Shown here: positions 1 through 34,596 of the stretch, one piece after another
Layout of the letters: the number at the start of each line of letters is the position of its first letter
How positions within the stretch are numbered: the stretch's first letter is position 1
IMG/VR virus record: IMGVR_UViG_2541047860_000003
Span: 1 to 34,596 of that record
Strand: one strand, 5' to 3'
From: a virus
Taxonomy: Duplodnaviria > Heunggongvirae > Uroviricota > Caudoviricetes
DNA length: 34,596 nt
Translations under genes and position numbers: made by a program
Notes under the pieces: generated by a model
What the model saw: only the letters and a program-made list of their open reading frames with translations
What the model was told of the DNA's origin: nothing
Databases searched by the model: none

Positions 1-1254
1 ATGCTGGAACAAATGGGCATTGCCGCGAAGCAAGCCTCGTATAAATTAGCGCAACTCTCCAGCCGCGAAAAAAATCGCGTGCTGGAAAAAATCGCCGATG
101 AACTGGAAGCACAAAGCGAAATCATCCTCAACGCTAACGCCCAGGATGTTGCTGACGCGCGAGCCAATGGCCTTAGCGAAGCGATGCTTGACCGTCTGGC
201 ACTGACGCCCGCACGGCTGAAAGGCATTGCCGACGATGTACGTCAGGTGTGCAACCTCGCCGATCCGGTGGGGCAGGTAATCGATGGCGGCGTACTGGAC
301 AGCGGCCTGCGTCTTGAGCGTCGTCGCGTACCGCTGGGGGTTATTGGCGTGATTTATGAAGCGCGCCCGAACGTGACGGTTGATGTCGCTTCGCTGTGCC
401 TGAAAACCGGTAATGCGGTGATCCTGCGCGGTGGCAAAGAAACGTGTCGCACTAACGCTGCAACGGTGGCGGTGATTCAGGACGCCCTGAAATCCTGCGG
501 CTTACCGGCGGGTGCCGTGCAGGCGATTGATAATCCTGACCGTGCGCTGGTCAGTGAAATGCTGCGTATGGATAAATACATCGACATGCTGATCCCGCGT
601 GGTGGCGCTGGTTTGCATAAACTGTGCCGTGAACAGTCGACAATCCCGGTGATCACAGGTGGTATAGGCGTATGCCATATTTACGTTGATGAAAGTGTAG
701 AGATCGCTGAAGCATTAAAAGTGATCGTCAACGCGAAAACTCAGCGTCCGAGCACATGTAATACGGTTGAAACGTTGCTGGTGAATAAAAACATCGCCGA
801 TAGCTTCCTGCCCGCATTAAGCAAACAAATGGCGGAAAGCGGCGTGACATTACACGCAGATGCAGCTGCACTGGCGCAGTTGCAGGCAGGCCCTGCGAAG
901 GTGGTTGCTGTTAAAGCCGAAGAGTATGACGATGAGTTTCTGTCATTAGATTTGAACGTCAAAATCGTCAGCGATCTTGACGATGCCATCGCCCATATTC
1001 GTGAACACGGCACACAACACTCCGATGCGATCCTGACCCGCGATATGCGCAACGCCCAGCGTTTTGTTAACGAAGTGGATTCGTCCGCTGTTTACGTTAA
1101 CGCCTCTACGCGTTTTACCGACGGCGGCCAGTTTGGTCTGGGTGCGGAAGTGGCGGTAAGCACACAAAAACTCCACGCGCGTGGCCCAATGGGGCTGGAA
1201 GCACTGACCACTTACAAGTGGATCGGCATTGGTGATTACACCATTCGTGCGTAA
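1..1254 (+). CDS. proA: gamma-glutamyl phosphate reductase (complete, 417 aa)
   Basis: Full ORF starting at the first base; translation [30 protein letters not shown]... matches the enterobacterial ProA sequence and length as I recall it; sits directly upstream of tRNA-Thr as in E. coli. Confidence 0.95.
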
Positions 1255-1368
1255 ATAAAACCGGGTGATGCAAAAGTAGCCATTTGATTCACAAGGCCAT
1301 TGACGCATCGCCCGGTTAGTTTTAACCTTGTCCACCGTGATTCACGTTCGTGAACATGTCCTTTCAGG

Positions 1369-1444
1369 GCCGATATAGCTCAGTTGGTAGAGCAGCGCAT
1401 TCGTAATGCGAAGGTCGTAGGTTCGACTCCTATTATCGGCACCA
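1369..1444 (+). tRNA. thrW: tRNA-Thr (anticodon CGU)
   Basis: 76-nt GCCGATATAGCTCAGTTGGTAGAGCAGCGCATTCGTAATGCG...GGTTCGACTCCTATTATCGGCACCA with D-loop, CGT anticodon loop, T-loop GGTTCGA and 3' CCA; a known prophage attachment locus next to proA. Confidence 0.9.
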
Positions 1445-1458
1445 TTAAAATCAATAAG

Positions 1459-2622
1459 TTACACATCATTAGTACCTTCCTTATTTTTTGACTGGGACAA
1501 ATTTGGGACCGATGGGTTCAGGATCGAGTCTATTTGCCGTGCGTGTTCGGTAAGGTGATTAGGTGCAAGGTGAGCATATCGACGAACCATTTCGATAGAC
1601 TCCCAGCCTCCCATTTCCTGTAACACTGACAACGGGACTCCGGCTTGAACCAGCCAACTTGCCCAGGTGTGTCTCAAGTCGTGAAATCTGAAATCATCAA
1701 TACCAGCCCGTCTCAGCGCCGCTTTCCAGGCTGTGTTTGCGTCATACCGCATCTTCCTTACTGTTGGCGCTTTCGTTCCGTCTGGTTTGGTACAGCTTTC
1801 CTTGTACACAAATACCCAACGGTGATGATTCCCGATTTGTTTTTTCAATACGCGACATGCAGTATCATTCAGCGCAACGCCAATTGCGCGGTTTGATTTA
1901 CTCTCTTCCGGGTTTATCCATGCCACCCGGCGCTGCATATCTATTTGTTGCCATTCAAGGTTGATGATGTTCGAGCGTCTTAAGCCTGTTGCCAGTGCAA
2001 ATTCAACAACAGACTTTAATGGCTCCGGACATTCATCAATCAGCCTTTGTGCTTCATGGGGCTCCAGCCAGCGGATCCGTTTATTCTTTGGTTGAGGCAC
2101 TTTAATAATTGGTGCCTTATCCAGCATTTTCCATTCACGCTCTGCGGCTCTTAGTAGGGCCTTTATAAATGAAAGATGCGTAGCCTTCGTTGCAACGGAC
2201 GCTGGTTTTGGCGTGTATTCTGGAACAGGTTTCCCTTTTTTTCTGCATGCTTCTGCCCTGAGTTTCCAGTTTTCCTCATGACGCCGGTTCGTCATTTTCT
2301 GCATTGCTGAATAAATTTTTGATTCAGTAATGTCTCTTAGTTGCATTCCTGCGAAATGTTGAAGCCAGAATCCGATCCGGCTTTTGTCATCGTCCAGTGA
2401 TTTTTTATGTGCTTTCTCTTCAAGCCACCTGACACACGCTTCCTCGAACGTTATATCAGGTATTTCACCAAGTTTGCTGACCCGCCATGCTTCAGCCTTT
2501 AGCTTGTCATGGAGTTCTGTCGCCTGCCTTTTGTCCTTTGTTCCAAGAGACTGTTTAAATCTTTTACCGTTCGGCAATGTGAAACTGGCGTACCATATTT
2601 CACCTCTGCGGAAGAGTGACAT
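1459..2622 (-). CDS. int: Tyrosine-type phage integrase
   Basis: 387-aa ORF 15 bp downstream of the tRNA; C-terminal catalytic region ...[42 protein letters not shown] fits the R..H-x-x-R..Y tyrosine recombinase signature. Confidence 0.85.
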
Positions 2623-2849
2623 TTTCTTTCCTCTGTTATGCCATCACCCGCGCTCACCTGGACAGTATGCAGCGGAGACTGAAGAGCCGCAATGCAGGCT
2701 TGTCGTGTTGTGAGGTAAGGAGATTTATTCTTAGTGGGATCTTTGCGTGTTGCCTGAAGACGCCCTGTGCGTATCCAGTTAATGGCAGTCGGTCTGGATA
2801 TCTTGAGAAAATGACAGGCCTCATCGAGTGTGAGGCTGTATGGCTCCAT
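2499..2849 (-). CDS. xis: Excisionase-like HTH protein (Xis/AlpA-type)
   Basis: Internal ATG at 2849 with SD AGAGGTGA; [31 protein letters not shown] resembles excisionase-family HTH; start overlaps the stop of the upstream gene (TAATG). Its 3' end overlaps the int start by about 120 nt, which is unusual. Confidence 0.55.
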
Positions 2850-3154
2850 TATTTCACCTCTTGCTGTGACATTGTTGAAAAATGGATACCAGCTCGTTGC
2901 TGCCAGACGATCCAACCGAGAGTCATATCCCATGCCATGTATTCGTTATTGCCGTTTTTTGCTCTCCGACGATCTACTAAGTCACCGAAACGCTTTTCCA
3001 TGAATAATTCATAAGCTTCGCGTTCATCTGGTTCTACTTCCAGAGATAGGAGTGCGATTTCATAAGCACGGCGCTCAATATCGTCTCGCACGTCAAGGCT
3101 GCTGATACGCTCTTTAATTTCTTTAATCAGTTCTTTGTCGGTAAAAGTGGTCAT
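2849..3154 (-). CDS. Small phage early protein (YfdT-like position)
   Basis: 101-aa ORF, acidic; last in a co-oriented, translationally coupled block (overlapping stop/start codons) upstream of xis-int; order matches yfdQ-R-S-T of E. coli CPS-53 by recollection. Confidence 0.45.
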   Translation of the reverse strand: MTTFTDKELIKEIKERISSLDVRDDIERRAYEIALLSLEVEPDEREAYELFMEKRFGDLVDRRRAKNGNNEYMAWDMTLGWIVWQQRAGIHFSTMSQQEVK

Positions 3155-3516
3155 TATGCTCCAGCCTCCGGTGCTTTTGGCATTACTGCCCAGTGAGTGA
3201 TATTGACGTTTTCAAGGTCCCCGACCTGAAATGTCCACTGCCATTCTCCGGTTTCTTTTTGTCCCCAGGTGTACCAGAGAGAACGCCAGCCAATTAGCCA
3301 GCCTTCTCCGTTAGCATCGAATAACAAAACACTTTCATTTGCTGGTGGCAGTTCAGTTGACACTGGTATTACTTTGTTTTCCTGTGCTGCACATTTAGCT
3401 TCAAGCGCATCGAATTTACGCACCAGGTATTCAGCATCTGTTTCATTTACTTTCAGATCTCGCGGTACACATCTCCCACGAAGAAACCCTTCCATTTCGA
3501 AAACATTCATGCGCAT
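3154..3516 (-). CDS. DUF551-like phage protein (YfdS-like)
   Basis: 120-aa ORF with Trp-rich C-terminal motif (GWLIGWRSLWYTWGQKETGEWQW) recalled for DUF551 phage proteins; SD GGAG 8 nt upstream of ATG. Confidence 0.5.
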   Translation of the reverse strand: MRMNVFEMEGFLRGRCVPRDLKVNETDAEYLVRKFDALEAKCAAQENKVIPVSTELPPANESVLLFDANGEGWLIGWRSLWYTWGQKETGEWQWTFQVGDLENVNITHWAVMPKAPEAGA

Positions 3517-4043
3517 TTGCGTAACTCCGATAACTCGTTAAAGCGTTCCATAAACATCCCGTAGGCATGGCCCGGTGCCAGTGGAATCACGTTGAACATC
3601 TCTGTTGCCGGGATACCTTCCAGTACAGGCCAGAAAGAGCCATCATCAAGCCCGAGATCGCGGCGTTCGGTTGCCAGCATGATGAGATCGGCATATTTCA
3701 CGGGCGTACTCATAACTGGGGGTAACCCGTATTTCTCACGGATTACGGCGTCTATTTTTTCTTCCATTTGTTTATAGTCAGGAAGAAGGCGTTTCAGTGG
3801 TGCGGGAATGTCCTGGCAATACGCTTCTGTTGCATCATGCATTAACGCTTCAAAAGCAAATTCCTGCGGCACCAGCTGGCTGCAAAGAACCGCATGTTGG
3901 GCGACGCTGTAGAAGTGCGAAAGATGACCGGCAAAGCGACAGATATTTGAAAGGGAAACCGCGATATCGTTAATATCGATGTCGTCTTTATTTATCCTGT
4001 CATAATAAAAATGCTTCCCGGAAAAAGTTTTAATAAATGACAT
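3507..4043 (-). CDS. HD-domain phosphohydrolase (YfdR-like)
   Basis: 178 aa from ATG at 4043 (SD GGAG); contains H...HD motif (HFYSVAQHAV...LMHDATEAY) typical of HD metal-dependent phosphohydrolases. Confidence 0.7.
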   Translation of the reverse strand: MSFIKTFSGKHFYYDRINKDDIDINDIAVSLSNICRFAGHLSHFYSVAQHAVLCSQLVPQEFAFEALMHDATEAYCQDIPAPLKRLLPDYKQMEEKIDAVIREKYGLPPVMSTPVKYADLIMLATERRDLGLDDGSFWPVLEGIPATEMFNVIPLAPGHAYGMFMERFNELSELRKCA

Positions 4044-4170
4044 TTTGTTCTCCACGTATATGCGCTGCACCGCGCTGAATTCTGGTAAAAAGAATCCCTC
4101 ACCATCCGGCGATTATTGAGTAAATTACGTTTCCATAAATGCCCCCGCAGGGGCATTTGCAGTAATGAAA

Positions 4171-4995
4171 TCAGGCGGTGAAAGTACCAATAAAGGTTTC
4201 TACTTTGCTGTCCTTGAATTTCTCAACAAGCAGATCACGAAATTCGTTAGCCATTTCTTCCTGCACCGCCTCCAGCTGAATAATGCGCAGAACCAGTACA
4301 GGACGATCGCCAGTGATAATACTGAGGCGTAATTTAAACGGACGTTCTTTCAGACCTTCAAACGGAACGCATTTAAATTCAAATGCCACTGGCATAATGT
4401 CTTTGGTCTTCGCTTCGACAGACTCCATCAGGGAGCGTTTGCCGCTGAAGTCATTATCTTCAAAATCAGCGGTCTGGTTTGCTTCAATCGTGATTTTACG
4501 GACAGCCGCAGCCGCTTTTGTTGCCTGAATAGCGTCACCATTAGCATCAAAGCCCACAAGATAGTCGGCCCAGTCTTCAATCCATTCTGCTAGTGACTTC
4601 TGGGAGTTACGCTCGCCGTTAACAGACAACAGAGCAGAGAACGGTGCTGTCTTTTTCAGTTTGAGTGTGGCGGTGTTATCTGCGTGACCTGGTTCATCAA
4701 TAGTACCTAGGTTAAGCACACTGACGGCACGCATATTATCAGCATCGATAAAGCAGCGGGTGCCTTCATCTGCAAGATCTTTAGAATAACGGGTAAAATC
4801 ATCGATGCTGGCAGTGGAAAGCGCACCACGGAAACGGAAGCGATTTAAATTAAATTTTTCCAGATCATGAATGCGGAAATTCTCAGGCAATGCCACAGCA
4901 TCGGCACCAATCTTACTGATAATTTCATTAACACCCTGAGCAGAAATAAGGGCATGGATTTGATTAATTGCGGTTGCGTCTAAGTTCTGAGACAT
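4171..4995 (-). CDS. YfdQ-like (DUF2303-type) prophage protein
   Basis: 274-aa ORF; size and position match YfdQ of CPS-53-type prophages by recollection; no catalytic motif recognised. Confidence 0.55.
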
Positions 4996-5060
4996 AATAA
5001 GTCCTCACTATATAAAGATATTCAGTGATGAGATAAATAATCAGTTAATTAAAAACGATA

Positions 5061-5423
5061 TTAACGACCTGCTGCGCGGAGTTTTCCGTCAGGTTCACCG
5101 GCAAGAGTCAGCAACTGTCCCTGGTCTTCCTGCAGAATAGTCAGGCGACCACCGCGATTGACATACATCGGCGTTTCGGTGGTGTCTTCTTCGGAAATTT
5201 TCCCGCGGTTAGTCGGGCGAACATATGAGAGTTTGTGTTTGATTTTCACTCGGTTCTCATCAAACGGTTCGATTTCTAGGTTGAGCGAGACCTTACCTTT
5301 GGTTTTCGTGTTCATCACACCGGAAGCGACTTCACTGAGAACTGCGCCGATTTTGGTTTCAAATACGCCGCCGTCCAGCTCCCCGATAAATGCCTGCACA
5401 TCAGTACTGCGTTCGCTAGCCAT
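5061..5423 (-). CDS. YfdP-like small prophage protein
   Basis: Start assigned to internal ATG at 5423 preceded by SD GAGGAG with 7-nt spacer; the longer 226-aa reading extends into a GC-rich hairpin region and has no RBS. Confidence 0.5.
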   Translation of the reverse strand: MASERSTDVQAFIGELDGGVFETKIGAVLSEVASGVMNTKTKGKVSLNLEIEPFDENRVKIKHKLSYVRPTNRGKISEEDTTETPMYVNRGGRLTILQEDQGQLLTLAGEPDGKLRAAGR

Positions 5424-5891
5424 TTTGCTGCTCCTCATCATATCGACCCTGCAAGGTCGGTTAGTTTCTCCACAAAACAGAGAAGAACACCTGCGGTGAC
5501 TGCCGCCCGGATGGATTGGGTTATGAGCCCGTCGTCCGGTGATGCTCTTCTCTGTTTTGTAAAAAGGACGGTACCAGCCGGAAGCAAGGGTACAAGCTGG
5601 TACCGCCAAGACTACACACAGCATAAAGTTGTGGTGCCGGGTGCCTCCCGGTGCCTGGCGAAGGTTGCACACCAGGCGGGTGGGTATCCACAGAAGGTCG
5701 ACTGTCAGCCTCAACCTTAACCCGCGTGCGCTGAGCCGCATTCACCACAACGCTAAGGATTCTCTCTGGTTGAAAATACTTAGCTGTTATGTGCCTGCTT
5801 TTAGCCACATCAGGCGAGGTGGACCTAGTTATTCCCCAACAACAAGGATTCGGTTAATCTGGTTATCCCCAACAACGCAAAAGGAAAAGAA

Positions 5892-6326
5892 ATGTCCGGT
5901 AATATCTATACGCTGTACAAATCCCACTGTGAAAATGTTGGAAAGTATCGGGGCATTGAAATCAGTGGGGTAGTGTCATCAGTCGAAATAAGCAAAGTTG
6001 AATCAAGGGCAACATTACTTACTCTTTTGGACCTTGTCTTACATGAGCACCGGAAGAAATTCGGCACTCCCTATAATCAGTTGAATGGGAAAAAGGCTCT
6101 GGTTCACCTTATTCTGATGAAGCATCACTGGATGCCAAAACAGATTAATGAGATGAAATTTGATGAACTTCTTCTTTCAATTCAGGATGAACTCACACTT
6201 GATAAAATAAGCGTAACCGCCCAGAAATTTTTAGATTATCGAGACTGGAGATCACAAATTCATCACTTTGATGATTTTGACGAAAATGAATGGGATCCTA
6301 ATTTGTCTGCACAATATCTAAAGTAA
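5892..6326 (+). CDS. Hypothetical 144-aa protein (AT-rich cargo gene in immunity region)
   Basis: ATG at 5892 with AAGGA SD; visibly AT-richer than the flanking phage genes; convergent with and overlapping the 68-aa minus-strand gene; no recognisable motif. Confidence 0.5.
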   Translation: MSGNIYTLYKSHCENVGKYRGIEISGVVSSVEISKVESRATLLTLLDLVLHEHRKKFGTPYNQLNGKKALVHLILMKHHWMPKQINEMKFDELLLSIQDELTLDKISVTAQKFLDYRDWRSQIHHFDDFDENEWDPNLSAQYLK

Positions 6327-6504
6327 CATCCTGTGATAAAACCGTGATTTCCTGATCCAGTTTTTTTAAGGAGTCTATTGTTTCCTGTCGATAAGACAGC
6401 ACTTCACGAAGCTGGTTTATAGCTGCCAGCTTCTTTGTCATCCACTCATAAATTTCCTCATCTGTGTAGCCAGGCGCGACGATTTTGGGTTCTGTTTTGT
6501 GCAT
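6298..6504 (-). CDS. Hypothetical 68-aa protein, first gene downstream of predicted PL
   Basis: ATG at 6504 preceded by GAGGAG with 7-nt spacer; predicted coiled-coil-like, not Arg-rich, so not an obvious N homolog. Confidence 0.45.
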   Translation of the reverse strand: MHKTEPKIVAPGYTDEEIYEWMTKKLAAINQLREVLSYRQETIDSLKKLDQEITVLSQDVTLDIVQTN

Positions 6505-6549
6505 TTCACATCTCCTCAAGTTATCAGTTACTTGTTGATGGGGACCAGA

Positions 6550-6561
6550 TTGTTAAAGAGC
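6550..6561 (-). promoter_or_regulatory. boxA-like element (GCTCTTTAACAA) on the leftward early transcript
   Basis: Minus-strand GCTCTTTAACAA matches 11 of 12 positions of the E. coli rrn boxA (TGCTCTTTAACAA) as recalled, 3 nt after a hairpin, between predicted PL and the first leftward gene. Confidence 0.4.
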
Positions 6562-6564
6562 TAA

Positions 6565-6586
6565 GCGTCCTGTAGGGCGCTTTTTT
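6565..6586 (+). terminator. Plus-strand hairpin plus T6 run (putative terminator for the 144-aa gene)
   Basis: GCGTCCTGTAGGGCGC followed by TTTTTT; on the opposite strand the same hairpin immediately precedes an rrn-like boxA. Confidence 0.4.
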
Positions 6587-6754
6587 GTTGCTAACGAATC
6601 ATCCTGGACTTCATATGCCCCAGGCGGCTACTTCGTGGGCGTCCTGCCTGTTCGTTTTTGACATTTACTGACTGCTTACGACACATGCACCGTGTTGCAA
6701 CCAGATTTTGTTGTAATCCTGTAGTTGGTCTGGAACAAAAGATAAAATTAAATT

Positions 6755-6796
6755 GTGAGATATGCAAGTGGTATTTGCGTGATATGCAAGTTGATA
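6755..6796 (-). promoter_or_regulatory. Putative OL/PL operator-promoter region
   Basis: Contains TTGCGTGATA, the same 10-mer present in the cI-cro intergenic region, plus direct repeat ATATGCAAGT twice; lies just beyond the cI terminator. Confidence 0.4.
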
Positions 6797-6800
6797 GGTA

Positions 6801-6823
6801 ATAAAAAGCCACCTTTCGGTGGC
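6801..6823 (-). terminator. Intrinsic terminator downstream of cI
   Basis: Minus-strand hairpin GCCACCGAAAGGTGGC followed by TTTTTAT, about 20 bp after the cI stop. Confidence 0.5.
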
Positions 6824-6842
6824 CGATGGAAGGATATTGAGG

Positions 6843-7535
6843 TTAATTATGTCTCTTAAGGGTTTGAGACTGACTGATTAAGACCTTTCCAAAGACCATG
6901 AATCGGTGTTCGTTTTCGCTAGTAATTCCCCATTCACGGTAAATCTGGTTATCAGAAATCACCAGCAGTTTGTCAGGAATCATTTGAAGTCTTTTAACGT
7001 ATATTTTGTCATCAAAACCAAAGACATATATACCATCACCATCAAACTGATTGATGCTGACATCAACGAAGATGAGATCTCCTGGCTCAATGGTTGGACA
7101 CATACTGTCCCCACGAACGTTGATAACTTTGATGTGATTGGCTGGTCGTCCGCCGAACATTGATACAGCATTATCAGTTCTGTATTCGATGGCATGAATC
7201 ACATCAATGACATCACCGCCCTGGATAAGGCCATTTCCCGCACTGGCACTGATATCCAGCATTTCAATACGGAACACATCCTTCACCTGCGCAACATCCT
7301 CATTATTACTGTTTTTATATACAGTATTACTTTTGTGGGCAGAGGTAAAGAGATCAGCAATATCAACACCTAAGCTCTTGGCAATATTACTCAGTGTTTG
7401 TTCGGTAAATTGTTTTTGCTTACCCGTTTCTAAGCGCGAGATGTTCGCCGCATCTACTCCTATTGCTTCAGCGAGATCGGCGATTTTCATGTTCTTCGCT
7501 TGGCGAAGTTGTCTGACTCGGTTTCCTATGTTCAT
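6843..7535 (-). CDS. cI: CI-type phage repressor (HTH + S24 LexA-like peptidase)
   Basis: N-terminal HTH (QAKNMKIADLAEAIGVDAANISRLETGK), Ala-Gly site (SASAGNG), S24 motifs (GDSM ... KR); divergent from cro across an operator-bearing intergenic region. Confidence 0.9.
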   Translation of the reverse strand: MNIGNRVRQLRQAKNMKIADLAEAIGVDAANISRLETGKQKQFTEQTLSNIAKSLGVDIADLFTSAHKSNTVYKNSNNEDVAQVKDVFRIEMLDISASAGNGLIQGGDVIDVIHAIEYRTDNAVSMFGGRPANHIKVINVRGDSMCPTIEPGDLIFVDVSINQFDGDGIYVFGFDDKIYVKRLQMIPDKLLVISDNQIYREWGITSENEHRFMVFGKVLISQSQTLKRHN

Positions 7536-7632
7536 GCGTTTATTACATTTCTTTATTGCGTGATAAGCAAATCAACTTGCGCAAAATAATTGCGTGAAAT
7601 AACATGCATAACGCGCAATATTTGGAGGGCGT
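7536..7632. promoter_or_regulatory. OR region with divergent PRM/PR promoters
   Basis: 97-bp cI-cro intergenic region carrying four related operator-like sites (TTGCGTGATA, TTGCGCAA, TTGCGTGAAAT, ACGCGCAAT). Confidence 0.6.
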
Positions 7633-7893
7633 ATGCAATCACCATTACGAAATGTGCGTAAGGCGCATGGTTTCACTTTGCAGCATGTTGCTGCGGGTGT
7701 TCAAGTCAATCCAGCGACGTTGAGTCGTATTGAGAGGCTGGAGCAGATTCCATCTATCGAGCTTGCAGAACGTTTAGCCAATTTTTTTAAGGGTGAAGTC
7801 AGCGAAATGCAGATTCTTTATCCGGCACGTTTTCAATCTAGCCAAAACCAGAATGGGTTTAAACCACAGGAACAGGAGGTGAACCGTGGGTAA
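7633..7893 (+). CDS. cro: Cro-like HTH regulator
   Basis: 86-aa ORF with HTH (TLQHVAAGVQVNPATLSRIE), GGAGG SD, divergent from cI. Confidence 0.75.
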   Translation: MQSPLRNVRKAHGFTLQHVAAGVQVNPATLSRIERLEQIPSIELAERLANFFKGEVSEMQILYPARFQSSQNQNGFKPQEQEVNRG

Positions 7894-8437
7894 GCATCAC
7901 TGGAAAGTAGAAAAACAGCCTGAGTGGTACGTGAAAGCTGTCAGAAAAACTATCGCAGCGTTGCCGGGGGGGTACGCTGAAGCTGCTGACTGGCTGGATG
8001 TAACAGAGCACGCATTATTTAACCGCCTTCGTGCCGATGGCGATCAGATTTTCCCGCTGGGATGGGCAATGATTTTGCAACGTGCTGGTGGAACTCACTT
8101 CATTGCTGACGCTGTGGCGCAGTCTGCAAATGGCGTCTTTGTGTCTCTTCCTGATGTCGAGGATGTGGACAACGCCGATATCAACCAACGCCTGCTGGAA
8201 GTCATTGAACAGATCGGCAGTTATTCAAAACAGATTCGTTCAGCAATTGAAGACGGTGTAGTGGAACCGCATGAGAAGACAGCAATTAACGATGAGCTGT
8301 ACCTCTCAATTTCGAAGCTGCAGGAGCATGCAGCTCTGGTCTACAAAATCTTTTGCGTTTCAGAAAGTAGTGACGCCCGCGAGTGTGCAGCTCCGGGCGC
8401 CGTGGCGTGTCGTGACTGTGGAGAAACTAACGCATGA
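7886..8437 (+). CDS. CII-like lysogeny regulator (phage 186 CII/CP76-type, by position and size)
   Basis: 183-aa ORF with GTG start after AGGAGG SD, immediately after cro; family assignment from memory only. Confidence 0.45.
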
Positions 8438-8612
8438 ACAGTTTAACAACACACTACCGTCGCTCGCAACTGATTGCGCTTCCTGTACCGGGTGGAAAAG
8501 CGAAGGTGGAGTATTGCTATGCAGTAAATGTACCAGGTGACAGGGAAATTGTAACCCACAGCTTTGCAGAGTGGGCTGTGGGTGATTTCAACCGGCAGAA
8601 GGAGACAGTCCT

Positions 8613-8792
8613 TTGCGACAAGTTAACCGCTGGTTCAAAGATCACTACGGAGTGCCCGTCAGAGTCATTCGTTGGGAGCCGGAAACACAACGTGTTATCT
8701 ACCTCCGCGAAGGCTATGAGCATGAGTGCTTCAGCCCGCTCGAACAGTTTCGTCGTAAATTCAGGGAAATAGAGGTCGGTCATGAGCACTAA
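8613..8792 (+). CDS. DUF4222-like small protein (TTG start)
   Basis: Alternate frame reads ...[52 protein letters not shown], matching the recalled DUF4222 pattern; AAGGAG SD 8 nt upstream of TTG at 8613. Overlaps the listed 8434..8772 ORF in another frame. Confidence 0.35.
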
Positions 8793-9723
8793 ATTAACCG
8801 GCTATGTATGGGATGGTTGCGCTGCATCAGGCATGAAATTATCCAGCGTGGCAATTATGGCCCGCCTGGCTGATTTCAGTAATGACGAAGGTGTGTGCTG
8901 GCCATCAATTGAAACCATTGCCCGCCAGATTGGCGCGGGAATGAGTACCGTCAGAACGGCTATCGCACGGCTGGAAGCAGAAGGCTGGTTAACGCGTAAG
9001 GCGCGTCGCCAGGGTAACCGCAATGCGTCGAATGTTTATCAGCTTAACGTTGCGAAGCTTCAGGCAGCGGCATTTTCTCAACTGTCAGATTCTGACCCGT
9101 CAAAATCTGACGCATCAAAATCTGACCCGTCAAAATTTGATGCGTCGAAATCTGGCAAAAAAGCGGGTTTTCACCCGTCAGAATCTGGCGGGGATCCGTC
9201 AGTAAAATCAAAACATGATCCGTCAGATAAAAAACCTTCTCGTCCGGACGCTTCGCAACCGGACACGCAGACGGCTGAACAGGAGTTTTTAACTCGCCAT
9301 CCTGATGCGGTTGTATTCAGCCCTAAAAAGCGCCAGTGGGGAACGCAGGATGATTTGACCTGCGCACAGTGGCTCTGGAAAAAAATCATCGCCCTGTACG
9401 AGCAGGCCGCCGAATGTGACGGCGAGGTGGTTCGTCCCAAAGAACCGAACTGGACAGCCTGGGCAAACGAAATTCGCCTGATGTGTGTGCAGGATGGTCG
9501 TACTCATAAACAAATCTGCGAGATGTACAGCCGCGTCAGTCGCGATCCGTTCTGGTGCCGTAACGTGCTCAGCCCGTCGAAGCTGCGGGAAAAATGGGAT
9601 GAGCTTTCCCTGCGCTTATCGCCGTCCGTCAGCACGTACACCGAAAAACGCGAAGACCCGTACTTCAAAGCCAGTTACGACAACGTGGACTACAGCCAGA
9701 TCCCGGCAGGATTCAGGGGGTGA
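8782..9723 (+). CDS. Replication initiator, lambda O-like (HTH N-domain, repeat linker)
   Basis: 313-aa ORF; N-terminal winged-helix region (GMSTVRTAIARLEAEGWLTRKAR); internal tandem 15-bp repeats encoding SDPSK/SDASK as in iteron-bearing O-type genes. Confidence 0.7.
   Translation: MSTKLTGYVWDGCAASGMKLSSVAIMARLADFSNDEGVCWPSIETIARQIGAGMSTVRTAIARLEAEGWLTRKARRQGNRNASNVYQLNVAKLQAAAFSQLSDSDPSKSDASKSDPSKFDASKSGKKAGFHPSESGGDPSVKSKHDPSDKKPSRPDASQPDTQTAEQEFLTRHPDAVVFSPKKRQWGTQDDLTCAQWLWKKIIALYEQAAECDGEVVRPKEPNWTAWANEIRLMCVQDGRTHKQICEMYSRVSRDPFWCRNVLSPSKLREKWDELSLRLSPSVSTYTEKREDPYFKASYDNVDYSQIPAGFRG
9091..9150. repeat. Four tandem 15-bp iterons inside the O-like gene (putative phage ori)
   Basis: TCTGACCCGTCAAAA / TCTGACGCATCAAAA / TCTGACCCGTCAAAA / TTTGATGCGTCGAAA in tandem, followed by further CCGTCAG copies and an A-rich stretch to about 9240. 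Confidence 0.5.
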
Positions 9724-9725
9724 TC

Positions 9726-10214
9726 ATGAGTCTTTTGAATGACGTTCAGAAATTCATTGAAGCCCATCCGGGGTGTACTTCCGGAGACATTGCGGATGCT
9801 TTTGCAGGTTACTCACGACAGCGCGTTCTGCAGTCAGCAAGCAAGTTACGTCAGAGTGGGCGTGTGGCTCACCGTTGTGAAGGGGATACACGCAGACATT
9901 TCCCGCGGCTGACTGAGATACCGCAGGAGCCGGAACCGCAACCAGTTCGTGAATCCAGACCTGTGCGCAATTTCTATGTCGGCACTAACGATCCCCGGGT
10001 GATTTTGTGCCTGACCCGCCAGGCGGAAGAACTGGAGTCCAGGGGCTTATACCGTCGTGCTGCAACGGTGTGGATGGCGGCATTCCGTGAAAGCCACTCC
10101 CAGCAAGAGCGAAACAATTTTCTTGCGCGTCGTGAGCGGTGTTTACGGAAAAGCAGCAAGCGCGCTGTATCGGGTGAAGAGTGGTATCTGTCAGGGAATT
10201 ACGTGGGGGCTTAA
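9726..10214 (+). CDS. PerC-like transcriptional regulator
   Basis: C-terminal LESRGLYRRAATVWMAAFRESHSQQERNNFLARRERCLRK resembles the PerC/Pch motif as recalled; stop overlaps the next gene start (TAATG). Confidence 0.45.
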   Translation: MSLLNDVQKFIEAHPGCTSGDIADAFAGYSRQRVLQSASKLRQSGRVAHRCEGDTRRHFPRLTEIPQEPEPQPVRESRPVRNFYVGTNDPRVILCLTRQAEELESRGLYRRAATVWMAAFRESHSQQERNNFLARRERCLRKSSKRAVSGEEWYLSGNYVGA

Positions 10215-10540
10215 TGACGACGTTAACTCAATGCCAGCAGCAGGTGCTGGATATGCTGATTTCTTACCAGAAAGAACGTGGCTTCCCGCCAACCAATCAG
10301 GAGGTGGCTACCATGCTGGGATACCGTTCAGTGAATGCAGCGGTGGAGCATCTTCGCGCACTGGAGAAAAAAGGCGTCATCACGATAAAGCGTGGCGTGG
10401 CCCGGGGCATCACGCTTCATACCGCGGTGAAGGACGACGACAGCGAGGTGGCCGGGATTATCCGCGCACTGCTTGCTGGTGAGGAAAACGCCAGGCTGCG
10501 TGCAGCCCACTGGTTACATGAGAGGGGGCTGAAAGTATGA
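10214..10540 (+). CDS. LexA N-terminal DNA-binding-domain protein (no peptidase domain)
   Basis: TARQQEV/DMLISY...GFPPTNQEVATMLGYRSVNAAVEHLRALEKKGVITIKRGVARGITL aligns with the LexA winged-helix N-domain; the ORF ends after about 108 aa with no S24 domain. Confidence 0.6.
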   Translation: MTTLTQCQQQVLDMLISYQKERGFPPTNQEVATMLGYRSVNAAVEHLRALEKKGVITIKRGVARGITLHTAVKDDDSEVAGIIRALLAGEENARLRAAHWLHERGLKV

Positions 10541-10926
10541 AGCTGATTCTGCCTTTTCCACCCAGCGTGAACACCTACTGGCGACACCCCAACAAAGGGG
10601 CATTTGCTGGTAAGAGCCTGATAAGCGCGGCGGGGCGAAAATTCCAGAGTGCGGCGTGCACAGCAATAGTTGAGCAGTTACGTCGTCTGCCGAAACCAAC
10701 GTCGGCACCTGCTTCAGTGGAGATCGTGTTGTTTCCTCCGGATAACCGGATCCGCGATCTGGACAACTATAACAAGGCGCTGTTTGACGCCCTGACCCAC
10801 GCGGGTGTGTGGGAAGACGACAGTCAGGTGAAAAGAATGCTGGTGGAGTGGGGACCGGTTATCCCGGAAGGGAAGGTCGAGATCACTATCAGTAAGTACG
10901 AGAAAACGGCGGGTGCAGCCGCCTGA
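10537..10926 (+). CDS. rusA: RusA Holliday junction resolvase
   Basis: LPFPPSVNTYWRH...DLDNYNKALFDALTHAGVWEDDSQV matches RusA catalytic-region hallmarks. Confidence 0.85.
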   Translation: MKLILPFPPSVNTYWRHPNKGAFAGKSLISAAGRKFQSAACTAIVEQLRRLPKPTSAPASVEIVLFPPDNRIRDLDNYNKALFDALTHAGVWEDDSQVKRMLVEWGPVIPEGKVEITISKYEKTAGAAA

Positions 10927-10945
10927 TCAAGAGGAGAAACGAAGT

Positions 10946-11743
10946 ATGAATAATCTGATGGTCATTGATGGTATTGAAGTTCGTCGTGATGCTTTTGGGC
11001 GTTACAGCCTGAACGATCTGCACAGGGCTGCCGGTTCTCTGGATAAGCATAAGCCTGCATTCTGGCTCCGCAATGAGCAAACTGAACGTTTAATAAGCGA
11101 GTTGCAGATTTGCAACTCGGTCAATATAGAGCCAGTTAACGTTATTCGTGGCGGAAATAACCAGGGGACGTATGTCTGCAAAGAACTGGTGTATGCCTAT
11201 GCAATGTGGATCAGCCCGTCATTCCATCTGAAGGTGATCCGTACTTTCGACATGGTAACCAGCGCACCGGAAAAATTATCCGGACAGGCTGCTGACAAGA
11301 TGCAGGCTGGTGTGATTCTGCTGGACTTTATGCGCCGGGAATTAAACCTGTCTAACTCTTCAGTGCTTGGGGCCTGTCAGAAACTCCAGGAGGCTGTTGG
11401 CTTACCGAATCTGGCACCGCGCTATGCCATTGATGCTCCTGCTGACGCGCCTGATGGCTCAAGTCGCCCTACGCTGTCGCTGAGTGCACTGCTGAAACAG
11501 TATGGTATCCGCCTTACGGCTAATCAGGCATATCACCAGATGGCGAAGCTGGGGATCGTCGAACAGCGCGAACGATACAGCCGTACAGCGATTAACAACA
11601 TCAAAAAATTCTGGTCGCTGACGGCGAAAGGCTGCATGTTCGGCAAGAACATCACCAGTCCCGCAAATCCGCGCGAGACGCAGCCGCATTTCTTCGAATC
11701 CCGATTCCCTGAGCTGTTAAAGCTGCTCGATACCGTTCATTGA
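10946..11743 (+). CDS. KilA-N domain antirepressor-like protein
   Basis: N-terminal KilA-N-like region (MVIDGIEVRRDAFGRYSLNDLHRAAG...YVCKELVYAYAMWISPSFHLKV); ATG at 10946 after GAGGAG. Confidence 0.65.
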   Translation: MNNLMVIDGIEVRRDAFGRYSLNDLHRAAGSLDKHKPAFWLRNEQTERLISELQICNSVNIEPVNVIRGGNNQGTYVCKELVYAYAMWISPSFHLKVIRTFDMVTSAPEKLSGQAADKMQAGVILLDFMRRELNLSNSSVLGACQKLQEAVGLPNLAPRYAIDAPADAPDGSSRPTLSLSALLKQYGIRLTANQAYHQMAKLGIVEQRERYSRTAINNIKKFWSLTAKGCMFGKNITSPANPRETQPHFFESRFPELLKLLDTVH

Positions 11744-11744
11744 G

Positions 11745-12740
11745 GTGACTGTGAGAGCACTACTGACCCCTGAAATTGCCCCGCGTATGGGGATCGTATT
11801 GTTCAGACCTGGTTCAGAGCTGATGCCCCTGTTTATGCAGGGGCGTGTCCTGCTGGAGCCTGAGCCGGAACGTTATTCATCTTTCGCCAGCGGTGCCGTT
11901 CCGGCGGCATCACAACCGCTGGCGGATGATCCTGCCGTTCGGGCCGTGTTCCGCAATGAGGCAGTGATCCGTCGTGCTGGTGGCGTGGAATGTCTTGAAA
12001 GCTGGTTACTTCGTGAAAAAGGCTGCCAGTGGCCTCATTCCGACTGGCACAGCGAGAACATGACCACAATGCGACACGCTCCGGGTGCAATCCGTCTGTG
12101 CTGGCACTGCGATAACCAGCTGCGCGATCAGTTCACGGAACGGCTGGAATCAATGGCAACGGATAACTGTGCCCGCTGGGTGTTGTCTGTTGTGCGTCGG
12201 GATCTCGGTTTTGATGACAGTCACGTTGTGACAATGCCGGAACTGTGCTGGTGGCTGATTCGTAATGACCTGGCGGATGCCTTACCGGAAAGTGCAGCCC
12301 GTAAGGCACTGAGATTACCGAAGCCTGTTGTGCCGTCTGTCACCCGGGAAAGTGACCTTGTGCCTTCGGTTCCTGCCACCAGCATCATCCAGGATAAGGC
12401 AAAAAAGGTGCTGGCGCTGAAAGTGGATCCGGAGTCGCCGGAGTCTTTTATGTTACGCCCAAAACGTCGCCGCTGGGTTAATGAAAAGTACACGCGCTGG
12501 GTTAAGACACAGCCGTGTGCATGTTGTGGAAAGCCCGCTGATGATCCCCACCACCTGATAGGCCACGGTCAGGGGGGAATGGGTACAAAAGCGCATGACC
12601 TCTTTGTGTTGCCTTTGTGCAGAAAGCATCACGACGAGCTGCATGCGGATACCGTGGCATTTGAAGAGAAGTATGGCTCCCAGCTGGAGCTGATATTTCG
12701 TTTTATCGATCGTGCGCTGGCAATTGGCGTGCTGGCCTGA
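11745..12740 (+). CDS. DUF968-type phage protein with C-terminal HNH-like zinc motif
   Basis: C-terminal CACCGKPADDPHHLIGHGQGGMGTKAHDLFVLPLCRKHHDELH pattern recalled for DUF968 nin-region proteins. Confidence 0.6.
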   Translation: MTVRALLTPEIAPRMGIVLFRPGSELMPLFMQGRVLLEPEPERYSSFASGAVPAASQPLADDPAVRAVFRNEAVIRRAGGVECLESWLLREKGCQWPHSDWHSENMTTMRHAPGAIRLCWHCDNQLRDQFTERLESMATDNCARWVLSVVRRDLGFDDSHVVTMPELCWWLIRNDLADALPESAARKALRLPKPVVPSVTRESDLVPSVPATSIIQDKAKKVLALKVDPESPESFMLRPKRRRWVNEKYTRWVKTQPCACCGKPADDPHHLIGHGQGGMGTKAHDLFVLPLCRKHHDELHADTVAFEEKYGSQLELIFRFIDRALAIGVLA

Positions 12741-12757
12741 TCTTGTGGAGAAAGTTG

Positions 12758-13135
12758 ATGCGTGATATTCAAATGGTTCTGGATCGTTGGGGAGCATGGG
12801 CGGCGAGTGATAGTTCAGGAGTAGACTATTCTCCTATAGCTGCTGGGTTTAAAGGGCTTCTTCCCTATACAAGCAAAACACGTCAGGCATGTTCAGATAG
12901 TGATGCATTAATTATTGAAAGTTGTCTTGCTCGTCTAAGGCAAAAAAGGCCGGACGAACATTCGCTTCTTGTTGCCCATTATCTATACGGTATCTCTAAA
13001 AGAAAGCTCGCCAAGGCTCGTAAAAAGGATGAGAAACTAATACGCATTGAGATACAGATGGCTGAGGGGTTTATTGATGGCTGCCTATCGATGTTGGAAA
13101 TTAGTCTAGAGATGGACCCCGAAGTTAAAGATTGA
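12758..13135 (+). CDS. Late-gene antiterminator Q (QuuD / phage 21-type)
   Basis: MRDIQMVLDRWGAWAASD...IAAGFKGLLPY matches the QuuD-type Q N-terminus as recalled; ATG at 12758 after GGAG SD. Confidence 0.75.
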   Translation: MRDIQMVLDRWGAWAASDSSGVDYSPIAAGFKGLLPYTSKTRQACSDSDALIIESCLARLRQKRPDEHSLLVAHYLYGISKRKLAKARKKDEKLIRIEIQMAEGFIDGCLSMLEISLEMDPEVKD

Positions 13136-13141
13136 TTATTG

Positions 13142-13164
13142 AAGCCCGATTACTCGGGCTTTTG
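13142..13164. terminator. Hairpin terminator shared by Q (+) and the convergent 339-aa gene (-)
   Basis: AAGCCCGA-TTAC-TCGGGCTT followed by TTTG on the plus strand; the 339-aa gene stop codon lies in the loop. Confidence 0.6.
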
Positions 13165-14169
13165 TTCCACATCTCGAACATAGAGAATTACTGCTGACTT
13201 AATGTCACCATCGACGTGTTTTGCGTTAATGCTCAAATGTACAGGCTTTCTTTCCCACTCAGCTCGCTGCAATGCTTCTTTGTTTCCGGATTCATCAAGG
13301 AAAACATCCTGAACTACGCAGGTTAGACGTTGGTCGGTATCTACGCGTCGGACCTTAACTTTGAAACTCTCTGGGTCAGTATTATTGACTTCTTCAATTC
13401 GGTAAATACCATCAATCCTCATTTCTGATGAACGTCTACGAGCATTCGTAACCAACTCTTTCGCCATTTCAGAATCAATAGTAACGCCATCAATTTGAGC
13501 GTTATCTGAACGCACAAAGGATTTGACCATTTGGGTTTTAGCGTCATACGACATACGGTCCATGTTATCGAGAAGTGGTTTTTCCGCAATCATTTCTGAA
13601 ATAACCCGCAGGCGTTTAGTTTCTTGTTCGCTCATGATCTGCATAGTCCGGAGATGTTCTTTCTCTCCATCCTTAGCAATTTCTGCAAGGCGAATATCTT
13701 TGCGGTTGTCCAAGAACCGTTTAAATACTGTTACTCCGCCCCAGATGACTGCTGCGCCGAGAACAGTAAACATGATCTCAGTTGCGTTCATTTTACCAAC
13801 AAGTTCCTGTGTGAGTTTGGTTAAAAAGCCATCAATATTGATTTCTACTATTGAAGAACCTTGTTCTACCGTAACTTCTATTTCTAGGGCATCAAGTTCT
13901 TCTTTGGTCAGTTTGCGGACGTCAGGGACACCGTACTTGGCAAGGGCATATGATTTGTTGATTTGAGCTTGCATTTCAACAAATCCCTTCATAACTGAAG
14001 GTGTTAGCGATCTGTTGAATTTTTCACCGGTTAATCTGATGGTAAGGTTTGGCCATCCGTTGAAACTTAAACTGTCAGGTAAACCATAACCATCAAGATA
14101 GCTTTCAAGCAAATCGAAGGCTTGCTGCTCAGATTCAATGTCTACATGAATCTCATCAAACTTATCCAA
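13150..14169 (-). CDS. Hypothetical 339-aa single-pass membrane protein (reverse-oriented cargo between Q and lysis genes)
   Basis: Long ORF on the opposite strand to all flanking late genes; TTG start preceded by GAGGA with 7-nt spacer; one hydrophobic segment near the middle (ATEIMFTVLGAAVIWGGVTVF); AT-richer than neighbours; no recognisable catalytic motif. Confidence 0.6.
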   Translation of the reverse strand: MDKFDEIHVDIESEQQAFDLLESYLDGYGLPDSLSFNGWPNLTIRLTGEKFNRSLTPSVMKGFVEMQAQINKSYALAKYGVPDVRKLTKEELDALEIEVTVEQGSSIVEINIDGFLTKLTQELVGKMNATEIMFTVLGAAVIWGGVTVFKRFLDNRKDIRLAEIAKDGEKEHLRTMQIMSEQETKRLRVISEMIAEKPLLDNMDRMSYDAKTQMVKSFVRSDNAQIDGVTIDSEMAKELVTNARRRSSEMRIDGIYRIEEVNNTDPESFKVKVRRVDTDQRLTCVVQDVFLDESGNKEALQRAEWERKPVHLSINAKHVDGDIKSAVILYVRDVEQKPE

Positions 14170-14341
14170 AAGTATGTCCTCATTCTAAGCCAACTGTCAC
14201 CGTGAGGTTTGGCAACGCCTGCTTTATTTTTCGTTTTAAGCTGTGTGGCAAAAAAATAATGGAAAAACAGATAAAAATCACTAACGCGGTCCGCATTTTC
14301 TAGATTACTGTGTTAAGAGTGGTTACTTCGCCACGCAGCTT

Positions 14342-14366
14342 AAACCCGCCGTCGAGCGGGTTTTGT
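14342..14366 (+). terminator. tR'-like terminator downstream of the presumed late promoter
   Basis: AAACCCGC-CGTCGA-GCGGGTTT followed by TTTGTC, about 150 bp upstream of the holin; PR' -35/-10 elements could not be placed with confidence. Confidence 0.45.
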
Positions 14367-14515
14367 CATTTCTGGGCCTTGGTATTCGTTGGGCTTGGTC
14401 TCTCTAGTACTTATCCATTGGCTCGGCTTCTTTTACGTTTCCGCTTCTGGTTTGCGGTTCGTGGTACTCCCTCAATTTGCACCTCCTGTATCGGCGAGGT
14501 GAGAGATAACTACAA

Positions 14516-14842
14516 ATGCCTCATAACCCAAATACTTGGCTGGAGTTGGTCCAGAGCTGGTGGCGTGGAGACACGCCGCTGGGCGCAGTAATTATGTCGA
14601 TCGTTATGGCTGGCTTGCGCATTGCCTATTTTGGCGGTGGTGGTGGCTGGAAGCGAAAAACGCTCGAGATTTTGCTCTGTGGCGCTCTGACACTGACTTT
14701 TGCATCCGCTCTTGAGTATGTCGGATGGCCTAAATCACTTTCTGTTGCCATTGGTGGTGGAGTGGGGCTGATCGGTGTCGATGCTATTCGTGGGGCAGCA
14801 ATGCGAGTAATCGGTAACAAATTTGGTGGCTCTAAGGAGTAA
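14516..14842 (+). CDS. Holin (lambda S-like topology)
   Basis: 108 aa with hydrophobic helices, a GGGGG turn and a charged C-terminus; immediately precedes the R-Rz-Rz1 genes. Confidence 0.6.
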   Translation: MPHNPNTWLELVQSWWRGDTPLGAVIMSIVMAGLRIAYFGGGGGWKRKTLEILLCGALTLTFASALEYVGWPKSLSVAIGGGVGLIGVDAIRGAAMRVIGNKFGGSKE

Positions 14843-14845
14843 TTT

Positions 14846-15322
14846 ATGCAGGTACTAAATTCCCAGCGTAAAGCTTTCCTTGATATGGTGGCTTGGTCAG
14901 AAGGAACGGATAACGGGCGACAACCGACACGTAACCACGGTTATGATGTTATTGTTGGTGGCAAACTGTTCACTGATTACTCCGATCACCCTCGCAAACT
15001 TGTCACGCTAAACCCCAAACTCAAATCAACAGCCGCCGGACGTTACCAGCTTCTTTCACGCTGGTGGGATGCCTACCGTAAGCAGCTTGCTCTGAAAGAC
15101 TTCTCTCCGAAAAGCCAGGACGCTGTGGCATTGCAGCAGATTAAGGAGCGTGGCGCTTTACCGATGATTGATCGCGGTGATATTCGTCAGGCAATTGACC
15201 GTTGCAGCAATATCTGGGCTTCACTGCCGGGCGCTGGTTATGGTCAGTTCGAGCATAAGGCTGACAGCCTGATTGCAAAATTCAAAGAAGCAGGCGGAAC
15301 GGTCAGAGAGATTGAGGTATGA
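14846..15322 (+). CDS. Endolysin, lambda R-type lytic transglycosylase
   Basis: 158 aa; [35 protein letters not shown]...[20 protein letters not shown] is near-identical to lambda R as I recall it. Confidence 0.9.
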
Positions 15323-15780
15323 GCAGAGTAACGGCGATTATTTCCGCTCTGGTTATCTGCATCATCGTTTGCTTGTCATGGGCTGTTAATCATTACCGCG
15401 ATAACGCCATTACCTACAAAGCCCAGCTCGACAAAAATGCCAGAGAACTGAAGCTGGCGAACTCGACAATTACTGACATGCAGATGCGTCAGCGTGATGT
15501 TGCTGCGCTCGATGCAAAATACACGAAGGAGTTAGCTGATGCGAAAGCTGAAAATGATGCTCTGCGTGATGATGTTGCCGCTGGTCGTCGTCGGTTGCAC
15601 ATCAAAGCAGTCTGTCAGTCAGTGCGTGAAGCCACCACCGCCTCCGGCGTGGATAATGCAGCCTCCCCCCGACTGGCAGACACCGCTGAACGGGATTATT
15701 TCACCCTCAGAGAGAGGCTGATCACTATGCAAAAACAACTGGAAGGAACCCAGAAGTATATTAATGAGCAGTGCAGATAG
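15319..15780 (+). CDS. Rz i-spanin
   Basis: N-terminal TM segment plus coiled-coil; close to lambda Rz; start overlaps the R stop. Confidence 0.85.
15539..15721 (+). CDS. Rz1 o-spanin lipoprotein (embedded in Rz, +1 frame)
   Basis: Lipobox LVVVGC followed by the Pro-rich [21 protein letters not shown] stretch characteristic of lambda Rz1. Confidence 0.8.
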
Positions 15781-15811
15781 CGCTGCCCATATCGATGGGC
15801 AACTCATGCAA

Positions 15812-16105
15812 TTATTGTGAGCAATACACCCGCGCTTCCAGCGGAGTATAAATGCCTAAAGTAATAAAACCGAGCAATCCATTTACGAATGTTTGCTGGG
15901 TTTCTGTTTTAACCACATTTTCTGCGCCGCCACAAATTTTGGCTGCATCAACAGTTTTCTCCTGTCCAATTCCCGAAACGAAGAAATGATGGGTGATGGT
16001 TTCCTTTGGTGTTACTGCTGTCGGTTTGTTTCCAACAGTAAACGTCTGTTGAGCACATCCTGTAATAAGCATTGCCAGAGCGGCAGAAAACAACATTTTT
16101 TTCAT
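15812..16105 (-). CDS. bor: Bor lipoprotein (serum-resistance moron)
   Basis: 97 aa from ATG at 16105 (AGGA SD); MKKMLFSAALAMLITGCAQQTFTV...EARVYCSQ matches lambda Bor. Confidence 0.85.
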   Translation of the reverse strand: MKKMLFSAALAMLITGCAQQTFTVGNKPTAVTPKETITHHFFVSGIGQEKTVDAAKICGGAENVVKTETQQTFVNGLLGFITLGIYTPLEARVYCSQ

Positions 16106-16285
16106 CTTATTATCCTGCATTGTTAAAAACGGCAGAATCCTATGTGACAACAATTAAACGATAGTTAAATGGATTGATGAAAATTAAAACTATATAGGTG
16201 TACGGTCAGACTATTGGAGGTAGTCAGGATTTGAATGTCAGTCTGTTGTCGGCATTCTGGCAATGCAATTTGGATAAAGCGGGGA

Positions 16286-16408
16286 TTAAAAAGATAGAGG
16301 CGAGCCGGTCAGGTAGAAATGACTCAGGCTCAAAGTGAAGCGGAAAAGGTCTGTGGCACAAGCTGATGCAGCCATAATTACAGCCTGATGATTTGTGGAA
16401 TGAAACAT
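16286..16408 (-). CDS. Possible 40-aa small ORF with strong SD
   Basis: ATG preceded by AAGGAGG with 6-nt spacer; MFHSTNHQAVIMAASACATDLFRFTLSLSHFYLTGSPLSF; not in the ORF track (below 60 aa); speculative. Confidence 0.25.
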   Translation of the reverse strand: MFHSTNHQAVIMAASACATDLFRFTLSLSHFYLTGSPLSF

Positions 16409-16630
16409 GTTGAACCTCCTTAATTGATGTTATTCGAGTGATGAAGGCATTCTGTCCTTCTATAGTGTCCAGTAAATCAAACAGGAAACTTGTCCAACGT
16501 GTTGGACAAGCCTCTCCATTAGTGAGTTGTATTGATCACAACTCTACAAAGAATTCATTACTGGGTAGATGAAAATAGTTTCACGATGAATGGAGGAGGC
16601 TATGTCGGTGGCTTCTTCATTGGAGTACAT

Positions 16631-16981
16631 ATGCCATCACGAATCCCAAAAGCCTGCCGTGTTCGTGGCTGCCGCCATACCACCACAGACCCGTCAGGCT
16701 ACTGCGAAAGCCACAAAAGCGAAGGCTGGAGGCAATACAAGCCAGGCCAGTCCCGTCATCAGCGCGGCTACGGTTCGAAATGGGATGCTATCCGTGAACG
16801 TGTACTGAAGCGTGACAAAGGCCTGTGTCAGTTATGTCTGCGTGGTGGTGTGGTACGTGAGGCGAAAACCGTTGACCACATCATCCCTAAAGCGCATGGC
16901 GGTACAGATGCCGACAGTAATCAGCAGAGCCTGTGCTGGCCGTGCCATAAGGCGAAGACGGCCCGTGAACGGTTGAAGTGA
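16631..16981 (+). CDS. HNH endonuclease (packaging-associated)
   Basis: CQLCLRGGVVREAKTVDHIIPKAHGGTDADSNQQSLCWPCHKAKT HNH/zinc motif; directly upstream of terminase genes as in HK97-type packaging modules; ATG at 16631 after GGAG. Confidence 0.75.
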   Translation: MPSRIPKACRVRGCRHTTTDPSGYCESHKSEGWRQYKPGQSRHQRGYGSKWDAIRERVLKRDKGLCQLCLRGGVVREAKTVDHIIPKAHGGTDADSNQQSLCWPCHKAKTARERLK

Positions 16982-17107
16982 TAATAATTCTCAACTGTCT
17001 GCGAGGGAGGGGCGGGTCAAATCCCTGTGACCTGACGTCTTCCGGACTGCCCGCCCCATCGTTTTTTTATACCCGCGAAAAATGAAATTTAACCAGGAGT
17101 GCCGCAT

Positions 17108-17602
17108 ATGGCTGGAACGGCGGGGCGTTCCGGGCGTCGCCCCAAGCCAACGGCGCGCAAGGCGCTGGCCGGAAACCCCGGCAAGCGAGCCCTGAATAAA
17201 GATGAACCTGTTTTTACGCCCATCAAAGGTGTTGAGCCACCGGAGTGGTTCGCTGAAGAAGATCTCCCTCTCGCTACGATCATGTGGCAACTGACAACTA
17301 AAGAACTCTGCGGTCAGGGCCTGCTGTGCGTGACTGACCTCGCGGTGCTTGAGCGGTGGTGCGTGGCCTACGAGTTCTGGCGACGTGCCGTGAAAAATAT
17401 TGCCAGACAGGGCAACACCATCACCGGTGCAATGGGCGGTATGGTCAAAAATCCGGAGCTGACCGCCAAAAAAGAACAGGAGTCCGAGATGAGCAGTACG
17501 GGGGCAATGCTCGGACTCGACCCCAGCAGCCGCCAGCGTCTGATTGGCCTGGCGGGGCAGAAGAAAGCCACTAACCCGTTTCTGAAAATCATCGAATCAT
17601 GA
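17108..17602 (+). CDS. Terminase small subunit (P27-like)
   Basis: 165 aa, basic N-terminus ([22 protein letters not shown]) typical of P27-family TerS; AGGAG SD; immediately upstream of TerL. Confidence 0.65.
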
Positions 17603-19332
17603 GCCGGAAATCTTACCCCAACGTAAATGCTGCCAATCAGTATGCCCGTGATGTCGTGCGCGGAAAGATTGTGGCCTGCCAGTTTGTGATTCAGGCCTGC
17701 CAGCGCCATCTTGATGACCTAATGGAGGAAAAAAGTAAGTCGTTTCGTTACCGCTTCGACAAGGACCTGGCTGAACGGGCCGCGAAATTTATTCAGCTGT
17801 TGCCGCACACCAAGGGTGAGTGGGCATTTAAGAGGATGCCCATCACGCTGGAGCCGTGGCAGCTCTTTGTGATCTGCTGCGCGTTTGGCTGGGTCAATAA
17901 AGGCTCCCGGCTGCGCCGCTTCCGTGAGGTGTATACCGAAATCCCCCGTAAGAATGGCAAATCGGCAATCTCTGCCGGTGTCGCCCTGTATTGTTTTGCC
18001 TGTGATAACGAGTTCGGCGCGGAAGTGTATTCCGGTGCCACGACGGAGAAACAGGCATGGGAAGTCTTTCGTCCGGCAAGACTGATGTGTAAACGCACAC
18101 CCATGCTGACGGAAGCGTTCGGGATTGAGGTTAACGCCTCAAACATGAACCGTCCGGAGGATGGTGCGCGTTTTGAACCGCTGATCGGTAACCCCGGTGA
18201 TGGTTCATCACCCCACTGTGCGGTGGTGGATGAATATCACGAGCACGCCACAGATGCGCTTTACACCACGATGCTTACCGGGATGGGGGCGCGACGTCAG
18301 CCACTGATGTGGGCTATCACTACCGCCGGGTACAACATTGAGGGGCCGTGCTACGACAAACGGCGGGAAGTCATCGAGATGCTCAACGGCTCGGTGCCTA
18401 ACGATGAACTGTTCGGGATCATCTATACCGTTGATGAAGGTGACGACTGGACCGACCCGCAGGTGCTGGAAAAAGCCAATCCAAATATTGGCGTGTCGGT
18501 TTATCGCGAATTTTTGTTAAGTCAGCAGCAGCGTGCGAAAAATAACGCCCGTCTGGCAAACGTCTTTAAAACAAAACACCTCAATATCTGGGTGTCGGCG
18601 CGTTCGGCGTATTTCAACCTGGTGAGCTGGAAGAGCTGCGAGGATAAATCACTGACCCTTGAGCAGTTCGAGGGGCAGCCGTGCATTCTGGCCTTTGACC
18701 TGGCGCGTAAGCTGGATATGAACAGCATGGCGCGACTTTATACCCGCGAGATTGACGGTAAAACGCATTACTACAGTGTAGCCCCGCGTTTCTGGGTACC
18801 GTATGACACGGTGTACAGCGTCGAGAAAAATGAAGATCGACGGACAGCCGAACGCTTTCAGAAATGGGTGGAAATGGGCGTTCTGACCGTTACCGATGGT
18901 GCGGAGGTGGATTATCGCTACATCCTCGAGGAGGCCAAAGCGGCGAACAAAATCAGCCCGGTCAGTGAGTCACCTATCGACCCCTTCGGGGCGACCGGGC
19001 TGTCGCATGACCTTGCTGATGAAGACCTGAACCCCATCACCATCATTCAGAACTACACCAACATGTCCGATCCGATGAAAGAGCTGGAAGCGGCGATTGA
19101 ATCGGGGCGCTTTCATCATGACGGCAATCCCATCATGACCTGGTGTATCGGCAACGTGGTCGGCAAAACCATTCCGGGTAACGATGATGTGGTGAAGCCT
19201 GTCAAGGAGCAGGCGGAAAACAAAATCGATGGTGCAGTTGCGCTGATTATGGCGGTTGGCAGAGCCATGCTGTACGAGAAAGAAGACACGCTGTCTGACC
19301 ACATTGAGTCCTATGGGATCCGCTCGCTTTAA
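17599..19332 (+). CDS. Terminase large subunit
   Basis: 577 aa, size and architecture of Terminase_1-type TerL; Walker A-like region near the N-terminus ([13 protein letters not shown]); precedes the portal. Confidence 0.85.
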
Positions 19333-19343
19333 CTGAGGTAATT

Positions 19344-19526
19344 ATGATCATGCTGATTCTCGCGCCTCTGGTGGGCGTGCTGGGGGCGCTTTTGCTGGCG
19401 TATGGTGCCTGGCTGATTTATCCCCCGGCGGGGTTTGTTGTTGCCGGGGCGTTGTGCCTGTTCTGGTCGTGGCTGGTGGCGCGATATCTCGACCGTACAC
19501 AGTCGTCTGTCGGCGGAGGTAAATAG
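19344..19526 (+). CDS. Small hydrophobic protein (two predicted TM helices)
   Basis: 60-aa ORF with GAGG SD between terminase and portal. Confidence 0.35.
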
Positions 19527-20569
19527 TGTTCTTTTCGGGATTATTTCAACGAAAAAGTGACGCACCGGTGACCACGCCAGCAGAGCTGGCGGATGCCATC
19601 GGGTTGTCCTACGACACCTATACCGGAAAGCAGATCAGCAGCCAGCGGGCCATGCGACTGACGGCGGTTTTTTCCTGTGTCAGGGTGCTGGCAGAGTCGG
19701 TCGGGATGTTGCCCTGCAATCTGTATCACCTGAACGGCAGCCTGAAACAGAGAGCCACCGGCGAGCGTCTGCATAAGCTGATCTCCACGCATCCCAATGG
19801 CTATATGACGCCGCAGGAGTTCTGGGAGCTGGTGGTCACCTGTCTGTGCCTGCGGGGAAACTTTTACGCCTACAAAGTGAAAGCATTTGGCGAAGTGGCT
19901 GAACTGCTGCCCGTCGATCCCGGCTGTGTGGTACCGAAGCTTAACAGTAGCTGGGAGCCGGTCTATCAGGTCACATTCCCGGACGGCTCCACGGATGTAC
20001 TGAGCCAGGAAGATATCTGGCATGTGCGCACGCTGACGCTGGACGGTCTGGTGGGACTGAATCCCATCGCCTATGCCCGCGAGGCAATATCGCTGGCAGC
20101 TGCGACCGAAGAGCACGGGGCCAGACTGTTCAGCAATGGTGCGGTGACGTCCGGTGTGTTGCGTACAGAGCAGACGCTGTCGGATCAGGCTTATGAGCGC
20201 CTGAAGAAAGATTTTGAGGAGCGTCACACCGGGCTTGGCAATGCTCACCGCCCGATGATCCTTGAGATGGGGCTGGACTGGAAGTCGATGGCGCTGAACG
20301 CCGAGGACAGCCAGTTCCTGGAAACCCGCAAGTTTCAGCTTGAAGAAATCTGTCGTCTGTTCCGGGTGCCATTGCACATGGTGCAGAACACCGATCGCGC
20401 CACCTTCAACAATATCGAAGAGCTGGGGCTGGGATTTATCAACTATTCACTGGTGCCGTATCTGACCCGCATTGAGCAACGGATCAACACCGGACTGGTA
20501 CGAAAAAGTAAGCAGGGCGTTTATTACGCCAAATTTAACGCCGGGGCGTTACTGCGCGGGGATATGAAG

Positions 20570-21908
20570 CATAAGCGCTAACTTAAGGGTTGAACCATCT
20601 GAAGAATGCGACGCCTCGGTGCCTCGTTAAGACGATGCCTCGCGTTCTTCAATTGCGTTTTGTAGGCTGTCAGGGATACTGTCCCACGAATGGCCACCTG
20701 TAAGCTCCAGATGACCATTTTTGTTATTCTCCACAACGAGTTAGTTCTTCTTTTCGGATCCGGCACTTCTGGGGGGGAAATCCAGCGATGGCTGGATTAT
20801 GTCGTCAATTAAAAATGCGGCGAGTAGATTAGCAAATATCCACGCTTTCGCGAGTTCAGGTTCCTTTGCACGCAAAGCATCCAGGTGCAGCAAACTTTTG
20901 AGCCGCTTAAAAGCCAGTTCAATTTGCCATCGCAGACGGTAACAATCAGCCACTTGCTCTGCTGAATATTCATCTTCCGGTAATGATGTTAGCAATAGCA
21001 CATGGCCCGCTGCTTCCAGCGTTTCCGCCTGAACTACTCGTCCTTTTCGACGATTCTCGCTGAGCAGTCGGGTTTTACTGATTAATGCTTTTTCGGGAGG
21101 AAGTGATACGGCAATGAGACGTGCCGGAAAGGGAGCTCCGGCTTTTTTATTACCTGAATTGCCTATCATTACAGTGGTTTCACCGTTCTTACCGCAATCC
21201 AGCCCGCGCAGAAAACCCATCATGTCAAAGCGCATTCCTTCTGCAGTTAACCAGCGCAATCCTCGCCAGTGAACCCGGACGATATAATCAGCTTCTCCAA
21301 AAGCAAGTGAGCGGATACATTCGGGACGCGAACCGAATCCCCGGTCAGCAATGCGTATCTCGTCTGCCGTTTGCGCAAATCGGTCCAGCCGTTCAGCGTC
21401 TCTGCTGTCGGTTAGCTCAAAATCAGTGAACTGACAGGTATGAGGATCATATCCCATATGTAGTCGCCATTCAGCGCTGCCGCCCCCGGGCGCACTGATT
21501 GCTGTTCCATCGACAAGACGCAATCTCTTTCCGCTTGTACAACCCGTAACTGCGGCGCGTACAGCAAGTGTTTGTGCGGCAAGTATGCCAAACCAGTCGG
21601 CGGCATTCCGCAGCCGCTTCAGGAGAGCCACGTCAGATAATGTTGCAACGTCATGGAGCTGAGCCCATGCAGTGACTTCACGTAATGACATCCCCCCGGG
21701 GCCGTAAGCCAGCCCCAGACGTAGCAGAGTTGCAGCATCACGAATTTCGCGGCGGCGGGTTAGAGCCCCGGCATTACGTGCCGAAGTATCCAGTTCTTCG
21801 GGCTTACCAATATGGGCCAGAATTGCTGACCAGTTATCGTGAGAGTAATTCATCGGCACGTTAAATCATATCAGGCGTAATACCACAACCCTTAAGTTAG
21901 CGCTTATG
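20570..21908 (-). mobile_element. IS186 (IS4 family), complete copy
   Basis: Perfect 23-bp terminal inverted repeats CATAAGCGCTAACTTAAGGGTTG / CAACCCTTAAGTTAGCGCTTATG; flanked by 10-bp direct duplication GGATATGAAG (20560..20569 and 21909..21918). Confidence 0.9.
20741..21859 (-). CDS. insL: IS186 transposase
   Basis: 372-aa ORF; translation NYSHDNWSAILAHIGKPEELDTSARNAGALTRRREIRD... matches the IS186 transposase as I recall it. Confidence 0.9.
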   Translation of the reverse strand: MPMNYSHDNWSAILAHIGKPEELDTSARNAGALTRRREIRDAATLLRLGLAYGPGGMSLREVTAWAQLHDVATLSDVALLKRLRNAADWFGILAAQTLAVRAAVTGCTSGKRLRLVDGTAISAPGGGSAEWRLHMGYDPHTCQFTDFELTDSRDAERLDRFAQTADEIRIADRGFGSRPECIRSLAFGEADYIVRVHWRGLRWLTAEGMRFDMMGFLRGLDCGKNGETTVMIGNSGNKKAGAPFPARLIAVSLPPEKALISKTRLLSENRRKGRVVQAETLEAAGHVLLLTSLPEDEYSAEQVADCYRLRWQIELAFKRLKSLLHLDALRAKEPELAKAWIFANLLAAFLIDDIIQPSLDFPPRSAGSEKKN

Positions 21909-22093
21909 GGATATGAAGTCCCGTTTTGAAGCCTACGCCACCGGGATCAACTGGGGAATTTACTCTCCCAATGACTGCCGCGACCTGGAAGATATGAATC
22001 CGCGTCCCGGTGGTGATGTTTATCTCACACCGATGAACATGACCACGAAACCCTCCGATGGCAGTAAAGCCGGTAAGCAGAAGGATAACGCCA

Positions 22094-22744
22094 ATGCAGA
22101 CGAAACAACGTCTTGATGTACCGCTGAGTCTGAAATCTGTCAGTGACTCCGGTGAGTTTGAAGGGTATGGCTCCGTCTTTGGTGTAAAGGACAGCCACGA
22201 TGATGTGGTGATGTCCGGGGCATTTGCTGCTTCCCTGCGGGCGTGGAGTGACAGAAAAGCGTTACCTGCGCTGCTCTGGCAGCACCGCATGGATGAGCCC
22301 ATCGGTGTTTACACCGAAATGAAGGAAGACGATGTCGGGCTTTACGTCAGGGGGCGGTTGCTCATTGATGATGATCCCCTGGCAAAACGCGCACATGCAC
22401 ACATGAAGGCCGGTTCGTTAACCGGCCTTTCTATTGGGTACGTCCTGAAGGACTGGGAATACGACCGGACGAAAGAAGCCTTTCTGCTGAAAGAAATCGA
22501 CCTCTGGGAAGTCAGTCTGGTGACATTCCCGTCTAACGACGAGGCGCGGATCAGCGACGTCAAGAACGCACTGGCCCGCGGGGAAATCCCCGAACAGAAA
22601 AAAATCGAAAGAGTCCTGCGTGATGTCGGACTCTCCCGTACCCAGGCCAAAGCATTCATGGCAGGGGGCTATGGCGCACTGTCCCTGCGCGACGCTGAGG
22701 ATGTGGGCTCTGCACTGAATGCACTGAAAAATCTGAACTTCTAA
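22094..22744 (+). CDS. Prohead protease (HK97 family)
   Basis: Located between portal and major capsid; about 216 aa; ATG at 22094 after AAGGA. Confidence 0.75.
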   Translation: MQTKQRLDVPLSLKSVSDSGEFEGYGSVFGVKDSHDDVVMSGAFAASLRAWSDRKALPALLWQHRMDEPIGVYTEMKEDDVGLYVRGRLLIDDDPLAKRAHAHMKAGSLTGLSIGYVLKDWEYDRTKEAFLLKEIDLWEVSLVTFPSNDEARISDVKNALARGEIPEQKKIERVLRDVGLSRTQAKAFMAGGYGALSLRDAEDVGSALNALKNLNF

Positions 22745-22758
22745 TCAGGAGAAATACG

Positions 22759-23964
22759 ATGGCGGTTGATATTAAAGATGTCGAACAGGTCGCGCAGGAG
22801 CTGCAGCAGAAGTTTGACGACTTCAAAGCAAAGAACGACAAGCGCGTGGATGCGATTGAGCAGGAAAAAGGCAAACTTGCCGGGCAGGTGGAAACCCTGA
22901 ACGGGAAACTCAGCGAGCTGGAAAACCTCAAAAGCGATCTTGAAAAAGAGCTGCTTGAGCTGAAACGTCCGGCAGGTGGTGCGCAAAATAAACTGGCCAC
23001 CGAGCATAAAGAGGCGTTTGTGGGCTTCCTGCGTAAAGGCCGTGAAGACGGTCTGCGCGATCTGGAGCGTAAGGCATTGCAGGTGGGCACCGATGAAGAC
23101 GGTGGCTACGCCGTGCCGGAAGAACTGGATCGCAACATTCTTAACCTGCTGAAAGATGAAGTGGTGATGCGTCAGGAAGCCACGGTGATCACCGTTGGTG
23201 GTTCCGACTACAAAAAACTGGTGAATCTGGGCGGCACGGCTTCCGGATGGGTTGGCGAGACTGACGCGCGCTCCCAGACTGCCACCTCAAAACTGGGGCT
23301 GATTGAACCTTTCATGGGGGAAATCTACGGTAACCCGCAGGCCACCCAGAAAATGCTGGATGATGCCTTTTTCAACGTGGAGGCCTGGATCAACAGCGAG
23401 CTGGCAACCGAATTTGCCGAACAGGAAGAAATTGCCTTTACCACCGGCGATGGTACCAAGAAGCCGAAAGGGTTCCTGGCGTATGAATCCACGGATGAAA
23501 CCGATAAGGTCCGGGCGTTCGGCAAACTTCAGCATATTGTATCCGGCGACGCGACTGCGGTGACCGCAGACGCCATTATCAAACTGATTTACACGCTGCG
23601 AAAGGCACACCGCACTGGCGCGAAGTTCATGATGAACAACAACAGCCTGTTTGCCATCCGTCTGCTGAAAGACACCGAGGGTAACTATCTGTGGCGTCCG
23701 GGGCTGGAACTGGGGCAGCCGTCCTCTCTGGCGGGTTACGGTATCGCTGAAAACGAACAGATGCCGGATATCGCCGCTGATGCGAAAGCCATTGCATTTG
23801 GTAACTTCAAACGGGGTTACACCATCGTTGACCGTATCGGCACCCGCATTCTGCGTGACCCGTACACCAATAAACCGTTTGTCGGTTTTTATACCACCAA
23901 GCGCACCGGCGGGATGCTGGTCGATTCGCAGGCCATCAAACTGCTGAAGATTGCAGCGGCGTAA
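22759..23964 (+). CDS. Major capsid protein (HK97 fold)
   Basis: 401 aa with N-terminal coiled-coil scaffold-like delta domain then capsid core; follows the protease. Confidence 0.85.
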   Translation: MAVDIKDVEQVAQELQQKFDDFKAKNDKRVDAIEQEKGKLAGQVETLNGKLSELENLKSDLEKELLELKRPAGGAQNKLATEHKEAFVGFLRKGREDGLRDLERKALQVGTDEDGGYAVPEELDRNILNLLKDEVVMRQEATVITVGGSDYKKLVNLGGTASGWVGETDARSQTATSKLGLIEPFMGEIYGNPQATQKMLDDAFFNVEAWINSELATEFAEQEEIAFTTGDGTKKPKGFLAYESTDETDKVRAFGKLQHIVSGDATAVTADAIIKLIYTLRKAHRTGAKFMMNNNSLFAIRLLKDTEGNYLWRPGLELGQPSSLAGYGIAENEQMPDIAADAKAIAFGNFKRGYTIVDRIGTRILRDPYTNKPFVGFYTTKRTGGMLVDSQAIKLLKIAAA

Positions 23965-23971
23965 TCACTCA

Positions 23972-23998
23972 GGGGCGCGGAACCGCGCCCCCTGTTCT
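23972..23998 (+). terminator. Hairpin downstream of the capsid gene (partial terminator)
   Basis: GGGGCGCGG-AAC-CGCGCCCC followed by TGTTCTG. Confidence 0.4.
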
Positions 23999-24013
23999 GA
24001 CGGGTGAAGAATC

Positions 24014-24214
24014 ATGATCCTGAAACAAGATCTGAAATGGTCACCGGACGGTATGCGTGTTGAGGTCATTCGGGCCGGTGAGTATGACGACGGGGCGCTT
24101 CCTGCCCGGGTGCAGGAGATTGCACTTCAGGCCGGGTTAGCAGAGCGCGGAACCAGTGCAAAAAGCAGTAAAGCGGCAAAAGAGAAAAAAGCCACGACCA
24201 GTAAAGAGGGCTGA
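24014..24214 (+). CDS. Hypothetical small head-module protein
   Basis: 66-aa ORF with Lys/Ala-rich tail; weak RBS. Confidence 0.3.
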   Translation: MILKQDLKWSPDGMRVEVIRAGEYDDGALPARVQEIALQAGLAERGTSAKSSKAAKEKKATTSKEG

Positions 24215-24216
24215 GT

Positions 24217-24540
24217 ATGCTTCTGACAATGGAAGAGATTAAAGCCCAACTCCGGCTGGATGAGGATTTCGATGCTGATGACCGCCATCTGCAACTGCTG
24301 GCCTGTGCGGCGCAAAAGCGGACGGAAACGTATCTGAACCGGAAGCTCTATGCACCGGATGAAACCATTCCGGACAGCGATCCGGACGGGCTGCACCTGT
24401 CGGATGATATTCGTCTGGGGATGCTGATGCTTATCAGCCATTTTTACGAAAACCGCTCTTCGGTTACGGAAGTGGAGAAACTCGACATGCCGCAGAGTTT
24501 TGGCTGGCTTGTCGGCCCGTATAGGTACTTTCCGCAATGA
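24217..24540 (+). CDS. Head-tail connector (gp6-like)
   Basis: 107 aa; position after capsid and translational coupling to the next gene; family by recollection. Confidence 0.55.
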   Translation: MLLTMEEIKAQLRLDEDFDADDRHLQLLACAAQKRTETYLNRKLYAPDETIPDSDPDGLHLSDDIRLGMLMLISHFYENRSSVTEVEKLDMPQSFGWLVGPYRYFPQ

Positions 24541-24947
24541 AAATTCGTCAGGCGCAGACCAGCGCAACCTACATTCTGCCGGACCCCGGCGAACTGAATA
24601 AACGCGTCCTGATCCGCCAGCGGGTGGATATGCCCGCGGATAACTTTGGCGTGGAGCCTCAATACCCGGTTGCGTTCCGGGCATGGGCGAAGGTTGTCCA
24701 GACCAGTGCCACCACCTGGCAGGAAACCGCGCAGACCGGAGACGCCATCACCCATTACATCACCATTCGCTACCGCCGGGGGATCACCGCTGATTATGAG
24801 GTGGTCTGCGGTGACAGTGTGTACCGGGTGAAACGTCAGCGCGATCTGAACGGGGCGCGGCGCTTTCTGCTGCTGGAGTGTACGGAACTGGGCGAATTTA
24901 CGCAGAGTCACGGAGGCAGCAATGGCGACTCCCTTTTTTCACGTTGA
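24537..24947 (+). CDS. Head closure / head-tail adaptor protein
   Basis: Position and size within the head-completion block. Confidence 0.45.
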   Translation: MKIRQAQTSATYILPDPGELNKRVLIRQRVDMPADNFGVEPQYPVAFRAWAKVVQTSATTWQETAQTGDAITHYITIRYRRGITADYEVVCGDSVYRVKRQRDLNGARRFLLLECTELGEFTQSHGGSNGDSLFSR

Positions 24948-25428
24948 TGTTCAGCAGCCCGCGGAGATGCGCTTTAACCGCGCACGTGTCCGGCGGGCGT
25001 TTGTCACGATTGGGCAGCGTCATATGCGTGATGCCCGTCGGCTGGTGATGCGCCGTGCGCGGTCGGCACCGGGTGAAAACCCCGGTTATCAGACCGGACG
25101 CCTGGCTCGTTCGATTGGTTACATGGTGCCGAGAGCCAGTAAAAAGCGAGCCGGTTTTATGACACGCATTGCCCCTAACCAGCGCAACGGGAAGGGGAAC
25201 CGGATGATCTCTGGTGACTTCTATCCGGCGTTTCTGTTTTTTGGTGTCCGGGGAGGAGCAAAACGTCGTCGTAGTCATCATCGTGGTGCATCCGGTGGCA
25301 GCGGCTGGCGGCTGGCTCCACGTAATAACTTTATGGTGGAAACTCTTGAAAAGAACCGCAGCTGGACACGCTATTTTCTGGCGCGGGAATTGCGTAAATC
25401 ACTGAAGCCGGAGCGACGACACAGATGA
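24922..25428 (+). CDS. HK97 gp10-like neck protein
   Basis: Position; basic, Arg-rich 168-aa ORF. Confidence 0.45.
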   Translation: MATPFFHVDVQQPAEMRFNRARVRRAFVTIGQRHMRDARRLVMRRARSAPGENPGYQTGRLARSIGYMVPRASKKRAGFMTRIAPNQRNGKGNRMISGDFYPAFLFFGVRGGAKRRRSHHRGASGGSGWRLAPRNNFMVETLEKNRSWTRYFLARELRKSLKPERRHR

Positions 25429-25985
25429 AACTGACGCCTGTTATTGCTGCGCTGCGTGCCCGCTGCCCGTATTTTGAAAACCGGGTGGCAGGCGCGGCAC
25501 AGTTCAAAAATCTGCCGGAGGTCGGAAAGCTGAGACTCCCGGCGGCGTATGTGGTACCGGGTGATGACTCTCCGGGAGAAAACAAAAGCCAGACCGACTA
25601 CTGGCAGGAGCTGAAAGAGGGCTTCTCCGTGGTTGTCATACTGAGTAACTGGCGTGATGAGCGCGGTCAGTTTGCCTCGTATGATGTGGTGGACGATGTC
25701 CGGCAGATGCTCTTTAAGGCCCTGCTGGGCTGGAACCCGGAAGCGTGCGGTAACCCGATTACCTATGACGGCGGCACGCTGCTGGATCTGAATCGTCATG
25801 AGCTGATTTATCAGTTCGATTTTTCGGTCATCAGCGAGCTGACTGAAGACGATACCCGCCAGCAGGATGAGCTGAACAGTCTGGATGAACTGCGAACGCT
25901 GGCGATTGATGTTGATTATCTCGATCCCGGTAACGGGCCTGACGGCGATATCGAACATCACACCGAAATAACCCTTCCTTCCTGA
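25425..25985 (+). CDS. Putative tail terminator / neck protein (Mu gpK-like position)
   Basis: 186-aa ORF immediately upstream of the small ORF and sheath. Confidence 0.4.
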   Translation: MKLTPVIAALRARCPYFENRVAGAAQFKNLPEVGKLRLPAAYVVPGDDSPGENKSQTDYWQELKEGFSVVVILSNWRDERGQFASYDVVDDVRQMLFKALLGWNPEACGNPITYDGGTLLDLNRHELIYQFDFSVISELTEDDTRQQDELNSLDELRTLAIDVDYLDPGNGPDGDIEHHTEITLPS

Positions 25986-25993
25986 GGATCATC

Positions 25994-26164
25994 ATGTTTG
26001 TGAAACCTGTTAAAGGGCGGTCGGTACCTGACCCTGCCCACGGCGACCTTTTGCCCGCCGAGGGGCGAAATGTTGATGAGAACAACTACTGGCTGCGCCG
26101 TGAAGCAGTGGGTGATATCCGGCGCGTGAATGAAAAGGTGAATACCGATGACGATAAGCTTTAA
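25994..26164 (+). CDS. Small protein preceding tail sheath (DUF2635-like)
   Basis: 56-aa ORF MFVKPVKGRSVPDPAHGDLLPAEGRNVDENNYWLRREAVGD... with GAGGA SD; small ORFs of this kind precede Mu-type sheath genes. Confidence 0.35.
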   Translation: MFVKPVKGRSVPDPAHGDLLPAEGRNVDENNYWLRREAVGDIRRVNEKVNTDDDKL

Positions 26165-27644
26165 CACCATTCCGTCGAATACGCTGGTTCCGCTGTTTTA
26201 TGCGGAAATGGATAACTCGGCGGCGAATACTGCACAGGACAGCGGAGCATCACTGCTGATTGGTCATGCCAATAACGGTGCAGAGATTGTTGCCAACAGT
26301 CTGGTGCTGATGCCGTCGGCAGACTATGCACGTCAGATTTGTGGTGCGGGAAGTCAGCTGGCGCGTATGGTCGAGGCTTATCGCCAGACCGACCCGTTTG
26401 GTGAGCTGTATGTGATTGCCGTTCCTGAATCCACGGGCGCGGCGGCAACGGTTACGCTGACGGTGACCGGGGCGGCAACCGAAACCGGCACGGTAAATGT
26501 TTATGTGGGACGTACCCGCGTGCAGGCACCGGTGACCAACGGCGATAACGTCGCGACGATTGCCAGCAGTATCAAGGATGCCATCAATGCCGTTCCGGCT
26601 CTGCCGTTTACGGCCTCATCTTCGGCAGGCGTGGTCACGCTGACCGCGCGTCATAAGGGGCTTTGCGGGAATGAAATTCCTGTCAGCCTCAATTACTACG
26701 GCTTTGGTGGGGGCGAAGTGCTGCCAGCGGGCGTACAGATTGCCGTGGCGGCGGGGACCGCCGGAACGGGCGCTCCTGTTCTCACCGGCGCGGTGGCTGC
26801 AATGGCGGATGAGCCGTTTGATTATATCGGTCTGCCGTTCAACGACACTGCCTCCGTTAACACGCTGGTGACCGAGATGAACGATACCAGCGGTCGCTGG
26901 AGCTATGCGCGTCAGCTGTATGGTCATGTGTATACGGCAAAGATCGGCACGCTGTCAGAACTGGTGACCGCAGGTGATCAGTTTAACCAGCAGCACATTA
27001 CCCTGGCGGGGTACGAAAAAGAGACCCAGACGCCTGCCGACGAGCTGGCGGCAAGCCGTACCGCCCGCGCAGCGGTGTTTATTCGCAACGATCCGGCACG
27101 TCCCACGCAGACCGGTGAGCTGGTGGGTATGCTGCCTGCGCCGAAGGGGAAACGGTTCACGATGACCGAACAACAGACCCTGCTGTCTCATGGCGTGGCA
27201 ACGGCGTATGTCGAAAGCGGGGTACTACGCATTCAGCGTGATGTCACCACGTACAGGAAAAACGCTTACGGGGTTGCGGATAACAGCTACCTCGACAGTG
27301 AGACGCTGCATACCAGCGCGTATGTACTGCGCAAACTGAAATCCGTCATTACCAGTAAGTACGGGCGTCACAAGCTTGCCAGTGACGGTACCCGCTTTGG
27401 TCCCGGTCAGGCGATTGTCACCCCGGCGGTGATCAAAGGGGAACTGCTGGCAACCTACCGTCAGCTTGAGCGTGCGGGGATCGTGGAAAACTACGAACTG
27501 TTTAAGCAGTACCTGGTTGTGGAGCGTGATGCCAGCGATCCGAACCGCCTGAACACGCTGTTCCCGCCTGACTATGTTAACCAGTTGCGTGTCTTTGCCG
27601 TGGTTAACCAGTTCCGTCTTCAGTATTCAGAGGAGTCTGCATAA
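26148..27644 (+). CDS. Contractile tail sheath protein (Mu gpL-like)
   Basis: 498 aa; N-terminus FNTIPSNTLVPLFYAEMDNS resembles the Mu L sheath N-terminus; followed by a tube gene. Confidence 0.8.
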   Translation: MTISFNTIPSNTLVPLFYAEMDNSAANTAQDSGASLLIGHANNGAEIVANSLVLMPSADYARQICGAGSQLARMVEAYRQTDPFGELYVIAVPESTGAAATVTLTVTGAATETGTVNVYVGRTRVQAPVTNGDNVATIASSIKDAINAVPALPFTASSSAGVVTLTARHKGLCGNEIPVSLNYYGFGGGEVLPAGVQIAVAAGTAGTGAPVLTGAVAAMADEPFDYIGLPFNDTASVNTLVTEMNDTSGRWSYARQLYGHVYTAKIGTLSELVTAGDQFNQQHITLAGYEKETQTPADELAASRTARAAVFIRNDPARPTQTGELVGMLPAPKGKRFTMTEQQTLLSHGVATAYVESGVLRIQRDVTTYRKNAYGVADNSYLDSETLHTSAYVLRKLKSVITSKYGRHKLASDGTRFGPGQAIVTPAVIKGELLATYRQLERAGIVENYELFKQYLVVERDASDPNRLNTLFPPDYVNQLRVFAVVNQFRLQYSEESA

Positions 27645-28000
27645 TGGCCCGTATCGGGGGAACCTGTTATTTCAAAATTGACGGTCAACAGCTATCGCTG
27701 ACCGGCGGCATTGAGGTGCCCATGAACAGGACGGTCAATGATGACATCATCGGCCTGGACGGTTCAGTGGACCGCAAGGAAACTCACCGTGCGCCTTATG
27801 TCAAAGGGACTTTCAAGGTGCCGAAGAATTTTCCGGTGAACAAAATCACCTCGTCTGATGAGATGACTATCACTGCCGAGCTGGCGAACGGTCAGGTCTA
27901 TGTACTGTCGTCTGCCTGGCTGCACGGCGAAGCGAACCATAATGCCGAAGAAGGTACGGTTGATCTTGAGTTCCACGGTGAAGAAGGGGATTACCAGTAA
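27644..28000 (+). CDS. Tail tube protein
   Basis: 118 aa directly after the sheath, start overlapping the sheath stop. Confidence 0.7.
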   Translation: MARIGGTCYFKIDGQQLSLTGGIEVPMNRTVNDDIIGLDGSVDRKETHRAPYVKGTFKVPKNFPVNKITSSDEMTITAELANGQVYVLSSAWLHGEANHNAEEGTVDLEFHGEEGDYQ

Positions 28001-28269
28001 TGAAAGAGCTTGAGTTAAAGAAACCGATTACTGCTCATGGCGAGACACTCTCCGTACTGGAGTTTGATGAGCCTACCGGGAAGGATGTCCGCGAGCTGGG
28101 GTATCCCTACCAGATGAATCAGGATGAGTCCGTCAGACTTCTGGCGCATGTGGTGTCGAAATACATTGTGCGGCTGGCGAAAGTGCCGCAAAGCTCTGTC
28201 GACCAGATGTCTCCGGCAGACCTGAATGCAGCGGCGTGGCTTGTGGCTGGTTTTTTCCTCCAGGCCTGA
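28000..28269 (+). CDS. Tail assembly chaperone (G-like)
   Basis: 89 aa after the tube; the slippery heptamer T_TTT_TTC sits in its last codons, allowing a -1 shift into the following frame. Confidence 0.55.
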   Translation: MKELELKKPITAHGETLSVLEFDEPTGKDVRELGYPYQMNQDESVRLLAHVVSKYIVRLAKVPQSSVDQMSPADLNAAAWLVAGFFLQA

Positions 28270-29783
28270 CGGCTGAATACCTCACTGATCGCTTCTTTGA
28301 CTGCGCCAGCTACTGGCGCATTAATCCCTTCGAATTGCTGAATTTGCCGTTCAGTAAAGTTGGAGCGAAAGCGCGGATTGCCAGGGTGCTCGATAAGCAT
28401 GGTCTTGTCGGTGATTATCGCGATGTGACCCGATATAGCATTGCCTCTGGTTATCCTTTCGACGGTGATGAGGTGACCGCCGAAATGGCAGAGTGTGAAA
28501 ACCTGTTTTCTGTGCCGGTTGACGTAATGATCACAAAGGTACAGGAAGATAAAGTCAGTGGCGTAGAGGTCGTAAAGGCGTGGAAATCTCTGCCTACCGC
28601 CGAAAATATCCAATGGGTATTTGAGCGCATCGGAGCCATGCCCGCTCGTAACATGATGTCGGCAAAAATTGAGCTTCTCAGCCTGGACGGCTGCAACTCT
28701 GGTGTTAGCGAGGTATCAGCGACCAGCCAGTTATTGAGCGAGTGCGCTCGCCGTGGAGTTCCCGACAAGAACTACGCAGCACACCTGGAATCAATCGCAG
28801 AACGCAATGCGTTTCACCCCATCAATGAGATTCTCAAATTCCGGCAATGGGATGGCAAAAACCGCGTTGCTGATGTGCTAGGCGCTATCAAGACTGATGA
28901 TGACCCATATTCTCATCAAATCCTGCTGAAATGGCTGGCTGGCGCGATTTGCGCCATTGATAGCGGCAGCGTGGCTATTAAGTTTTGCCCGGTCATTCAT
29001 AGCAAGGCCAACAACTGGTACAAGTCGCAGCTACCGGAGCGCCTGTTTAATCTGGTTGAAGGTGCTTTTGGTGGCGCTATCGGCATCCCGGAGCCATCGA
29101 ACAAAGACGACCTGATGAAATCAATTAGCGCCTGGTGTTATGAATTTGGCGAACTGGCTGGAATGACTAAGCGTGACGCAGAGGCTATCAAAAGCTTTAT
29201 CCCGATGAGTGAGGATATTTTCCGGTTGCCGTATGGCCGGTGTAATCTTTCCAAGCCGCGTCAGACGGTGTACATCGGCACAACTAACCGTGATGACTTC
29301 ATTCATGATGAGACAATCGCTACACGCTTCCCGGTTATTAAGCTCGCCTCACCGATTGACATCGAGCGTATCAATAAAGCACTTGGCTACGAGTTCGACG
29401 GCAACAGGGCCGTACTGACTGACCGCGAACAACTGATCCAATTCTGGCTTGAGGTTCGCCAGATGGTTGCAGACGGCCTTAATTACGTTATTGACGGTGA
29501 GTTGCTGGCTATTACCAGAGGGAAGAACAAAGAGTTCGAGTCGAGAACCAGCTATGACACCACGCTGCTTGATACGCTGGCGATGCACGATGGCCGCACA
29601 TATCAGACCACAACGCAGATATGCAATGAAATCGGCGTGCCGGTTGATAAGCGAGTACATGTGGGCAGGGCTCTCAACAAGCTTTCGGATAATGGTGTTA
29701 TTGAAAAGAAAGTGACAGGTGGAGTGGCTTACTACACCTTCCCCACGCGGGTTAACTATTTACCAACCCGAAATCCCGAATAA
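28236..29783 (+). CDS. VirE-like protein with degenerate P-loop and C-terminal winged helix; N-terminus continuous with the chaperone -1 frame (possible fusion)
   Basis: 515-aa ORF; central region ...KSFIPMSEDIFRLPYGRCNLSKPRQTVYIGTTNRDDFIHDETIATRFPVIKL resembles the VirE / primase C-terminal family, but the Walker A position reads HSKANNWYKS; C-terminal 60 aa are similar to the C-terminus of the 118-aa protein at 30441..30797. Confidence 0.45.
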   Translation: MACGWFFPPGLTAEYLTDRFFDCASYWRINPFELLNLPFSKVGAKARIARVLDKHGLVGDYRDVTRYSIASGYPFDGDEVTAEMAECENLFSVPVDVMITKVQEDKVSGVEVVKAWKSLPTAENIQWVFERIGAMPARNMMSAKIELLSLDGCNSGVSEVSATSQLLSECARRGVPDKNYAAHLESIAERNAFHPINEILKFRQWDGKNRVADVLGAIKTDDDPYSHQILLKWLAGAICAIDSGSVAIKFCPVIHSKANNWYKSQLPERLFNLVEGAFGGAIGIPEPSNKDDLMKSISAWCYEFGELAGMTKRDAEAIKSFIPMSEDIFRLPYGRCNLSKPRQTVYIGTTNRDDFIHDETIATRFPVIKLASPIDIERINKALGYEFDGNRAVLTDREQLIQFWLEVRQMVADGLNYVIDGELLAITRGKNKEFESRTSYDTTLLDTLAMHDGRTYQTTTQICNEIGVPVDKRVHVGRALNKLSDNGVIEKKVTGGVAYYTFPTRVNYLPTRNPE

Positions 29784-29799
29784 CCAGAACACAATCCAA

Positions 29800-29824
29800 C
29801 CCTGCTACGGCAGGGTTTTTTTTG
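29800..29824 (+). terminator. Strong intrinsic terminator
   Basis: CCCTGC-TACG-GCAGGG followed by nine T residues. Confidence 0.75.
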
Positions 29825-29920
29825 CCTCGTGATCGTGACTGCTTAGCCAGAAAAGGTCAAAAGAAAGCCACTGGAAAGAAAGTCAAAACCGGCCCCTGCT
29901 ATCCCGCCGCGCTCAGGTGG

Positions 29921-30265
29921 GGTACTCCACCTACTCCCCCTACTGATGTTACTCCACCTTGTTACTCCACCTGTTTAACTGAATGATATTAAATAAGAAA
30001 AACCAAAAGGTGGAGTAGGTGGGGTAAAAAGCCGCAAAAACTCCAGAGATTTAATCAGCGGTAAAAATACAACCACCTATGGGCTATATACTACTTATCT
30101 AATTAAATAATAATTATATATAAAGTTACTCCACCTACTCCCCCTAAAGAAAATAAAGTTAAATATAAACAATATGTTAGCTCATAAAAGGCATTTAATT
30201 TACCCCCCCTTTTACCCCACCTTTACTCCCCCTATGAAACTTACCCCCCCTGATTTACCCCACCT
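29921..30265. repeat. Iteron array with AT-rich region (putative plasmid-type origin)
   Basis: At least 12 copies of the 10-mer TAC(T/C)CC(A/C)CCT in both orientations (29921..29972 direct, 30007..30025 inverted, 30126..30145, 30198..30265) around an AT-rich stretch at 30060..30180. Confidence 0.6.
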
Positions 30266-30385
30266 GATGCAGGAATCTAGCAGGAAAGTTGATAGAAAAG
30301 GCATTTTGTATTTGCGGAAGTGGTATGTAGACGATCCGCTTTCTTTTCCCAGTGGCTTACTTCCACTATCTCTGCAATTCGCTCG

Positions 30386-30414
30386 CGTAGTCTGATGTTG
30401 GTATAATGAACCAT
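30386..30414 (+). promoter_or_regulatory. Sigma70-type promoter with extended -10 (TGgTATAATGAACC)
   Basis: GTTGGTATAATGAACC about 30 bp upstream of the 118-aa gene; near-identical to GGTGGTATAATGAACC at 31973..31988. Confidence 0.5.
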
Positions 30415-30440
30415 ATAACCAACAATGCAGAGATGCGACG

Positions 30441-30797
30441 ATGACCAATGAAACAAAGGCTTTCACGGTACGAATTCCCGCAGTCGTTTATCAGGCAATT
30501 GCTGAACGGGCAAAAAATGAAGGCCGGTCACTCAGCTACATGGTGAGCAATGCGCTCTGCGCGTTCGCTGGCATTGATGACGCCCAGGATGATTACGAAA
30601 CGCTTTTGCTTGAGGCAGTTAATACCGGGTCAAATATAAGGGCGCAGACAGTGACGGAAATTTGCAGCGTTATCGGTGTGGATGCTGCCAGGCGGATTCA
30701 TGTAGGCAAGGCATTGCGAAAACTGGCAAGTGGCGGAGCGGTAGTCATGCGGAACCGCAGCGGGTGCAGAGTCTATAAATTTCCTTCTAGCGTATAA
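30441..30797 (+). CDS. RHH (CopG-like) N-domain plus winged-helix C-domain regulator
   Basis: N-terminal KAFTVRIPAVVYQAIAERAKNEGRSLSYMVSNALCAF is ribbon-helix-helix-like; C-terminus similar to that of the 515-aa protein. Confidence 0.5.
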   Translation: MTNETKAFTVRIPAVVYQAIAERAKNEGRSLSYMVSNALCAFAGIDDAQDDYETLLLEAVNTGSNIRAQTVTEICSVIGVDAARRIHVGKALRKLASGGAVVMRNRSGCRVYKFPSSV

Positions 30798-31024
30798 TGG
30801 GCAACATGAACAAATTCGACAGAGTGAAACGCCTTGAAGCGTTCAAGCCAAAGCAGCATGAAGCTGTTCTATCAATTCTCCGGGAGCGTGCTGACATGCC
30901 GTCAGGCAATGCCGGGGAATGCGTGTTTGCCATTCTCATGAAGAAATATGCTTCGGCACAGCAAAAGCCCGCAGGTATCCAGGCGTCCGGCGGGGAAAAT
31001 TCTTTTCTTCCAGTGGCTAATTGA
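30797..31024 (+). CDS. Hypothetical 75-aa protein
   Basis: ORF start overlaps the preceding stop (TAATGG); no motif recognised. Confidence 0.3.
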   Translation: MGNMNKFDRVKRLEAFKPKQHEAVLSILRERADMPSGNAGECVFAILMKKYASAQQKPAGIQASGGENSFLPVAN

Positions 31025-31056
31025 CAGAATAACCCAACGGCAAAGTTGAGGCGTGT

Positions 31057-31512
31057 ATGAAAGACAATACCGTAAATGACGCACCTGATAACGAGCAGCC
31101 CGATATCGAACGTGATAAGCGGGGGCGGTTTACTAAGGGGCAATCAGGAAACCCATCAGGGCGAACCAGAAAGGAGCGCCAGTTATTAACAATGATGGGT
31201 GATGATGCTGACAGCGTGGCGCAAATCGTCATTGATGCGGCAAAGGGCGGTGACATGCAGGCTTGCCGCTTGGTACTTGAAAGGGTGCTTCCCGTCCGCA
31301 AGGCCAGATATGAGGCCGTAGAGTTTGAAATTGATGACACCACACTTGCAGGCTCTGCAAAGTCAATTCTTGCAGCTGTAGCAGGTGGAGATCTGCCACC
31401 AGACGTGGGCGCAATGCTTCTCCAATCAGTAGCTCAAACGGCGAAGATTATCGAGATTGACGAACTTGAGCGGCGAATCGCAGCACTGGAGAAAGGCAAT
31501 GAAACTGAATAA
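31057..31512 (+). CDS. DUF5681-like protein
   Basis: N-terminal KRGRFTKGQSGNPSGRTRKER motif recalled for DUF5681-type plasmid/phage proteins. Confidence 0.4.
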   Translation: MKDNTVNDAPDNEQPDIERDKRGRFTKGQSGNPSGRTRKERQLLTMMGDDADSVAQIVIDAAKGGDMQACRLVLERVLPVRKARYEAVEFEIDDTTLAGSAKSILAAVAGGDLPPDVGAMLLQSVAQTAKIIEIDELERRIAALEKGNETE

Positions 31513-31954
31513 ACGGCTTGAAGCTCTGGAGCAGCGTAGGCCCACGAAGAAGGGCGCAGAGGCTCTCACCGATGAAGAGCTGGCCGCAGCTATCGCCAGG
31601 TTTACACCGGAAGAGATCCGCGCAGCAGAACGGGAGTTATTGCTATGGTTAGGTTAACGCGACGCCTTGAGGTTCTGGAGGAGCAGAGACAGCGTCAGCA
31701 ACCGAAGATCGATTTCCCGCTATATACCATCATTGACAAGCCATCTATACAGACACCCCGCAAGCACTCATTTTCCAATCCTCCCGCTTATCTCTTGGTG
31801 AACTCCTGAAACGAAAAAGCCCCCACATTTCTGTAGGGGCCGTTTCGTCAATCTGCGTTTGATGGTCGGAAGGATGGCCGACAACCTAATTATGCACCGG
31901 CCTGTAAAAATGTACCAGCCTTAAATACAGAAAATCGTAAAAACTTAATCACGA

Positions 31955-31990
31955 TTTTCCGTAAATCATTAACGGTGGTATAATGAACCG
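31955..31990 (+). promoter_or_regulatory. Promoter with extended -10 plus palindromic operator
   Basis: ACAGAAAATCGTAAAAACTTAATCACGATTTTCCGT palindrome followed by GGTGGTATAATGAACC, upstream of the 134-aa gene. Confidence 0.45.
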
Positions 31991-32005
31991 TCAATCCTTC
32001 TTTTA

Positions 32006-32410
32006 ATGGTGATAGCGATGAACGAAGTAGATTCAATTCTGGCCGAGCAGAAAAGAGCCGCAGAACAACGCCGCTTGGCTAATGAGAAGAAGCGCCATCC
32101 ATCCGGCCTGTACGATGCGGGTGATGGGTGGTATGTGAAGCAAATCGAAGAGCTTCACTCCCCGCTGGGTCTCAGTAAGGTGGTTCTGGTAAGCCCTGAT
32201 GATGTTTGTGTGAGATATCAGCGCCAATATGGCAAAGCACTCACCACTGACAAATTGAAGGAATGGAGCAGGGACGGGAACTTCCCGTTGCCGCGCTCTA
32301 TTAATGGGGTTATCGGTTGGGAATCGAATGTTGTGACCAATGGCCTGAATGAACTGAGCAAAGCAGCCGGTCGCGGCTTTACCTGTATCACTCGAGGATT
32401 CGCACGATGA
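32006..32410 (+). CDS. Hypothetical 134-aa protein
   Basis: ORF downstream of the promoter/operator; no motif recognised. Confidence 0.35.
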   Translation: MVIAMNEVDSILAEQKRAAEQRRLANEKKRHPSGLYDAGDGWYVKQIEELHSPLGLSKVVLVSPDDVCVRYQRQYGKALTTDKLKEWSRDGNFPLPRSINGVIGWESNVVTNGLNELSKAAGRGFTCITRGFAR

Positions 32411-32613
32411 GCAAAGAATCTGTAATCGCGGCATTGAAAAAAGCGCGTGAAGCGCGTGAAGGCAATATCTTCGGTGGTACTGGGCAGGCCGAATTTAACA
32501 AAGATTTTTATGCTGGCCGCGCCACCAAAACAGATGGTGTCAGTAAGACCGACAGTAACGAGCCGATGAACCAAAAGGCATTTAATGCCCGGTTCTACTC
32601 CGGTAAAGGCTGA
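32407..32613 (+). CDS. Hypothetical 68-aa protein
   Basis: Start overlaps the previous stop (ATGA); Lys/Gly-rich. Confidence 0.3.
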   Translation: MSKESVIAALKKAREAREGNIFGGTGQAEFNKDFYAGRATKTDGVSKTDSNEPMNQKAFNARFYSGKG

Positions 32614-32708
32614 TTATAGGCAATCGGGCATATCGCAATTGCTGCCCGACTGTTTGGATTGTGACTGTTGAGAAATAGACGCAATTCCGCAATTACAGAA
32701 AATCGCAT

Positions 32709-32933
32709 TTACTTATTTCCGTATTTCTCCATTAGTAACTCTCTAACCTCATCGGCAATCTTTGCTCCTCTCTCTGCTGTTTGCATCTTGATGGCACGGT
32801 GCAAAGATTCAGGGATATCAATCGTCAGGCGCTTCATTTTTTCCGTTTCTTCTGGCGCTGTTACGCGGTCACTAATCCAGGCGTCTGCTGATGCTGGCGT
32901 TGGTTTTTTGCCAATTGAAATCTTCTTGCTCAC
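32709..32933 (-). CDS. ParG-like RHH centromere-binding protein
   Basis: 74 aa; GTG start overlapping the parA stop; C-terminal KRLTIDIPESLHRAIKMQTAERGAKIADEVRELL is ribbon-helix-helix-like. Confidence 0.55.
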   Translation of the reverse strand: MSKKISIGKKPTPASADAWISDRVTAPEETEKMKRLTIDIPESLHRAIKMQTAERGAKIADEVRELLMEKYGNK

Positions 32934-33559
32934 TTCATTATCTCCAGCAGTTCATTAATCAGGTTCTCAATCTCTGCAACAGCCTGGCTGTTAGCGTCTA
33001 CCTCATGCAGAGCTTTACCACTCGCCGCAGCCTCTGCGAATATCACTCGCTGGGTTATTGCAGTTTGCAATGTTGGGATGTCATAAGCGGCTAAAGCCTC
33101 GCGAACATCACGCCCAATAGCTGTATTTGCGATTTTACGATTAATCACAAAACATGATTTGATGTTTTCTTTAAATACAGAAGCCTCAGCAATGAGTTTT
33201 ACTATCTCATCGGCGGCCCATATGTCATATGGTGATGGTTGAACCGGTATAAGCACCGCATCGGATGCCATGATTGCAGAACGTGCCAGGTCAGTGACTC
33301 GCGGGGCACTATCAATTACAACATGGTCATAGCCTTTCGCCAGTTCCTGAACCTCTTTATGAATTGTGGCGCGGGGAAGCCCAACGACAGAGAATAATGG
33401 TTCCCCATCTCTCGCCGCCTGCCAATCTAACGCGCTCCCTTGCGGGTCTGCATCGAGCAGCAGCACCCGGCAGCCTCTCCGGGCAAGGCTTGCCGCAACG
33501 TTCACAGAAAGCGTTGTTTTACCCACTCCGCCTTTTTGATTCAGTACGCCAATTATCAT
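32930..33559 (-). CDS. parA: ParA-type partition ATPase (small type Ib)
   Basis: Deviant Walker A MIIGVLNQKGGVGKTT..., LLDADPQGS, 209 aa. Confidence 0.85.
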   Translation of the reverse strand: MIIGVLNQKGGVGKTTLSVNVAASLARRGCRVLLLDADPQGSALDWQAARDGEPLFSVVGLPRATIHKEVQELAKGYDHVVIDSAPRVTDLARSAIMASDAVLIPVQPSPYDIWAADEIVKLIAEASVFKENIKSCFVINRKIANTAIGRDVREALAAYDIPTLQTAITQRVIFAEAAASGKALHEVDANSQAVAEIENLINELLEIMK

Positions 33560-33703
33560 GTCGACCTCTATCCAGTTTTGGCCAGATGGTACAGAAAATC
33601 GTAAAAACTTAAAAGCGTATCTTCTAATTTACAGATGAATAATCCTGTTAAATACACGCGGCAGCCCTCGTTTTTTCGTCCAGTGGCCATATTAGCGGGC
33701 CAT

Positions 33704-33735
33704 TTGACATGGCTTCAAAACGGCTTCAAAATGAT
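33704..33735 (+). promoter_or_regulatory. Sigma70-like promoter with direct-repeat operator
   Basis: TTGACA at 33704..33709, 17-bp spacer containing GGCTTCAAAA twice, then CAAAAT; upstream of the RHH gene. Confidence 0.4.
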
Positions 33736-33756
33736 GCCATAACCATAGGGGGATTT

Positions 33757-33915
33757 ATGCCAACACCAAAACCGAAAACCATCACATTCAGGCTTTCAGA
33801 TGAACTACTGGAAGATCTTAAGCGCCTTGCCGACGATGAAGGACGCTCTATTAATTCGATGCTCACGGAGTTGGTGAAGCGAGCCGCTAAAAAGCAGGAT
33901 GGCGAAAGTAAATGA
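33757..33915 (+). CDS. Small RHH (CopG/Arc-type) DNA-binding protein
   Basis: 52 aa from internal ATG; KTITFRLSDELLEDLKRLADDEGRSINSMLTELV is an RHH signature. Confidence 0.5.
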   Translation: MPTPKPKTITFRLSDELLEDLKRLADDEGRSINSMLTELVKRAAKKQDGESK

Positions 33916-34337
33916 GAAAAACACTCCTGGCATTAATCGTTATCTTGGGGTCAGTTTGGAGATCGGAAATTTCTGTACGTTAAGCGCATTATTTAACCAA
34001 TCTTGGTTCGTAAGGGGTTGATTTTGCGTCAGTGGCTATCGCTTTTAAGTTGTCGCTCTTGCAGTATCGCATTTAGGTTATCCGATTAAGGTCAAACCTC
34101 TGAAAATGCCGTATAGCGCGGGAGTACACCCTATTGCGATAGCGCGATCTGTTCAAAAAACAGGCTTAACGTACAATAATTTCCGATCTCCAAACTCACC
34201 CCTTATTCACGCTGGCCAACCTGTTTCGGGCGGACCAAATGATACGTCAGTGGGAGAGATCTCACTAAAAACTGGGGATAGCGCCTTAAATGGCGAAGAA
34301 ACGGTCTAAATAGGCTGATTCAAGGCATTTACGGGAG

Positions 34338-34596
34338 GGTGATGCTGCCAACTTACTGATTTAGTGTATGATGGTGTTTTTGAGGTGCTCCAGTGGCTTC
34401 TGTTTCTATCAGCTGTCCCTCCTGTTCAGCTACTGACGGGGTGGTGCGTAACGGCAAAAGCACCGCCGGACATCAGCGCTATCTCTGCTCTCACTGCCGT
34501 AAAACATGGCAACTGCAGTTCACTTACACCGCTTCTCAACCCGGTACGCACCAGAAAATCATTGATATGGCCATGAATGGCGTTGGATGCCGGGCA
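34338..34596 (+). mobile_element. IS1 left end (partial, continues beyond window)
   Basis: Starts with the IS1 terminal repeat GGTGATGCTGCCAACTTACTGATTTAGTGTATGATGG and continues into insA; matches IS1 from memory. Confidence 0.9.
34393..34596 (+). CDS. insA: IS1 InsA (5' portion, truncated by window end)
   Basis: GTG start; translation [68 protein letters not shown] matches IS1 InsA. Confidence 0.85.

Follow-up and report, generated by a model that had tools for sequence, protein, structure and literature searches.

The open reading frame (ORF) at positions 13150..14169 on the minus strand of the window, that is, the whole 34,596-nucleotide stretch of prophage DNA analysed here, encodes a 339-aa protein that is best explained as a single-gene moron, the product of which is expressed in the lysogen, anchored in the inner membrane and active in phage exclusion or abortive infection. 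This explanation is held here with roughly even confidence. A role in defence is plausible and was predicted independently by DefensePredictor, and, among temperate phages, the gene moves from one moron slot to other, unrelated ones.

The ORF begins at a TTG codon (14167-14169), and a GAGGA Shine-Dalgarno sequence (14177..14181, minus strand) can be read from the sequence 7 nt upstream of it. The RefSeq entry WP_000357056.1, a 'hypothetical protein', has the identical frame and start, and the leftward 339-aa frame, the TTG start and the GAGGA motif of the original prediction are thus all borne out. Diverged homologs keep the TTG start together with a GAGG(A/G) Shine-Dalgarno sequence; such a conserved weak start would fit a dose-sensitive membrane protein. 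The dN/dS values of 0.014-0.042, with saturated synonymous divergence, are very low and uniform over all the domains of the product, and judged by this conservation the ORF is a real, strongly conserved gene under purifying selection. Its GC content (0.40-0.43) is below that of the upstream region (0.53-0.58) and of the holin gene (~0.52), as expected from the earlier description of the ORF as more AT-rich than its neighbours; the neighbouring Q gene, however, is as AT-rich as the ORF, and therefore Q and the ORF constitute a single low-GC block.

The antiterminator Q gene (12743..13135, plus strand; Pfam Phage_antitermQ, E = 3e-52) is convergent with the ORF, and a convergent junction of ~17 bp between Q and the homolog was observed in 47 of the 80 sampled loci. 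Between the two 3' ends in the window lies a GC-rich hairpin (13141..13162) with a 9-bp stem and a 4-nt loop, which has a folding energy of -14.7 kcal/mol (z = -4.2) that none of 200 shuffled sequences equalled. The TAA stop codon of the ORF (13150-13152) is located inside the loop, and the stable fold and the position of the stop codon agree with the earlier proposal of a terminator shared by the two genes. The sharing itself does not stand, as a U-tract is present on the plus (Q) strand only, the tail on the ORF strand being CAAUAAUC; the hairpin is therefore by its sequence a terminator for Q, but not clearly for the ORF.

The cargo slot is bounded on its right side by a conserved block (14277..14336, plus strand) that is kept in all the Q-slot loci whatever the divergence of the cargo and is also present beyond different cargo in the phages cdtI and SfIV. 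Its position and the known lambdoid architecture suggest that it is the late promoter and Q-utilisation region (PR'/qut). A tR'-like intrinsic terminator identified by a terminator scan (14342..14373, plus strand; fold -12.5 kcal/mol) lies between this block and the holin gene and is conserved along with the block, and rightward of the slot the late genes begin with that of a lambda-family holin (14516..14842, plus strand; Pfam Phage_holin_3_1, E = 6e-25). Thus, the ORF is located between Q and PR', outside the late transcript. Its site had been equated with that of stx, nmpC and lc, which does not hold, since the stx-type position is downstream of tR' and the ORF lies upstream of PR', without Q control. 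The block upstream of the ORF was also considered as the promoter of the ORF and was rejected, being the plus-strand PR'/qut and tR' region common to phages with other cargo. A scan for sigma-70 promoters of the ORF gave only sites with 9 of 12 matches, no more than in shuffled sequences, and no conserved promoter was found in the 115 nt upstream of the ORF; a promoter of its own, as assumed at first, is not supported, with no convincing sigma-70 site and none conserved.

A search with the product against the HMM of phrog_6191 (PHROGs v4) gave a full-length match (E = 1.6e-152, residues 3-337 to positions 2-337 of 338); PHROGs labels this family 'unknown function'. The ORF had been proposed as an undescribed system, a description that needs to be qualified in that it already belongs to a PHROG family and is listed among the predicted defence genes of a published study. 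Profile searches retrieved ~1,500 relatives, counted as representatives of 50% identity clusters, across Enterobacterales, Pseudomonas, Acinetobacter, Moraxella, Pasteurella, Vibrio and Burkholderiales. Relatives were found in only 3 of 50,697 deposited phage genomes, and the family is nearly absent from plasmids. Neither the query nor the distant or longer members scanned had a match above threshold in Pfam, NCBIfam or PADLOC; PADLOC offered no family for the query (E <= 10) and, for 10 distant members (E <= 0.01), nothing except one chance-level match to Cas13d, while PDB sequences searched with the profile yielded chance matches only. A match to the gpJ FNIII-A domain (Pfam E = 0.002) appeared attractive at first, the Pseudomonas homolog adjoining a J gene; it was set aside as noise, being confined to 5 of 42 members and always short of the cutoff. 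Similarly discarded was DUF7947 on the C-terminal domain, a below-threshold match confined to an Acinetobacter subgroup and without mention in the literature searched. Neither the accession WP_000357056.1 nor the PHROG number was found in the main texts of that literature.

[quoted passage not shown] The ORF is present in 87 E. coli genomes as against 602 that carry a related Q, and is absent from SfV, SfII, SfIV and cdtI, phages that share its flanks; its base composition also differs from that of surrounding genes. These observations, together with homologs in other moron slots, support its status as an accessory moron, i.e. optional phage cargo, as had been foreseen. The ORF was found intact at >=99% identity in 86 genomes. 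The prophage in the window carries an IS within its portal gene, yet the ORF is kept intact. A survey of the slot in related phages, which had been suggested as a check, revealed that cdtI and SfIV carry other reverse-oriented cargo between the same landmarks. This alternative cargo (cdtI orf53/54 and SfIV gp48/49) is not recognisable as defence genes, and the Q-to-PR' slot is therefore not demonstrably a defence hotspot.

The homologs occupy several further positions. A cI-type repressor gene immediately precedes the homolog, on the same strand, in 16 of the 80 loci sampled; this is the position of rexAB in lambda. Loci of Salmonella, Morganella, Acinetobacter and Moraxella Mcat17 were read individually, and cI-to-homolog gaps of 31-148 nt were measured in four loci so read; no terminator was detected between cI and the homolog in the two junctions scanned, and in Morganella a strong terminator lies beyond the gene. 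In tail operons, homologs are found beside the tape measure gene or between gpI-like and gpJ-like genes. In one such subgroup (L085-L092) the homolog immediately precedes a 136-aa ORF and the tape measure gene; the copies of this subgroup and of Pseudomonas are co-oriented with the tail genes. A Mu-like phage carries its homolog among middle and late genes, and the Pasteurella phage Pmp14 has a full-length member that follows, at a distance of 85 nt, a retron type VI reverse transcriptase and its HTH partner. No partner gene is conserved across these contexts, a 100-aa ORF preceding the gene in Acinetobacter only. The most distant members, being on contigs of insufficient length, did not contribute to the contexts. 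The repressor-operon position of the homologs makes expression in lysogens likely; for the window copy it stays an inference, because no convincing promoter was found there.

The product was analysed for its domain organisation, all the segments being encoded on the minus strand. An acidic alpha/beta N-terminal domain (residues 1-126; 13792..14169) is the best conserved part, and no structural neighbour was found for its model. It is followed by a hydrophobic helix (residues 132-149; 13723..13776), a probable single membrane span, and by a juxtamembrane basic cluster and helical stalk (residues 150-220; 13510..13722). Among 182 non-redundant relatives almost no charge occurs at any of the 18 positions of the hydrophobic helix, and its median apparent insertion energy is +0.6 kcal/mol as against +10 for the best segment elsewhere; its KD19 values are 1.2-2.3. 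By the insertion energy the helix is only marginally hydrophobic. It contains the small residues G138, A140, G144 and G145 and aromatic residues at positions 143 and 149. The basic positions K150, R156, K157 and R160 are conserved, and the AF2 model places helices at 146-163, 167-174, 181-196 and 198-218.

The C-terminal domain (residues 246-335; 13165..13434) is predicted to adopt an OB-fold. In the model (pLDDT ~80-90) the strands 254-265, 268-275, 281-287, 309-319 and 322-333 would form a five-stranded barrel with a helix (296-306) between strands 3 and 4, and the predicted domain is structurally similar to established OB-folds; among its best structural matches are metal chaperones of the periplasm and toxin B subunits that bind glycans. 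The net charge of this domain is -3 here and -1.0 +/- 2.4 over the family. The product had been described as one central hydrophobic helix flanked by two soluble domains. The helix was confirmed in this position, and the part that follows it resolves into a helical stalk of ~70 aa, a small beta/alpha unit and an OB-fold of ~90 aa. No conserved His, Cys or acidic residue of catalytic type was found in the relatives, in agreement with the earlier reading, in which no catalytic motif was recognised; with no enzyme-like motif, the protein should be a binder and membrane effector and not a nuclease. In addition, neither a signal peptide nor a lipobox was detected in the product. A surface or virulence factor, the other function once considered, is not supported, as a single helix of inner-membrane type and the lack of a signal peptide do not suggest surface exposure.

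In Table S10 of the DefensePredictor study (Science 2026), WP_000357056.1 is given as a 'Predicted novel defense gene' with a mean log-odds of 6.55 against a cutoff of 4. Among the rows listed, the accession occurs in this table of predictions only and not in Tables S6-S8, it is not among the cloned and validated systems DS-1 to DS-45, and no motifs of the family are given in the supplementary rows listed. The same source reports that 45% of the cloned predictions were validated against 24 phages. The validated DS-17, at 332 aa of the same length as the 332-aa homologs, was examined as a possible cI-linked homolog and rejected as an unrelated NucS/PD-(D/E)XK nuclease. Among the observations that count against the defence reading are a low and uniform dN/dS, unlike the rapid evolution that is common in defence sensors, and the lack of PADLOC similarity for the query as well as for distant members.

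Among known systems, PdpSau, AbiP and HK97 gp15 are the closest analogues, the ORF product being homologous to none of them. PdpSau of Staphylococcus aureus Sa2-type prophages and the lactococcal AbiP are membrane-anchored abortive infection proteins with an OB-fold-like domain, and pdpSau, linked to the lysis module, is accessory cargo as well (PMC10127798). As in these proteins, a single protein of a mobile element would combine one membrane helix with a C-terminal OB-type fold, predicted to be cytoplasmic, and no enzymatic domain. Their layout, a helix at the N-terminus and behind it a basic OB-like domain in the cytoplasm, is not that of the ORF product, in which the helix is central, after a conserved acidic domain of 126 aa that they lack, and a helical stalk of ~70 aa is inserted; moreover, its OB domain is near-neutral, whereas the C-terminus of PdpSau is basic and nucleic-acid-binding, and the hosts are Gram-negative. 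For sequence homology to AbiP or PdpSau, compared through the PADLOC models only, no family match was obtained. HK97 gp15, the first 'moron', is a small, YebO-like superinfection-exclusion protein of the inner membrane (PMC3594210). Its insertion into the inner membrane as prophage-expressed cargo would be shared by the ORF product, and one subgroup of the family is found near the gp15 tail slot; the ORF product differs in its 339 aa, its two folded domains and its lack of similarity, and the window copy differs in its Q-PR' slot.

[quoted passage not shown] A single protein with an N-out single span and an elongated cytoplasmic part, here predicted, is common to both and in both suggests the genome-entry site; unlike SNIPE, the ORF product has no DUF4041, GIY-YIG or nuclease motif and carries the 126-aa N-terminal domain. 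A Foldseek search of BFVD gave as its best full-length match a 370-aa phage protein annotated DUF6575 (E = 1.3e-6 over 332 columns), at a TM-score of only ~0.3 and 6% identity and without a Pfam or PADLOC sequence match. DUF6575 is present in one validated E. coli PD defence system (Vassallo et al. 2022). The likeness between the models may be taken as a lead and not as a relationship. The RexAB system of lambda consists of two proteins, the soluble RexA and the four-span RexB. The location of the 16 homologs immediately behind a co-directional cI gene and the presence of a membrane component are shared with RexAB, the location applying to homologs and not to the window copy; the ORF product differs as one protein with one helix, with no conserved partner and no homology to either Rex.

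The preferred explanation, a membrane-anchored anti-phage protein, may be outlined as follows. The gene would be transcribed in the lysogen, in many phages probably at the distal end of the repressor operon, while the window copy would be shielded from late transcription between Q and PR' and weakly translated from its TTG start. The sequence of helix 132-149 suggests an inner-membrane anchor that probably drives oligomerisation. By the positive-inside rule, the basic cluster, the stalk and the OB-fold may be cytoplasmic and the acidic N-terminal domain periplasmic. A superinfecting phage would be sensed at the membrane and its infection halted there; the N-terminal domain could touch the ejection or tape-measure apparatus, or alternatively the OB-fold could bind nucleic acid or protein of the incoming phage. 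The halt would most likely be abortive, through depolarisation of the membrane by clustered helices in a PdpSau-like manner, with a non-abortive block of genome entry as a close alternative. Some features do not sit easily with this explanation. In an N-out orientation a 126-aa domain would have to be exported with no signal peptide, an unusual requirement; the hydrophobicity of the helix is marginal, and the OB domain is near-neutral, unlike the basic C-terminus of PdpSau. In addition, the co-orientation of several tail-operon copies with the tail genes may leave room for a virion-related role.

Direct, non-abortive superinfection exclusion, in which genome translocation is blocked at the inner membrane and the cell survives, is a somewhat unlikely alternative. 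HK97 gp15 and P22 SieA block genome translocation at the inner membrane in this way, with survival of the cell. The ORF product would bind, for example, an entry factor of the inner membrane, or the tape measure or ejection proteins of the incoming phage. Homologs adjoin tape measure and gpJ-like genes, the tape measure position being close to the HK97 gp15 slot; a single-pass layout with a large conserved acidic domain of non-cytoplasmic type and the absence of a toxic or enzymatic domain would also suit such a function, and SNIPE provides a membrane-anchored protein that acts precisely at genome entry. Against it, there is no homology to gp15, SieA or other known superinfection-exclusion proteins, the predicted cytoplasmic stalk and OB-fold of ~190 residues exceed the needs of a simple plug, and the nearest architectural analogues, PdpSau and AbiP, are abortive.

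It is also conceivable, at a distinctly low probability, that the family represents a new class of single-protein phage sentinel, with a periplasmic N-terminal domain, a SAR-like helix and a cytoplasmic OB-fold acting at the injection site. The acidic N-terminal domain would recognise the incoming ejection or tape-measure apparatus from the periplasm, the weakly hydrophobic Gly/Ala-rich helix would relay or answer the local perturbation of the membrane, and the stalk and OB-fold would seize an early phage protein or the end of the genome as it enters. Self and non-self would then be told apart by location at the injection site, with no nuclease involved.

A lysogenic-conversion or fitness factor outside phage defence, with an envelope, stress or host-interaction function, is equally improbable. 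The functions of morons are diverse (PMC3594210), and a Bor/Iss serum-resistance lipoprotein is encoded in the same prophage. The metal chaperones and toxin B subunits among the OB-fold matches, the failure to find similarity to known defence proteins and the very strong purifying selection would be in keeping with such a role. However, the hosts of the family have very different lifestyles, their common trait being prophage residence; the repressor-operon position and the retron neighbour are typical of immunity or defence cargo, the DefensePredictor score is defensive, and a signal peptide or lipobox for surface display is lacking.

A function in the life cycle of the phage itself, as an ejection or tail membrane factor, a lysis-timing regulator or a lysis-lysogeny sensor, is very improbable. 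The embedded, co-oriented copies in the tail operons of Pseudomonas and of the L085-L092 subgroup, the copy among the middle and late genes of the Mu-like phage, the proximity of the window copy to Q and the lysis cassette, and the strong sequence constraint all speak for it. A core function would, however, not relocate among the immunity region, the Q-PR' gap and the tail operon, nor would a core gene run antisense to the late genes outside the late transcript; the gene is missing from SfV, SfII, SfIV, cdtI and most prophages with the same Q, and from all but three of the deposited phage genomes. Finally, a chance frame or an annotation artefact antisense to real signals, which the non-ATG start, the orientation antisense to the neighbours and the promoter scan without a hit might suggest, has next to no probability, being refuted by the dN/dS values with saturated synonymous divergence and by full-length homologs down to ~30% identity in many genera, and opposed by the confident AF2 model and the start context conserved in homologs.

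If the defence reading is true, the family would be among the more widespread uncharacterised families of prophage cargo in Gammaproteobacteria and beyond. In the absence of a Pfam, PADLOC or NCBIfam model for it, the present defence-annotation tools miss the family entirely. The gene is a single unit of ~1 kb, and the natural variants linked to the cI operon supply native expression signals. The Q-PR' slot, in which at least three different kinds of reverse-oriented cargo are found, may yield further cargo genes. With an N-terminal domain that lacks structural neighbours and with no enzymatic motif, the mechanism of the ORF product would add to the few membrane-level, non-nucleolytic anti-phage strategies, such as those of gp15, SieA and PdpSau/AbiP, which are poorly understood.

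The leftward gene at 13150-14169 (-) of the window encodes a protein of 339 aa from a TTG start, as originally predicted, and RefSeq gives the same frame and start for an E. coli locus of 100% identity (WP_000357056.1, 'hypothetical protein'). The expected Shine-Dalgarno sequence GAGGA is found at 14177-14181 (-), 7 nt upstream of the TTG, and since the TTG and a preceding GAGG(A/G) are kept in homologs down to ~70% identity, the start call is considered sound; inefficient initiation of translation seems to have been selected for. The TAA stop codon (13150-13152) lies inside the 4-nt loop of a hairpin with a 9-bp stem (13141-13162; dG -14.7 kcal/mol, z = -4.2, with 0 of 200 shuffles folding equally well), which had been taken as a terminator shared with the convergent antiterminator gene Q (12743-13135, +). 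However, a U-tract follows the stem on the + strand only, the tail on the strand of the studied gene being CAAUAAUC, which points to an intrinsic terminator for Q and not clearly for the studied gene. The GC content of the gene (0.40-0.43) is lower than that of the left side (0.53-0.58) and the holin gene (~0.52), but Q is just as AT-rich.

Profile searches identified the protein as a full-length member of phrog_6191 (E = 1.6e-152), labelled 'unknown function' in PHROG, while none of the Pfam, NCBIfam and PADLOC models scored above threshold for it or for distant members. A word-indexed search recovered 101 clusters of relatives, down to ~30% identity and every one 'hypothetical', from Enterobacterales, Pseudomonas, Acinetobacter and Burkholderiales. 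An exhaustive profile search at E <= 1e-3 gathered 1,513 cluster representatives (clusters at 50% identity), of which 588 reach E <= 1e-30; the best 150 of the 1,513 are 256-430 aa long, usually 320-360, and almost all of them align with the profile over its whole length. In pairwise comparisons with diverged homologs for which dS is estimable, dN/dS amounts to 0.014-0.042 (dN 0.006 and dS 0.29 against the homolog at locus L033). Against three further loci (L037, L039 and L042) dS is saturated (1.5-2.1), with protein identity still at ~90-96%. This is a real, constrained gene of a large unannotated family, and the constraint, as judged from these comparisons, seems unusually tight for a putative defence gene and uniform over all three regions of the protein.

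An AlphaFold2 model built from a 42-sequence alignment (mean pLDDT 83.9, pTM 0.65) divides the protein into four parts. The first, an acidic alpha/beta domain of residues 1-126 (net charge -10; -5.4 +/- 3.4 over the family), is the best-conserved part, with nearly invariant W39, P40, G48, Q67, L87, E91, G104 and S105. The sole hydrophobic segment, the single central helix of the original prediction, comprises residues 132-149, 18 positions at which charged residues are almost absent in 182 non-redundant relatives and at which the small residues G138, A140, G144 and G145 and aromatics at 143 and 149 are conserved. Its summed energy on the Hessa scale (median +0.6 kcal/mol, compared with +10 for the best segment in the rest of the protein) would befit a genuine membrane-type helix of only marginal hydrophobicity. 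Conserved basic positions follow it (K150, R156, K157 and R160), against K126 only on its N-terminal side, and by the positive-inside rule this cluster would place the C-terminal part in the cytoplasm. A helical stalk of ~70 residues succeeds the cluster in the model and leads to a predicted OB-fold at residues 246-335, for which nucleic-acid binding is not particularly favoured because its charge is near-neutral. As anticipated, no catalytic motif emerged, there being no conserved His, Cys or acidic catalytic-type residue anywhere in the protein, and the impression is of a binder or membrane effector, not of an enzyme. Foldseek searches against viral models gave three loose full-length matches (TM ~0.3) to uncharacterised phage proteins, one of them annotated DUF6575.

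Neither the accession nor the PHROG number turned up in the paper texts searched. In its supplement, DefensePredictor (DeWeirdt, Mahoney and Laub, Science 2026, PMC13092281) does include WP_000357056.1, as a 'Predicted novel defense gene' with a mean log-odds of 6.55 (range 4.5-9.7; cutoff 4) and no resemblance to known defence proteins by HHblits or Foldseek; 1,041 clusters of this sort came from 3,000 E. coli genomes. It was not one of the 94 cloned units: in the available part of the supplement, the tables of tested systems contain neither the accession nor the family motifs. Of the predictions cloned in that study, 45% protected against at least one of 24 phages, a useful prior (PMC13092281). 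Thus, with a PHROG family and a published prediction list in existence, the gene is not wholly undescribed, but for its N-terminal domain no known fold relative was found.

The gene is carried by 87 of 5,426 complete E. coli genomes, 86 of these copies having at least 99% identity, whereas a near full-length relative of Q occurs in 602; deposited phage genomes gave three distant matches in 50,697 records, and the family is essentially never present on plasmids. In a set of 80 viral-contig loci, the gene and Q converge at a ~17-bp junction in 47, with varying downstream lysis cassettes; in 16 the gene immediately follows a cI-type repressor gene in the same orientation, and in two it is near the end of a J-like gene. 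One 100%-identical copy (IMG/VR UViG_2636415906_000007) departs from this otherwise close association with Q, as no Q or DUF968 gene was detected in the 3 kb past its 3' end. The cI-linked arrangement, confirmed individually in Salmonella, Morganella, Acinetobacter and Moraxella phage Mcat17, shares the immunity-operon layout of lambda cI-rexA-rexB; the cI-to-gene gap lacks a terminator-like site in the two loci scanned, and in Morganella a strong terminator directly follows the family gene. DS-17, a validated DefensePredictor system considered as a cI-linked homolog (shared length 332 aa), was rejected as an unrelated NucS-type nuclease. Elsewhere, the homolog lies between gpI-like and gpJ-like tail genes in P. 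aeruginosa, between early and late genes in a Mu-like phage and, in the group of loci L085-L092, inside the tail operon, where a small ORF and the tape measure gene closely follow it. The last position is close to that of HK97 gene 15, the original moron, which encodes an inner-membrane superinfection-exclusion protein (PMC3594210). In Pasteurella phage Pmp14 (L014 3653-6017), an HTH gene, a type VI retron reverse transcriptase (PADLOC RT_VI, E = 2e-88) and, 85 nt downstream, a full-length family member (hhalign probability 99.4%) share one strand. No partner gene is conserved over these contexts. In three Acinetobacter loci (L008 5560-5862, L016 5550-5852, L017 148-450) a conserved 100-aa ORF without Pfam or PADLOC match always just precedes the homolog and may be a lineage-specific partner; a GGDEF-domain gene lies downstream in two of them. 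The gene is accessory, in agreement with the original prediction, and mobile between moron slots.

Alignment of the upstream regions of 16 diverged loci revealed a strongly conserved block at ~14277-14336 (+), after which a terminator scan placed a terminator at 14342-14373 (+), ahead of the holin gene (14516-14842, +). The block was rejected as a promoter of the studied gene, as block and terminator also lie beyond other reverse-oriented cargo, namely orf53/orf54 in phage cdtI, which shares this Q (block at L098 5401-5460), and gp48/gp49 in SfIV, which shares the holin (block at L099 3005-3064). From position and known lambdoid architecture, they would represent a Q-dependent late promoter and Q-utilisation site (PR'/qut) with a tR'-type terminator, and the layout would therefore be Q, variable reverse-oriented cargo, PR'/qut with tR', and holin. 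The equation of this site with that of stx, nmpC and lc does not hold, the gene being upstream of PR', outside the late transcript and without Q control; the hairpin 3' of Q would shield it from rightward read-through. A promoter of its own had been expected, and none that is convincing was detected in the remaining ~115 nt upstream. The stretch 14277-14373 (+) would specify a short 6S-like leader transcript with a conserved palindrome, GCGGTCCGC, and the minus strand of the block holds a terminator-like hairpin (14297-14283) that could protect the cargo gene against transcription running leftward. Of the cargo genes of cdtI (L098 3945-5333) and SfIV (L099 1460-2882), which are of unknown function, one encodes a DUF6731 protein and none has a PADLOC entry; the slot could be a hotspot for cargo in general.

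The prophage in the window, from E. coli, combines lambdoid early and lysis genes with a head of the HK97 type and a contractile tail. Immediately beyond its Rz/spanin genes, a further reverse-oriented cargo gene (15812-16153, -; GC 0.39-0.41) encodes a Bor-family lipoprotein (Pfam Lambda_Bor, E = 1e-30), the increased-serum-survival protein Iss of RefSeq. Relative to E. coli strain C10, an insertion of ~1.3 kb (20570-21907) with a DDE transposase (20741-21859, -) lies inside the portal gene, the flanking alignments overlapping by 11 bp in what looks like a target-site duplication; this copy of the prophage is probably impaired in making particles, with the studied gene intact. Downstream of the prophage's own cI-type repressor (6843-7535, -), the region 5741-6843 contains a 144-aa ORF (5892-6326, +) without Pfam match, which may be another cargo gene, as homologs of the studied gene occupy this slot in other phages. 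The right end (34337-34596) matches several IS1 copies in C10, and the left 6.5 kb (1-6513; host aldehyde dehydrogenase, integrase at 1459-2622 and early-left genes including DUF2303) is unlike C10, so that the arrangement or insertion context differs among related prophages.

Composition and presence/absence mark the gene as a moron, and its product belongs to phrog_6191 and, by its predicted C-terminal domain, to the OB-fold class. Neither homology to known defence proteins nor the defining domains or homology of AbiP/PdpSau, SNIPE, RexAB, gp15, SieA or any PADLOC family were found. Moron behaviour, repressor-operon linkage, gp15-like and retron-adjacent positions, the machine-learning score and the retention of an intact gene in a prophage with an IS-interrupted portal gene nevertheless make anti-phage defence the probable function, plausibly as a lysogen-expressed protein shielding host and prophage from other phages. 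Against this weigh the neutral OB domain, the marginal helix, the strong uniform purifying selection, a 126-aa N-terminal domain needing export without a signal peptide and the co-orientation of some copies with tail genes. A close alternative, though an unlikely one, is a non-abortive block of genome entry in the manner of gp15 or SieA. The reading given an even chance, a membrane sentinel, is favoured by its precedents: PdpSau and AbiP, architecturally the nearest, are abortive-infection proteins that combine a membrane anchor with an OB-like domain in the cytoplasm, pdpSau being cargo linked to the lysis module (PMC10127798), and SNIPE was shown by experiment to cross the membrane once, N-out and with a cytoplasmic effector, at the place where the genome is injected (PMC13190303). 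Such a sentinel at the inner membrane would sense infection there and abort it, probably through membrane depolarisation by clustered Gly/Ala-rich helices. The protein may work like AbiP/PdpSau or SNIPE despite belonging to neither, and could provisionally be classed with prophage-encoded membrane-anchored exclusion or abortive-infection proteins. As one among many predicted defence genes it would alone not surprise a specialist; it is a good, cheap experimental target, and its family constitutes a widespread blind spot of annotation tools.

Follow-up and report, generated by a model that had tools for sequence, protein, structure and literature searches.

The window, that is, the whole stretch of 34,596 nt that was analysed, carries a prophage whose attL side is marked by the tRNA-Thr (CGU) gene thrW (1369–1444, plus strand), which adjoins proA. 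The integrase gene follows at 1459–2622 on the minus strand. The head module is ordered as terminase, portal, prohead protease and major capsid. The genes for the terminase small subunit (17099–17602; PF05119) and large subunit (17599–19332, plus strand; PF03354/PF20441) are followed by ymfR (19344–19526) and the portal gene. The HK97-family prohead protease gene (22094–22744, plus strand, with its start as annotated in the relative L002; TIGR01543, 6e-47) comes next in the late operon, and its start overlaps the portal stop by 23 nt. The HK97-family major capsid protein is encoded at 22759–23964 on the plus strand (TIGR01554, 8e-116). The integrase, head and lysis genes are intact as ORFs up to the tail assembly chaperone.

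The portal gene is found in two parts on the plus strand, a 5′ part with codons 1–348 (19526–20569) and a 3′ part with the last 65 codons and the stop (21919–22116). The present ORF (19526–20581) runs 12 nt into an insertion sequence, gains His-Lys-Arg and stops at 20579–20581, giving a 351-aa product. Downstream of the element, a 67-aa ORF in the original portal frame is possible from an ATG at 21913. Joining 19526–20569 to 21919–22116 yields 1242 nt, or 413 codons and a stop with no stop inside, so that removal of the element together with one copy of its target duplication restores the frame, as had been claimed. The rejoined portal scores 260.2 bits against TIGR01537 (cut-off 112.05) and 361.7 bits against PF04860 (4.4e-108; cut-off 39.1), and residues 27–385 align to residues 41–403 of the HK97 portal chain 8cez_A (E = 8.7e-52). 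The 3′ part aligns to about residues 367–403 of the HK97 protein, and the break at residue 348 falls within the alignment. These profile scores and the match to 8cez_A and TIGR01537 across the break bear out the original prediction that IS186 splits a portal gene of the HK97 family.

The interrupting element is a complete IS186 of 1339 bp (20570–21908) on the minus strand, so that it runs antisense to both the portal gene and the late operon. It is identical to IS186A of E. coli K-12 MG1655 (NC_000913.3, 15390–16728) at 1339 of 1339 positions without gaps, and the IS copy of the relative L001 is also 100% identical to it. The terminal inverted repeat CATAAGCGCTAACTTAAGGGTTG occupies 23 nt at 20570–20592 and its opposite arm 23 nt at 21886–21908; the arms are 100% complementary over these 23 nt, and pairing ends exactly at position 24. 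The completeness of the element and its perfect 23-bp repeats were thus correctly read from the start. Between the repeats, insL (20741–21853, minus strand) is a single uninterrupted ORF for a 370-aa DDE transposase of the IS4 family (PF01609, 1.6e-26; NF033592, 133 bits with a cut-off of 115 bits), and its DNA is identical to the L001 copy annotated as WP_001300563.1. With intact ends and an intact transposase, the copy is predicted to be transposition-competent. A terminator-like hairpin lies within IS186 on the plus strand (21123–21152), although such sites are just as numerous as expected by chance, and a scan of the IS186 region for promoters and terminators gave nothing above chance. With the element antisense, the protease and capsid genes that follow may be expressed at a lower level.

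IS186 is flanked by the target-site duplication GGATATGAAG, with its left copy at 20560–20569 and its right copy at 21909–21918, and this sequence is present only at these two sites in the 34.6-kb window. A repeat finder stretches the duplication to 11 nt (GGGATATGAAG, 20559–20569 and 21908–21918), because the final base of the inverted repeat is also a G. Therefore a 10-bp duplication with a 1339-bp element and an 11-bp duplication with a 1338-bp element both fit, and the 10-bp duplication proposed earlier stands in this sense. An 11-bp duplication, GGGGTGCCCCC, has been reported for IS186B (PMC12102499).

The portal gene is one of several damaged parts of this prophage. Homology to the intact relative L004 ends at position 28358, directly after the tail assembly chaperone. 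In L004 the chaperone is followed by genes for the tape measure and a circularization protein, by four baseplate genes and ymfQ, and by one gene each for a fibre and for fibre assembly; the window prophage is without the genes for tape measure, DNA circularization protein, baseplate and tail fibres. In place of the tape measure, baseplate and fibre genes lies a foreign segment (28359–34337) with a VapE-domain ORF, DUF5681, ParA and an RHH/Arc-like gene; positions 30545–33903 of the segment match a 13-kb Shigella flexneri plasmid with 97% identity, and its final 135 bp are an IS5 end. An IS1 end (34338–34596) then runs off the window. L004 possesses a second thrW att core, and none is found within the window, which ends in IS1 at 34596; attR could lie farther right. 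Of the cargo genes, whose retention the original prediction had linked to the defective state, iss/bor also occurs in relatives with intact portals, and a PADLOC search of the unannotated cargo-like ORFs (13150–14169 on the minus strand, the VapE ORF, 5061–5741 on the minus strand, 5892–6326, 30441–30797 and 32006–32410) returned no match. The thrW prophage of the source strain is a multiply damaged remnant.

A comparison with E. coli strain C10 bears on the order in which this damage arose. The rejoined flanks of IS186 (3152 bp) are 100% identical to C10 in a single piece, which makes this strain a natural empty site, and at least 80% of the rejoined-flank query was found in one place in 1096 records. 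The empty-site alleles expected in related strains are therefore present by sequence comparison. Positions 6514–20569 differ from C10 by four mismatches and positions 21908–34337 by two (six SNPs in 26.5 kb); the mismatches cluster at 12080–12269 and 30072–30197, and none lies within 8 kb of IS186. C10 has the same truncation junction at 28358/28359, yet its portal gene of 1242 nt is intact. Since C10 shares the truncation, is nearly identical and has an uninterrupted portal, the IS186 insertion appears to be the later event. By parsimony, with C10 as the single comparison strain, the prophage was most likely tail-less before IS186 arrived. The intact portal of C10 might also be due to precise excision of IS186 in its lineage or to recombination with a different prophage copy.

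The occupied site is rare. None of 5426 complete E. coli genomes has the occupied left junction (601 bp), the sole spanning match among them being a different, independent insertion, and neither the GTDB species representatives nor the JGI metagenomes contain the exact 35-nt occupied junction. One draft assembly and one read set were the only sources in which the junction was found. The assembly is GCA_000459435.1 of NCBI (scaffold KE701069.1), which encodes the 351-aa truncated product at a locus of 7056 bp that is found letter for letter in the window. The read set is SRR958452, of which a Logan contig crosses the left junction and extends 30 bp into the element; these reads are possibly from the same strain and maybe not independent. 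As the junction was found in these two sources only, the insertion looks young and private.

We consider it highly probable that IS186 entered an already tail-less, decaying prophage of the SfV/e14-like type. In the proposed sequence of events, the whole distal tail module and the attR side would have been replaced at an earlier step by plasmid-derived DNA and IS5/IS1 sequences. IS186 would then have transposed into a GGGG-N9-CCC target close to the 3′ end of the HK97-type portal gene in this prophage, integrated at thrW beside proA. In the IS4 family, staggered cuts are followed by repair, and cuts about 10–11 bp apart would have left the flanking GGATATGAAG duplication. The portal now ends after residue 348, within the conserved LLRGD-SR stretch, plus three residues encoded by the element. 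The insertion would be recent and probably neutral, in a prophage that could no longer form virions, and would represent one more step of decay and not the cause of domestication.

There is a small chance that the order was the reverse, with IS186 as the primary inactivating lesion of a functional prophage and the tail deletion and IS1/IS5 rearrangements coming afterwards. The portal gene is truly disrupted, and the integrity of the head, lysis and integrase ORFs up to the chaperone would agree with such an order. C10 speaks against it with an identical tail junction, six SNPs in 26.5 kb and an intact portal, and so do the rarity of the occupied junction, which makes the insertion seem young and private, and the fact that loss of the portal does not prevent excision. 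The original prediction had held that the insertion locked the element in as a defective prophage. This part is not supported, as the tail genes are missing too and C10 is truncated with an intact portal. Other virion-essential genes have been lost, with homology stopping at 28358. Moreover, a portal defect blocks head filling and DNA packaging, not excision; since the portal serves packaging, its loss does not lock a prophage in, and it is the loss of attR that would prevent excision. Because the prophage was already tail-less in the order that we favour, the insertion does not serve as a case of IS-driven prophage domestication. The main correction is thus to the order of events, and otherwise the finding matters little beyond annotation. 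The split portal is best annotated as one pseudogene interrupted by IS186.

Judged from its sequence, the truncated portal gene is very probably a null allele. The break lies inside the portal profiles of both Pfam and TIGRFAM, which extend to residues 373 and 379. It falls within a stretch (LLRGD/LLRAD...SR/AR) that is conserved among the window portal, HK97 gp3 and 9lbn gp1, and its HK97 counterpart is at about residue 366, inside the ordered model (32–398). About 32 of the separated last 65 residues align to ordered positions of the HK97 portal structure. Short C-terminal truncations are tolerated by some portals, and the 67-aa ORF has its own ATG in the original frame. A 348-residue fragment might thus still support head assembly, by itself or together with the 67-aa C-terminal product. 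We find this very improbable given a break inside the portal profiles, the conserved stretch and the ordered region of HK97, and with the tail genes absent it would have no bearing on virion production. That a scaffolder misplaced an IS186 copy in the portal gene was rejected as having a vanishingly small chance: the sequence comes from a draft scaffold and mis-joins classically arise at IS copies, but a mis-join would not make the precise 10–11-bp portal duplication at both junctions, a separate read assembly (Logan, SRR958452) spans the left one, and a comparable insertion, flanked by an 11-bp duplication of its own, is found in the closed chromosome of another strain.

This second insertion adds a small point on the target choice of IS186, for which the consensus is (G)≥4 N3–6 (C)≥4. 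The rejoined portal gene contains only two GGGG-N(3–10)-CCC motifs, at nt 1033 and nt 1079. The motif at nt 1033 is the site occupied in the window, and that at nt 1079 corresponds to the site hit by an identical IS186 in strain CFIAFB20180511, 46 bp farther into a portal gene that is 82% identical. The gene has no other G-run/C-run motifs, and two independent insertions at these two fit the target preference of IS186, a consensus target for which is stated in the title of SaiSree, Reddy and Gowrishankar 2001 (J Bacteriol 183:6943, cited in PMC3045373). The window target GGGGATATGAAGTCCC is a loose match to this preference, with an N9 spacer and three Cs. The target of IS186A in K-12, GGGGATCACTCCCC, also follows the G-run/C-run pattern. 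The spacer of the window target is longer and its C run shorter than in K-12 IS186A (GGGG-N6-CCCC) or at the L001 site (GGGGG-N7-CCCC). We see a slim chance that in this portal family the two motifs at the 3′ end form a recurrent landing pad. If that were true, IS186 would be a systematic, sequence-directed inactivator of head assembly in SfV/e14-like prophages of E. coli, and prophage domestication would proceed by a host-encoded route instead of random decay.

Set against known systems, the insertion of IS186 into a decaying prophage is an ordinary late event of known biology. The prophage resembles the e14/SfV-like prophages of E. coli and Shigella, which combine an HK97-like head with a Mu-like tail and in which homologues of ymfL, ymfR, ymfQ and stfP are annotated. 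SfV integrates at thrW beside proA. Relatives likewise lie beside thrW and proA and show the full module order, whereas in the window copy the distal tail genes are gone and IS186, an IS5 fragment and IS1 are present. HK97 itself, with portal gp3 (PDB 8cez/8fql), shares the order of small and large terminase, portal, S78 protease and HK97-fold capsid. Its portal gene is whole, unlike the counterpart split at residue 348, and its tail is that of a siphovirus, whereas the window phage has a contractile Mu-like tail module with sheath and tube genes. With respect to IS186 of K-12 (IS186A/B/C, alias IS421; IS4 family), the element shows no difference and the insertion site alone is new. IS186 is said to have a hot spot at the lon promoter in E. 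coli B, reportedly described by SaiSree and colleagues. There, the same element likewise inactivates a gene by entering a G/C-run target. Insertion at lon is highly frequent and gives a selectable phenotype, whereas the portal site was found occupied in one strain, with no selective effect expected, and its adjoining motif in one of the 5426 complete genomes.

Removal of the IS186 together with one copy of the target duplication restored the reading frame of the portal gene, as the original prediction had stated. The rejoined gene (19526-20569 plus 21919-22116) is 1242 nt long, corresponding to 413 codons and a stop. Its product matches the Pfam family Phage_portal over residues 47-373 (4.4e-108) and scores 260 bits against the equivalog TIGR01537 portal_HK97, for which the cut-off is 112 bits. 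The suggested alignment to HK97-family portals also gave a match. The solved HK97 portal 8cez aligns over residues 27-385 (E = 8.7e-52) and thus spans the break at residue 348. The sequence at the break, LLRGDmkSR, reads LLRGDSASR in HK97 and LLRADSAAR in 9lbn, so the stretch is conserved in both solved homologues. The break falls near HK97 residue 366 and thus within the part of the HK97 portal that is ordered in the model (residues 32-398) (PMC10359639). The neighbouring genes encode a P27-type small terminase, a large terminase, ymfR, an S78/HK97 prohead protease and an HK97-fold major capsid protein, and the protease gene overlaps the portal stop by 23 nt. An HNH endonuclease gene (16532-16981) directly adjoins the small terminase gene on its upstream side. 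This arrangement is typical of HK97-like cos phages, in which the HNH protein helps terminase cleavage.

The predicted complete element with perfect inverted repeats was recovered. The 23-nt repeats, CATAAGCGCTAACTTAAGGGTTG, lie at 20570-20592 and 21886-21908, and the complementarity of the two arms is over exactly at position 24. The 1339 bp between the repeat ends are identical to IS186A of E. coli K-12 MG1655 (100% identity, gapless) and to the IS of E. coli CFIAFB20180511, annotated as "IS4-like element IS421 family transposase" (WP_001300563.1). The intact transposase ORF of 370 aa (20741-21853, minus strand) is above the cut-off for both PF01609 and NCBIfam NF033592. The 10-bp target duplication was likewise confirmed: GGATATGAAG is present at 20560-20569 and 21909-21918 and has no other copy within the window. 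Because a G closes the inverted repeat and another G precedes the left repeat, an 11-nt repeat flanking a 1338-bp IS is equally valid. IS186B is 1338 bp long with an 11-bp duplication, GGGGTGCCCCC (PMC12102499). IS186 itself is already known, and the present instance is ordinary.

The layout of the prophage alters how the insertion is to be read. The window starts within proA, followed by tRNA-Thr(CGU) (1369-1444) and a tyrosine integrase. The early, lysis and head regions look complete and are followed by the tail sheath, tube and tail assembly chaperone genes. In the intact relative prophage L004, the chaperone gene is followed by the tape measure gene, the DNA circularization protein gene, four baseplate genes, ymfQ, stfP and fibre assembly genes, with a second thrW att core far downstream of the last. 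Homology to L004 ends at 28358, between the chaperone and tape measure genes. Beyond this point are a VapE-domain ORF, DUF5681, ParA and an RHH gene, and 30545-33903 shares 97% identity with a 13.3-kb Shigella flexneri plasmid (NZ_CP055032.1). The distal tail module has been swapped for this plasmid-like segment (28236-34337, breakpoint 28358/28359). The annotated VapE ORF begins some 120 nt before the breakpoint; it is therefore chimeric, with its first ~41 codons derived from the phage. A 135-bp IS5 end from 34203 abuts an IS1 end from 34338, which runs off the window edge at 34596. No second thrW att core was found within the window. With the distal tail genes replaced and a single att core, no tail could be built and the window holds no attR, whatever the state of the portal.

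Empty-site alleles in related strains, another expectation of the original prediction, were found by database comparison. In the complete-genome E. coli collection, 1624 records match the 3152 bp of rejoined flanking sequence, and 1096 of these hold at least 80% of the query in one place. The match is 100.0% identical in a single piece in C10 (maximal score) and MS 119-7 (a little lower), and 99.9% identical in CFIAFB20190172; in all three the annotation gives an intact portal gene of 1242 nt (WP_000466255.1). The occupied junction was absent from 5426 complete E. coli genomes, the GTDB representatives and the JGI metagenomes. The exact truncated product was found in the NCBI draft assembly GCA_000459435.1 (scaffold KE701069.1), whose locus occurs unchanged within the window sequence and which is very probably its source, and in the Logan assembly of SRR958452, reading 30 bp into the IS.

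C10 differs from the window by four mismatches over 6514-20569 and two over 21908-34337. All six differences (26.5 kb) fall into two clusters of less than 200 bp, four in a DUF968 gene (12080-12269) and two in the plasmid-like segment (30072-30197), both far from IS186. This clustering is more suggestive of small patches of recombination or conversion than of point mutations at scattered sites. C10 shares the 28358/28359 junction and the plasmid-like segment with the window, yet its portal is intact. Its integrase arm has separately gone to IS1 at the position equivalent to 6514, and at the IS5/IS1 end (34203-34596) it runs on with different sequence. IS1 has thus cut back this one remnant in different ways in the two lineages. 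The simplest history is that the common ancestor was already tail-less, and that IS186 would later have entered the window lineage while IS1 caused the deletion in C10. Precise excision of IS186 in the C10 lineage would be less parsimonious, and no selection for such an event is expected.

Cut within its conserved domain, the portal would lack the last 65 residues, and head filling should fail as a result. The antisense IS186 may in addition reduce expression of the protease gene, which overlaps the portal translationally, and of the genes after it; a plus-strand terminator-like hairpin inside the IS (21123-21152) is no more than expected by chance. As the tail module was most likely lost beforehand, the insertion is probably without phenotype. 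The original interpretation is thus partly supported: the insertion and the split of the portal are real, but the proposed causal link to a defective prophage is not supported. Nor does it follow that the insertion locked the element in as a defective prophage, as excision should be unaffected by portal loss.

Downstream of the lysis cassette is a bor/iss (increased serum survival) lipoprotein gene (15812-16153, minus strand). Its retention has no tie to the insertion, as relatives whose portal is intact carry it too. An unannotated 339-aa ORF (13150-14169, minus strand) has no match in Pfam or PADLOC. It occupies a typical moron slot, with antiterminator Q on one side and the holin on the other. 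The contents of this slot vary among relatives; the relative L005 has three hypothetical genes there, and match summaries for other left-arm relatives list TIR-domain or KAP NTPase genes, which may occupy it. A 226-aa ORF (5061-5741, minus strand) covers the relatives' yfdP (120 aa) and a "frameshifted hypothetical protein", and may be the intact version of a gene that L004 and L005 carry as a pseudogene.

DDE transposases of the IS4 family cut the target with a stagger, and repair yields a duplication; the duplication at the portal would have arisen in this way. The target is GGGGATATGAAGTCCC in the window and GGGGATCACTCCCC for K-12 IS186A. CFIAFB20180511 carries an independent, sequence-identical IS186 (3349-4687 of locus L001, NZ_CM143727.1) in an 82%-identical portal gene, with the target GGGGGATTTATTCCCC, an 11-bp duplication GGATTTATTCC and the same orientation. 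In that prophage, the annotation also marks the major capsid gene as incomplete. This insertion is at a neighbouring GGGG...CCCC motif, equivalent to nt 1079 of the window's gene and 46 nt past the one used there (nt 1033); the 5' part of that portal is 48 nt longer as annotated. Apart from these two, the rejoined gene contains no GGGG-N(3-10)-CCC motif. A target preference of IS186 was reportedly described by SaiSree et al. in 2001 (title cited in PMC3045373). Both occupied sites fit this preference, and two cases among ~1600 genomes with this portal family point to a preference rather than a hot spot.

Follow-up and report, generated by a model that had tools for sequence, protein, structure and literature searches.

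The window (the whole stretch of DNA analysed, 34,596 nucleotides) carries an SfV-like prophage from its attachment site to the tail chaperone, then a plasmid-like arc and insertion sequences (Table 1). The tRNA gene that serves as attachment site and the aldehyde-dehydrogenase-family gene before it are, we take it, thrW and proA. The IS that splits the portal gene is flanked by an 11-bp target duplication and is missing from strain C10 (blastn of the window against C10; the gene list of L007 was also compared with that of L008); going by size only, it would be IS186-like. At the far end of the window IS1 starts with GGTGATGC, presumably the IS1 end, and rclC', rclB and rclA follow beyond it.

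Table 1. Features of the window and the evidence for each.
Feature	Position	Strand	Evidence
417-aa aldehyde-dehydrogenase-family gene upstream of tRNA-Thr	1-1254		Pfam Aldedh
tRNA-Thr(CGT), prophage attachment site	1369..1444	+	ARAGORN
Prophage tyrosine integrase, left end of SfV-like prophage	1459..2622	-	PF00589, E 3e-48
1338-bp IS inside portal gene, DDE_Tnp_1 transposase of 372 aa	20570..21907	-	Pfam; blastn vs C10
Tail sheath gene	26148..27644	+	Pfam Phage_sheath; 97-98.6% nt identity to SfV, SfI and SfII sheath
Tail tube gene	27644..28000	+	PF10618; annotation in matching phages
Tail assembly chaperone (G/E-type), 89 aa, intact	28000..28269	+	PF10109 Phage_TAC_7, E 1.9e-16
Slippery heptamer T_TTT_TTC	28251..28257	+	Direct reading
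-1 frame T-extension remnant, 29 of 53 SfV codons	28257..28342	+	Translation, SfV comparison; phrog_32181, E 6e-22
Recombination junction X (phage / plasmid), GCTGAA then TTTGCCGTTCAGTAAAG	28342..28343		Homology boundaries, junction alignments
5'-truncated VapE (VapE'), SF3 D5-type helicase-initiator, 479 of 511 codons	28344..29783	+	PF05272; alignment to intact 511-aa P0001
Non-canonical Walker A HSKANNWYKS	28998..29027	+	Alignments
Predicted C-terminal winged-helix DNA-binding domain	29553..29738	+	AlphaFold topology
Intrinsic-terminator-like hairpin then T run, past VapE stop	29798..29817	+	
Iteron origin: 14 TACYCCMCCT copies in both orientations, AT-rich core about 30080-30180	29915..30265		
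118-aa protein, putative iteron-binding regulator	30441..30797	+	Pfam, BLASTP
Plasmid ParA partition ATPase	32930..33559	-	Pfam
Right end of plasmid homology, inside small RHH gene	33903..33904		blastn vs plasmid; junction sequence
IS5 right-end fragment, interrupted by IS1 in window strain	34203..34337	+	Matches to IS5 copies in C10 and strain 2017
IS1	34338..34596	+	Start = GGTGATGC

The truncated tail module and the chimeric reading frame

A first, sequence-only reading of this DNA had described sheath, tube and chaperone genes followed by no distal tail genes, and this arrangement is indeed present: the window has no tape measure, baseplate or fibre genes, and neither has the sequence of three assemblies over the next 5 to 20 kb. 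In L008, a contig of ancestral appearance, the sequence to the right of IS5 was tested as a possible distal part of the SfV prophage and was not recognisably phage. The chaperone itself also matches a PHROG tail family (E 7e-24) and differs from SfV orf13 in one amino acid. Its 0-frame ends as GGT TTT TTC CTC CAG GCC TGA, and the heptamer that had been pointed out near this end lies 10 nt ahead of the stop, is phased correctly in the 0-frame (X_XXY_YYZ) and has the same sequence in phage SfV. The -1 frame of SfV has 53 codons with a stop overlapping the ATG of the tape measure, which in the window is missing from the homologous place after the chaperone. What stands there, as the same reading had recognised, is a -1 frame ORF of 515 aa (28236-29783), which matches SfV T for 29 codons and then VapE.

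The two halves of this ORF have separate relatives. Residues 6-42 match the T-extension family phrog_32181 (E 6e-22), and residues 204-382 match PF05272, the VapE family (E 6e-33, 114.5 bits vs a cut-off of 25), so that the VirE/primase-like centre seen earlier held up. The ORF is not a unit: by these matches it is a phage-plasmid chimera with no single gene behind it. SfV-type homology extends to 28358 (96-98.6% identity) and plasmid homology begins at 28342, with patchy microhomology (13 of 16 bases common to both parents) between them, which bears out the proposed recombination junction with foreign replication-type DNA. The break is not at the chaperone end: comparison with the intact SfV tail module puts the switch at 28342|28343, 73 nt past the chaperone stop and inside the T extension. 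As the T frame continues into that of VapE, gene callers report a single 515-aa VapE domain protein, which RefSeq names 'VapE domain-containing protein'.

The plasmid-like arc (28343-33903, 5.56 kb) is about 97% identical to NZ_CP055032.1 by blastn. The 14 iteron copies at 29915-30265 compare with 0.19 matches expected in the whole window. The 118-aa protein has a weakly Arc/RHH-like N-terminus (Pfam Arc below cut-off) and a C-terminal domain paralogous to the C-terminus of VapE (BLASTP E 2e-16), with 36% identity in the winged-helix region. The plasmids of this Enterobacterales family are about 13 kb and carry ParA, an integrase, a Toprim primase and VapE; the intact 511-aa VapE was found on 12.7-14.0-kb contigs of E. 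coli, Enterobacter and Atlantibacter and on a 13.3-kb Shigella plasmid, and the near-identical plasmid VapE is the sole helicase-like gene of the parent replicon. Besides the primase and an integrase of 306 aa, the intact plasmid has genes for a Dit-like protein, for a tape-measure-like protein of 520 aa (phrog_8125, E 3e-33) and for an HTH_17 protein that is AlpA/Xis-like; both the tail-like genes and the integrase are missing from the arc in the window. Defence-system models gave zero matches for VapE' or the nearby unannotated ORFs, and no NCBIfam family reached cut-off for the integrase, primase, HTH_17 protein, VapE or three ORFs of the window.

The VapE helicase and its P-loop

VapE' lacks the first 32 aa of the plasmid protein together with its own start, ribosome-binding site and promoter, and phage sequence stands in their place. 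The sequence-only reading had called its P-loop dead. It was right that HSKANNWYKS lacks the glycines: in alignments its place is taken by GGQGVGKS in PDB 7pds_A and by GxQGxGKS in canonical relatives, and compared with the canonical Walker A (GxxxxGK[ST]) the motif keeps Lys-Ser, has lost both glycines and has a one-residue insertion. The word dead is not borne out. The same type of motif occurs in 22 database relatives, the Gly before the Lys is missing in 92 of 159 alignable VapE sequences, and the glycine-poor form is conserved among relatives of just 30-45% identity. Alignment A1 shows no variation at the Walker B residues E303 and E306, at the sensor N351 or at the Arg finger R364, and in a larger alignment these four are conserved in 159, 161, 156 and 159 of 161 sequences. 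Lys-Ser/Thr, like E306, does not vary, and the other three positions hardly do. From this conservation we infer that the glycine-poor P-loop is a trait of a large VapE clade and not decay. A literature search on VapE Walker A variants returned no relevant work.

The fold agrees with a D5-type helicase, VapE matching PDB 7pds both by phmmer (E 1.8e-18) and by Foldseek (E 7e-15). The winged helix suggested earlier for the end of the ORF is likewise seen in the AlphaFold model, which closes with three helices and a beta-hairpin (mean pLDDT 69.5 overall and 65-80 in this part). The chromosomal VapE' has zero internal stops or frameshifts, and comparison with the plasmid alleles gives a dN/dS of about 0.15-0.18, a value that is uninformative on decay because it reflects divergence among plasmid lineages, the chromosomal copies being identical; an open frame with no visible decay would be equally expected for a recent insertion. 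Shorter VapE products (93 and 375 aa) that share the amino-acid variants of the chromosomal copies also occur in the protein cluster and suggest further truncations in some strains; like the IS that splits the portal gene, they point to a lineage in which decay is still going on.

Origin of the junction

The window is 100% identical to GCA_000459435.1, and the carriers of the junction, among closed and draft genomes, form one E. coli lineage. An assembly or scaffolding artefact that merged a prophage contig with a plasmid contig might be thought of, as the parent is a free replicon of about 13 kb in related bacteria and assemblies often break at IS elements, of which the region has many. However, the join is present at 99.9-100% identity in the closed E. 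coli C10 chromosome, in an independent NCBI scaffold and in ENA and Logan assemblies, it lies in unique sequence away from repeats, and 63 blocks of the collection index the exact 515-aa protein, with the same context on the contigs shown. We consider an artefact practically negligible. The junction is rare: it occurs in 1 of 5426 complete E. coli genomes, and in 1100 of these the phage part of the query (tube and chaperone) finds a match.

A second genome is informative on how the junction arose. In strain 2017-02-1CC the plasmid arc is joined to caiC at the same nucleotide as 28342|28343, with a VapE' that is 100% identical; caiC lies in opposite orientation to the arc, with zero frame continuity, and the caiC-fixA insertion comes with a 4.9-kb deletion. 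The crossover on the element side is thus identical in the SfV-T and caiC events, and these are the only two junction types in the data. Relatives spanning X were limited to the plasmid itself in PLSDB and, among 5426 E. coli genomes, to the two already known; there were none among viral contigs, and metagenomes gave one intact plasmid-type contig. No regularly integrated plasmid copy was found in the 5426 complete E. coli genomes, and no reciprocal junction for X in the data examined.

It is very probable that this region is the scar of a recombination in a prophage undergoing decay and that the chimeric ORF has no selected function. The SfV-type prophage at tRNA-Thr has kept its genes from integrase through chaperone and is joined at 28342|28343 to a plasmid arc with the 5'-truncated VapE, ParA, small regulators and the iteron origin; the segment is closed by IS5 and IS1 sequences, and tape measure, baseplate and fibre genes are lost. 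With the parental frames in register, the T frame runs into the VapE frame. If the late operon were transcribed and ribosomes slipped at T_TTT_TTC, a 594-aa product (86 residues of chaperone, 29 of T and 479 of VapE) might be made, as a by-product with zero selected function. The register of the two frames is most likely a matter of chance, and the in-frame fusion appears incidental because the identical plasmid arc at caiC continues no frame.

The sequence-only reading had also raised a recoded product, in which the -1 frameshift would be exploited for a functional chaperone-T'-VapE' fusion of 594 aa. The heptamer, its phasing and 85 nt of native sequence 3' of it are intact, the frame is open across the junction up to the VapE stop, the late operon upstream of the junction appears largely intact in C10, and with zero promoter-like sites from tube to VapE' late-operon read-through is the sole visible source of transcript. 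Little besides the open frame speaks for such a product, however. The caiC junction at the same nucleotide continues no frame, an in-frame join has a 1-in-3 chance of arising, and in the fusion T would be short of 24 of its 53 residues and VapE of its first 32; there is neither a primase as partner nor the tape measure that T normally serves, the shorter VapE cluster products suggest further truncation in some strains, and a frameshift-stimulating RNA structure 3' of the heptamer was not prominent (weak signal, z = -1.9, with a hairpin 45 nt downstream). A functional fusion is thus very improbable. Only slightly less remote is targeted parasitism, in which the plasmid would be a phage satellite that integrates in the chaperone/tape-measure region of its helper to disable or replace tail genes. 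Integrase, AlpA/Xis-like HTH_17, primase, VapE and the tape-measure-like and Dit-like proteins of the plasmid would suit such a role, and no local sequence matches the region of X better than the SfV site, but the second insertion hit a metabolic gene, caiC, and so the target is not phage-specific; moreover, insertion is seen in 1 of about 1100 complete genomes with the tail module, the plasmid's tail-like genes and integrase were not kept in the window, and zero copies at a regular site were found.

Generic illegitimate recombination at microhomology, with no special site and with the shared breakpoint a coincidence, is unlikely as well, though less so than the two preceding explanations. Many such deletions occur in IS-rich genomes and microhomology exists at both junctions, 8 bp (TTTGCCGT) with caiC and the patchy match with SfV. 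In contrast, striking the same nucleotide twice on a 13-kb plasmid would be about a 1-in-1000 coincidence, and far longer exact plasmid matches were on offer elsewhere (419 and 488 shared 9-mers, up to 14 bp). When the 32 nt around X were compared with the local targets, the SfV site ranked 1 of 28,658 positions and the caiC site within the top 3 of 27,940, both targets thus being at or near the top in similarity. Microhomology of the generic kind is therefore disfavoured as the cause of X. A site-specific breakpoint is suggested because the same plasmid nucleotide was joined to both SfV T and caiC, and we infer a site-specific event at plasmid position X. Of the inverted core-type binding sites around a 6-8 bp overlap that a tyrosine-recombinase site would have, X shows only a short imperfect dyad (TGACGG-ATTTG-CCGTTCA). 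IS5 using X as a surrogate end was rejected, X being unlike the IS5 inverted repeat (GGAAGGTGCGAATAAG) and zero target duplication being present.

As to what made the cut, we give somewhat less than even chances to action of the plasmid's tyrosine recombinase on a pseudo-site. A break at a specific site, with repair at the local sequence that matches best, is a weaker candidate. More speculative than either, and rather doubtful, is the reading that X, at codon 32 of the plasmid VapE, is a true recombination site of satellite-like enterobacterial plasmids of about 13 kb, whose helicase belongs to the clade with a glycine-less P-loop. If that reading were true, the scar would record a plasmid-satellite inserting at pseudo-sites, including a tail gene of a helper-type phage.

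These results suggest that the RefSeq 515-aa 'VapE domain-containing protein' is best regarded as a phage-plasmid chimera in a dead prophage, neither a member of the family nor a case of recoding. In addition, one plasmid nucleotide that twice became a breakpoint is a candidate recombination site, a widespread VapE/SF3 helicase clade conserves a P-loop without the canonical glycines, and in a small plasmid family genes for tape-measure-like and Dit-like proteins sit beside a satellite-type replication module.

Comparison with known systems

The frameshift biology of G/GT-type tail chaperones was reportedly described by Xu, Hendrix and Duda in 2004, and that of the P2-type (E/E+E') is said to have been described by Christie et al. 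in 2002. Like the chaperones of these systems (lambda G/GT, P2 E/E+E', Mu-type), the gene in the window is placed after sheath and tube and encodes a PF10109 protein with a heptamer near its 3' end and an overlapping -1 ORF, which predicts a frameshift; the -1 ORF overlapping the chaperone is a conserved phage family. The T extension in the window differs in that it stops after 29 native codons and is followed by 479 foreign ones. The prophage as a whole resembles the defective lambdoid and Mu-tail E. coli prophages of SfV/SfII/SfI/SfX type at thrW in its tRNA-Thr site and gene order, with 96-99% nt identity to the SfV group, and it shares with defective E. coli prophages the loss of distal genes in the company of IS1, IS5 and a third IS. 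Unlike prophages truncated by an IS or by the chromosome, its truncation point abuts plasmid replication DNA.

The closest known counterpart of VapE is the Rep/PriRep of the staphylococcal SaPI islands (PDB 7PDS, 7OLA), with which it shares the D5-type ATPase core and the predicted C-terminal winged helix; phage P4 alpha and poxvirus D5 are more distant kin. SaPI Rep is built as an SF3 helicase with a winged helix and iterons (PMC9371898). The window matches the SaPI arrangement of iterons that come right after the ORF, flank an AT-rich core and run in both orientations, and the parent plasmid, like SaPI, encodes a primase just upstream of VapE. By analogy, the plasmid VapE would be a self-loading SF3 helicase of SaPI Rep type whose winged helix would bind the downstream iterons. 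It differs from SaPI Rep in its Walker A (HSKANNWYKS vs GGQGVGKS, with the one-residue insertion) and in its host, an enterobacterial ParA plasmid in contrast to a staphylococcal island, and the VapE' in the window is furthermore without its first 32 aa and its primase partner. The junction, finally, compares with pseudo-att recombination by tyrosine recombinases in its fixed nucleotide on the element side and in targets that are similar on both arms, and the parent plasmid is alike in that a recombinase and an Xis-like gene adjoin X, whereas the core dyad is weak and the recombinase is a candidate with no known canonical attB.

Junction between the tail chaperone and VapE

The tail module of the prophage breaks off inside the T extension, the -1 frame C-terminal extension of the tail chaperone. 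Homology to phage extends as far as 28358, and homology to the Shigella plasmid NZ_CP055032.1 (13.3 kb) runs from 28342 to 33903 at 97% identity, spanning the origin of the plasmid record. Aligning the two parents places the switch at ...GCTGAA / TTTGCCGTTCAG..., 73 nt past the chaperone stop, with the T extension retained for 29 codons and with the start region and first 32 residues of VapE (511 aa in the intact plasmid gene) removed. The 515-aa ORF is therefore chimeric, with a match at residues 6-42 to phrog_32181, the recognised phage protein family of the T extension (E 6e-22), and one at residues 204-382 to the VapE domain PF05272 (E 6e-33). The feature is an ordinary outcome of prophage decay.

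The elements named in the sequence-only reading (chaperone, phased heptamer and 515-aa -1 ORF) were all present. The chaperone (89 aa, PF10109 Phage_TAC_7) ends in the codons GGT TTT TTC CTC CAG GCC TGA, and the heptamer T_TTT_TTC is therefore phased for a -1 slip. SfV shows the classical arrangement: after the same heptamer, the -1 extension continues for 53 codons, and its stop overlaps the tape measure ATG. Here, ribosomal slippage at the heptamer would yield a product of 86 + 29 + 479 = 594 aa. The main reading, a recombination junction, was correct and its breakpoint is now fixed to the nucleotide by the parental alignment, while the suggestion of a recoded product found no support. An assembly artefact is ruled out by the closed genome of E. 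coli strain C10, which also has the junction, together with the listed NCBI, ENA and Logan contigs, which share its context. In the assembly collection, 63 blocks index the identical chimeric protein. Of 5426 complete E. coli genomes, 1100 were matched over the phage-derived section of the query (tube and chaperone), and the junction was present in only one.

Features of the prophage region and the plasmid-derived arc (window positions unless stated)
Feature	Position	Remark
Aldehyde-dehydrogenase-family gene	start of window	417 aa
tRNA-Thr(CGT)	1369-1444	
Tyrosine integrase	1459-2622	
ORF between Q antiterminator and holin	13150-14169 (-)	339 aa; patch low in GC (about 0.42)
Place of iss	15812-16153 (-)	
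IS in portal gene	20570-21907	1338 bp
Tail chaperone	28000-28269	
Open -1 frame	28236-29783	515 aa
T_TTT_TTC	28251-28257	
X, left end of arc	28342/28343; L004 20000/20001; parent plasmid L013 about 10096/10097	two unrelated chromosomal contexts
HSKANNWYKS	28998-29027	Walker A position
Predicted winged helix of VapE	29553-29738	
TACYCCMCCT repeats	29915-30265	14 copies
118-aa ORF	30441-30797	
Variable right end	33904-34596; L003 26604-29120	
Tape-measure-like and Dit-like genes	L013 4721-6957	outside window

Prophage layout and continuing decay

One scaffold of the E. coli assembly GCA_000459435.1 is 100% identical to the window, and the closed C10 chromosome is 99.9% identical, IS differences aside. 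The tRNA-Thr site is presumably thrW adjoining proA, the site used by SfV-type phages. The integrase is followed by early genes, Q, lysis, terminase, portal, protease, capsid, connectors, sheath, tube and chaperone, and the tail part is 96-98.6% identical to phages SfV, SfI, SfII and SKA5. The ORF between Q and the holin gave no match in Pfam or PADLOC and may be a moron, and an increased serum survival lipoprotein gene (iss) is annotated at the corresponding place in the C10 prophage copy.

Downstream of the truncated VapE gene (VapE') come a terminator-like hairpin, the iteron region, small ORFs, ParA, a truncated RHH gene, an IS5 fragment and IS1. No tail-like genes were found after VapE' within the window or just beyond it, where a tape measure and baseplate would have spoken against the recombination reading and where rclC', rclB, rclA and rclR lie instead. 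The right end of the segment varies among strains: a 299-bp stretch precedes an IS5 right-end fragment, which in the window is cut by IS1 with the chromosome continuing at rclC' and which in other strains is followed by an alpha/beta hydrolase gene and a complete IS5. In this lineage the decay of the prophage is continuing. An IS186-like element, judged by size (DDE_Tnp_1, 372-aa transposase), interrupts the portal gene with an 11-bp target duplication and is absent from C10 and contig L008, the IS1/IS5 configuration at the right end differs from strain to strain, and the VapE protein cluster includes shorter products of 93 and 375 aa with chromosomal amino-acid variants.

Recurrent breakpoint and the parent plasmid

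The plasmid nucleotide at the junction, X, was found a second time. Strain 2017-02-1CC carries an identical copy of the plasmid-derived arc (VapE' without a single difference over 1440 nt) whose left end is at the same nucleotide, with caiC as neighbour, and whose right end is an IS5 inverted repeat against fixA at CTAA, the cai-fix region being 4.9 kb shorter; this region is intact in C10, and the SfV tail module is absent from 2017-02-1CC. The join sequences are TTTGCCGT in K-12 caiC and TATGCCGATCAGTGAAATT in SfV. When 14 kb of local sequence was ranked by similarity to the 32 nt around X, the SfV site alone came first (21/32) and the caiC site fell in the top three (19/32), and hundreds of longer exact plasmid matches (9-14 bp) to these regions existed and were unused. 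For these reasons X seems special, and it is a candidate site for site-specific recombination or breakage. A short imperfect dyad has X in its spacer; the HTH_17 gene lies about 215 bp upstream of X and the recombinase gene 1.8 kb away. We prefer a model in which an IS5-bearing plasmid would enter the chromosome through IS5-IS5 recombination, after which a deletion, mediated by a recombinase or started by a break, would reach from X to the closest site resembling it and take away the integrase, the primase and the VapE 5' end with adjacent chromosomal or prophage DNA. An IS5-carrying plasmid variant was found in a metagenome; a search for a reciprocal junction or a third event at X found neither.

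The parent family consists of 12.7-14.0-kb contigs in E. coli, Enterobacter and Atlantibacter, most likely circular plasmids; the Shigella member is a circular plasmid record, and a short Salmonella contig bears a fragment of the same VapE protein. The plasmids encode ParA, an Arc/RHH protein, a 306-aa tyrosine recombinase, a Toprim primase, an HTH_17 (AlpA/Xis-like) protein, a DUF5681 protein and VapE, the sole helicase-like gene. A 520-aa tape-measure-like protein (phrog_8125, E 3e-33) and a Dit-like protein are encoded next to the integrase, HTH_17, primase and VapE genes. Of this plasmid, the window contains no more than the arc that starts at VapE codon 33 and ends at the RHH gene. The family resembles a phage satellite maintained as a plasmid and is, together with the recurrent breakpoint and the glycine-poor P-loop clade, a side aspect of interest.

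Nucleotide site and iterons of VapE

The Walker A position of VapE reads HSKANNWYKS and aligns with GGQGVGKS of PDB 7pds_A and GxQGxGKS of canonical relatives. It had been taken for a dead P-loop, which the relatives do not support. In an exhaustive search for VapE relatives (159 alignable sequences for Walker A, 161 for other positions), the nearest cluster representatives, 30-45% identical, shared the loop type [FYH]-S-x-x-N-[DN]-[WYF]-x-K-[ST] with its one-residue insertion, seen in 22 database proteins. A further 69 relatives have no Gly before the Lys, and 92/159 deviate from GxxxxGK[ST]. Every aligned sequence keeps the K-[ST] pair and the second Walker B Glu, and conservation at the first Walker B Glu, the sensor Asn and the Arg reaches 156 to 159 of 161. 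Conservation of the loop type among the closest relatives, two of which carry an N-terminal Prim-Pol domain, rejects decay as its origin, and the reasonable reading is that the site would be unusual yet functional. A Walker A lacking the canonical glycines, S-x-x-N-D-W/Y-x-K-S/T or G-x-Q-S-x-x-K-T, is conserved across a large VapE/SF3 clade (P0002, P0003, P0013-P0061), and no literature on it was found.

The AlphaFold model of VapE (pLDDT 69.5, pTM 0.62) gave the staphylococcal Rep1 hexamer (PDB 7PDS, E 7e-15) as the best Foldseek match, followed by the NrS-1, ASFV and poxvirus D5/E5 SF3 helicases and the SaPI5 primase-helicase; its C-terminal end is modelled as three helices and a beta-hairpin. 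Directly downstream of VapE', the 14 TACYCCMCCT repeats, in both orientations, surround an AT-rich core, compared with 0.19 matches expected in the whole window. The 118-aa ORF just beyond this origin has a weakly Arc-like N-terminus, and its C-terminus is paralogous to the last 72 VapE residues (36% identity, E 2e-16), the predicted winged helix. A plausible role for this ORF is that of a regulator which also binds these iterons, and the two proteins may form a pair in which initiator and regulator compete for the same repeats. In the self-loading Rep helicases of SaPIs, a C-terminal winged helix binds iterons just past the rep ORF (PMC9371898), and the C-terminal end of VapE with its downstream iterons has the same layout.

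Follow-up and report, generated by a model that had tools for sequence, protein, structure and literature searches.

A chimeric RHH and winged-helix protein as a probable regulator of replication start at a SaPI-type iteron origin of an enterobacterial plasmid lineage

Beside an iteron origin of the SaPI type, a gene was identified which codes for a protein of 118 aa, in which an Arc-like RHH domain is joined to a winged helix of the type found at the C-terminus of the neighboring Rep helicase. Each of the two domains has a paralogue in the same element. Judged from sequence comparisons, the protein is probably a lineage-specific regulator of the start of replication. The analyzed window, a stretch of 34,596 nucleotides, contains this locus as a plasmid replication module stranded in an E. 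coli chromosome, a truncated chromosomal fossil of a plasmid of about 13 kb (Table 1).

Table 1. Features of the replication module and its surroundings, with positions counted from the first nucleotide of the window
Feature	Position	Strand	Remarks
Truncated Rep with 36 aa of prophage-derived sequence	28236..29783	+	VapE-like SF3-type helicase, predicted initiator
Rep C-terminal winged helix, predicted origin-binding type	29553..29753	+	aa 440-506; BLASTP to the short protein, AF2, Foldseek
Intrinsic-terminator-like hairpin and T-run	29798..29825	+	ends the rep transcript
Inverted repeat bracketing the origin, left arm	29861..29882		22-24 nt; AAGAAAGCCACTGGAAAGAAAG
Iteron cluster 1	29915..29972		one inverted copy (29915), four direct copies (29923, 29932, 29950, 29963)
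Inverted iteron pair, left of the AT-rich center	30008..30026	-	copies at 30008 and 30017
AT-rich center	30027..30126		100 nt, GC down to 18%
Direct iteron pair, facing the inverted pair across the AT-rich center	30127..30145	+	copies at 30127 and 30136
Second AT-rich stretch	30146..30200		GC 18%
Iteron cluster of five direct copies	30201..30265	+	30201, 30213, 30224, 30242, 30256
Inverted repeat bracketing the origin, right arm	30339..30362		precedes the -10 of the short gene by 42-65 nt
Candidate promoter/operator of the short gene	30368..30434		read from the sequence
118-aa RHH-winged-helix protein	30441..30797	+	RHH at about aa 4-42 (30450-30566), linker, winged helix aa 52-118 (30594-30794)
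75-aa ORF	30797..31024	+	overlap of its ATG with the stop codon of the short gene (TAATG)
DUF5681 ORF	31057-31512		follows the 75-aa ORF
Arc-like RHH protein, paralogue of the N-terminal domain of the short protein	33709..33915	+	Pfam RHH_5, 33.6 bits (cutoff 26 bits)

Homology to the plasmid begins at 28342/28343, inside rep, and from 28342 onward the window is 97.7% identical to plasmid NZ_CP055032.1. The long ORF upstream of the origin, which the sequence-only reading had treated as one protein of 515 aa, is not a unit. In it, a truncated Rep and the frameshift extension of a prophage tail chaperone are fused in frame, and the N-terminus differs from that of the intact Rep homologue P0004 (511 aa). 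For annotation, this means that the long ORF should not be taken for a native protein; it is a fusion artefact which resulted from the insertion of a plasmid fragment into a defective prophage. Strains carrying the chromosomal fossil are E. coli C10 and 2017-02-1CC. As the plasmid fragment begins within rep, the window has no primase gene; a cognate primase upstream of rep is a feature of the parent plasmids (Toprim_3, 363 aa), but not of the window copy. Lacking both the primase and the native N-terminus of Rep, the window copy is therefore probably not a working replicon. The parent element, which is a ParA/ParG-partitioned plasmid of Enterobacteriaceae, would be built around a PICI/P4-like core of integrase, Toprim primase, AlpA-like protein, Rep helicase and origin.

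In Pfam, the long protein matches the VapE-like family (VapE-like_dom, PF05272; E 6e-33, 114.5 bits at a cutoff of 25) and no other family. A phmmer comparison with SaPI1 Rep1 (PDB 7PDS chain A) gave an E-value of 2.3e-18 over aa 184-366, and PHROG families of DNA helicases/primases were matched with an E-value of 6e-35. These similarities identify the long protein as homologous to the self-loading SaPI Rep helicases and, as had been proposed from the sequence, as being of the initiator type. A WH1-WH2 Rep_3 domain was found in neither of the two proteins (Pfam, E up to 0.1). For the SaPI Rep family, the link between the C-terminal winged helix and the iterons as well as the layout of rep followed by ori have been established experimentally (PMC9371898).

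The proposal of an iteron origin between the two genes also held. Behind the terminator of rep, 14 iterons with the consensus TACYCCMCCT were found. Origins of this type are defined by iterons directly downstream of rep and an AT-rich center with at least two iterons per side in opposite orientation (PMC9371898); here, two opposed pairs enclose such a center, and more clusters follow on both sides. By analogy to SaPI origins, the center is likely the melting region. When the five-copy cluster was compared in 7 loci, variation occurred mostly at the degenerate positions Y and M. Iterons were found nowhere else in the 13-kb plasmids, e.g., at promoters, which leaves a Rep-type winged helix without another obvious target, and no iteron-like site was found at the promoter of the short gene. 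The whole array is bracketed by an inverted repeat with a Smith-Waterman score of 17 against 8.7 ± 1.5 in dinucleotide shuffles, only one of 1000 of which reaches 17. Its core occurs at these two sites only within the full plasmid, and it is missing from a relative without the short protein. A direct repeat, AAAAGGCATTT (30186, 30296), was dropped, as it is not conserved in related plasmids.

The same arrangement is known from the Pri-Rep-ori replicons of SaPIs and PICIs (SaPI1 Rep1, SaPI5 PriRep5; PDB 7PDS, 7OLA). They likewise combine a VapE-like helicase initiator carrying a C-terminal winged helix with iterons directly downstream of rep, an AT-rich center and opposed iterons on each side, and share the separate upstream primase, the integrase and the AlpA-like gene with the parent plasmid. 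In contrast to these replicons, the element described here is partitioned, resides in Enterobacteriaceae, has 10-bp iterons and is truncated in the window. Furthermore, a second protein with the winged helix of Rep has not been described for them.

The short protein lacks a helicase. Its N-terminus, which had been read as RHH, gave Pfam scores below the cutoffs (Arc, 17.7 bits at a cutoff of 20.4; RHH_5, 15.9 bits at a cutoff of 26), but the assignment is supported by matches to five Arc-like or related PHROGs (E 6e-5 to 3e-3) and by similarity to the RHH_5 protein of the element itself (BLASTP, E 2e-5). The expected topology of a strand and two helices connected by a G-x-S/T/N turn is present, with FTVRIP, a helix at 14-27, G28-R-S30 and a helix at 31-42. 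In the monomer model the strand does not form, as is expected for a fold which pairs its strands across the dimer.

The C-termini of the two proteins had been called clearly homologous, which was confirmed by pairwise alignment (BLASTP, 39% identity over 67 aa, E 2e-14), and structure prediction identified a winged helix in both. The AF2 model of the C-terminal 140 aa of Rep shows the topology H-b-H-H-hairpin with a pLDDT of 80-85 over the domain, and Foldseek matched it to wHTH regulators (E about 1e-3, probability 1.0); in the short protein both domains were modelled confidently, the C-terminal one as winged helix. The winged helix of the short protein is 38% identical to that of its cognate Rep and also 38% identical to that of the non-cognate Rep P0029. 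In the recognition helix, 8 of 16 positions equal those of the cognate Rep and 5-9 of 16 those of non-cognate ones, and in the wing just 5 of 18 positions agree with the cognate Rep. Identity in the recognition helix was consequently rejected as proof of a shared specificity, the cognate pair being no closer than the non-cognate pairs. The Rep domains of the window and of locus L002, which has different iterons, share 35% identity. The two winged helices resemble each other no more closely than do the Rep domains of elements whose iterons differ, and binding of the same site by both proteins is therefore not assured. Conservation in the shared domain centers on the recognition-helix motif VGKAL-KL. 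The residues just before VGKAL read RRIH in the short protein and KRVH in the cognate Rep, which is the best match of the family once conservative changes are counted. The most frequent allele of the short protein carries H87Q in the recognition helix, whereas the Rep domain is invariant across 10 loci.

The fusion of RHH and winged helix was found in only one lineage of enterobacterial plasmids of about 13 kb, although 1.8-5.8 billion proteins were searched. A single-sequence search with the short protein returned 3 near-identical clusters, a two-sequence profile 10 proteins in 1.84 billion, and a 12-sequence profile 9. The idea that a short paralogue is a general trait of the Rep family was rejected on the basis of these sequence and profile searches; the remaining short matches (P0032-P0034, P0036-P0039) all derive from VapE proteins, either as C-terminal fragments or as deletion chimeras. 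Near the closest Reps (L002, L003/L004), none of the tested neighboring ORFs, origin-adjacent ones included, matched the winged helix. L002 has the same rep-ori layout, and its iteron, TACYTCACT, is a related one, as is its recognition helix; in the intergenic region of L003 no clear iterons were found. A search of the literature, in which subscription titles were thinly covered, yielded neither an RHH-winged-helix origin regulator nor a VapE plasmid with such a paralogue, which is a weak negative.

The reading we tentatively prefer is that the 118-aa protein acts in trans as a negative regulator at the origin, by occluding or pairing origins; we infer both its DNA targets and the direction of regulation. 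The C-terminal winged helix of Rep would recognize the iterons just after its gene, and Rep would assemble on the opposed iterons on either side of the AT-rich center. The short gene encodes a chimera of two DNA-binding modules of the element itself, the Arc-like RHH and a diverged copy of the winged helix of Rep. The RHH domain would make the protein an obligate dimer or tetramer, and a dimer with two Rep-type winged helices could occupy the iterons or the bracketing repeat and in this way occlude or pair origins. It may also bind palindromic DNA at its own promoter through the RHH domain. Since it is carried by the replicon, the gene would vary in dose with the copy number. A more far-reaching version, which we regard as rather doubtful, sees a purpose-built regulator whose dimer occupies or pairs iterons together with the bracketing repeat and gives the helicase-type initiator a trans-acting copy-number control, or handcuffing, that it cannot itself provide; fossils which keep the gene and the iterons could then exclude incoming plasmids of the family.

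Somewhat less likely again, the protein could mainly serve as a transcription factor of its own operon, in which its gene comes first (118 aa, 75 aa, DUF5681 onward), with RHH and/or winged helix acting on promoter-proximal palindromes and the bracketing repeat instead of the iterons, so that the ancestry of the Rep domain would be kept without its target. Arc/CopG-type RHH proteins are classical repressors, the stop and start codons overlap and the 75-aa ORF is likely co-transcribed with the short gene, and the distance between the two winged helices equals that among Reps of other specificities. The position of the right arm of the bracketing repeat would suit an operator. Further inverted repeats straddle an extended -10 that was read by eye (TGGTATAAT, 30401-30409), namely ATCTCTGCA (30368-76 / 30426-34) and TGTTGGT (30396-402 / 30418-24); all arms and the -10 are invariant in 7 of 7 loci, and one locus has a single-base difference 5 nt before the ATG. 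However, the 7-nt repeat is at chance level and the 9-nt repeat only marginal by estimate, and a sigma-70 consensus scan of 29700-31100 found nothing, so that the promoter of the short gene is a candidate read from the sequence. The left arm of the bracketing repeat is found 480 nt away, beyond the origin, where no promoter adjoins it, and a role at the origin fits this better.

It is unlikely that the winged helix works through protein contacts, i.e., as a free mimic of the Rep C-terminal domain which binds the winged helix or the ATPase body of Rep and alters DNA binding or hexamer activity, as Cnr modulates P4 alpha. The phage-plasmid P4 (primase-helicase alpha, PDB 1KA8; ori/crr repeats; Cnr) follows the same logic: its helicase-type initiator ends in a winged helix which binds the origin, repeats (crr) follow directly behind the initiator gene, and a small protein of about 100 aa controls the plasmid copy number. 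Cnr reportedly acts via the origin-binding domain of alpha. The P4 cnr gene controls plasmid copy number (PMC8628076), and the C-terminal domain of SaPI Reps is swapped onto the neighboring ATPase and needed for full activity (PMC9371898). Nevertheless, BLASTP revealed no sequence relation (alpha against the long protein, E 17; Cnr, DUF5375, against the short protein, no alignment), and the resemblance to P4 is functional only. The conserved recognition-helix core also speaks for a retained DNA contact.

A positive architectural factor, which marks or bends the origin, aids loading of Rep and is required for replication, is slightly less probable still. The gene adjoins the origin, its product would be a dimeric binder with candidate sites on both flanks, and the element depends on a plasmid lifestyle with ParA/ParG partition. 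But SaPI Reps load without accessory factors (PMC9371898), and L002 and L003 share the Rep-ori layout without such a protein. Finally, that the ORF is a functionless by-product of domain shuffling or a decaying gene is very improbable: the lineage is narrow and all amino-acid polymorphisms lie in the winged-helix half, but all 20+ contigs of the lineage have retained the gene with mostly synonymous changes, no copy has a broken ORF, not even in the chromosomal fossils, synonymous changes outnumber nonsynonymous ones in most allele pairs (e.g., 7:1), and both domains are modelled with confidence.

Other systems share parts of the proposed regulation at the origin. The archaeal plasmid pRN1 likewise combines an RHH regulator (ORF56) with an initiator (ORF904, prim-pol/SF3 helicase/winged helix) whose origin lies downstream of orf904; unlike the 118-aa protein, ORF56 is a plain CopG-like RHH protein encoded upstream of the rep gene, represses the rep operon and lacks the winged helix of the initiator. 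Short forms which keep the DNA-binding module of a long protein and antagonize it at the same sites or by mixed oligomers are known from papillomavirus E2 (E2-TR/E8^E2), IS1 (InsA vs InsAB') and Tn5 (Inh vs Tnp). Such short forms are made from the gene of the long protein itself, through alternative starts, splicing or frameshifting, and thus contain the identical domain, whereas the 118-aa protein has a gene of its own, in which a paralogous domain of 38% identity is fused to a dimerisation/DNA-binding module unrelated to it. In Rep_3-type iteron plasmids (RepA, RepE, pi) the iterons also lie next to an AT-rich region, and the idea of negative control by pairing or occupying them (handcuffing) is shared. 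Their initiators are WH1-WH2 proteins which recruit the host DnaB and control themselves via a monomer/dimer equilibrium, in contrast to the VapE-like initiator described here, which is itself a helicase.

Many phage satellites (SaPIs, PICIs) and some plasmids replicate by means of Pri-Rep-ori replicons. It is poorly understood how such an element, when it lives as a stable plasmid, keeps its self-loading helicase initiator in check, with P4 Cnr as the only classical example, and a purpose-built RHH-winged-helix regulator has not been described before for Pri-Rep replicons. If the proposed role is true, a small protein with a paralogue of the origin-binding domain of the initiator would be a simple control device, and it would provide a clear case of a regulator that originated from domain shuffling within one mobile element.

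Residues 440-506 of the long protein, a truncated VapE-type Rep (28236-29783, +), align without gaps to residues 52-118 of the 118-residue short protein (30441-30797, +), with 26 of 67 positions (39%) being identical (BLASTP, E-value 2e-14). A two-segment profile gave only ten matches among 1.84 billion representative proteins, every one with the shared domain, so the similarity is specific. Between the two genes, 14 copies of the iteron TACYCCMCCT are located within 351 nt (0.19 expected in the whole window). This confirms what the sequence-only reading had observed, namely homologous C-terminal winged helices in two proteins on either side of an iteron array. Other short matches to the shared domain were rejected as further short paralogues, as all of them are fragments of VapE proteins. 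A small chromosomal ORF of Vibrio parahaemolyticus (P0039, 81 aa), on contigs of up to 422 kb, combines an unrelated N-terminus with only the C-terminal half, recognition helix and wing, of this winged-helix family and probably arose by deletion from a VapE-type Rep.

The long protein carries a VapE-like domain (Pfam, E-value 6e-33), and its closest solved relative is 7PDS (E-value 2e-18), which is Rep1 of SaPI1 in complex with DNA (PMC9371898). The C-terminal winged helix of SaPI Reps recognizes short iterons immediately downstream of rep, and in the SaPI origin an AT-rich centre is flanked on either side by two or more iterons, which point in opposite directions on the two sides (PMC9371898). 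The origin in the window reproduces this layout. A phage-like contig (L002) encodes a 44%-identical Rep and shows the same order of gene, terminator, iterons, AT-rich region and iterons; its iteron TACYTCACT and its recognition helix are both related to those of the window. The element is a member of the SaPI/PICI-type Pri-Rep-ori class, a replicon type already known; the primase of that class is missing from the window copy.

Features of the origin region and of the DNA upstream of the short gene
Feature	Position	Remark
Two weak iteron-like sites, inverted orientation	29717-29739	CACTCCACCT (minus strand), TACTACACCT (plus strand)
Terminator-like hairpin	29798-29825	
Bracketing inverted repeat	29861-29882 / 30339-30362	22-24 nt, AAGAAAGCCACTGG..AAAGAAAG
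Five iterons	29915-29972	
Inverted iteron pair	30008-30026	
AT-rich centre	between the 30008-30026 and 30127-30145 pairs	100 nt, GC down to 18%
Direct iteron pair	30127-30145	
Second AT-rich stretch	between the 30127-30145 pair and the 30201-30265 cluster	18% GC
Five direct iterons	30201-30265	
Inverted repeat flanking the -10	30368-76 / 30426-34	ATCTCTGCA
Inverted repeat flanking the -10	30396-402 / 30418-24	TGTTGGT
Candidate extended -10 of the short gene	30401-30409	TGGTATAAT

In seven related plasmids the iterons vary mainly at the two degenerate positions, and none were found elsewhere in the plasmids outside the origin. The two weak iteron-like sites lie in the stretch of rep that codes for the wing of the Rep winged helix. 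The whole iteron region is enclosed by the bracketing inverted repeat, whose score was reached by 1 of 1000 dinucleotide shuffles. Either arm contains CCA(C/G)TGG flanked by AAAGAAAG-type repeats, and the core of the bracketing repeat is present at only these two sites in the plasmid. No comparable bracket was found in L002, the relative without the short protein.

Judged from its sequence, the short protein appears to be a chimera of two modules, each paralogous to another protein of the same element, since its RHH part matches the element's own Arc-like protein (33709-33915; 25% identical, E-value 2e-5) and its winged helix matches Rep. The Arc-like protein scores above the Pfam RHH_5 cutoff. 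The N-terminus of the short protein weakly matches Pfam Arc, below the family cutoff (E-value 0.003), and five Arc-like PHROG families (E-values 6e-5 to 3e-3); its pattern is strand, helix, G-R-S turn, helix. Within 3.5 kb the element encodes three proteins or domains of RHH type: the ParG-like partner of ParA (32709-32933, -) and two mutual paralogues, the Arc-like protein (33709-33915, +) and the N-terminus of the short protein (30441-30566, +). The short protein forms three near-identical clusters only, all from E. coli, Shigella and Atlantibacter plasmids roughly 12-14 kb in size or from fragments of such plasmids.

The favoured, though tentative, reading is that the short protein may be a dimeric, helicase-less origin binder which restrains or organizes initiation. 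Its RHH would serve dimerization and perhaps operator binding, its Rep-type winged helix would bind the iterons or the bracketing repeat, and its location on the replicon would tie gene dose to copy number. A common binding site for both winged helices is plausible. It is not assured, since the winged helix of the short protein is 38% identical to that of its cognate Rep and equally to that of P0029, a non-cognate Rep, the recognition helix matches the cognate at 8 of 16 positions (non-cognates 5-9) and the wing at 5 of 18, and Rep domains of comparable divergence use different iterons. The earlier proposal of an initiator plus a competing repressor or handcuffing regulator is partly supported, as it agrees with this reading in outline.

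Upstream of the short gene, the candidate -10 and the arms of both flanking inverted repeats are invariant in seven loci. As a consensus scan gave no match at this gene, only a putative promoter can be assumed, of which 30401-30409 would be a part. With these repeats in front of the gene, the short protein could regulate transcription of the operon it belongs to, which is considered unlikely. The closest functional analogue is phage P4, with alpha, the ori/crr repeats and the copy-number regulator Cnr; BLASTP showed no similarity between alpha and Cnr, or between either and the window proteins. A Cnr-like modulator acting on Rep through protein contacts is improbable. Less probable still is a positive loading factor; SaPI Reps are self-loading helicases (PMC9371898). 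A relic without function is very improbable, and synonymous differences between short-gene alleles exceed nonsynonymous ones in most pairs. Five amino-acid polymorphisms (T62I, R67K, A83S, H87Q, C109R) were found among the window, L001 (plasmid NZ_CP055032.1) and the related loci L007-L014, all in the winged-helix half; two of them, one being H87Q, affect the recognition helix. The RHH half does not vary, and neither does the winged helix of Rep at these loci.

The window derives from an E. coli chromosome. Up to about 28358 it consists of the module for head and tail of an SfV/SfII-like prophage, from 28342 to 33903 it is 97-98% identical to NZ_CP055032.1, a circular plasmid of 13,291 bp from Shigella flexneri, and an IS1 end at 34338 closes it. 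The plasmid fragment has its left edge within rep. In the "515-aa protein", the initial 36 residues correspond to the -1 frame of the chaperone for tail assembly, downstream of its slippery site, and native Reps have 511-543 aa and a different N-terminus. The chaperone gene (28000-28269) carries a canonical -1 slippery heptamer, T_TTT_TTC (28251-28257), and the -1 frame is stop-free across the junction into the truncated Rep, so that frameshifting during prophage late expression would yield a chaperone-Rep fusion protein. The genes for the integrase, the Toprim primase and the AlpA-like protein, which precede rep in the plasmid, are absent from the window, and the same fragment, with its left breakpoint equal within one base, occurs in a second E. 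coli chromosome. This makes the module a fossil, one that is unlikely to replicate by itself. The fragment of about 6 kb (window 28342-34337; contigs L005 and L006, 6001-14300 in the latter) begins at TTTGCCGTTCAG and lies in two unrelated contexts, the SfV-like prophage near the rcl genes and, beside IS5, between truncated caiC and fixA. The junction in the prophage copy falls within a patch of imperfect phage/plasmid microhomology. The prophage (1-28358) retains head, tail sheath, tube and chaperone genes; it is defective, since the tape measure and all distal genes are missing, with the plasmid fragment in their place.

The parent element (L001, L007-L013) is a circular plasmid of 13-14 kb. 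Its PICI/P4-like core comprises a tyrosine integrase, a Toprim_3 primase, an HTH_17/AlpA-like protein, Rep and the origin, accompanied by ParA/ParG-like partition genes, DUF5681, a 520-aa tape-measure-like protein (PF10145, weak match) and a Dit-like distal tail protein (PF21821). It looks like a phage-satellite-like plasmid with tail-type genes. In L012, another plasmid context with ParA/ParB and umuDC-like genes, the Rep gene is cut to 270 aa (6255-7067) beside a group II intron-type reverse transcriptase, with both origin and short gene left intact, a second independent rep truncation sparing the short gene.

Short antagonists sharing the DNA-binding domain of a long enzyme are known from the papillomavirus E2 forms, InsA of IS1 and Inh of Tn5, each derived from the same gene as the long form. 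In pRN1 an RHH repressor is paired with a primase-helicase-winged-helix initiator; unlike the short protein, this repressor does not carry the domain of its initiator. The literature searched gave no description of a separate protein in which an RHH is fused to a paralogue of the origin-binding domain of a Rep, a weak negative given incomplete coverage. The element is a variant of the SaPI/PICI Pri-Rep-ori replicon which is restricted to a single, narrow lineage of plasmids and is preserved here as a chromosomal fossil.

Follow-up and report, generated by a model that had tools for sequence, protein, structure and literature searches.

The replication modules of SaPIs and PICIs are the described systems closest to the locus analysed here. 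In SaPIs the primase gene lies upstream of rep and the origin immediately downstream of it. SaPI Rep belongs to the SF3 helicases, loads itself, and recognises short iterons through a C-terminal winged helix; the centre of the origin is AT-rich and is flanked on either side by two or more iterons, which run in opposite directions (PMC9371898). The PICIs of E. coli have the same layout, and in these elements rep together with ori maintains a plasmid; a parallel between P4 and PICI replication has also been pointed out (PMC6092414).

In this paper we examine a repeat-rich region in a stretch of DNA of 34,596 nucleotides (the window), which is a chromosomal segment of E. coli that begins with a host aldehyde-dehydrogenase-like gene. 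A sequence-only reading had taken the region for a classic theta-type plasmid origin and had named the proteins encoded on either side as candidates for Rep. On comparative evidence, and with a probability that we put at roughly 0.8, the repeats mark the origin of a replicon of the SaPI/PICI type (primase, helicase-initiator and ori) that is native to a circular, plasmid-like enterobacterial element of ~13.5 kb and would work by a self-loading VapE mechanism, the copy in the window being a relic. The features of the SaPI/PICI layout are all found, namely an SF3/VapE initiator, a C-terminal winged helix (in a structural model), an ori 3' of rep, and opposed iterons around an AT core, while the primase gene upstream of rep is found in the native element and not in the window fragment. 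The locus thus resembles those of SaPI1 Rep1, SaPI5 PriRep and EcCICFT073 in its VapE-family SF3 initiator, in the position of ori 3' of rep and in its opposed short iterons, and the native element adds to the likeness with its upstream primase and with an AlpA/HTH_17-like gene and an integrase nearby. There are also differences. The iterons are 10 nt long, whereas those of SaPIs are 5-6 nt, and their 14 copies form four blocks and not two sets; primase and helicase are encoded by different genes, which two small ORFs separate; in its native state the replicon is carried by a circular plasmid of ~13.5 kb with ParA and not by a chromosomal island; and just past the origin is an extra gene, for a protein that joins a ribbon-helix-helix (RHH) domain to a winged-helix paralogue. 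The window copy, moreover, is truncated. Coordinates of the features are given in Table 1.

Table 1. Features of the origin region and its surroundings, in window coordinates unless another record is named
Feature	Position	Strand	Sequence or remark
Prophage tail assembly chaperone gene	28000-28269		
Chimeric VapE ORF	28236-29783	+	residues 1 to ~36 from the -1 frame of the prophage tail chaperone, the rest VapE-family helicase
Slippery heptamer	28251-28257		T_TTT_TTC
Intrinsic terminator of the helicase gene	29798-29825	+	8-bp stem, then a T run
Outer inverted repeat, left arm	29861-29882		AAGAAAGCCACTGGAAAGAAAG
Iteron block A	29915-29972	- (29915); + (29923, 29932, 29950, 29963)	one inverted and four direct copies
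AT-rich spacer	29973-30007		between convergent blocks A and B
Iteron block B	30008-30027	-	double iteron (30008, 30017), left arm of the 20-nt core inverted repeat
Core spacer	30028-30125		probable unwinding element, by AT content
Iteron block C	30126-30145	+	double iteron (30127, 30136), right arm of the core inverted repeat
Second AT-rich stretch	30146-30200		90% AT at 30160-30179
73-aa ORF	30174-30395		artefact
Iteron block D	30201-30265	+	five direct copies (30201, 30213, 30224, 30242, 30256)
Outer inverted repeat, right arm	30338-30362		GCTTTCTTTTCCCAGTGGCTTACTT
Outer sites bracketing the origin			AAGAAAGCCACTGG
Candidate extended -10 of the 118-aa gene	30399-30407	+	TGgTATAAT, read from the sequence
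Gene of the 118-aa protein	30441-30797	+	predicted N-terminal ribbon-helix-helix fused to a paralogue of the helicase C-terminal winged helix
parA	32930-33559	-	
Iteron array of L003 (E. coli pEC8-4)	5283-5740 of that record		TTACCCCCACAC
Iteron array of L005 (Citrobacter pF2021-2)	10667-10951 of that record		CTAACCC
Iterons of L016 (37-kb phage-like contig)			TACYTCACT

The repeat unit TACYCCMCCT has 15 exact matches in the 34.6-kb window, 14 of them within 29915-30265, while 100 dinucleotide shuffles of the whole window gave a chance expectation of 0.19 and a maximum of 2. At least 12 copies, in four blocks and both orientations, had been claimed from the letters, and the count of 14 exact copies upholds this. 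Because a T stands ahead of 9 of the 14 copies, the full unit is written (T)TACYCCMCCT. Start-to-start spacing is irregular, at 9-18 nt, and three of the 14 copies are inverted. Blocks B and C form a core inverted repeat with arms of 20 nt that are 90% complementary and have 98 nt between them, and the sequence of block C is identical to that of 29923-29942 in block A. The proposal of an AT-rich unwinding core is supported, since DNA between the inverted double iterons is pure A+T at 30100-30119, within an AT-rich segment that spans 30085-30126. Two iteron-like sequences with one mismatch each lie in inverted orientation at 29717-29739 (AGGTGGAGTG...TACTACACCT), within the final 70 coding nucleotides of the helicase gene, and are kept in plasmid copies, including L006; between them is AGTGGCTTACT, which occurs again in the right arm of the outer repeat at 30351-30361. 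The sequence AAAAGGCATTT(A) is present three times in the plasmid-derived segment (30186-30196, 30296-30306 and 32573-32584), and the second of these copies has not been kept in several related plasmids.

An inverted repeat does bracket the region, but it is imperfect. Its left arm is where it had been placed, and the right arm, GCTTTCTTTTCCCAGTGGCTT, is real but lies at 30338-30358 and not at 30328-30348. When aligned without gaps the pair consists of 29861-29877 and 30346-30362, that is, 17 nt with 2 mismatches, and when the non-iteron sequence was shuffled 200 times, a pair as good arose once. Both arms read AAGAAAG-CCAnTGG-AAAGAAAG. The 73-aa ORF had been dismissed as a repeat artefact, and related copies confirm that it is one: its ATG is missing in 8 of 11, a frameshift is present in 7 of 11 and an internal stop in 1 of 11. 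On the other strand an ORF of 84 aa is disrupted in 6 of 10 copies.

An Rfam scan of the region gave a chance-level miRNA match only, so that there is no evidence for a structured RNA. Megablast of the origin DNA against a phage collection gave no match, and the double iteron was not matched in viral contigs. When species-representative genomes were scanned for the exact pattern of the double iteron, 46 single hits were obtained in unrelated taxa, none of them in Enterobacterales; as this number is of the order of a rough chance estimate of ~9, the scan was judged uninformative.

The upstream gene ends 132 nt before the iterons begin. Its 515-aa product, the first of the two earlier Rep candidates, is the one favoured here, as a VapE/SF3 helicase homologous to SaPI1 Rep1. 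The protein matches the Pfam family VapE-like_dom (E 6e-33) and also phage primase/helicase PHROGs, and by phmmer its ATPase core matches PDB 7PDS (E 2.3e-18), which is the SaPI1 Rep1-DNA complex (PMC9371898). PHROG 2249 shows the primase part and the VapE part to be two halves of one phage primase-helicase. An AlphaFold (AF2) model of the native 511-aa VapE protein, built on an alignment of 25 sequences, has a pLDDT of 78, with residues 90-500 confident. At its C-terminus helices 435-446, 455-462 and 466-481 are followed by a hairpin at 486-497 (pLDDT ~85), and in this model the three helices and β-hairpin are a winged-helix pattern, which corresponds to residues ~440-506 of the window ORF. 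When the model was submitted to Foldseek, six 7PDS chains ranked at the top (E 5e-18 to 1e-16, ~480 aligned columns), and the fold alignment spans the whole VapE protein, C-terminal domain included; the next matches were to NrS-1, ASFV, poxvirus and MCM helicases and to SaPI5 PriRep. A search of species-representative genomes with the VapE protein found no relative.

The plasmid ancestry of the region, also proposed from the sequence, is borne out by the discovery of a circular parent of ~13.5 kb. The parent record is the circular 13,291-bp Shigella flexneri plasmid NZ_CP055032, whose homology with the window is confined to 28342-33903, at ~97% identity. The parent element (L001 and L006-L014) is circular and ParA-bearing, and its independent contigs share a single gene order and differ by circular permutation: a tape-measure-like gene (520 aa), a Dit/tail-fibre-like gene, a tyrosine integrase, a Toprim_3 primase, HTH_17 (AlpA-like), a small ORF, VapE, the iterons, the 118-aa gene, DUF5681, parA with a 74-aa gene, an RHH gene, and unknowns. 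The iterons are confined to one locus across a whole 14-kb plasmid copy, and no other replication gene is recognisable on the parent element. No capsid or terminase genes were found on it either, and its gene content suggests a phage satellite in plasmid form or an element that interferes with tails. Filing the element as a PICI was considered and rejected, as the parent is a plasmid with ParA and the chromosomal copies are fragments beside IS elements. In the literature we found no description of the parent element, and nothing specific on VapE with iterons, on the iteron sequence or on plasmid-form satellites with tail genes.

The arrangement of VapE and iterons is seen in other replicons as well. 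In small (10-17 kb) non-mobilizable plasmids of Enterobacter, Citrobacter and E. coli a VapE helicase is the sole evident replication protein, and both of the plasmids of this kind that were examined, L003 and L005, have iteron arrays directly 3' of VapE. PLSDB assigns no replicon type to the three records inspected, and no discussion of these three VapE plasmid records was found in the literature. The VapE proteins of L003, L005 and the phage-like contig L016 are 30-44% identical to that of the window, the iterons directly 3' of their genes are of different sequence (Table 1), and terminator hairpins equivalent to that of the window helicase gene follow VapE in all three. When the four lineages are oriented by VapE, copies with the G-rich strand lie to the left of the AT core and copies with the C-rich strand to the right, so that the "TAC/TAA" heads face the core. 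A further record, L017 (VapE 35% identical), has no repeat array 3' of the gene, and the layout is therefore common but not universal.

The repeats also differ from their surroundings in variability. Among 12 aligned copies of the origin, which are 95-99% identical, 2 of 107 columns vary at the fixed iteron positions (eight per unit), compared with 10 of 28 at the degenerate positions 4 and 7 and 29 of 216 in the spacers (Fisher tests: fixed versus degenerate, 1.7e-6; fixed versus spacer, 4.7e-4). Low variation at the fixed positions is what sequence-specific binding by a protein would predict.

The 118-aa protein encoded just past the origin is related to the end of the helicase. Over its last 67 residues it shares 39% identity with VapE 440-506 (BLASTP, E 2e-14), the similarity stretches to ~92 residues in tblastn, and the putative recognition helix, R-V/I-H-V-G-R/K-A-L-x-K-L, is near-identical in the two proteins. 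The N-terminus gives weak Arc/RHH matches, among them a PHROG labelled as a partition protein. A model of the protein, with two helices followed by three helices and a hairpin, has a pLDDT of 58 (low confidence), which was too poor for a fold search, and the RHH and winged-helix calls draw on weak profile hits, on secondary structure and on the similarity to VapE. No homologues outside this element lineage were found in a word-indexed search of 5.8 billion proteins, and an exhaustive HMMER scan of 1.84 billion representative proteins found no relatives outside it. The protein falls into only three clusters at 90% identity, all on contigs of 12.6-14.0 kb, which come from E. coli, Atlantibacter and metagenomes, and a paralogue of the initiator domain was sought in L003, L005 and L016 and not found. 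A consensus promoter scan in which a -35 element was required returned no -35/-10 promoter; the extended -10 listed in Table 1 is a candidate.

The 118-aa protein is probably a lineage-restricted regulator of origin firing or of copy number. From its domain composition we infer that it binds the iterons of the helicase as a dimer and modulates firing of the origin or copy number, and the outer inverted repeat may be an operator for its RHH domain. A more detailed proposal is tentative, and in our estimate has the odds against it: the RHH module and the duplicated winged helix of the initiator would make the protein a controller of origin occupancy or copy number that competes for the iterons or bridges them, whose RHH domain may anchor it on the AAGAAAG-CCACTGG-AAAGAAAG sites, and that together with ParA would make a stable plasmid of a satellite-type replicon. 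The SaPI replicon reportedly replicates only as an unstable plasmid, and we know of no control by an initiator-domain decoy in this replicon class. The idea that each of the two winged helices reads its own type of iteron, T or C, was rejected, as near-identical copies switch freely between the alternatives at positions 4 and 7.

The RHH N-terminus, with its match to a PHROG labelled as a partition protein, would also fit another function, in which some or all of the repeats (blocks A and D at the least) form the partition centromere for the ParA system, with the 118-aa protein as the centromere binder. Centromere-binding proteins of type Ib are small, of the RHH kind, and act on short-repeat arrays, and no convincing repeat array was found near parA, where a GGCTTCAAAA doublet is the only candidate, so that some of the blocks could have a second role. 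We nevertheless consider this explanation improbable. The parA gene is 2.1 kb off and has its own overlapping 74-aa gene downstream, in the typical position of a centromere-binding partner, and VapE replicons that lack the 118-aa protein (the phage-like contig and other plasmids) still have iterons 3' of VapE. The 118-aa protein, moreover, has at its C-terminus a copy of the initiator domain, which ties the repeats first to replication. The two copies of GGCTTCAAAA are 11 nt apart, at 33711-33731, in the divergent region between parA and a 52-aa RHH gene, and the doublet is a candidate for an operator or for part of the partition site.

A classic theta iteron origin, with the downstream RHH-wHTH protein as Rep and with loading by host DnaA and DnaB, is very unlikely. 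The repeats and the AT-rich stretch do adjoin a small DNA-binding protein with a winged-helix-like C-terminus, and the locus shares with the classic iteron theta plasmids (pSC101, R6K, F, P1, RK2 and pPS10) the placing of initiator-site repeats beside an AT-rich unwinding element, a plasmid carrier and a partition system. The initiator here, however, is by homology a self-loading helicase, and Pfam finds neither Rep_3/RepA nor any other plasmid Rep family in either flanking protein. No DnaA box (TTATCCACA, up to 1 mismatch) is present in 29860-30440, and the repeats are short units of 10 nt, unphased and in both orientations, with 9-18 nt spacing and 3 of 14 inverted, whereas classic iterons of 17-22 bp are direct and in helical phase. 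The 118-aa protein, besides having no detected relatives outside its lineage among the 1.84 billion representative proteins, is missing from the other three VapE lineages in which the iteron layout is retained. This downstream protein, the second of the earlier candidates, is therefore not the initiator; it carries only a copy of the DNA-binding end of the helicase. Of the "classic theta-type plasmid origin" what stands is an iteron-bearing replication origin, and what falls is the classic type, given the lack of a Rep_3-type initiator and of a DnaA box and the short, irregular, bidirectional iterons. It is likewise highly improbable that the array is purely regulatory or recombinational, as an operator for the downstream operon or as attP arm-type sites of the integrase, because, although the element encodes a tyrosine integrase and block D is upstream of the 118-aa gene, the integrase gene lies ~4 kb away, 137 nt separate the end of block D from the candidate -10, the position 3' of VapE is kept in plasmids with serine recombinases only, and inverted double iterons around a pure A+T core are the described layout of SaPI/PICI origins.

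If the region is a helicase-initiator origin of the SaPI/PICI kind, the likely mode is theta replication begun by a self-loading helicase. Hexamers of the VapE SF3 helicase would bind the (T)TACYCCMCCT iterons through the C-terminal winged helix, as the homology with SaPI Rep suggests, and would melt the AT-rich core between blocks B and C. The helicase would then load itself as the replicative helicase, one hexamer per side, the separate Toprim primase of the element would prime synthesis, and host polymerase would finish theta-type replication without DnaA. Blocks A and D would serve as accessory binding arrays, and the 118-aa protein would most likely occupy or bridge the same repeats and in this way regulate firing or copy number.

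Initiators with comparable properties are known from other systems. In satellite phage P4 the alpha protein is a primase-helicase initiator that acts on short direct and inverted repeats, and P4 can live as a plasmid. Alpha, however, is a single fused protein, and P4 uses two cis regions (ori and crr), whereas this plasmid has one repeat locus; the PDB structure of the alpha origin-binding domain has no sequence match to VapE at E up to 1. SV40 large T antigen and papillomavirus E1 are SF3 initiators that assemble on both sides of an AT-rich segment, on short repeats arranged as inverted pairs. Their logic is shared with this locus, but they are remote relatives with a different DNA-binding domain and eukaryotic hosts.

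In the window the plasmid DNA is joined to a prophage whose genes are, in order, integrase, CI-like repressor, lysis, terminase, head, tail sheath, tail tube and tail assembly chaperone. Intact prophages of this kind occur in >1000 E. coli genomes, and homology with them reaches window position 28358. The prophage and plasmid homologies therefore overlap by 17 nt (28342-28358), which points to a microhomology junction. The captured piece of plasmid is 5.56 kb long and holds a truncated VapE, the iterons, the 118-aa gene, the DUF5681 gene, small ORFs, parA with the 74-aa gene, and a small RHH gene. When the window was searched by tblastn with plasmid proteins, the plasmid integrase, Toprim primase, HTH_17 and tail-like genes were found to be absent.

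The window VapE is without its first ~31 residues and from residue 33 on shares 97% identity with P0004, the plasmid protein. Its ORF starts inside the prophage, in the -1 frame of the tail assembly chaperone gene, a canonical slippery heptamer is present upstream of the junction, and phrog_32181, a phage frameshift-extension family, matches residues 6-42 of the ORF. Because of this reading frame, the helicase could be made only as a frameshift fusion from the late operon; the sequence suggests that the programmed frameshift of the phage could give a fusion of chaperone, E' and helicase. As both the primase gene and the native start of the helicase are missing, the window origin is probably a non-autonomous relic. 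It is most likely silent, and we think residual activity of any kind unlikely. In the head-gene region an insertion of ~1.3 kb (20570-21907) with a DDE_Tnp_1 transposase (ORF 20741-21859, - strand) is absent from the otherwise identical prophage of E. coli C10, and since it breaks this region it is further evidence that the prophage is defective.

Among 5426 complete E. coli genomes the fragment is present in 2, at 99.7-99.8% identity. In one it has the same prophage context and in the other its neighbours are truncated caiC and fixA; IS5 then occurs in both. The second copy (L021, NZ_AP027759 3897405-3916065), between truncated caiC and fixA, has VapE cut further, to 432 aa, and here too an alpha/beta hydrolase gene and IS5 come next. 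These contexts suggest that the plasmid fragment travels with IS-mediated rearrangements. Past the end of plasmid homology at 33903 the window has a 53-nt inverted repeat (33947-33999 and 34150-34202; 83% complementary, 150 nt apart), which may be a MITE or an IS remnant.

For annotation, these results mean that the locus is a captured and probably inactive plasmid fragment in a degraded prophage, and not evidence of an autonomous replicon. The comparison decides the question of which protein fires the origin in favour of the upstream VapE helicase. The origin itself is, on this comparison, of a known kind, the SaPI/PICI helicase-initiator type, and comes from a class of small enterobacterial plasmid replicons that we found little described; the helicase-initiator design appears to be in use in a set of such plasmids of 10-17 kb. 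The four lineages provide a rule by which origins of this kind can be found, namely a terminator after VapE and then inverted repeats with their heads facing an AT core. The one distinctive trait of this origin is the decoy-like paralogue of the DNA-binding domain of the initiator, and a small protein of this sort, with its duplicated origin-binding domain, can be tested as a candidate controller of copy number in such replicons.

Follow-up and report, generated by a model that had tools for sequence, protein, structure and literature searches.

Predicted ParG-type box arrays at a parA-parG cassette and at the promoter of a neighbouring operon in a plasmid-derived segment of an E. coli prophage

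The window analyzed here, a stretch of 34,596 nt (34.6 kb), contains a 5.56-kb segment that is a plasmid fragment, the relic of a VapE/ParAG replicon, located in a decayed E. coli prophage and not autonomous. (Partition has no role for this element, which is a fragment in a chromosome.) On the minus strand, parA (32930..33559) encodes a 209-aa small Walker-type partition ATPase of type Ib and overlaps by 4 nt a parG-like gene (32709..32933) for an RHH protein of 74 aa that has an N-terminal tail and the ribbon MKRLTIDIPESLH. A 52-aa Arc/CopG-like RHH gene (33757..33915, plus strand; Pfam RHH_5, 1.8e-8; PHROG Arc-like repressor) diverges from parA, and its last codons are replaced at a junction at 33903. 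Also on the plus strand is a two-gene operon, consisting of a gene at 32018..32410 (130 aa from the ATG at 32018, 134 aa from 32006), for which no match was found in Pfam, NCBIfam or PHROG, and a 68-aa gene (32407..32613), again with a 4-nt overlap. A second operon starts with the gene for a 118-aa RHH-wHTH protein.

The ParA protein scored 283 bits against NCBIfam ParA_partition (cut-off 180) and matched ParF (PDB 4dzz) with E = 1e-30 over residues 2–207; its size falls in the range of about 200–210 aa, and it has no N-terminal DNA-binding domain. The ParG-like protein fell just below the cut-off for Pfam ParG (20.8 vs 21.4 bits), and its best PDB match was ParG (1p94; E = 0.0016, or 3e-4 with a profile). 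Comparison of its profile with TP228 ParG in hhalign gave a probability of 92% and E = 6e-7. By these comparisons, the 74-aa protein is a predicted distant homologue of ParG, with about 29% identity. Its residue R23 is invariant in the subfamily and aligned with R19 of TP228 ParG, making it a putative arginine-finger-like residue in the flexible N-terminal tail.

The 22-mer ACAGAAAATCGTAAAAACTTAA occurs in the window in two exact copies on the plus strand (31927–31948 and 33591–33612), as the sequence-only reading had claimed with coordinates that were one base off. The identity is one base longer on the 5' side, giving a 23-mer (31926–31948 and 33590–33612); this is tighter than degenerate box arrays need and could represent a recent duplication not yet screened by selection. 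Exact copies of the 11-mer ACAGAAAATCG start at 31927, 32695 and 33591. The second of these is the shorter copy that had been reported downstream of parG, which lies at 32695–32705, not at 32694–32704 as first given. The inverted partner described upstream of the 134-aa gene is also present, with ACGGAAAATCG at 31952–31962 on the minus strand. Allowing up to one mismatch, the 11-mer had five matches compared to 0.69 expected. Chance copies and a larger duplicated segment had been named as possible refutations. However, the 22-mer gave no matches in 100 shuffles, even with three mismatches allowed, and the three homologous 37-nt copies found by a repeat search (31923–31959, 32691–32727 and 33587–33623; 73% identical to the reference copy) have diverging flanks, and are therefore not part of a larger duplicated segment. 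We know of no convincing match between the 22-mer and the consensus sequences of IHF, PurR, Cra or DnaA.

Rather than standing alone as an operator, the 22-mer forms the core of three arrays (A, B and C), each about 40–48 bp long and made up of 4-bp boxes (ACGA, GCGA, ACGG, CTGT, AAGT) with 4-bp AT-rich spacers between them. This anatomy is directly observed: the arrays have a common unit order and a strict 8-bp phase, with an AT content of 0.57–1.0 in the spacer phases vs 0.25–0.75 in the box phases. Array A (31923..31970, minus strand) has six 8-bp units, AATG.attt, ACGG.aaaa, TCGT.gatt, AAGT.tttt, ACGA.tttt and CTGT.attt. It includes the 22-mer at 31927–31948 and the inverted partner ACGATTTTCCGT (31951–31962, plus strand), the latter lying over the -35 position of the promoter for the 130/134-aa gene. 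Array B (33587..33634, minus strand; units CTGT.aaat, TAGA.agat, ACGC.tttt, AAGT.tttt, ACGA.tttt and CTGT.acca) includes the other 22-mer (33591–33612) and overlaps the inferred parA promoter, whose minus-strand -10 sequence, TACCAT, is at 33586–33591; parA starts with the ATG at 33559. The hexamers of this promoter are weak in the window, and it was placed by analogy with relatives.

Array C (32675..32714, minus strand; units AAGT.aaat, GCGA.tttt, CTGT.aatt, GCGG.aatt and GCGT.ctat) starts at the parG stop codon. For the shorter copy found there, a role as promoter element was not supported: no promoter is associated with it, and it begins a downstream box array that is conserved in the par family. 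Array C is better read as a predicted second centromere arm. Two more box-like units, at 32715–32730, fall within the final parG codons. Since conserved parG codons overlap the distal units of array C, they could account for part of the likeness of these units to the other arrays.

The same boxes were observed upstream of parA and directly after parG in more than 70 otherwise unrelated plasmids and contigs, which have only this ParA/ParG subfamily in common; the ParG-like RHH protein is therefore the likely binder, and we predict that the arrays are recognized by this protein, not by the Arc-like protein of 52 aa or the RHH-wHTH protein of 118 aa. The genes neighboring the cassette in these relatives differ, and include RelBE, DUF1778/GNAT, integrases, methyltransferases and various replication initiators. 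The 8-mers most widely shared among the par flanks of eight independent plasmid groups (TTTTCTGT, TTTACGAT, TTTTACGA and GCGATTTT) are all pieces of the 22-mer, even though the window and its Shigella relative were left out of the discovery set. The flank-enriched k-mers matched the window 31 times, compared to a shuffle mean of 8.8, and 20 of these matches were within 31900–33650, in four clusters. With a position weight matrix derived from the relatives only, four of the top five matches in the window were in array A (18.1 and 16.2), array B (18.1) and array C (17.5). A lone high-scoring box, ACGCTTTTCTGT (22251–22262), isolated in prophage coding DNA, was attributed to chance, since about 0.6 matches would be expected at that score.

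In 68 non-identical loci of the ParG subfamily from genome contigs, ACGATTTTCTGT (up to two mismatches) reached a density of 2.66 per kb within 150 nt upstream of parA vs 0.13 per kb elsewhere, although just 24 of the 68 loci had such a 12-mer match upstream of parA; the downstream enrichment was weaker, at 0.71 per kb. The parA promoters of the relatives have the layout TTGCATG-TTTACGATTTTC(T/C)G-TAAAAT at the same position as array B, so that the boxes fill the promoter spacer and touch the -10 sequence. Downstream boxes follow the parG stop codon in Aeromonas, Serratia, Cupriavidus, Hydrogenophilus and other relatives. A candidate box pair, TTTGCGATTTTACGATTA, lies inside parA (33126..33143, plus strand), where the other strand corresponds to codons N140 R141 K142 I A N. 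It contains six of eight k-mers enriched in the relatives' par flanks, and its synonymous positions are unusually conserved among 75 parA relatives (CGT 85%, AAA 100%; mean top-codon share, 0.53).

A scan of 76 relatives, outside the par flanks, for matches of 13 nt or longer to their own parA-upstream array gave few convincing extra arrays, with the exceptions of the window itself and the parA-internal site. (In one relative, L028, an earlier 12-mer scan pointed to an additional array 3 kb away from parG.) Viral and metagenome contigs scanned with a 21-nt pattern yielded mostly chance matches in coding DNA, together with two contigs of the same element (L100 and L102) and a large array at one distant par locus (L108); a further match, L103, was judged to be chance. 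Likewise, ACAGTAAATCG in the Shigella plasmid (L001, 2537–2547) appears to belong to the coding sequence of a small AlpA-like protein and was dismissed as chance.

The near-identical extended -10 promoters that had been noted before the 118-aa and 134-aa gene operons are indeed present, and are identical over the 14-mer TGGTATAATGAACC (30399–30412 and 31976–31989, both on the plus strand). Each copy precedes the start codon of its operon's first gene by about 33 nt and consists of the extended -10 sequence TGGTATAAT (30399–30407 and 31976–31984) followed by GAACC; they are the only TGNTATAAT sites in the window. By an arithmetic estimate, about two exact 14-mer repeats are expected by chance in 34.6 kb, and all that sets this pair apart is that each copy is a perfect extended -10 motif in promoter position. 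The 130/134-aa gene is also present in P4-like satellites of 33 E. coli genomes. In one satellite without par genes (L015), the near-identical TGGTATAATGTACC precedes the same gene at the same position, and the extended -10 is therefore ancestral to that gene cassette; the evidence supports a promoter core, not the shared operator module previously suggested. The identical cores share a common origin as strong extended -10 promoters and are not a sign of a shared regulator. What the satellite copies lack is a block of about 52 nt that contains array A and sits over the -35 region, between the upstream part of the promoter and the extended -10, a directly observed indel; the satellites still carry the same terminator, -10 region and gene.

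The sequence-only reading had a single RHH or wHTH protein coordinating partition, the unknown genes and replication. Of this, the link between partition and the 130/134-aa operon was retained, whereas the link to replication was not: the relatives' matrix and the k-mer scan found no ParG boxes at the VapE-like gene, at the iteron origin (29915–30265) or near the 118-aa promoter core. Box sites within the window are confined to the regions upstream of parA, after parG, inside parA and at the 130/134-aa promoter. A possible fourth array near 30300–30325 precedes the 118-aa promoter and shows 84% complementarity with part of array C, but had no score with the relatives' matrix or the enriched k-mers and was rejected. 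An Rfam search of 29700–34100 gave nothing credible, and a small RNA considered on the minus strand (31805–31925) was discarded because its fold z-score of -3.3 was driven by the terminator hairpin and it was poorly conserved in L015.

We consider it most likely, with a probability of about 0.7, that the arrays are ParG-type boxes coated by dimers of the ParG-like protein, with B acting as operator and centromere arm, C as the second arm, and A repressing the cargo operon. We infer binding, repression and centromere activity. The box consensus would be a degenerate 4-bp sequence, mostly (A/G)CGN, CTGT or AAGT, repeated with an 8-bp period and AT-rich 4-bp spacers, and the 22-mer would be the best-conserved stretch of such arrays. 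The 74-aa dimers would coat the arrays cooperatively, like TP228 ParG on its operator and centromere. Array B, placed over the spacer and -10 of the parA promoter, would serve as autoregulatory operator and as one centromere arm, while the promoterless array C would provide the second, as in the pB171 arrangement parC1-parA-parB-parC2. At array A, ParG would occupy the -35 position and repress the operon of the 130/134-aa and 68-aa genes, thereby tying its expression to the level of ParG and adding a third site to the partition complex. Extended -10 promoters can function without a -35 contact, making repression from this position plausible, but not assured. Overall, parA-parG appears to be a fairly ordinary partition cassette with one added target, the promoter of the neighboring two-gene operon.

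An alternative that we regard as unlikely is that the arrays are centromere only, with A, C, B and the parA-internal site forming a multipartite centromere and the overlap of A with the 130/134-aa promoter having little regulatory consequence. The ability of extended -10 promoters to dispense with -35 contacts would allow this, and the downstream array is conserved across the family in spite of the lack of a promoter at array C. Moreover, TP228 parH and its operator each act as centromeres (PMC3130281). However, array A falls precisely between the upstream part of the promoter and the -10, the boxes of the relatives are inside the parA promoter, a classic operator position, and known type Ib systems use the same sites both as centromere and as operator (PMC2441792). 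It is improbable that array A is instead a recent neutral copy of part of the parA operator, with the shared 14-mer due to coincidence or gene conversion and no regulon at all. The 23-nt identity of A and B, in arrays that tolerate degeneracy, and the chance level of 14-mer repeats fit such a history, and only a handful of copies of the whole element are known, near-identical to one another (97–100% identity), so that its conservation says little. Against this, array A has its own second, inverted high-scoring box (31951–31962) that was not copied from B, holds the 8-bp phase over six units, and sits at the -35, where an operator would be expected. Slightly less probable still is that another RHH protein (52-aa or 118-aa) binds the 22-mer and coordinates the operons: both have RHH domains and the region between the 52-aa gene and parA also holds array B, but the boxes flank parA-parG in many plasmids that have no homologues of either and unrelated neighbors, the 118-aa protein has a C-terminal half similar to the C-terminus of VapE (39% identity, E = 2e-14), suggesting the iterons rather than the arrays as its target, and a separate motif, CCAGTGGC, marks the regions upstream of the 118-aa and 52-aa genes. 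The 52-aa RHH was judged an unlikely candidate.

More tentatively, and with rather less confidence than in the ParG-type reading itself, the ~52-bp ParG-box block might be a portable operator/centromere cassette that rewired a satellite-type cargo operon to the partition protein in a multi-site par subfamily. In that case, expression of the 130/134-aa and 68-aa genes would report the level of ParG, and hence plasmid copy number or partition state, while in the P4-like satellites the operon would run under other control. Together with the parA-internal site, the subfamily would then have four or more sites, not one upstream centromere. The acquisition of a predicted partition-protein operator at a cargo promoter through a short indel would represent a clean natural example.

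The bipartite layout, with array B upstream and array C starting from the parG stop codon, resembles that of par2 of pB171, also of type Ib, which has repeat clusters upstream of parA and downstream of the gene for the centromere-binding protein, in the order parC1-parA-parB-parC2 (PMC4270457). The sequence and number of the repeats differ, and the likeness is one of layout. To our knowledge, no third site at a cargo promoter has been described for pB171 par2.

The pSM19035 δ/ω system similarly combines an RHH centromere-binding protein with repeat arrays in several promoters: parS1–3 are Pδ, Pω and PcopS, and the arrays are both operators and centromere sites, linking the partition genes to other plasmid functions (PMC2441792). 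Its arrays, however, are unspaced 7-bp heptads (WATCACW), compared to 8-bp units of box and spacer here, its host is a Firmicute, and ω controls copy number and a toxin–antitoxin system, whereas no boxes were found at the replication genes in the window. The similarity between ω and the ParG-like protein is negligible (E = 0.35–0.7).

The closest parallel in gene organization and site architecture is with parF-parG-parH of TP228, in which a small Walker ParA is followed by an overlapping gene for an RHH protein of about 75 aa with a flexible N-terminal tail and the aligned arginine. In TP228, degenerate tetramer boxes in both direct and inverted orientation, set apart by AT-rich spacers of 4 bp, precede the ATPase gene and function both as operator and as centromere (PMC3130281, PMC3413123); the arrays in the window share this box-and-spacer architecture. 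The overall identity of the two ParG proteins is low. The ribbon here, KRLTIDIP, is invariant across its subfamily; that of TP228, KRVNVNF, reads ACTC (PMC3130281), where the boxes in the window are ACGA, GCGA, ACGG and CTGT. The subfamily boxes lie within the promoter spacer and -10, whereas those of TP228 are downstream of the -10; further arrays follow parG, occur at a non-par promoter and may exist inside parA; and there are about 5–6 boxes per array compared to 8 plus 12 in TP228. Where ParG homologues have a different ribbon, the tetramer boxes they bind also differ, but the spacers are always AT-rich and 4 bp long, and the MetJ ribbon KKITVSIP reads ACGT (PMC3413123), both ribbon and box resembling those of the ParG in the window. 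The consensus proposed here, (A/G)CGN plus CTGT on an 8-bp period, follows the box-and-spacer rule established for TP228 ParG and gives a concrete predicted site to a widespread, apparently uncharacterized ParA/ParG subfamily found on plasmids of Aeromonas, Serratia, Burkholderiales, Bartonella and others.

The repeats claimed by the sequence-only reading, a 22-mer, an 11-mer and a 14-mer, were all present as exact copies, and their positions had been given essentially correctly, to within one base. The 22-mer ACAGAAAATCGTAAAAACTTAA lies at 31927-31948 and 33591-33612, and no match to it was found in 100 shuffles with three mismatches tolerated. The 11-mer ACAGAAAATCG has a further exact copy at 32695-32705 and an inverted near-copy at 31952-31962, while the 14-mer TGGTATAATGAACC occurs at 30399 and 31976, the only two TGNTATAAT sites in the whole window. 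A repeat search aligned three 37-nt copies (31923-59, 32691-727 and 33587-623). Their flanks are unrelated to one another, so the copies are not pieces of a larger duplicated segment, a possibility that the same reading had raised.

When read on the parA (minus) strand, all three copies of the 22-mer type resolve into 8-bp units, each consisting of a 4-bp box and a 4-bp AT-rich spacer. Array A (31923..31970) reads AATG.attt ACGG.aaaa TCGT.gatt AAGT.tttt ACGA.tttt CTGT.attt; array B (33587..33634) reads CTGT.aaat TAGA.agat ACGC.tttt AAGT.tttt ACGA.tttt CTGT.acca; and array C (32675..32714) reads AAGT.aaat GCGA.tttt CTGT.aatt GCGG.aatt GCGT.ctat. Arrays A and B are exactly identical over 23 nt, which may be merely recent. 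The same box-and-spacer architecture is found in the ParG sites of TP228. There, boxes in direct or inverted orientation are each bound by a single dimer, and together the arrays make up operator OF and centromere parH (PMC3130281). The feature is largely explained as a predicted ParF/ParG-type partition cassette with box arrays, one of them recruited to a neighboring promoter; both ParG binding and regulation are suggested by the sequence and by family-wide footprints.

The putative binder is a 74-aa protein (32709-32933, minus strand), the partner of a ParF-like ATPase. It scored 20.8 bits against Pfam ParG, slightly below the cut-off of 21.4; its top solved-structure match was PDB 1p94, and hhalign gave a 92% probability against TP228 ParG. 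By these matches, the protein is evidently a distant ParG homologue. Its ribbon, MKRLTIDIPESLH, is invariant within the subfamily and unlike that of TP228. Other ribbons in ParG homologues recognize other tetramer boxes at an unchanged 4-bp spacing, and MetJ, with the ribbon KKITVSIP, reads ACGT (PMC3413123). The ribbon KRLTIDIP and the ACGN boxes seen here are in line with the MetJ pairing. Such boxes are missing upstream of a Zymomonas homologue whose ribbon is KRVAADIP, and a large array of them accompanies the ribbon RMTIDTPE at a distant par locus; anecdotally, both loci are in keeping with a ribbon-box link.

The ParG subfamily was found by tblastn, at 58-71% identity, on plasmids of seven genera (Aeromonas, Oceanimonas, Cupriavidus, Alcaligenes, Serratia, Sulfuriferula and Hydrogenophilus), and a scan of genome contigs added 80 more loci. 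The neighboring genes in these records are unrelated to those of the window. The relatives carry the same boxes upstream of parA and just past the parG stop codon, and an exact ACGATTTTCTGT is present on an Alcaligenes plasmid. For the k-mer, matrix and enrichment checks, the window and its Shigella relative were left out of the training data. The 8-mers found in the greatest number of plasmid groups in the par flanks (TTTTCTGT, TTTACGAT, TTTTACGA and GCGATTTT) are each a piece of the 22-mer, and four of the five best window matches to a position weight matrix made from the relatives fall within arrays A, B and C. Over the 150 nt preceding parA, a 12-mer (up to 2 mismatches) showed a 20-fold enrichment (68 loci). 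Enriched k-mers matched the window 31 times, compared to a shuffle mean of 8.8, with 20 of the 31 matches in four clusters within 5% of the window. Inside parA, at 33126-33143, TTTGCGATTTTACGATTA on the opposite strand resembles a ParG box pair. It corresponds to the parA codons AAT CGT AAA ATC GCA AAT (NRKIAN), and their synonymous positions show unusually little variation in 75 parA relatives, with CGT in 85%, AAA in 100% and AAT in 91%, against a mean top-codon share of 0.53. The pair is a possible intragenic ParG site that the subfamily has conserved. On an Aquabacterium MAG contig (L028, 9270-9310), a plasmid fragment of the ParG subfamily, an additional box array, AAAACGCAAAATCGTAAATAAGCTTTTCTGT, lies ≈3 kb from parG and after a KfrA-like gene; the window is therefore not alone in having arrays at a distance from parA-parG.

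In the relatives, the parA promoter reads TTGCATG-TTTACGATTTTC(T/C)G-TAAAAT, so that boxes fill the spacer and abut the -10. By analogy, array B would cover the parA promoter of the window (-10 TACCAT at 33586-33591, minus strand) and act as the autoregulatory operator of parA. Array C has no promoter and, like those of the relatives, begins at the stop codon; it could serve as a second centromere arm.

Array A precedes the operon of the 130/134-aa (32018..32410) and 68-aa (32407..32613) genes, a pair that also occurs in integrase/primase satellites beside dinD in 33 E. coli genomes. The terminator, the upstream TGTAC..CAG stretch, the -10 region and the gene are all shared between the satellites and the window, but the satellite copies lack a ≈52-nt block, which in the window holds array A. 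Array A is a new element of this system. Its right-hand box, ACGATTTTCCGT (31951-31962), sits at the -35 position of the extended -10 promoter, where bound ParG should hinder RNA polymerase. A strong hairpin at 31818-31841 (within 31811-31886), with a minus-strand T-run and a weaker plus-strand one, is kept alongside the 130/134-aa gene in the P4-like satellites L003 and L014, and probably terminates transcription in both directions. A short minus-strand RNA may begin near array A (fold z-score -3.3).

The sequence-only reading had one regulator coordinating replication as well. This is unsupported, because matrix and k-mer scans found no ParG boxes at the VapE-like gene, the origin or the 118-aa promoter. 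Nor was the shared extended -10 borne out as an operator module: nothing marks the 14-mer as an operator, and it is a promoter core. Both -10 hexamers do lie between short inverted repeats (TGGT..ACCA and ACGGT..ACCGT). In satellite L015, TGGTATAATGTACC precedes the same 130/134-aa gene, which argues that the core is ancestral to that gene cassette. Fourteen iterons (TACYCCMCCT) lie on both strands at 29915-30265, around an AT-rich stretch (≈30090-30200) and just downstream of the VapE-like gene, a layout typical of an iteron-type replication origin beside its initiator gene. The 118-aa protein (30441-30797) is a hybrid of an RHH N-terminus (25% identity to the 52-aa RHH protein, E 5e-5) and a VapE-like C-terminus (39% identity over its C-terminal 67 residues, E 2e-14). 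The protein is a potential competitor of the initiator at the iterons, and any replication control would therefore be more likely to act via it than via ParG. A second repeated motif, absent from the earlier reading, consists of a T-rich run and CCAGTGGC (consensus CTTTCTTxCCAGTGGC), with four copies in the window against 0.23 expected: next to the origin (29867-29880, minus strand) and, on the plus strand, ≈45 nt upstream of the 118-aa gene -10 (30343-30356), before the DUF5681 gene (31004-31017) and 16 nt upstream of the TTGACA preceding the 52-aa RHH gene (33674-33687). A fifth copy precedes the integrase operon of the Shigella plasmid, and the satellites lack the motif. Another regulator, e.g., the 52-aa or 118-aa RHH protein, may use it as an operator or activator site.

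The window is E. coli chromosome. Strains 2017-02-1CC and C10 are 100% identical over the queried 29800-33950, and in a second query the identity continued to 34337. An IS5 end fragment lies at 34203-34337 and the left end of an IS1 at 34341-34596; since both complete genomes match only to 34337, the IS1 insertion belongs to the window's source genome alone. In the annotated C10 relative, prophage lysis genes are followed by terminase, capsid, tail sheath, tail tube and tail assembly protein genes, after which the prophage breaks into a VapE-like gene and plasmid-type genes and then insertion sequences. In the window, the tail module ends at the 28236-28342 junction, with tape-measure and baseplate genes absent thereafter. 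The segment 28342-33903 is collinear with a 13.3-kb Shigella flexneri plasmid at 97.4% identity, and the same element is found on a pair of metagenome contigs. Both junctions fall within genes: on the left (28236-28342), the first ≈35 codons of the VapE-like ORF match phage family phrog_32181 and overlap the tail assembly gene, and on the right (33903), the final codons of the 52-aa RHH gene are replaced. This collinearity and the intragenic junctions argue that the segment is a 5.56-kb piece of a plasmid lodged in a decayed prophage. It carries, in order, the VapE-like helicase gene, the 14-iteron origin, the 118-aa gene operon, the 130/134-aa and 68-aa operon, the convergent parA-parG and a divergent Arc-like RHH gene. 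Partition serves no purpose within the chromosome. Because the element is seen only as near-identical copies, nothing can be read from its own conservation. The Shigella plasmid (NZ_CP055032), a circle and the sole close relative of the segment, carries integrase, toprim primase, VapE and parA-parG, together with a Dit-like tail protein and a minor-tail or tape-measure-like protein (5339-7575), a combination unusual for a plasmid. The replicon may be satellite-like or derive from an excised prophage.

The placement of arrays B and C around parA-parG matches the parC1-parA-parB-parC2 layout of pB171 par2 (PMC4270457). For array A, the closest functional parallel is omega of pSM19035, for which repeat arrays in three promoters are both operators and parS sites (PMC2441792).

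Follow-up and report, generated by a model that had tools for sequence, protein, structure and literature searches.

The par locus of the window (the whole 34,596-nucleotide stretch of DNA analysed, IMG/VR virus record IMGVR_UViG_2541047860_000003) very probably holds two independent modules, a TP228-like partition cassette with box arrays and an Arc-like gene predicted to repress itself, together with an artefactual open reading frame, all on a fragment that now resides in a chromosome. ParA/ParG-type cassettes, Arc-like repressors and the miniature element MITESen1 are already established, and little of this is new in kind. The analysis does define likely cis sites for NF041546, a widespread and little-studied ParA/ParG family, in the form of arrays with an 8-bp period at both ends of the operon, and such arrays can guide the annotation of centromeres on many plasmids. 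It also traces the cassette to a family of small satellite-like plasmids, one fragment of which entered E. coli chromosomes along with MITESen1, IS5 and IS1.

The parA and parG-like gene pair

The partition cassette comprises two genes encoded on the same strand.

32930 to 33559, minus strand: parA, encoding a 209-aa type Ib partition ATPase without an N-terminal DNA-binding domain
32709 to 32933, minus strand: parG-like gene, encoding a 74-aa ribbon-helix-helix (RHH) protein, a putative centromere-binding protein

The parA product carries the deviant Walker A motif KGGVGKTT at residues 9 to 16 (MIIGVLNQKGGVGKTT in the translation), as the earlier note on this DNA had recognised, and it matches the NCBIfam equivalog NF041546 ('ParA family partition ATPase') with 283 bits, where the cutoff is 180. 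Matches are also found to AAA_31 and CbiA in Pfam and to PHROG 164, which is annotated as ParA-like. Its closest solved relatives in the PDB are ParF of TP228 (4dzz, a match that spans residues 2 to 207) and ParA (5u1g), at E 1e-30. The protein thus resembles ParF as a small ParA-type ATPase that lacks an N-terminal domain, yet at this E value the two are distant from one another.

The product of the parG-like gene begins with a flexible, basic tail (MSKKISIGKKP...) and ends in an RHH domain. As a single sequence it scores 20.8 bits against Pfam ParG, just below the gathering cutoff of 21.4, and it matches ParG in the PDB (1p94) with E 0.0016. When a profile built from 34 homologues is used, 1p94 becomes the top PDB match at E 1.1e-6, above ParD and omega. 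Like TP228 ParG, which is the best PDB match for the profile, it is an RHH protein of about 75 aa that has a flexible tail and is encoded downstream of the ATPase. Identity is about 30%, and the tail motif here is lysine-rich (xKKxxIGxKP), with no arginine finger evident.

The GTG start of the parG-like gene lies within the parA stop codon (GTGA), such that the two genes overlap by 4 nt, and a GGAG sequence is located 9 nt upstream of this start. The earlier note had described the two genes as translationally coupled, and their overlap proves to be conserved. Among 80 genome loci of ParA relatives, drawn from alpha-, beta- and gammaproteobacteria and cyanobacteria, a ParG-like homologue directly follows parA in 76, and the 4-nt overlap is kept in 69 of these 76. 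The classification as a type Ib partition pair, also made in that note, is upheld by the PDB matches to ParF/ParA and ParG and by the conservation of the pair. Sequence comparison thus supports an assignment as an ordinary plasmid partition cassette of the ParA/ParG type, from which we infer partition activity.

Box arrays flanking the operon and in front of ORF130

Three sets of 8-bp units, each consisting of a C-N-N-A box and an AT-rich spacer, had escaped the earlier note. These are probably sites for the ParG-like protein, wherein array A is the proposed operator and centromere, array B a second cluster and array C a third.

33592 to 33639, plus strand: box array A, six 8-bp units (CAGAAAAT CGTAAAAA CTTAAAAG CGTATCTT CTAATTTA CAGATGAA)
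32680 to 32727, plus strand: box array B, six 8-bp units (CGCAATTC CGCAATTA CAGAAAAT CGCATTTA CTTATTTC CGTATTTC)
31920 to 31963, plus strand: box array C, four 8-bp units (31920 to 31951) plus an inverted partner (31948 to 31963)

Array A is located 33 to 80 nt upstream of the parA ATG, in a stretch that overlaps the place where the parA promoter lies in the family. A promoter scan of the region returned no parA promoter at threshold, and the best candidate, TTTTAA-17-TACCAT, agrees at 7 of 12 positions. Array B spans the stop codon of the parG-like gene. Array C, at a distance of 1.66 kb, precedes ORF130, and a TGgTATAAT -10 element for ORF130/ORF68 is found just downstream of it. The exact 19-mer TACAGAAAATCGTAAAAAC begins 2 nt before array A and lies mostly within it (33590 to 33608), and array C holds a second perfect copy (31926 to 31944), where zero exact repeats are expected by chance. 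Runs of at least four units occur three times in the whole window, all at the par locus, compared with an expectation of 0.013 that is optimistic because the unit rule was derived from arrays A to C themselves.

Independent loci of the family carry related sequences in the same places. When the strict unit rule is applied to them, runs of at least two units are found in 26 of 64 regions upstream of parA versus 6 of 64 far-upstream controls; runs of at least four units were found in none of the 64. Unit runs also occur at the parG ends of independent family loci, and of 77 homologous loci, most have the motif family of array A ahead of parA. The G/C content upstream of family parA genes is periodic, with z scores of 10.9 at a lag of 8 and 9.2 at a lag of 16, with troughs at lags of 4, 12 and 20, and with a reach of at least 24 nt. 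The word AATCGT is present in 40 of 63 upstream regions and 27 of 63 parG ends, versus none of 63 far-upstream regions and 2 of 63 regions inside parA, and around the parG stop AATCGT and CGTAAA each occur in 27 to 28 of the 63 loci versus 0 to 4 in the far-upstream controls. Moreover, the motif accompanies ParA/ParG on unrelated replicons across many phyla. Array C is kept in a relative that bears par (L001), whereas integrated relatives that lack par (L098) have unrelated sequence in its place.

In plasmid TP228, the OF and parH sites are composed of tetramer boxes separated by regular 4-bp AT-rich spacers and are bound by ParG (PMC3130281). The arrays described here likewise combine 4-bp boxes with AT-rich spacers at an 8-bp period over the promoter region. 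They differ in that their boxes conform to C-N-N-A (CGTA, CAGA, CGCA) rather than to ACTC, and in that clusters flank the operon on both sides and are joined by a distant third, whereas those of TP228 lie upstream only. The par2 locus of pB171 (parA-parB, with parC1/parC2) is a type Ib system in which clusters of centromere repeats flank the two genes on either side; its repeats are 6-bp units, and its likeness to the present locus is a lead only.

An alternative is that the arrays are promoter or AT-rich features, or that a different factor binds them, for instance a protein of the element that acts in replication or packaging. Array C does precede a different operon, and in many family members the conserved motif partly coincides with the -10 hexamer (CTGTAAAAT), so some of the motif conservation is promoter conservation. 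However, at the 3′ end of parG, a place where one would not expect a promoter, the motif words show equal enrichment, and the periodicity reaches over at least 24 nt. The association of the motif with ParA/ParG on unrelated replicons, the fact that relatives of the ORF130 operon without par are also without the motif, and the fit of the array architecture to the experimentally defined ParG sites of TP228 further argue against this explanation, which we judge improbable. If the arrays are ParG sites, then by analogy with the family, dimers of the ParG-like RHH protein would coat the 8-bp units, thereby repressing parAG and forming the partition complex. Through its basic N-terminal tail, this protein would then stimulate a nucleoid-bound ParA-ATP dimer so that plasmid copies are moved apart.

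The Arc-like gene and the adjoining 23-codon ORF

To the right of array A, a short gene is transcribed away from parA.

33757 to 33915, plus strand: Arc/Mnt-like RHH repressor gene, 52 aa, divergent from parA
33704 to 33732, plus strand: promoter-like site, with TTGACA at 33704 to 33709, a 17-nt spacer and CAAAAT at 33727 to 33732

The divergent small RHH protein reported in the earlier note is indeed encoded here. Its start is not 33709, a position inside the promoter, but 33757, which is preceded by GGGGGA and is also used in the RefSeq annotation of E. coli C10. The protein matches RHH_5 (33.6 bits, cutoff 26) and Arc (25.3 bits, cutoff 20.4) in Pfam, Arc-like repressor families in PHROG (E 3e-8), and, with similarity at the level of the fold, Arc and Mnt in the PDB (E 5e-4 to 3e-2). 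A search of viral contigs with the protein revealed no relatives, and the protein database contains two near-identical clusters only.

The TTGACA-17-CAAAAT site is the sole strong sigma-70-like match in the intergenic region, agreeing at 10 of 12 positions. As previously noted, its spacer contains GGCTTCAAAA twice; the tandem copies (33711 to 33720 and 33722 to 33731), which follow one another at an 11-bp period, take up the spacer and extend into the -10 hexamer. For an exact 10-mer that recurs within 10 to 21 nt, simulation gives an expectation of 0.4 cases per 34.6-kb window, and four further 10-mer repeats of this type are present elsewhere in the window. The expectation for a 200-bp spacer is about 0.002, and thus the repeat is above chance at that place. 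The site is unchanged in L001 and L099 despite differences in neighbouring bases; the available relatives are all at least 98% identical, and the 11-bp duplication could be neutral. It is plausible that the tandem serves as a putative auto-operator, wherein two dimers of the 52-aa protein, bound 11 bp apart, would cover the spacer and the -10 element and probably repress the gene's own promoter. Such an arrangement would resemble those of P22 Arc/Mnt and CopG, in that a single-RHH protein of about 50 aa is encoded by the first gene of an operon, with a putative operator that overlaps the promoter of this gene. It would differ from Arc in its putative operator, where two 10-bp copies in direct tandem (11-bp period) take the place of a symmetric 21-bp site.

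Because parA and the RHH gene are divergent, with start codons 197 bp apart, the RHH protein might be considered a third partition component, either as a second centromere-binding protein or as a par regulator at a shared control region. One PHROG that it matches, phrog_795, is labelled 'partition protein ATPase', and the gene adjoins par in all members of the 11-13 kb element family described below. This possibility seems quite improbable to us when the wider family is considered, where the Arc-like gene is absent from all 80 of the genome loci that carry ParA relatives. It is also missing from the closest relatives on viral contigs, of which L088-L090 and L094 were inspected, and a DUF5681-like gene occupies its position there. 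Furthermore, GGCTTCAAAA is unlike the family-wide par boxes and sits on the RHH gene's own promoter, 120 bp from array A, and in intact relatives (L102-L105) the RHH gene heads a rightward operon of unrelated genes (RHH, ORF195, ORF134 and so on). On these comparisons, the Arc-like gene is a module separate from the partition cassette.

Immediately downstream, an ORF of 23 codons (33912 to 33983) begins with an ATG that overlaps the RHH stop codon (ATGA), just as the earlier note had described. Two unrelated sequences meet within it.

33912 to 33946, plus strand: 5′ stub of a 195-aa gene (ORF195), its first 12 codons (MRKTLLALIVIL)
33947 to 34202, minus strand: MITESen1, a 256-bp Tn3-derived miniature element with 38-bp terminal inverted repeats

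The intact ORF195 (MRKTSLALIVILSASAGAAVSYMAATQK...) encodes 195 aa with a hydrophobic N-terminus, is coupled by the same ATGA to the RHH stop, and is present in four independent contigs (L102-L105), relatives of about 13.3 kb. The stub and the intact gene are identical at the DNA level up to ...CGTTATCTT and divergent beyond. Codons 13 to 23 and the stop codon of the short ORF fall within the 38-bp terminal inverted repeat of MITESen1. The 23-codon ORF is therefore not a gene, and instead is a junction artefact in which 12 codons of ORF195 run into the terminal repeat of the inserted element. The ORF is absent in relatives, where either ORF195 is deleted (L001) or both the stub and the MITE are deleted (L099-L101). 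When the 47-nt stub/MITE junction was used in a BLAST search of E. coli genomes and plasmids, only two identical chromosomal copies were recovered. An exact search of metagenome and viral contigs with the 28-nt start of the stub yielded nothing, and the intact gene was found through the RHH protein. We also considered L099 as the uninterrupted ancestor downstream of the RHH gene and rejected it, as the 3′ end of its RHH gene is fused to an IS5 fragment through ATGGCGAA microhomology, a secondary deletion.

The structure of this junction refutes, at the level of gene structure, the speculative suggestion in the earlier note of a toxin-antitoxin-like pair made up of the RHH protein and a hydrophobic peptide of 23 residues. 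In favour of such a pair, many type II antitoxins have RHH domains, the RHH protein has weak, sub-threshold matches to the CopG_antitoxin and FitA-like families, the peptide is hydrophobic, and the ATGA overlap suggests translational coupling. Against it stand the origin of the ORF from the start of a 195-aa gene and a MITESen1 repeat, and its absence from the relatives named above. In addition, PADLOC, Pfam and PHROG assign neither the peptide nor ORF195 to a family, toxin and defence families included, and an Rfam scan of positions 31500 to 34596 gave no family at threshold, with two sub-threshold chance matches. We consider such a pair exceedingly improbable, and the peptide, an insertion artefact, can be dropped from consideration as a toxin.

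The parent element and its chromosomal setting

The locus is a fragment of about 5.6 kb (about 28343 to 33946) of a plasmid- or satellite-like element of 11-13 kb, stranded in the E. coli chromosome as a relic beside an SfII-like prophage. At the left breakpoint, about 28343, no MITE or IS end was found. On record as a circular Shigella plasmid of 13.3 kb, the parent element has genes for an AlpA-like HTH protein, a VapE primase-helicase, a DUF5681 protein and an integrase, as well as tail-related genes. ORF195, ORF134, ORF130 and ORF68 gave no match in PADLOC, Pfam, PHROG or NCBIfam. In its present chromosomal setting, the cassette is probably without a role.

The conserved operon ORF130-ORF68 occurs without array C in about 940 E. 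coli genomes. One might speculate that the parent is a phage-satellite-like replicon living as a plasmid, in which array C replaced the native promoter region of ORF130-ORF68, a satellite operon in this view, such that occupancy by the ParG-like protein would couple partition to satellite expression; we regard this scenario as unlikely, and offer it tentatively.

To the right of the RHH gene, a pile-up of mobile elements, overlooked in the earlier note, begins with MITESen1 and continues to the end of the window.

34203 to 34337, plus strand: IS5 3′ fragment, covering the last part of the transposase gene and some of the right end
34338 to 34596, plus strand: IS1 left end, which continues beyond the window

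The MITESen1 copy is identical at 243 of 256 positions, without gaps, to the ISfinder sequence given in Table S2 of PMC13367494, and thus shares its 256-bp length, 95% identity and 38-bp Tn3-type repeats (GGGG...ACGTTAAG). Its inverted repeats (33947 to 33984 and 34165 to 34202) were found with 0 and 3 mismatches. Unlike the reference, this copy is chromosomal, which is rare for such elements, abuts an IS5 fragment and is without the 5-bp target-site duplication, the flanks being ATCTT and TTATT. The missing duplication is consistent with a later rearrangement, and MITESen1 copies without direct repeats have also been reported (PMC13367494). A text search of the literature with the MITE terminal repeat and the par box motif strings returned nothing relevant. 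The IS5 fragment shares 99.3% identity with IS5 as recorded in phage P1 and elsewhere, and the MITE-IS5 junction is shared with plasmid NZ_CP063501. The IS1 left end is 100% identical to an IS1A-type copy in E. coli C10.

The partition pair and its probable ParG sites

The locus combines an ordinary type Ib partition cassette with a neighbouring Arc-like ribbon-helix-helix (RHH) repressor, both of kinds already known. Each feature described in an earlier note on this DNA is there, and the note identified the cassette and the repressor correctly. To that account our analysis adds probable ParG box arrays and a relic origin of the locus, and it removes a speculative toxin peptide. The cassette and its surroundings include the following features.

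Features of the cassette region
32930-33559, minus strand: parA, 209 aa, N-terminus MIIGVLNQKGGVGKTT
32709-32933, minus strand: ParG-like ORF, 74 aa, with a GTG start overlapping the parA stop (GTGA)
33592-33639: box array A, six units
32680-32727: box array B, six units, across the parG stop
31920-31951: box array C, four units
32018-32613 (7164-7759 in L098, a par-less integrated relative): ORF130 and ORF68, function of both unknown

ParA scores 283 bits against the NCBIfam equivalog "ParA family partition ATPase" (cutoff 180), and its nearest solved structures are TP228 ParF and ParA, matched over the full length with E 1e-30. As a single sequence, the 74-aa protein reaches 20.8 bits against Pfam ParG, slightly below the cutoff of 21.4, and by itself it matches the ParG structure 1p94 (E 0.0016). 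A profile built from 34 of its homologues finds ParG best (E 1.1e-6), with ParD and omega behind, and the alignment displays a conserved basic N-terminal tail, xKKxxIGxKP...W, followed by the RHH core KRLTIDIPESLH.... A scan for ParA relatives, using one genome per species, yielded 80 loci with ParA identities of 63-80%, spread over alpha-, beta- and gammaproteobacteria and cyanobacteria, among others. A homologue of the 74-aa protein lies immediately downstream of parA in 76 of these, 69 of which keep the 4-nt overlap. Together, the family scores, the structure matches and the conserved gene pair make the type Ib assignment proposed in the earlier note a sound one for parA and the 74-aa gene (parAG). 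In the gap separating the convergent genes ORF68 and parG, an inverted repeat at 32621-32652 (CAATCGGGCA, 12 nt, TGCCCGACTG) is followed by a T run and may be a bidirectional terminator.

The box arrays, which the earlier note overlooked, are probably the cis sites of ParG. The 19-mer TACAGAAAATCGTAAAAAC is present in two exact copies, at 33590 (31 nt 5′ of the parA ATG) and at 31926, against a chance expectation of 0, and degenerate copies are found at 32694 and, in inverted orientation, at 31948. The array unit is 8 nt long and consists of a C-N-N-A box and an AT-rich tetramer. Searching both strands of the whole window, we found runs of at least four units only in arrays A, B and C, the last of which is upstream of ORF130/ORF68; the corresponding expectation of 0.013 is optimistic because the unit rule was taken from these very arrays.

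Homologous loci carry related signals and support the arrays independently. A TTACGATTTTCTGTAAAAT-like sequence lies 5′ of parA, overlapping a −10 hexamer, in most of 77 loci. Across 70 distinct parA-upstream regions, G/C positions have an 8-bp periodicity (z of 10.9 at lag 8, 9.2 at lag 16 and 4.9 at lag 24), and there are troughs at lags of 4, 12 and 20. AATCGT-type words occur in 40/63 parA-upstream regions and 27/63 parG ends, compared with control counts of 0/63 for far-upstream regions and 2/63 for regions inside parA. The strict unit rule is likewise enriched at both cassette ends, but more weakly. For TP228, experiments have shown that ParG dimers bind tetramer boxes with regular 4-bp AT-rich spacers, both in the operator OF and in the centromere parH (PMC3130281). 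The arrays described here have the same architecture.

The divergent RHH gene and the 23-codon ORF

Features to the right of parA
33757-33915: Arc-like RHH gene, 52 aa, GGGGGA before the start
33912-33983: 23-codon ORF, ATG overlapping the RHH stop
33947-34202: MITESen1, 256 bp, Tn3-derived miniature element
34203-34337: IS5 3′ fragment, 135 bp
from 34338: IS1

As the earlier note described, a small RHH gene is encoded divergently, and a sequence is repeated in its promoter spacer. RefSeq, too, annotates the gene from 33757 in strain C10; an ATG at 33709 was rejected as the start, since it falls inside the promoter. The protein exceeds the cutoffs for Pfam RHH_5 and Arc, and it matches PHROG Arc-like repressor families as well as the Arc and Mnt structures. 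The only strong sigma-70-like site in the parA-RHH spacer (TTGACA at 33704-33709, 17 nt, CAAAAT at 33727-33732) agrees at 10/12 positions. Two copies of GGCTTCAAAA (33711-33720 and 33722-33731) fill the promoter spacer and extend into the −10 hexamer. Exact 10-mer repeats at 10-21 nt are expected 0.4 times per simulated window and about 0.002 times in the 200-bp parA-RHH spacer. It is a reasonable inference that the protein would repress its own synthesis through these repeats, as RHH repressors do; every available relative is at least 98% identical.

The RHH gene does not belong to the partition cassette: none of the 80 ParA loci has a homologue of it nearby, and the nearest viral-contig relatives (ParA 85-87% identical) have a DUF5681-like gene in its place. 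In intact relatives, the RHH gene is the first in a rightward operon that continues with ORF195, ORF134, ORF99 and so on.

The 23-codon ORF overlapping the RHH stop exists, and the earlier note had likened this arrangement to a toxin-antitoxin pair. The structure of the genes refutes that reading. Codons 1 to 12 (MRKTLLALIVIL) are the start of ORF195 (MRKTSLALIVILSASAGAAVSYMAATQK...), a 195-aa gene that is intact in four independent contigs and ATGA-coupled to the RHH stop, whereas codons 13 to 23 and the stop lie within the left terminal repeat of MITESen1. The window and intact ORF195 DNA match through ...CGTTATCTT and diverge exactly at the MITE end. Other relatives have no such ORF at all. 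In the Shigella flexneri plasmid, ORF195 has been lost by deletion between two GGATGGC repeats, leaving an RHH protein that ends in QDGTK. In three further relatives (L099-L101), a deletion between two ATGGCGAA repeats took out the ORF195 stub and the MITE together with part of the IS5 fragment, and the RHH protein ends in QDGEETV. These microhomology deletions at the RHH 3′ end map to L001 (the Shigella plasmid) 3355-3367, L102 (a relative with intact ORF195) 6728-6743 and L099 1650-1672. Neither the 23-codon peptide nor ORF195 matched any toxin, defence or other family, and no Rfam family reached threshold.

Origin of the locus

The window is E. coli chromosome, and 28000-34337 is 100% identical to strain C10. 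Up to about 28343 it is an SfII/SfV-like prophage, from terminase through a tail assembly gene. From there to 33946 it is a 5.6-kb fragment of another element, comprising a VapE-type primase-helicase truncated at its N-terminus, an iteron-like region, a DUF5681 protein, ORF130/ORF68, parAG and the RHH gene. The left end (28343-28345) lies inside the VapE gene, fused to the SfII-like tail assembly gene, and a search of this junction for an IS or MITE end found none. The breakpoint is identical in E. coli 2017-02-1CC (L003 ~9001-9008), where it adjoins a truncated caiC; thus, the fragment has moved between chromosomal sites as a unit.

Near-identical complete versions, namely the circular 13.3-kb Shigella flexneri plasmid and 11.3-13.3-kb contigs from several assemblies, additionally carry an AlpA-like HTH gene, an integrase, a Toprim protein and tail-related genes. 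The par locus is what remains of a small satellite-like plasmid, and at its present chromosomal site parAG most likely has no function. Directly after the primase-helicase gene, at 29920-30270, about ten repeats with the sequence TACTCCACCT, TACTCCCCCT or TACCCCACCT flank an AT-rich core (30080-30125) in both orientations, and this region looks like the origin, of iteron type, from which the parent element replicated.

Among 5426 complete E. coli genomes, ~940 carry ORF130/ORF68, in an integrated island of ~8 kb that has no par genes and adjoins dinD. With its integrase, AlpA, toprim and DUF927 genes, the island looks like a phage-satellite type. Unrelated sequence stands there in the place of array C (e.g. 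L098).

The MITESen1 copy aligns without gaps to the sequence that PMC13367494 gives from ISfinder, with 243/256 positions identical; chromosomal copies of the element are reported to be rare. Its 38-bp terminal repeats occupy 33947-33984 and 34165-34202, and no target duplication flanks it. MITESen1 and the same 135-bp IS5 fragment (33947-34337) recur at 99.5% identity in an unrelated E. coli plasmid, NZ_CP063501 (L002 3001-3391), and the two may travel together as one block. There it adjoins a DUF6694 lipoprotein gene, and DUF6694 also comes after the junction in L099; for the C10 gene at the equivalent place, the annotation says only alpha/beta hydrolase family protein. The window and C10 differ only to the right of 34337 (C10 locus L004 15338-17717). 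IS1 abuts the IS5 fragment in the window, whereas in C10 ~2.4 kb more, with a hydrolase/DUF6694-like gene and a complete IS5, precedes the same IS1. An adjacent deletion mediated by an IS would fit the arrangement at 34338. In the prophage part, an exact 12-nt repeat, TCAAAATCTGAC, occurs at 9100-9128 with 15-nt spacing.

Follow-up and report, generated by a model that had tools for sequence, protein, structure and literature searches.

The window, the whole 34,596-bp stretch of viral DNA analysed here, ends inside an IS1 copy that we read as a deletion junction between a defective prophage and rclC, a gene of the chromosome, and the plasmid-like block to its left was in this reading captured via the attachment site of its own integrase; we give this reading a probability of roughly 80%. 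The terminal segment (34338-34596, plus strand) comprises positions 1-259 of the 768-bp element and is of the IS1A type. BLAST comparison with the fetched loci gave 259 matches in 259 positions to the IS1A copy carried by E. coli C10, a perfect match too long to be due to chance, and the coordinates given in the initial annotation were thus exact. The left inverted repeat (GGTGATGCTGCCAACTTACTGAT, 34338-34360) is identical in the C10 IS1A copies, and the right inverted repeat of the family is visible past the scaffold gap described below. The 5' part of insA runs from a GTG at 34393 to the end of the window, and the corresponding gene call in the source scaffold carries the Pfam domains Zn_ribbon_InsA/HTH_Tnp_IS1 (PF03811/PF12759). 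The sequenced parts fit the family layout of insA followed by insB' with a programmed -1 frameshift in an element of approximately 768 bp, of which the central 265 bp, including the frameshift site, are unsequenced. The 8-9-bp direct target duplication of a simple insertion is missing, the left flank being TTACGGGAG (IS5) and the right flank GTCTTCTGG (rclC). Its absence is attributed to a deletion after insertion and tells of what happened to this copy later, without calling its assignment to the IS1 family into question: the feature at 34338 is the left end of an ordinary IS1A insertion sequence.

The right side of IS1 was recovered from the source assembly. A lookup of the exact window ParA protein returned at least 10 genomic contexts, one of which, scaffold KE701069.1 (GCA_000459435.1, locus L006), aligned to window positions 22930-34596 with 100% identity in one alignment that spans the IS5/IS1 junction. 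One nucleotide past the window end, this scaffold continues with 165 N, which explains why the window stops inside IS1. After the N run follow IS1 positions 526-768 and then rclC' (GTCTTCTGGGTGTTC...), an rclC gene without its C-terminal part, and further rclB, rclA, rclR, and ykgE-H. The sequenced IS1 parts (260 + 243 nt, positions 1-260 and 526-768) match one 768-bp IS1A copy of C10 exactly, leaving 265 nt missing from the middle where the 165 N stand; the adjacency of the two halves rests on read-pair scaffolding across a multicopy repeat. Extension to the right, as the initial annotation had proposed, therefore located the other IS1 end abutting rclC' with no target duplication. The sequences flanking the element (AGGCATTTACGGGAG on the left, GTCTTCTGGGTGTTC on the right) are unrelated, IS5 versus rclC, and contain no 9-bp duplication; a simple IS1 insertion with its own duplication was not seen, as the copy lies between an IS5 fragment and rclC'.

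The prophage-element fusion of the window recurs at 99.98-100% identity in the complete genome of E. coli C10 and in a further contig (L013). Directly to the left of the IS1 position, both have 2,378 additional bp, made up of the tail of an IS5, a gene for an alpha/beta-hydrolase, and a complete IS5. In C10, the IS5 fragment runs 83 bp further to the IS5 end and is followed by CTAG, the alpha/beta-hydrolase gene, and a complete IS5 without its last 4 bp; IS1 then follows in the same orientation with an identical IS1|rclC' junction. Compared with C10, the window has lost exactly the 2,378 bp that abut the left end of IS1. This DNA was present in seven further contexts of the element among those listed, so its absence from the window is the derived state. 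Since C10 and L013 have the identical phage-block junction with no IS1 at the position it occupies in the window, the IS1 junction of the window postdates the capture of the block. GCA_038072665.1 is among the assemblies that share the phage-element junction. The alpha/beta-hydrolase (Peptidase_S9; WP_113446103.1) gene lies between the IS5 3' fragment and the full IS5 in direct orientation (positions 13739-16116 of the C10 locus L001, and in loci L004-L013). The hydrolase segment is what is left of an IS5 composite unit, which accompanies the element in every listed context but the window. C10 is further rearranged to the left of its prophage, with an IS1 replacing the DNA equivalent to window positions 1446-6513, and has to be taken as a relative, not as the literal ancestor. 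Between thrW and the phage it carries approximately 20 kb of IS1/IS5-bounded segments (L018 1812-22802, 257-278 kb), which include ttr genes, an encapsulin/Dyp peroxidase pair, and formate dehydrogenase. Two IS1 copies in direct orientation enclose the C10 prophage remnant itself.

The same IS1|rclC' junction was found in the complete genome of E. coli GDSC2227PM with a different left flank, a tail-fibre assembly gene located approximately 1.2 kb downstream of a 345-bp match (94.5% identity) to the SfI baseplate/tail-fibre region. Strain NCCP12480 carries a simple IS1 insertion in an otherwise intact rclC, at the same rclC position and with a 9-bp duplication (GTCTTCCGG); this copy is a divergent isoform with 42 mismatches to the type in the window. 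NCCP12480 was considered as the ancestral rclC::IS1 state and dropped because of these 42 differing positions, and it shows only that the site is an IS1 target; its copy may represent an independent hot-spot insertion rather than an ancestor. IS1 was observed at this rclC position in several unrelated E. coli (L020 6304-7089 in NCCP12480, L019 6313-7080 in GDSC2227PM, L001 16117-16884 in C10), and this recurrence suggests either that the position is a hot spot for IS1 insertion or that one isoform has been converted to another. The combination of a junction that is fixed on one side, a variable other side, and the missing duplication is the signature of an IS-anchored adjacent deletion. The IS5/IS1 junction of the window gave no match in an exact-pattern scan of species-representative genomes, and when a 160-bp query covering it was run on 5,426 complete E. 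coli genomes, all matches came in two pieces that do not span the junction.

IS1 had been proposed to bound the plasmid-like segment. This part of the initial annotation did not hold, as 434 bp intervene between the block end (33903) and IS1, composed of 43 bp, a 256-bp MITESen1, and a 135-bp IS5 fragment. The IS5 3' fragment (34203-34337, plus strand) corresponds to approximately IS5 positions 977-1112, is 98.5-99.3% identical to IS5 copies, and is cut on the left by MITESen1 and on the right by IS1. MITESen1, a Tn3-derived inverted-repeat miniature element (TIME), occupies 33947-34202 on the minus strand; its inverted arms (33947-33999 and 34150-34202) are 83% complementary over 53 nt. The assignment is based on Tn3-family terminal repeats and on an ungapped match at 243 of 256 positions (94.9%) to the MITESen1 listed in Table S2 of PMC13367494. 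The element was matched in 4,303 plasmid records. The window copy is not flanked by a 5-bp direct repeat (ATCTT versus TTATT); copies without direct repeats are also reported in the same source (PMC13367494). As one side of the window copy is internal IS5 sequence, this boundary is a rearrangement junction rather than a clean insertion. NZ_CP063501.1, an unrelated E. coli plasmid of 12.6 kb, has an identical MITESen1|IS5-fragment junction at 5169-5644. The copy in the window is chromosomal, and the element is reported as very rare on chromosomes. The flanks of the outer IS5 end were compared in five contexts and all read TTAG or TTAA, the IS5 target, which fits IS5-made junctions on that side.

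The left part of the window carries the prophage. ARAGORN placed a tRNA-Thr (CGU) gene, thrW, at 1369-1444 (plus strand), the attachment site of SfI/SfV-like prophages, between proA (1-1254) and the phage integrase (1459-2622, minus strand). The proA-thrW region is 100% identical to C10, and the attP-int-xis region is 97.7% identical to SfI. An assignment of the 417-aa open reading frame at 1-1254 to icd, and of the prophage to e14, was overturned by the C10 comparison and the tRNA scan, which placed the left flank at proA-thrW. With this placement, a plain deletion suffices for the rclC junction and no complex rearrangement is needed. Relatives of the prophage at 96.7-98.9% DNA identity also include Escherichia phage SKA5, and according to the annotation of the SfI record, the attP core of SfI resembles the cores of SfII, SfV, and SfX. 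The phage homology stops at 28342 in the tail assembly chaperone extension, approximately 70 bp before the start of the SfI tape-measure gene, and the prophage is a dead remnant. The IS186 noted in the portal gene is real (20570-21907, minus strand), and an 11-bp target duplication (GGGATATGAAG, 20559-20569 and 21908-21918) marks it as a simple insertion. The portal gene of C10 is uninterrupted, with BLAST blocks that overlap by 11 bp; the empty site in this near-identical prophage identifies IS186 as a recent simple insertion.

The plasmid-like block (28343-33903, plus strand, 5.56 kb) is one uninterrupted stretch of an integrative plasmid-like element of 13 kb. It is collinear with the circular S. 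flexneri plasmid NZ_CP055032.1 (13,291 bp), running from plasmid position 2201 to 1 and from 13291 to 9934 at 97.2-97.7% identity, and encodes a vapE-type helicase/primase, a DUF5681 protein, ParA, and an Arc/RHH protein according to PHROG/Pfam hits. The suspicion that it was foreign to the phage was borne out, since SfI/SfV-type relatives have the tape-measure gene in its place, a circular plasmid of 13.3 kb matches the block at 97% identity, and further copies lie outside phages. NZ_CP055032.1 and the complete element copy of locus L004 carry a Phage_integrase gene, which the window lacks. No relative of the 13-kb element was found in the phage collection, and within this search no family name for it was found.

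Phage and block are fused directly at 28342/28343, with neither an IS nor an IS remnant at the junction. The second IS that the initial annotation had proposed to look for at this place is therefore lacking, and its further suggestion, that the block may have been captured by IS-mediated recombination, is not supported, as the junction falls within the 7-bp attP crossover region that was also used at the metH attB and at caiC. Alignments of attP, K-12 attB, L004, SfI, and caiC sequences delimited a hybrid attachment site (phage pseudo-attB x element attP, no strand assigned) at 28321-28364, with the crossover inside GAATTTG (28340-28346). In L004 (GCA_019178395.1, 2289-15229), the complete 13-kb element including the Toprim and integrase genes lies between metH and yjbB with plasmid positions 2197-2211 at both ends. 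A 15-bp core, CAAATC(C/T)GTCACTTT, is shared by both ends of this copy and the K-12 attB (L014); written as CAAATC(C/T)GTCA(C/T)TTT, the common core was recovered from the plasmid, the K-12 metH-yjbB spacer, and each of the two L004 ends (CAAATCTGTCACTTT in the spacer versus CAAATCCGTCA(T/C)TTT in the plasmid). The L004 ends and the K-12 spacer together define attP, a primary attB downstream of metH, and the crossover inside CAAATC. The attP core overlaps the likely vapE start codon (AAAATGACGGATTTG).

The block starts at the same nucleotide next to caiC in strain 2017-02-1CC and in loci L005 and L008, and the phage and caiC junctions lie in the same 7-bp region as the primary crossover. The native targets resemble the P' side of attP at 15/22 (SfI) and 14/22 (K-12 caiC) positions; the SfI site reads GAATTGCTGAATATGCCGATCAGTG, and a search of 24 kb of SfI on both strands found no more than two places that reach 14/18. 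In strain 2017-02-1CC (L002 7744 and 16110; L015), an element fragment replaces the caiC N-terminus, caiB, caiA, caiT, and the fixA N-terminus. The left junction of this fragment is a pseudo-att site sharing TTTGCCGT, and the right junction is the IS5 end at CTAA in fixA; there, integration would have been followed by an IS5-made deletion from the outer IS5 end to CTAA in fixA, just as IS5/IS1-made deletions would have extended to rclC in the phage case. Capture of the block was probably integrase-mediated, with IS activity only trimming its right side later; catalysis by the integrase at the secondary sites is suggested by junction position and sequence similarity. Because the block has an identical left end in the phage and caiC settings, a transposon end had also been considered there, and no Tn3-type or IS5-type terminal repeat was recognized at 28343 by eye. 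One-ended Tn3-family transposition from MITESen1 was rejected because the same end recurs across contexts and coincides with the att core. The fusion created a chimeric open reading frame of 515 aa (28236-29783, plus strand), in which 36 codons of the phage tail-assembly-chaperone extension are in frame with vapE; phrog_32181 was hit by residues 6-42 and helicase/primase PHROGs by residues 115-459. RefSeq labels this open reading frame in C10 as an ordinary VapE domain protein.

From these comparisons we infer the following order of events. An SfI/SfV-like phage would have lysogenised at thrW. A 13-kb integrative plasmid-like element already carrying MITESen1, the IS5 fragment, the hydrolase gene, and a full IS5 would then have been inserted by its tyrosine integrase into a secondary site in the tail-assembly-chaperone extension, just upstream of the tape-measure gene. 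IS-mediated deletions may subsequently have taken the integrase/toprim half of the element and the distal tail genes, together with the right end of the prophage and the chromosome up to rclC::IS1, giving the state seen in C10 (IS5 lacking 4 bp, IS1, rclC'). In the window lineage, a further 2,378 bp would have been lost at the left end of IS1, leaving the order IS5 fragment, IS1, rclC'; the most likely mechanism is intramolecular transposition of IS1, that is, an adjacent deletion. The fixed anchor of the deletion would be a single complete 768-bp IS1 originally inserted in rclC, with its right end still at the original rclC target (GTCTTCTGG...) and its left end joined to DNA progressively further to the left. 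The IS-mediated remodelling of the locus postulated in the initial annotation is thus supported, with IS1 as a deletion junction.

The last deletion could also have occurred by RecA-dependent recombination between the rclC copy and a second, directly oriented IS1 inserted in the IS5 fragment, with loss of the 2,378 bp and one IS1. The genomes are rich in IS1 (32-40 matching places per record), several copies lie within 30 kb in C10, and the loss of target duplications through recombination between IS copies has been documented (PMC11708052). The end product alone is the same for both mechanisms, so the final sequence fits either; however, the recombination route takes two events versus one, and its intermediate, with IS1 in the IS5 fragment and the hydrolase gene retained, is absent from the 5,426 complete E. 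coli genomes. Because one event suffices and no intermediate was found in these genomes, adjacent deletion is preferred, and recombination between IS1 copies is considered possible but unlikely. It is very unlikely that the IS1 is instead a new simple insertion in the IS5 fragment with a 9-bp duplication and that the connection to rclC was produced by mis-scaffolding over the repeat. Such an error is conceivable given that the centre of IS1 is an N gap, that IS1 is multicopy, and that scaffolders err at repeats, but the contig following the gap opens with the IS1|rclC' junction that is found 2.4 kb downstream in the complete C10 genome. In addition, the gap size (165 N versus 265 bp missing) fits a single IS1, and the scaffold coordinates fit the chromosomal neighbourhood from proA-thrW to rcl-bet.

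The deletion reading leaves the origin of the block to the attachment site, and here the alternative to be weighed is that the block was brought in by IS-mediated recombination as an IS-flanked composite or cointegrate, with IS1 at 34338 as one boundary. IS1, IS5, and MITESen1 all lie to the right of the block, pieces of the element are IS1-bounded in other genomes (e.g., L009 and L010), and the whole prophage remnant of C10 is enclosed by its two direct IS1 copies. The L009 and L010 pieces retain an intact attP and indicate that IS-mediated movement of element DNA also occurs, though not at 28342/28343. There, the junction carries no IS and matches, to the nucleotide, the attP crossover point that also served at the primary attB and in caiC, the identical phage-block junction is found in genomes that have no IS1 at this position, and the far flank of IS1 is rclC, not plasmid or phage DNA. 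An IS at both ends of the block with a duplication outside them, as in a composite transposon, was not observed. IS-mediated capture is therefore regarded as extremely improbable, and entry by the element's own integrase is retained.

All parts of the locus, namely IS1A, IS5, IS186, MITESen1, an SfI/SfV-type prophage, and a tyrosine-integrase element, are of described kinds; as far as searched, only the IS5-fragment/IS1 junction and a name for the 13-kb element were not met elsewhere. The relevance lies mainly in correct annotation: an assembly gap within a repeat sets the end of the window, a dead prophage remnant appears to be joined to rclC by an IS1-anchored deletion, and the plasmid-like DNA represents part of an integrative element whose own attachment site was probably the route of entry. 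From the recurrent IS1 site in rclC, deletions of varying extent appear to have removed the thrW-rclC interval in several E. coli lineages. The locus further serves as a worked example of how integrase-made and IS-made junctions can be told apart, and documents a chromosomal copy of MITESen1. That the 13-kb element is an uncharacterised integrative plasmid or satellite-like element whose recurrent hits at the tail-assembly-chaperone/tape-measure site disable a resident or helper phage of the SfV type is a highly speculative proposal to which we attach very little credence; if true, the IS-anchored deletions seen here would represent decay following such a phage-disabling integration.

Mechanistically, no difference was seen between the IS1 in the window and known IS1-promoted adjacent deletions or IS-anchored nested deletions. 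In the long-term evolution experiment with E. coli, deletion-associated IS150 copies had no target duplications, and IS150-adjacent deletions were often small initially and grew over time (PMC11708052); the IS1 studied here shares the missing duplication with these copies. What is particular is its left endpoint inside the IS5 fragment, which is absent from the 5,426 complete E. coli genomes. The prophage resembles SfI, SfII, and SfV with 96.7-98.9% DNA identity in the integrase, terminase-to-capsid, and sheath-to-chaperone regions and uses the same tRNA-Thr site. Unlike in these phages, the tape-measure gene and all that follows it (baseplate, fibres, gtr, attR) are missing, and the portal gene is split by IS186. 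The miniature element agrees with MITESen1, which is abundant on enterobacterial plasmids, in its length of 256 bp and in its Tn3-type GGGG...ACGTTAAG terminal repeats, and differs in that its right end abuts an internal IS5 position. The 13-kb element behaves like lambda-type tyrosine-integrase elements with secondary sites in having a circular form, a primary attB, and exact hybrid junctions, and its secondary sites resemble one half of the core, as in secondary-site integrative elements. It is set apart from known integrative elements by combining ParA/Arc partition, Toprim, VapE replication, and an integrase within 13 kb, and by an attP core that overlaps the start of vapE.
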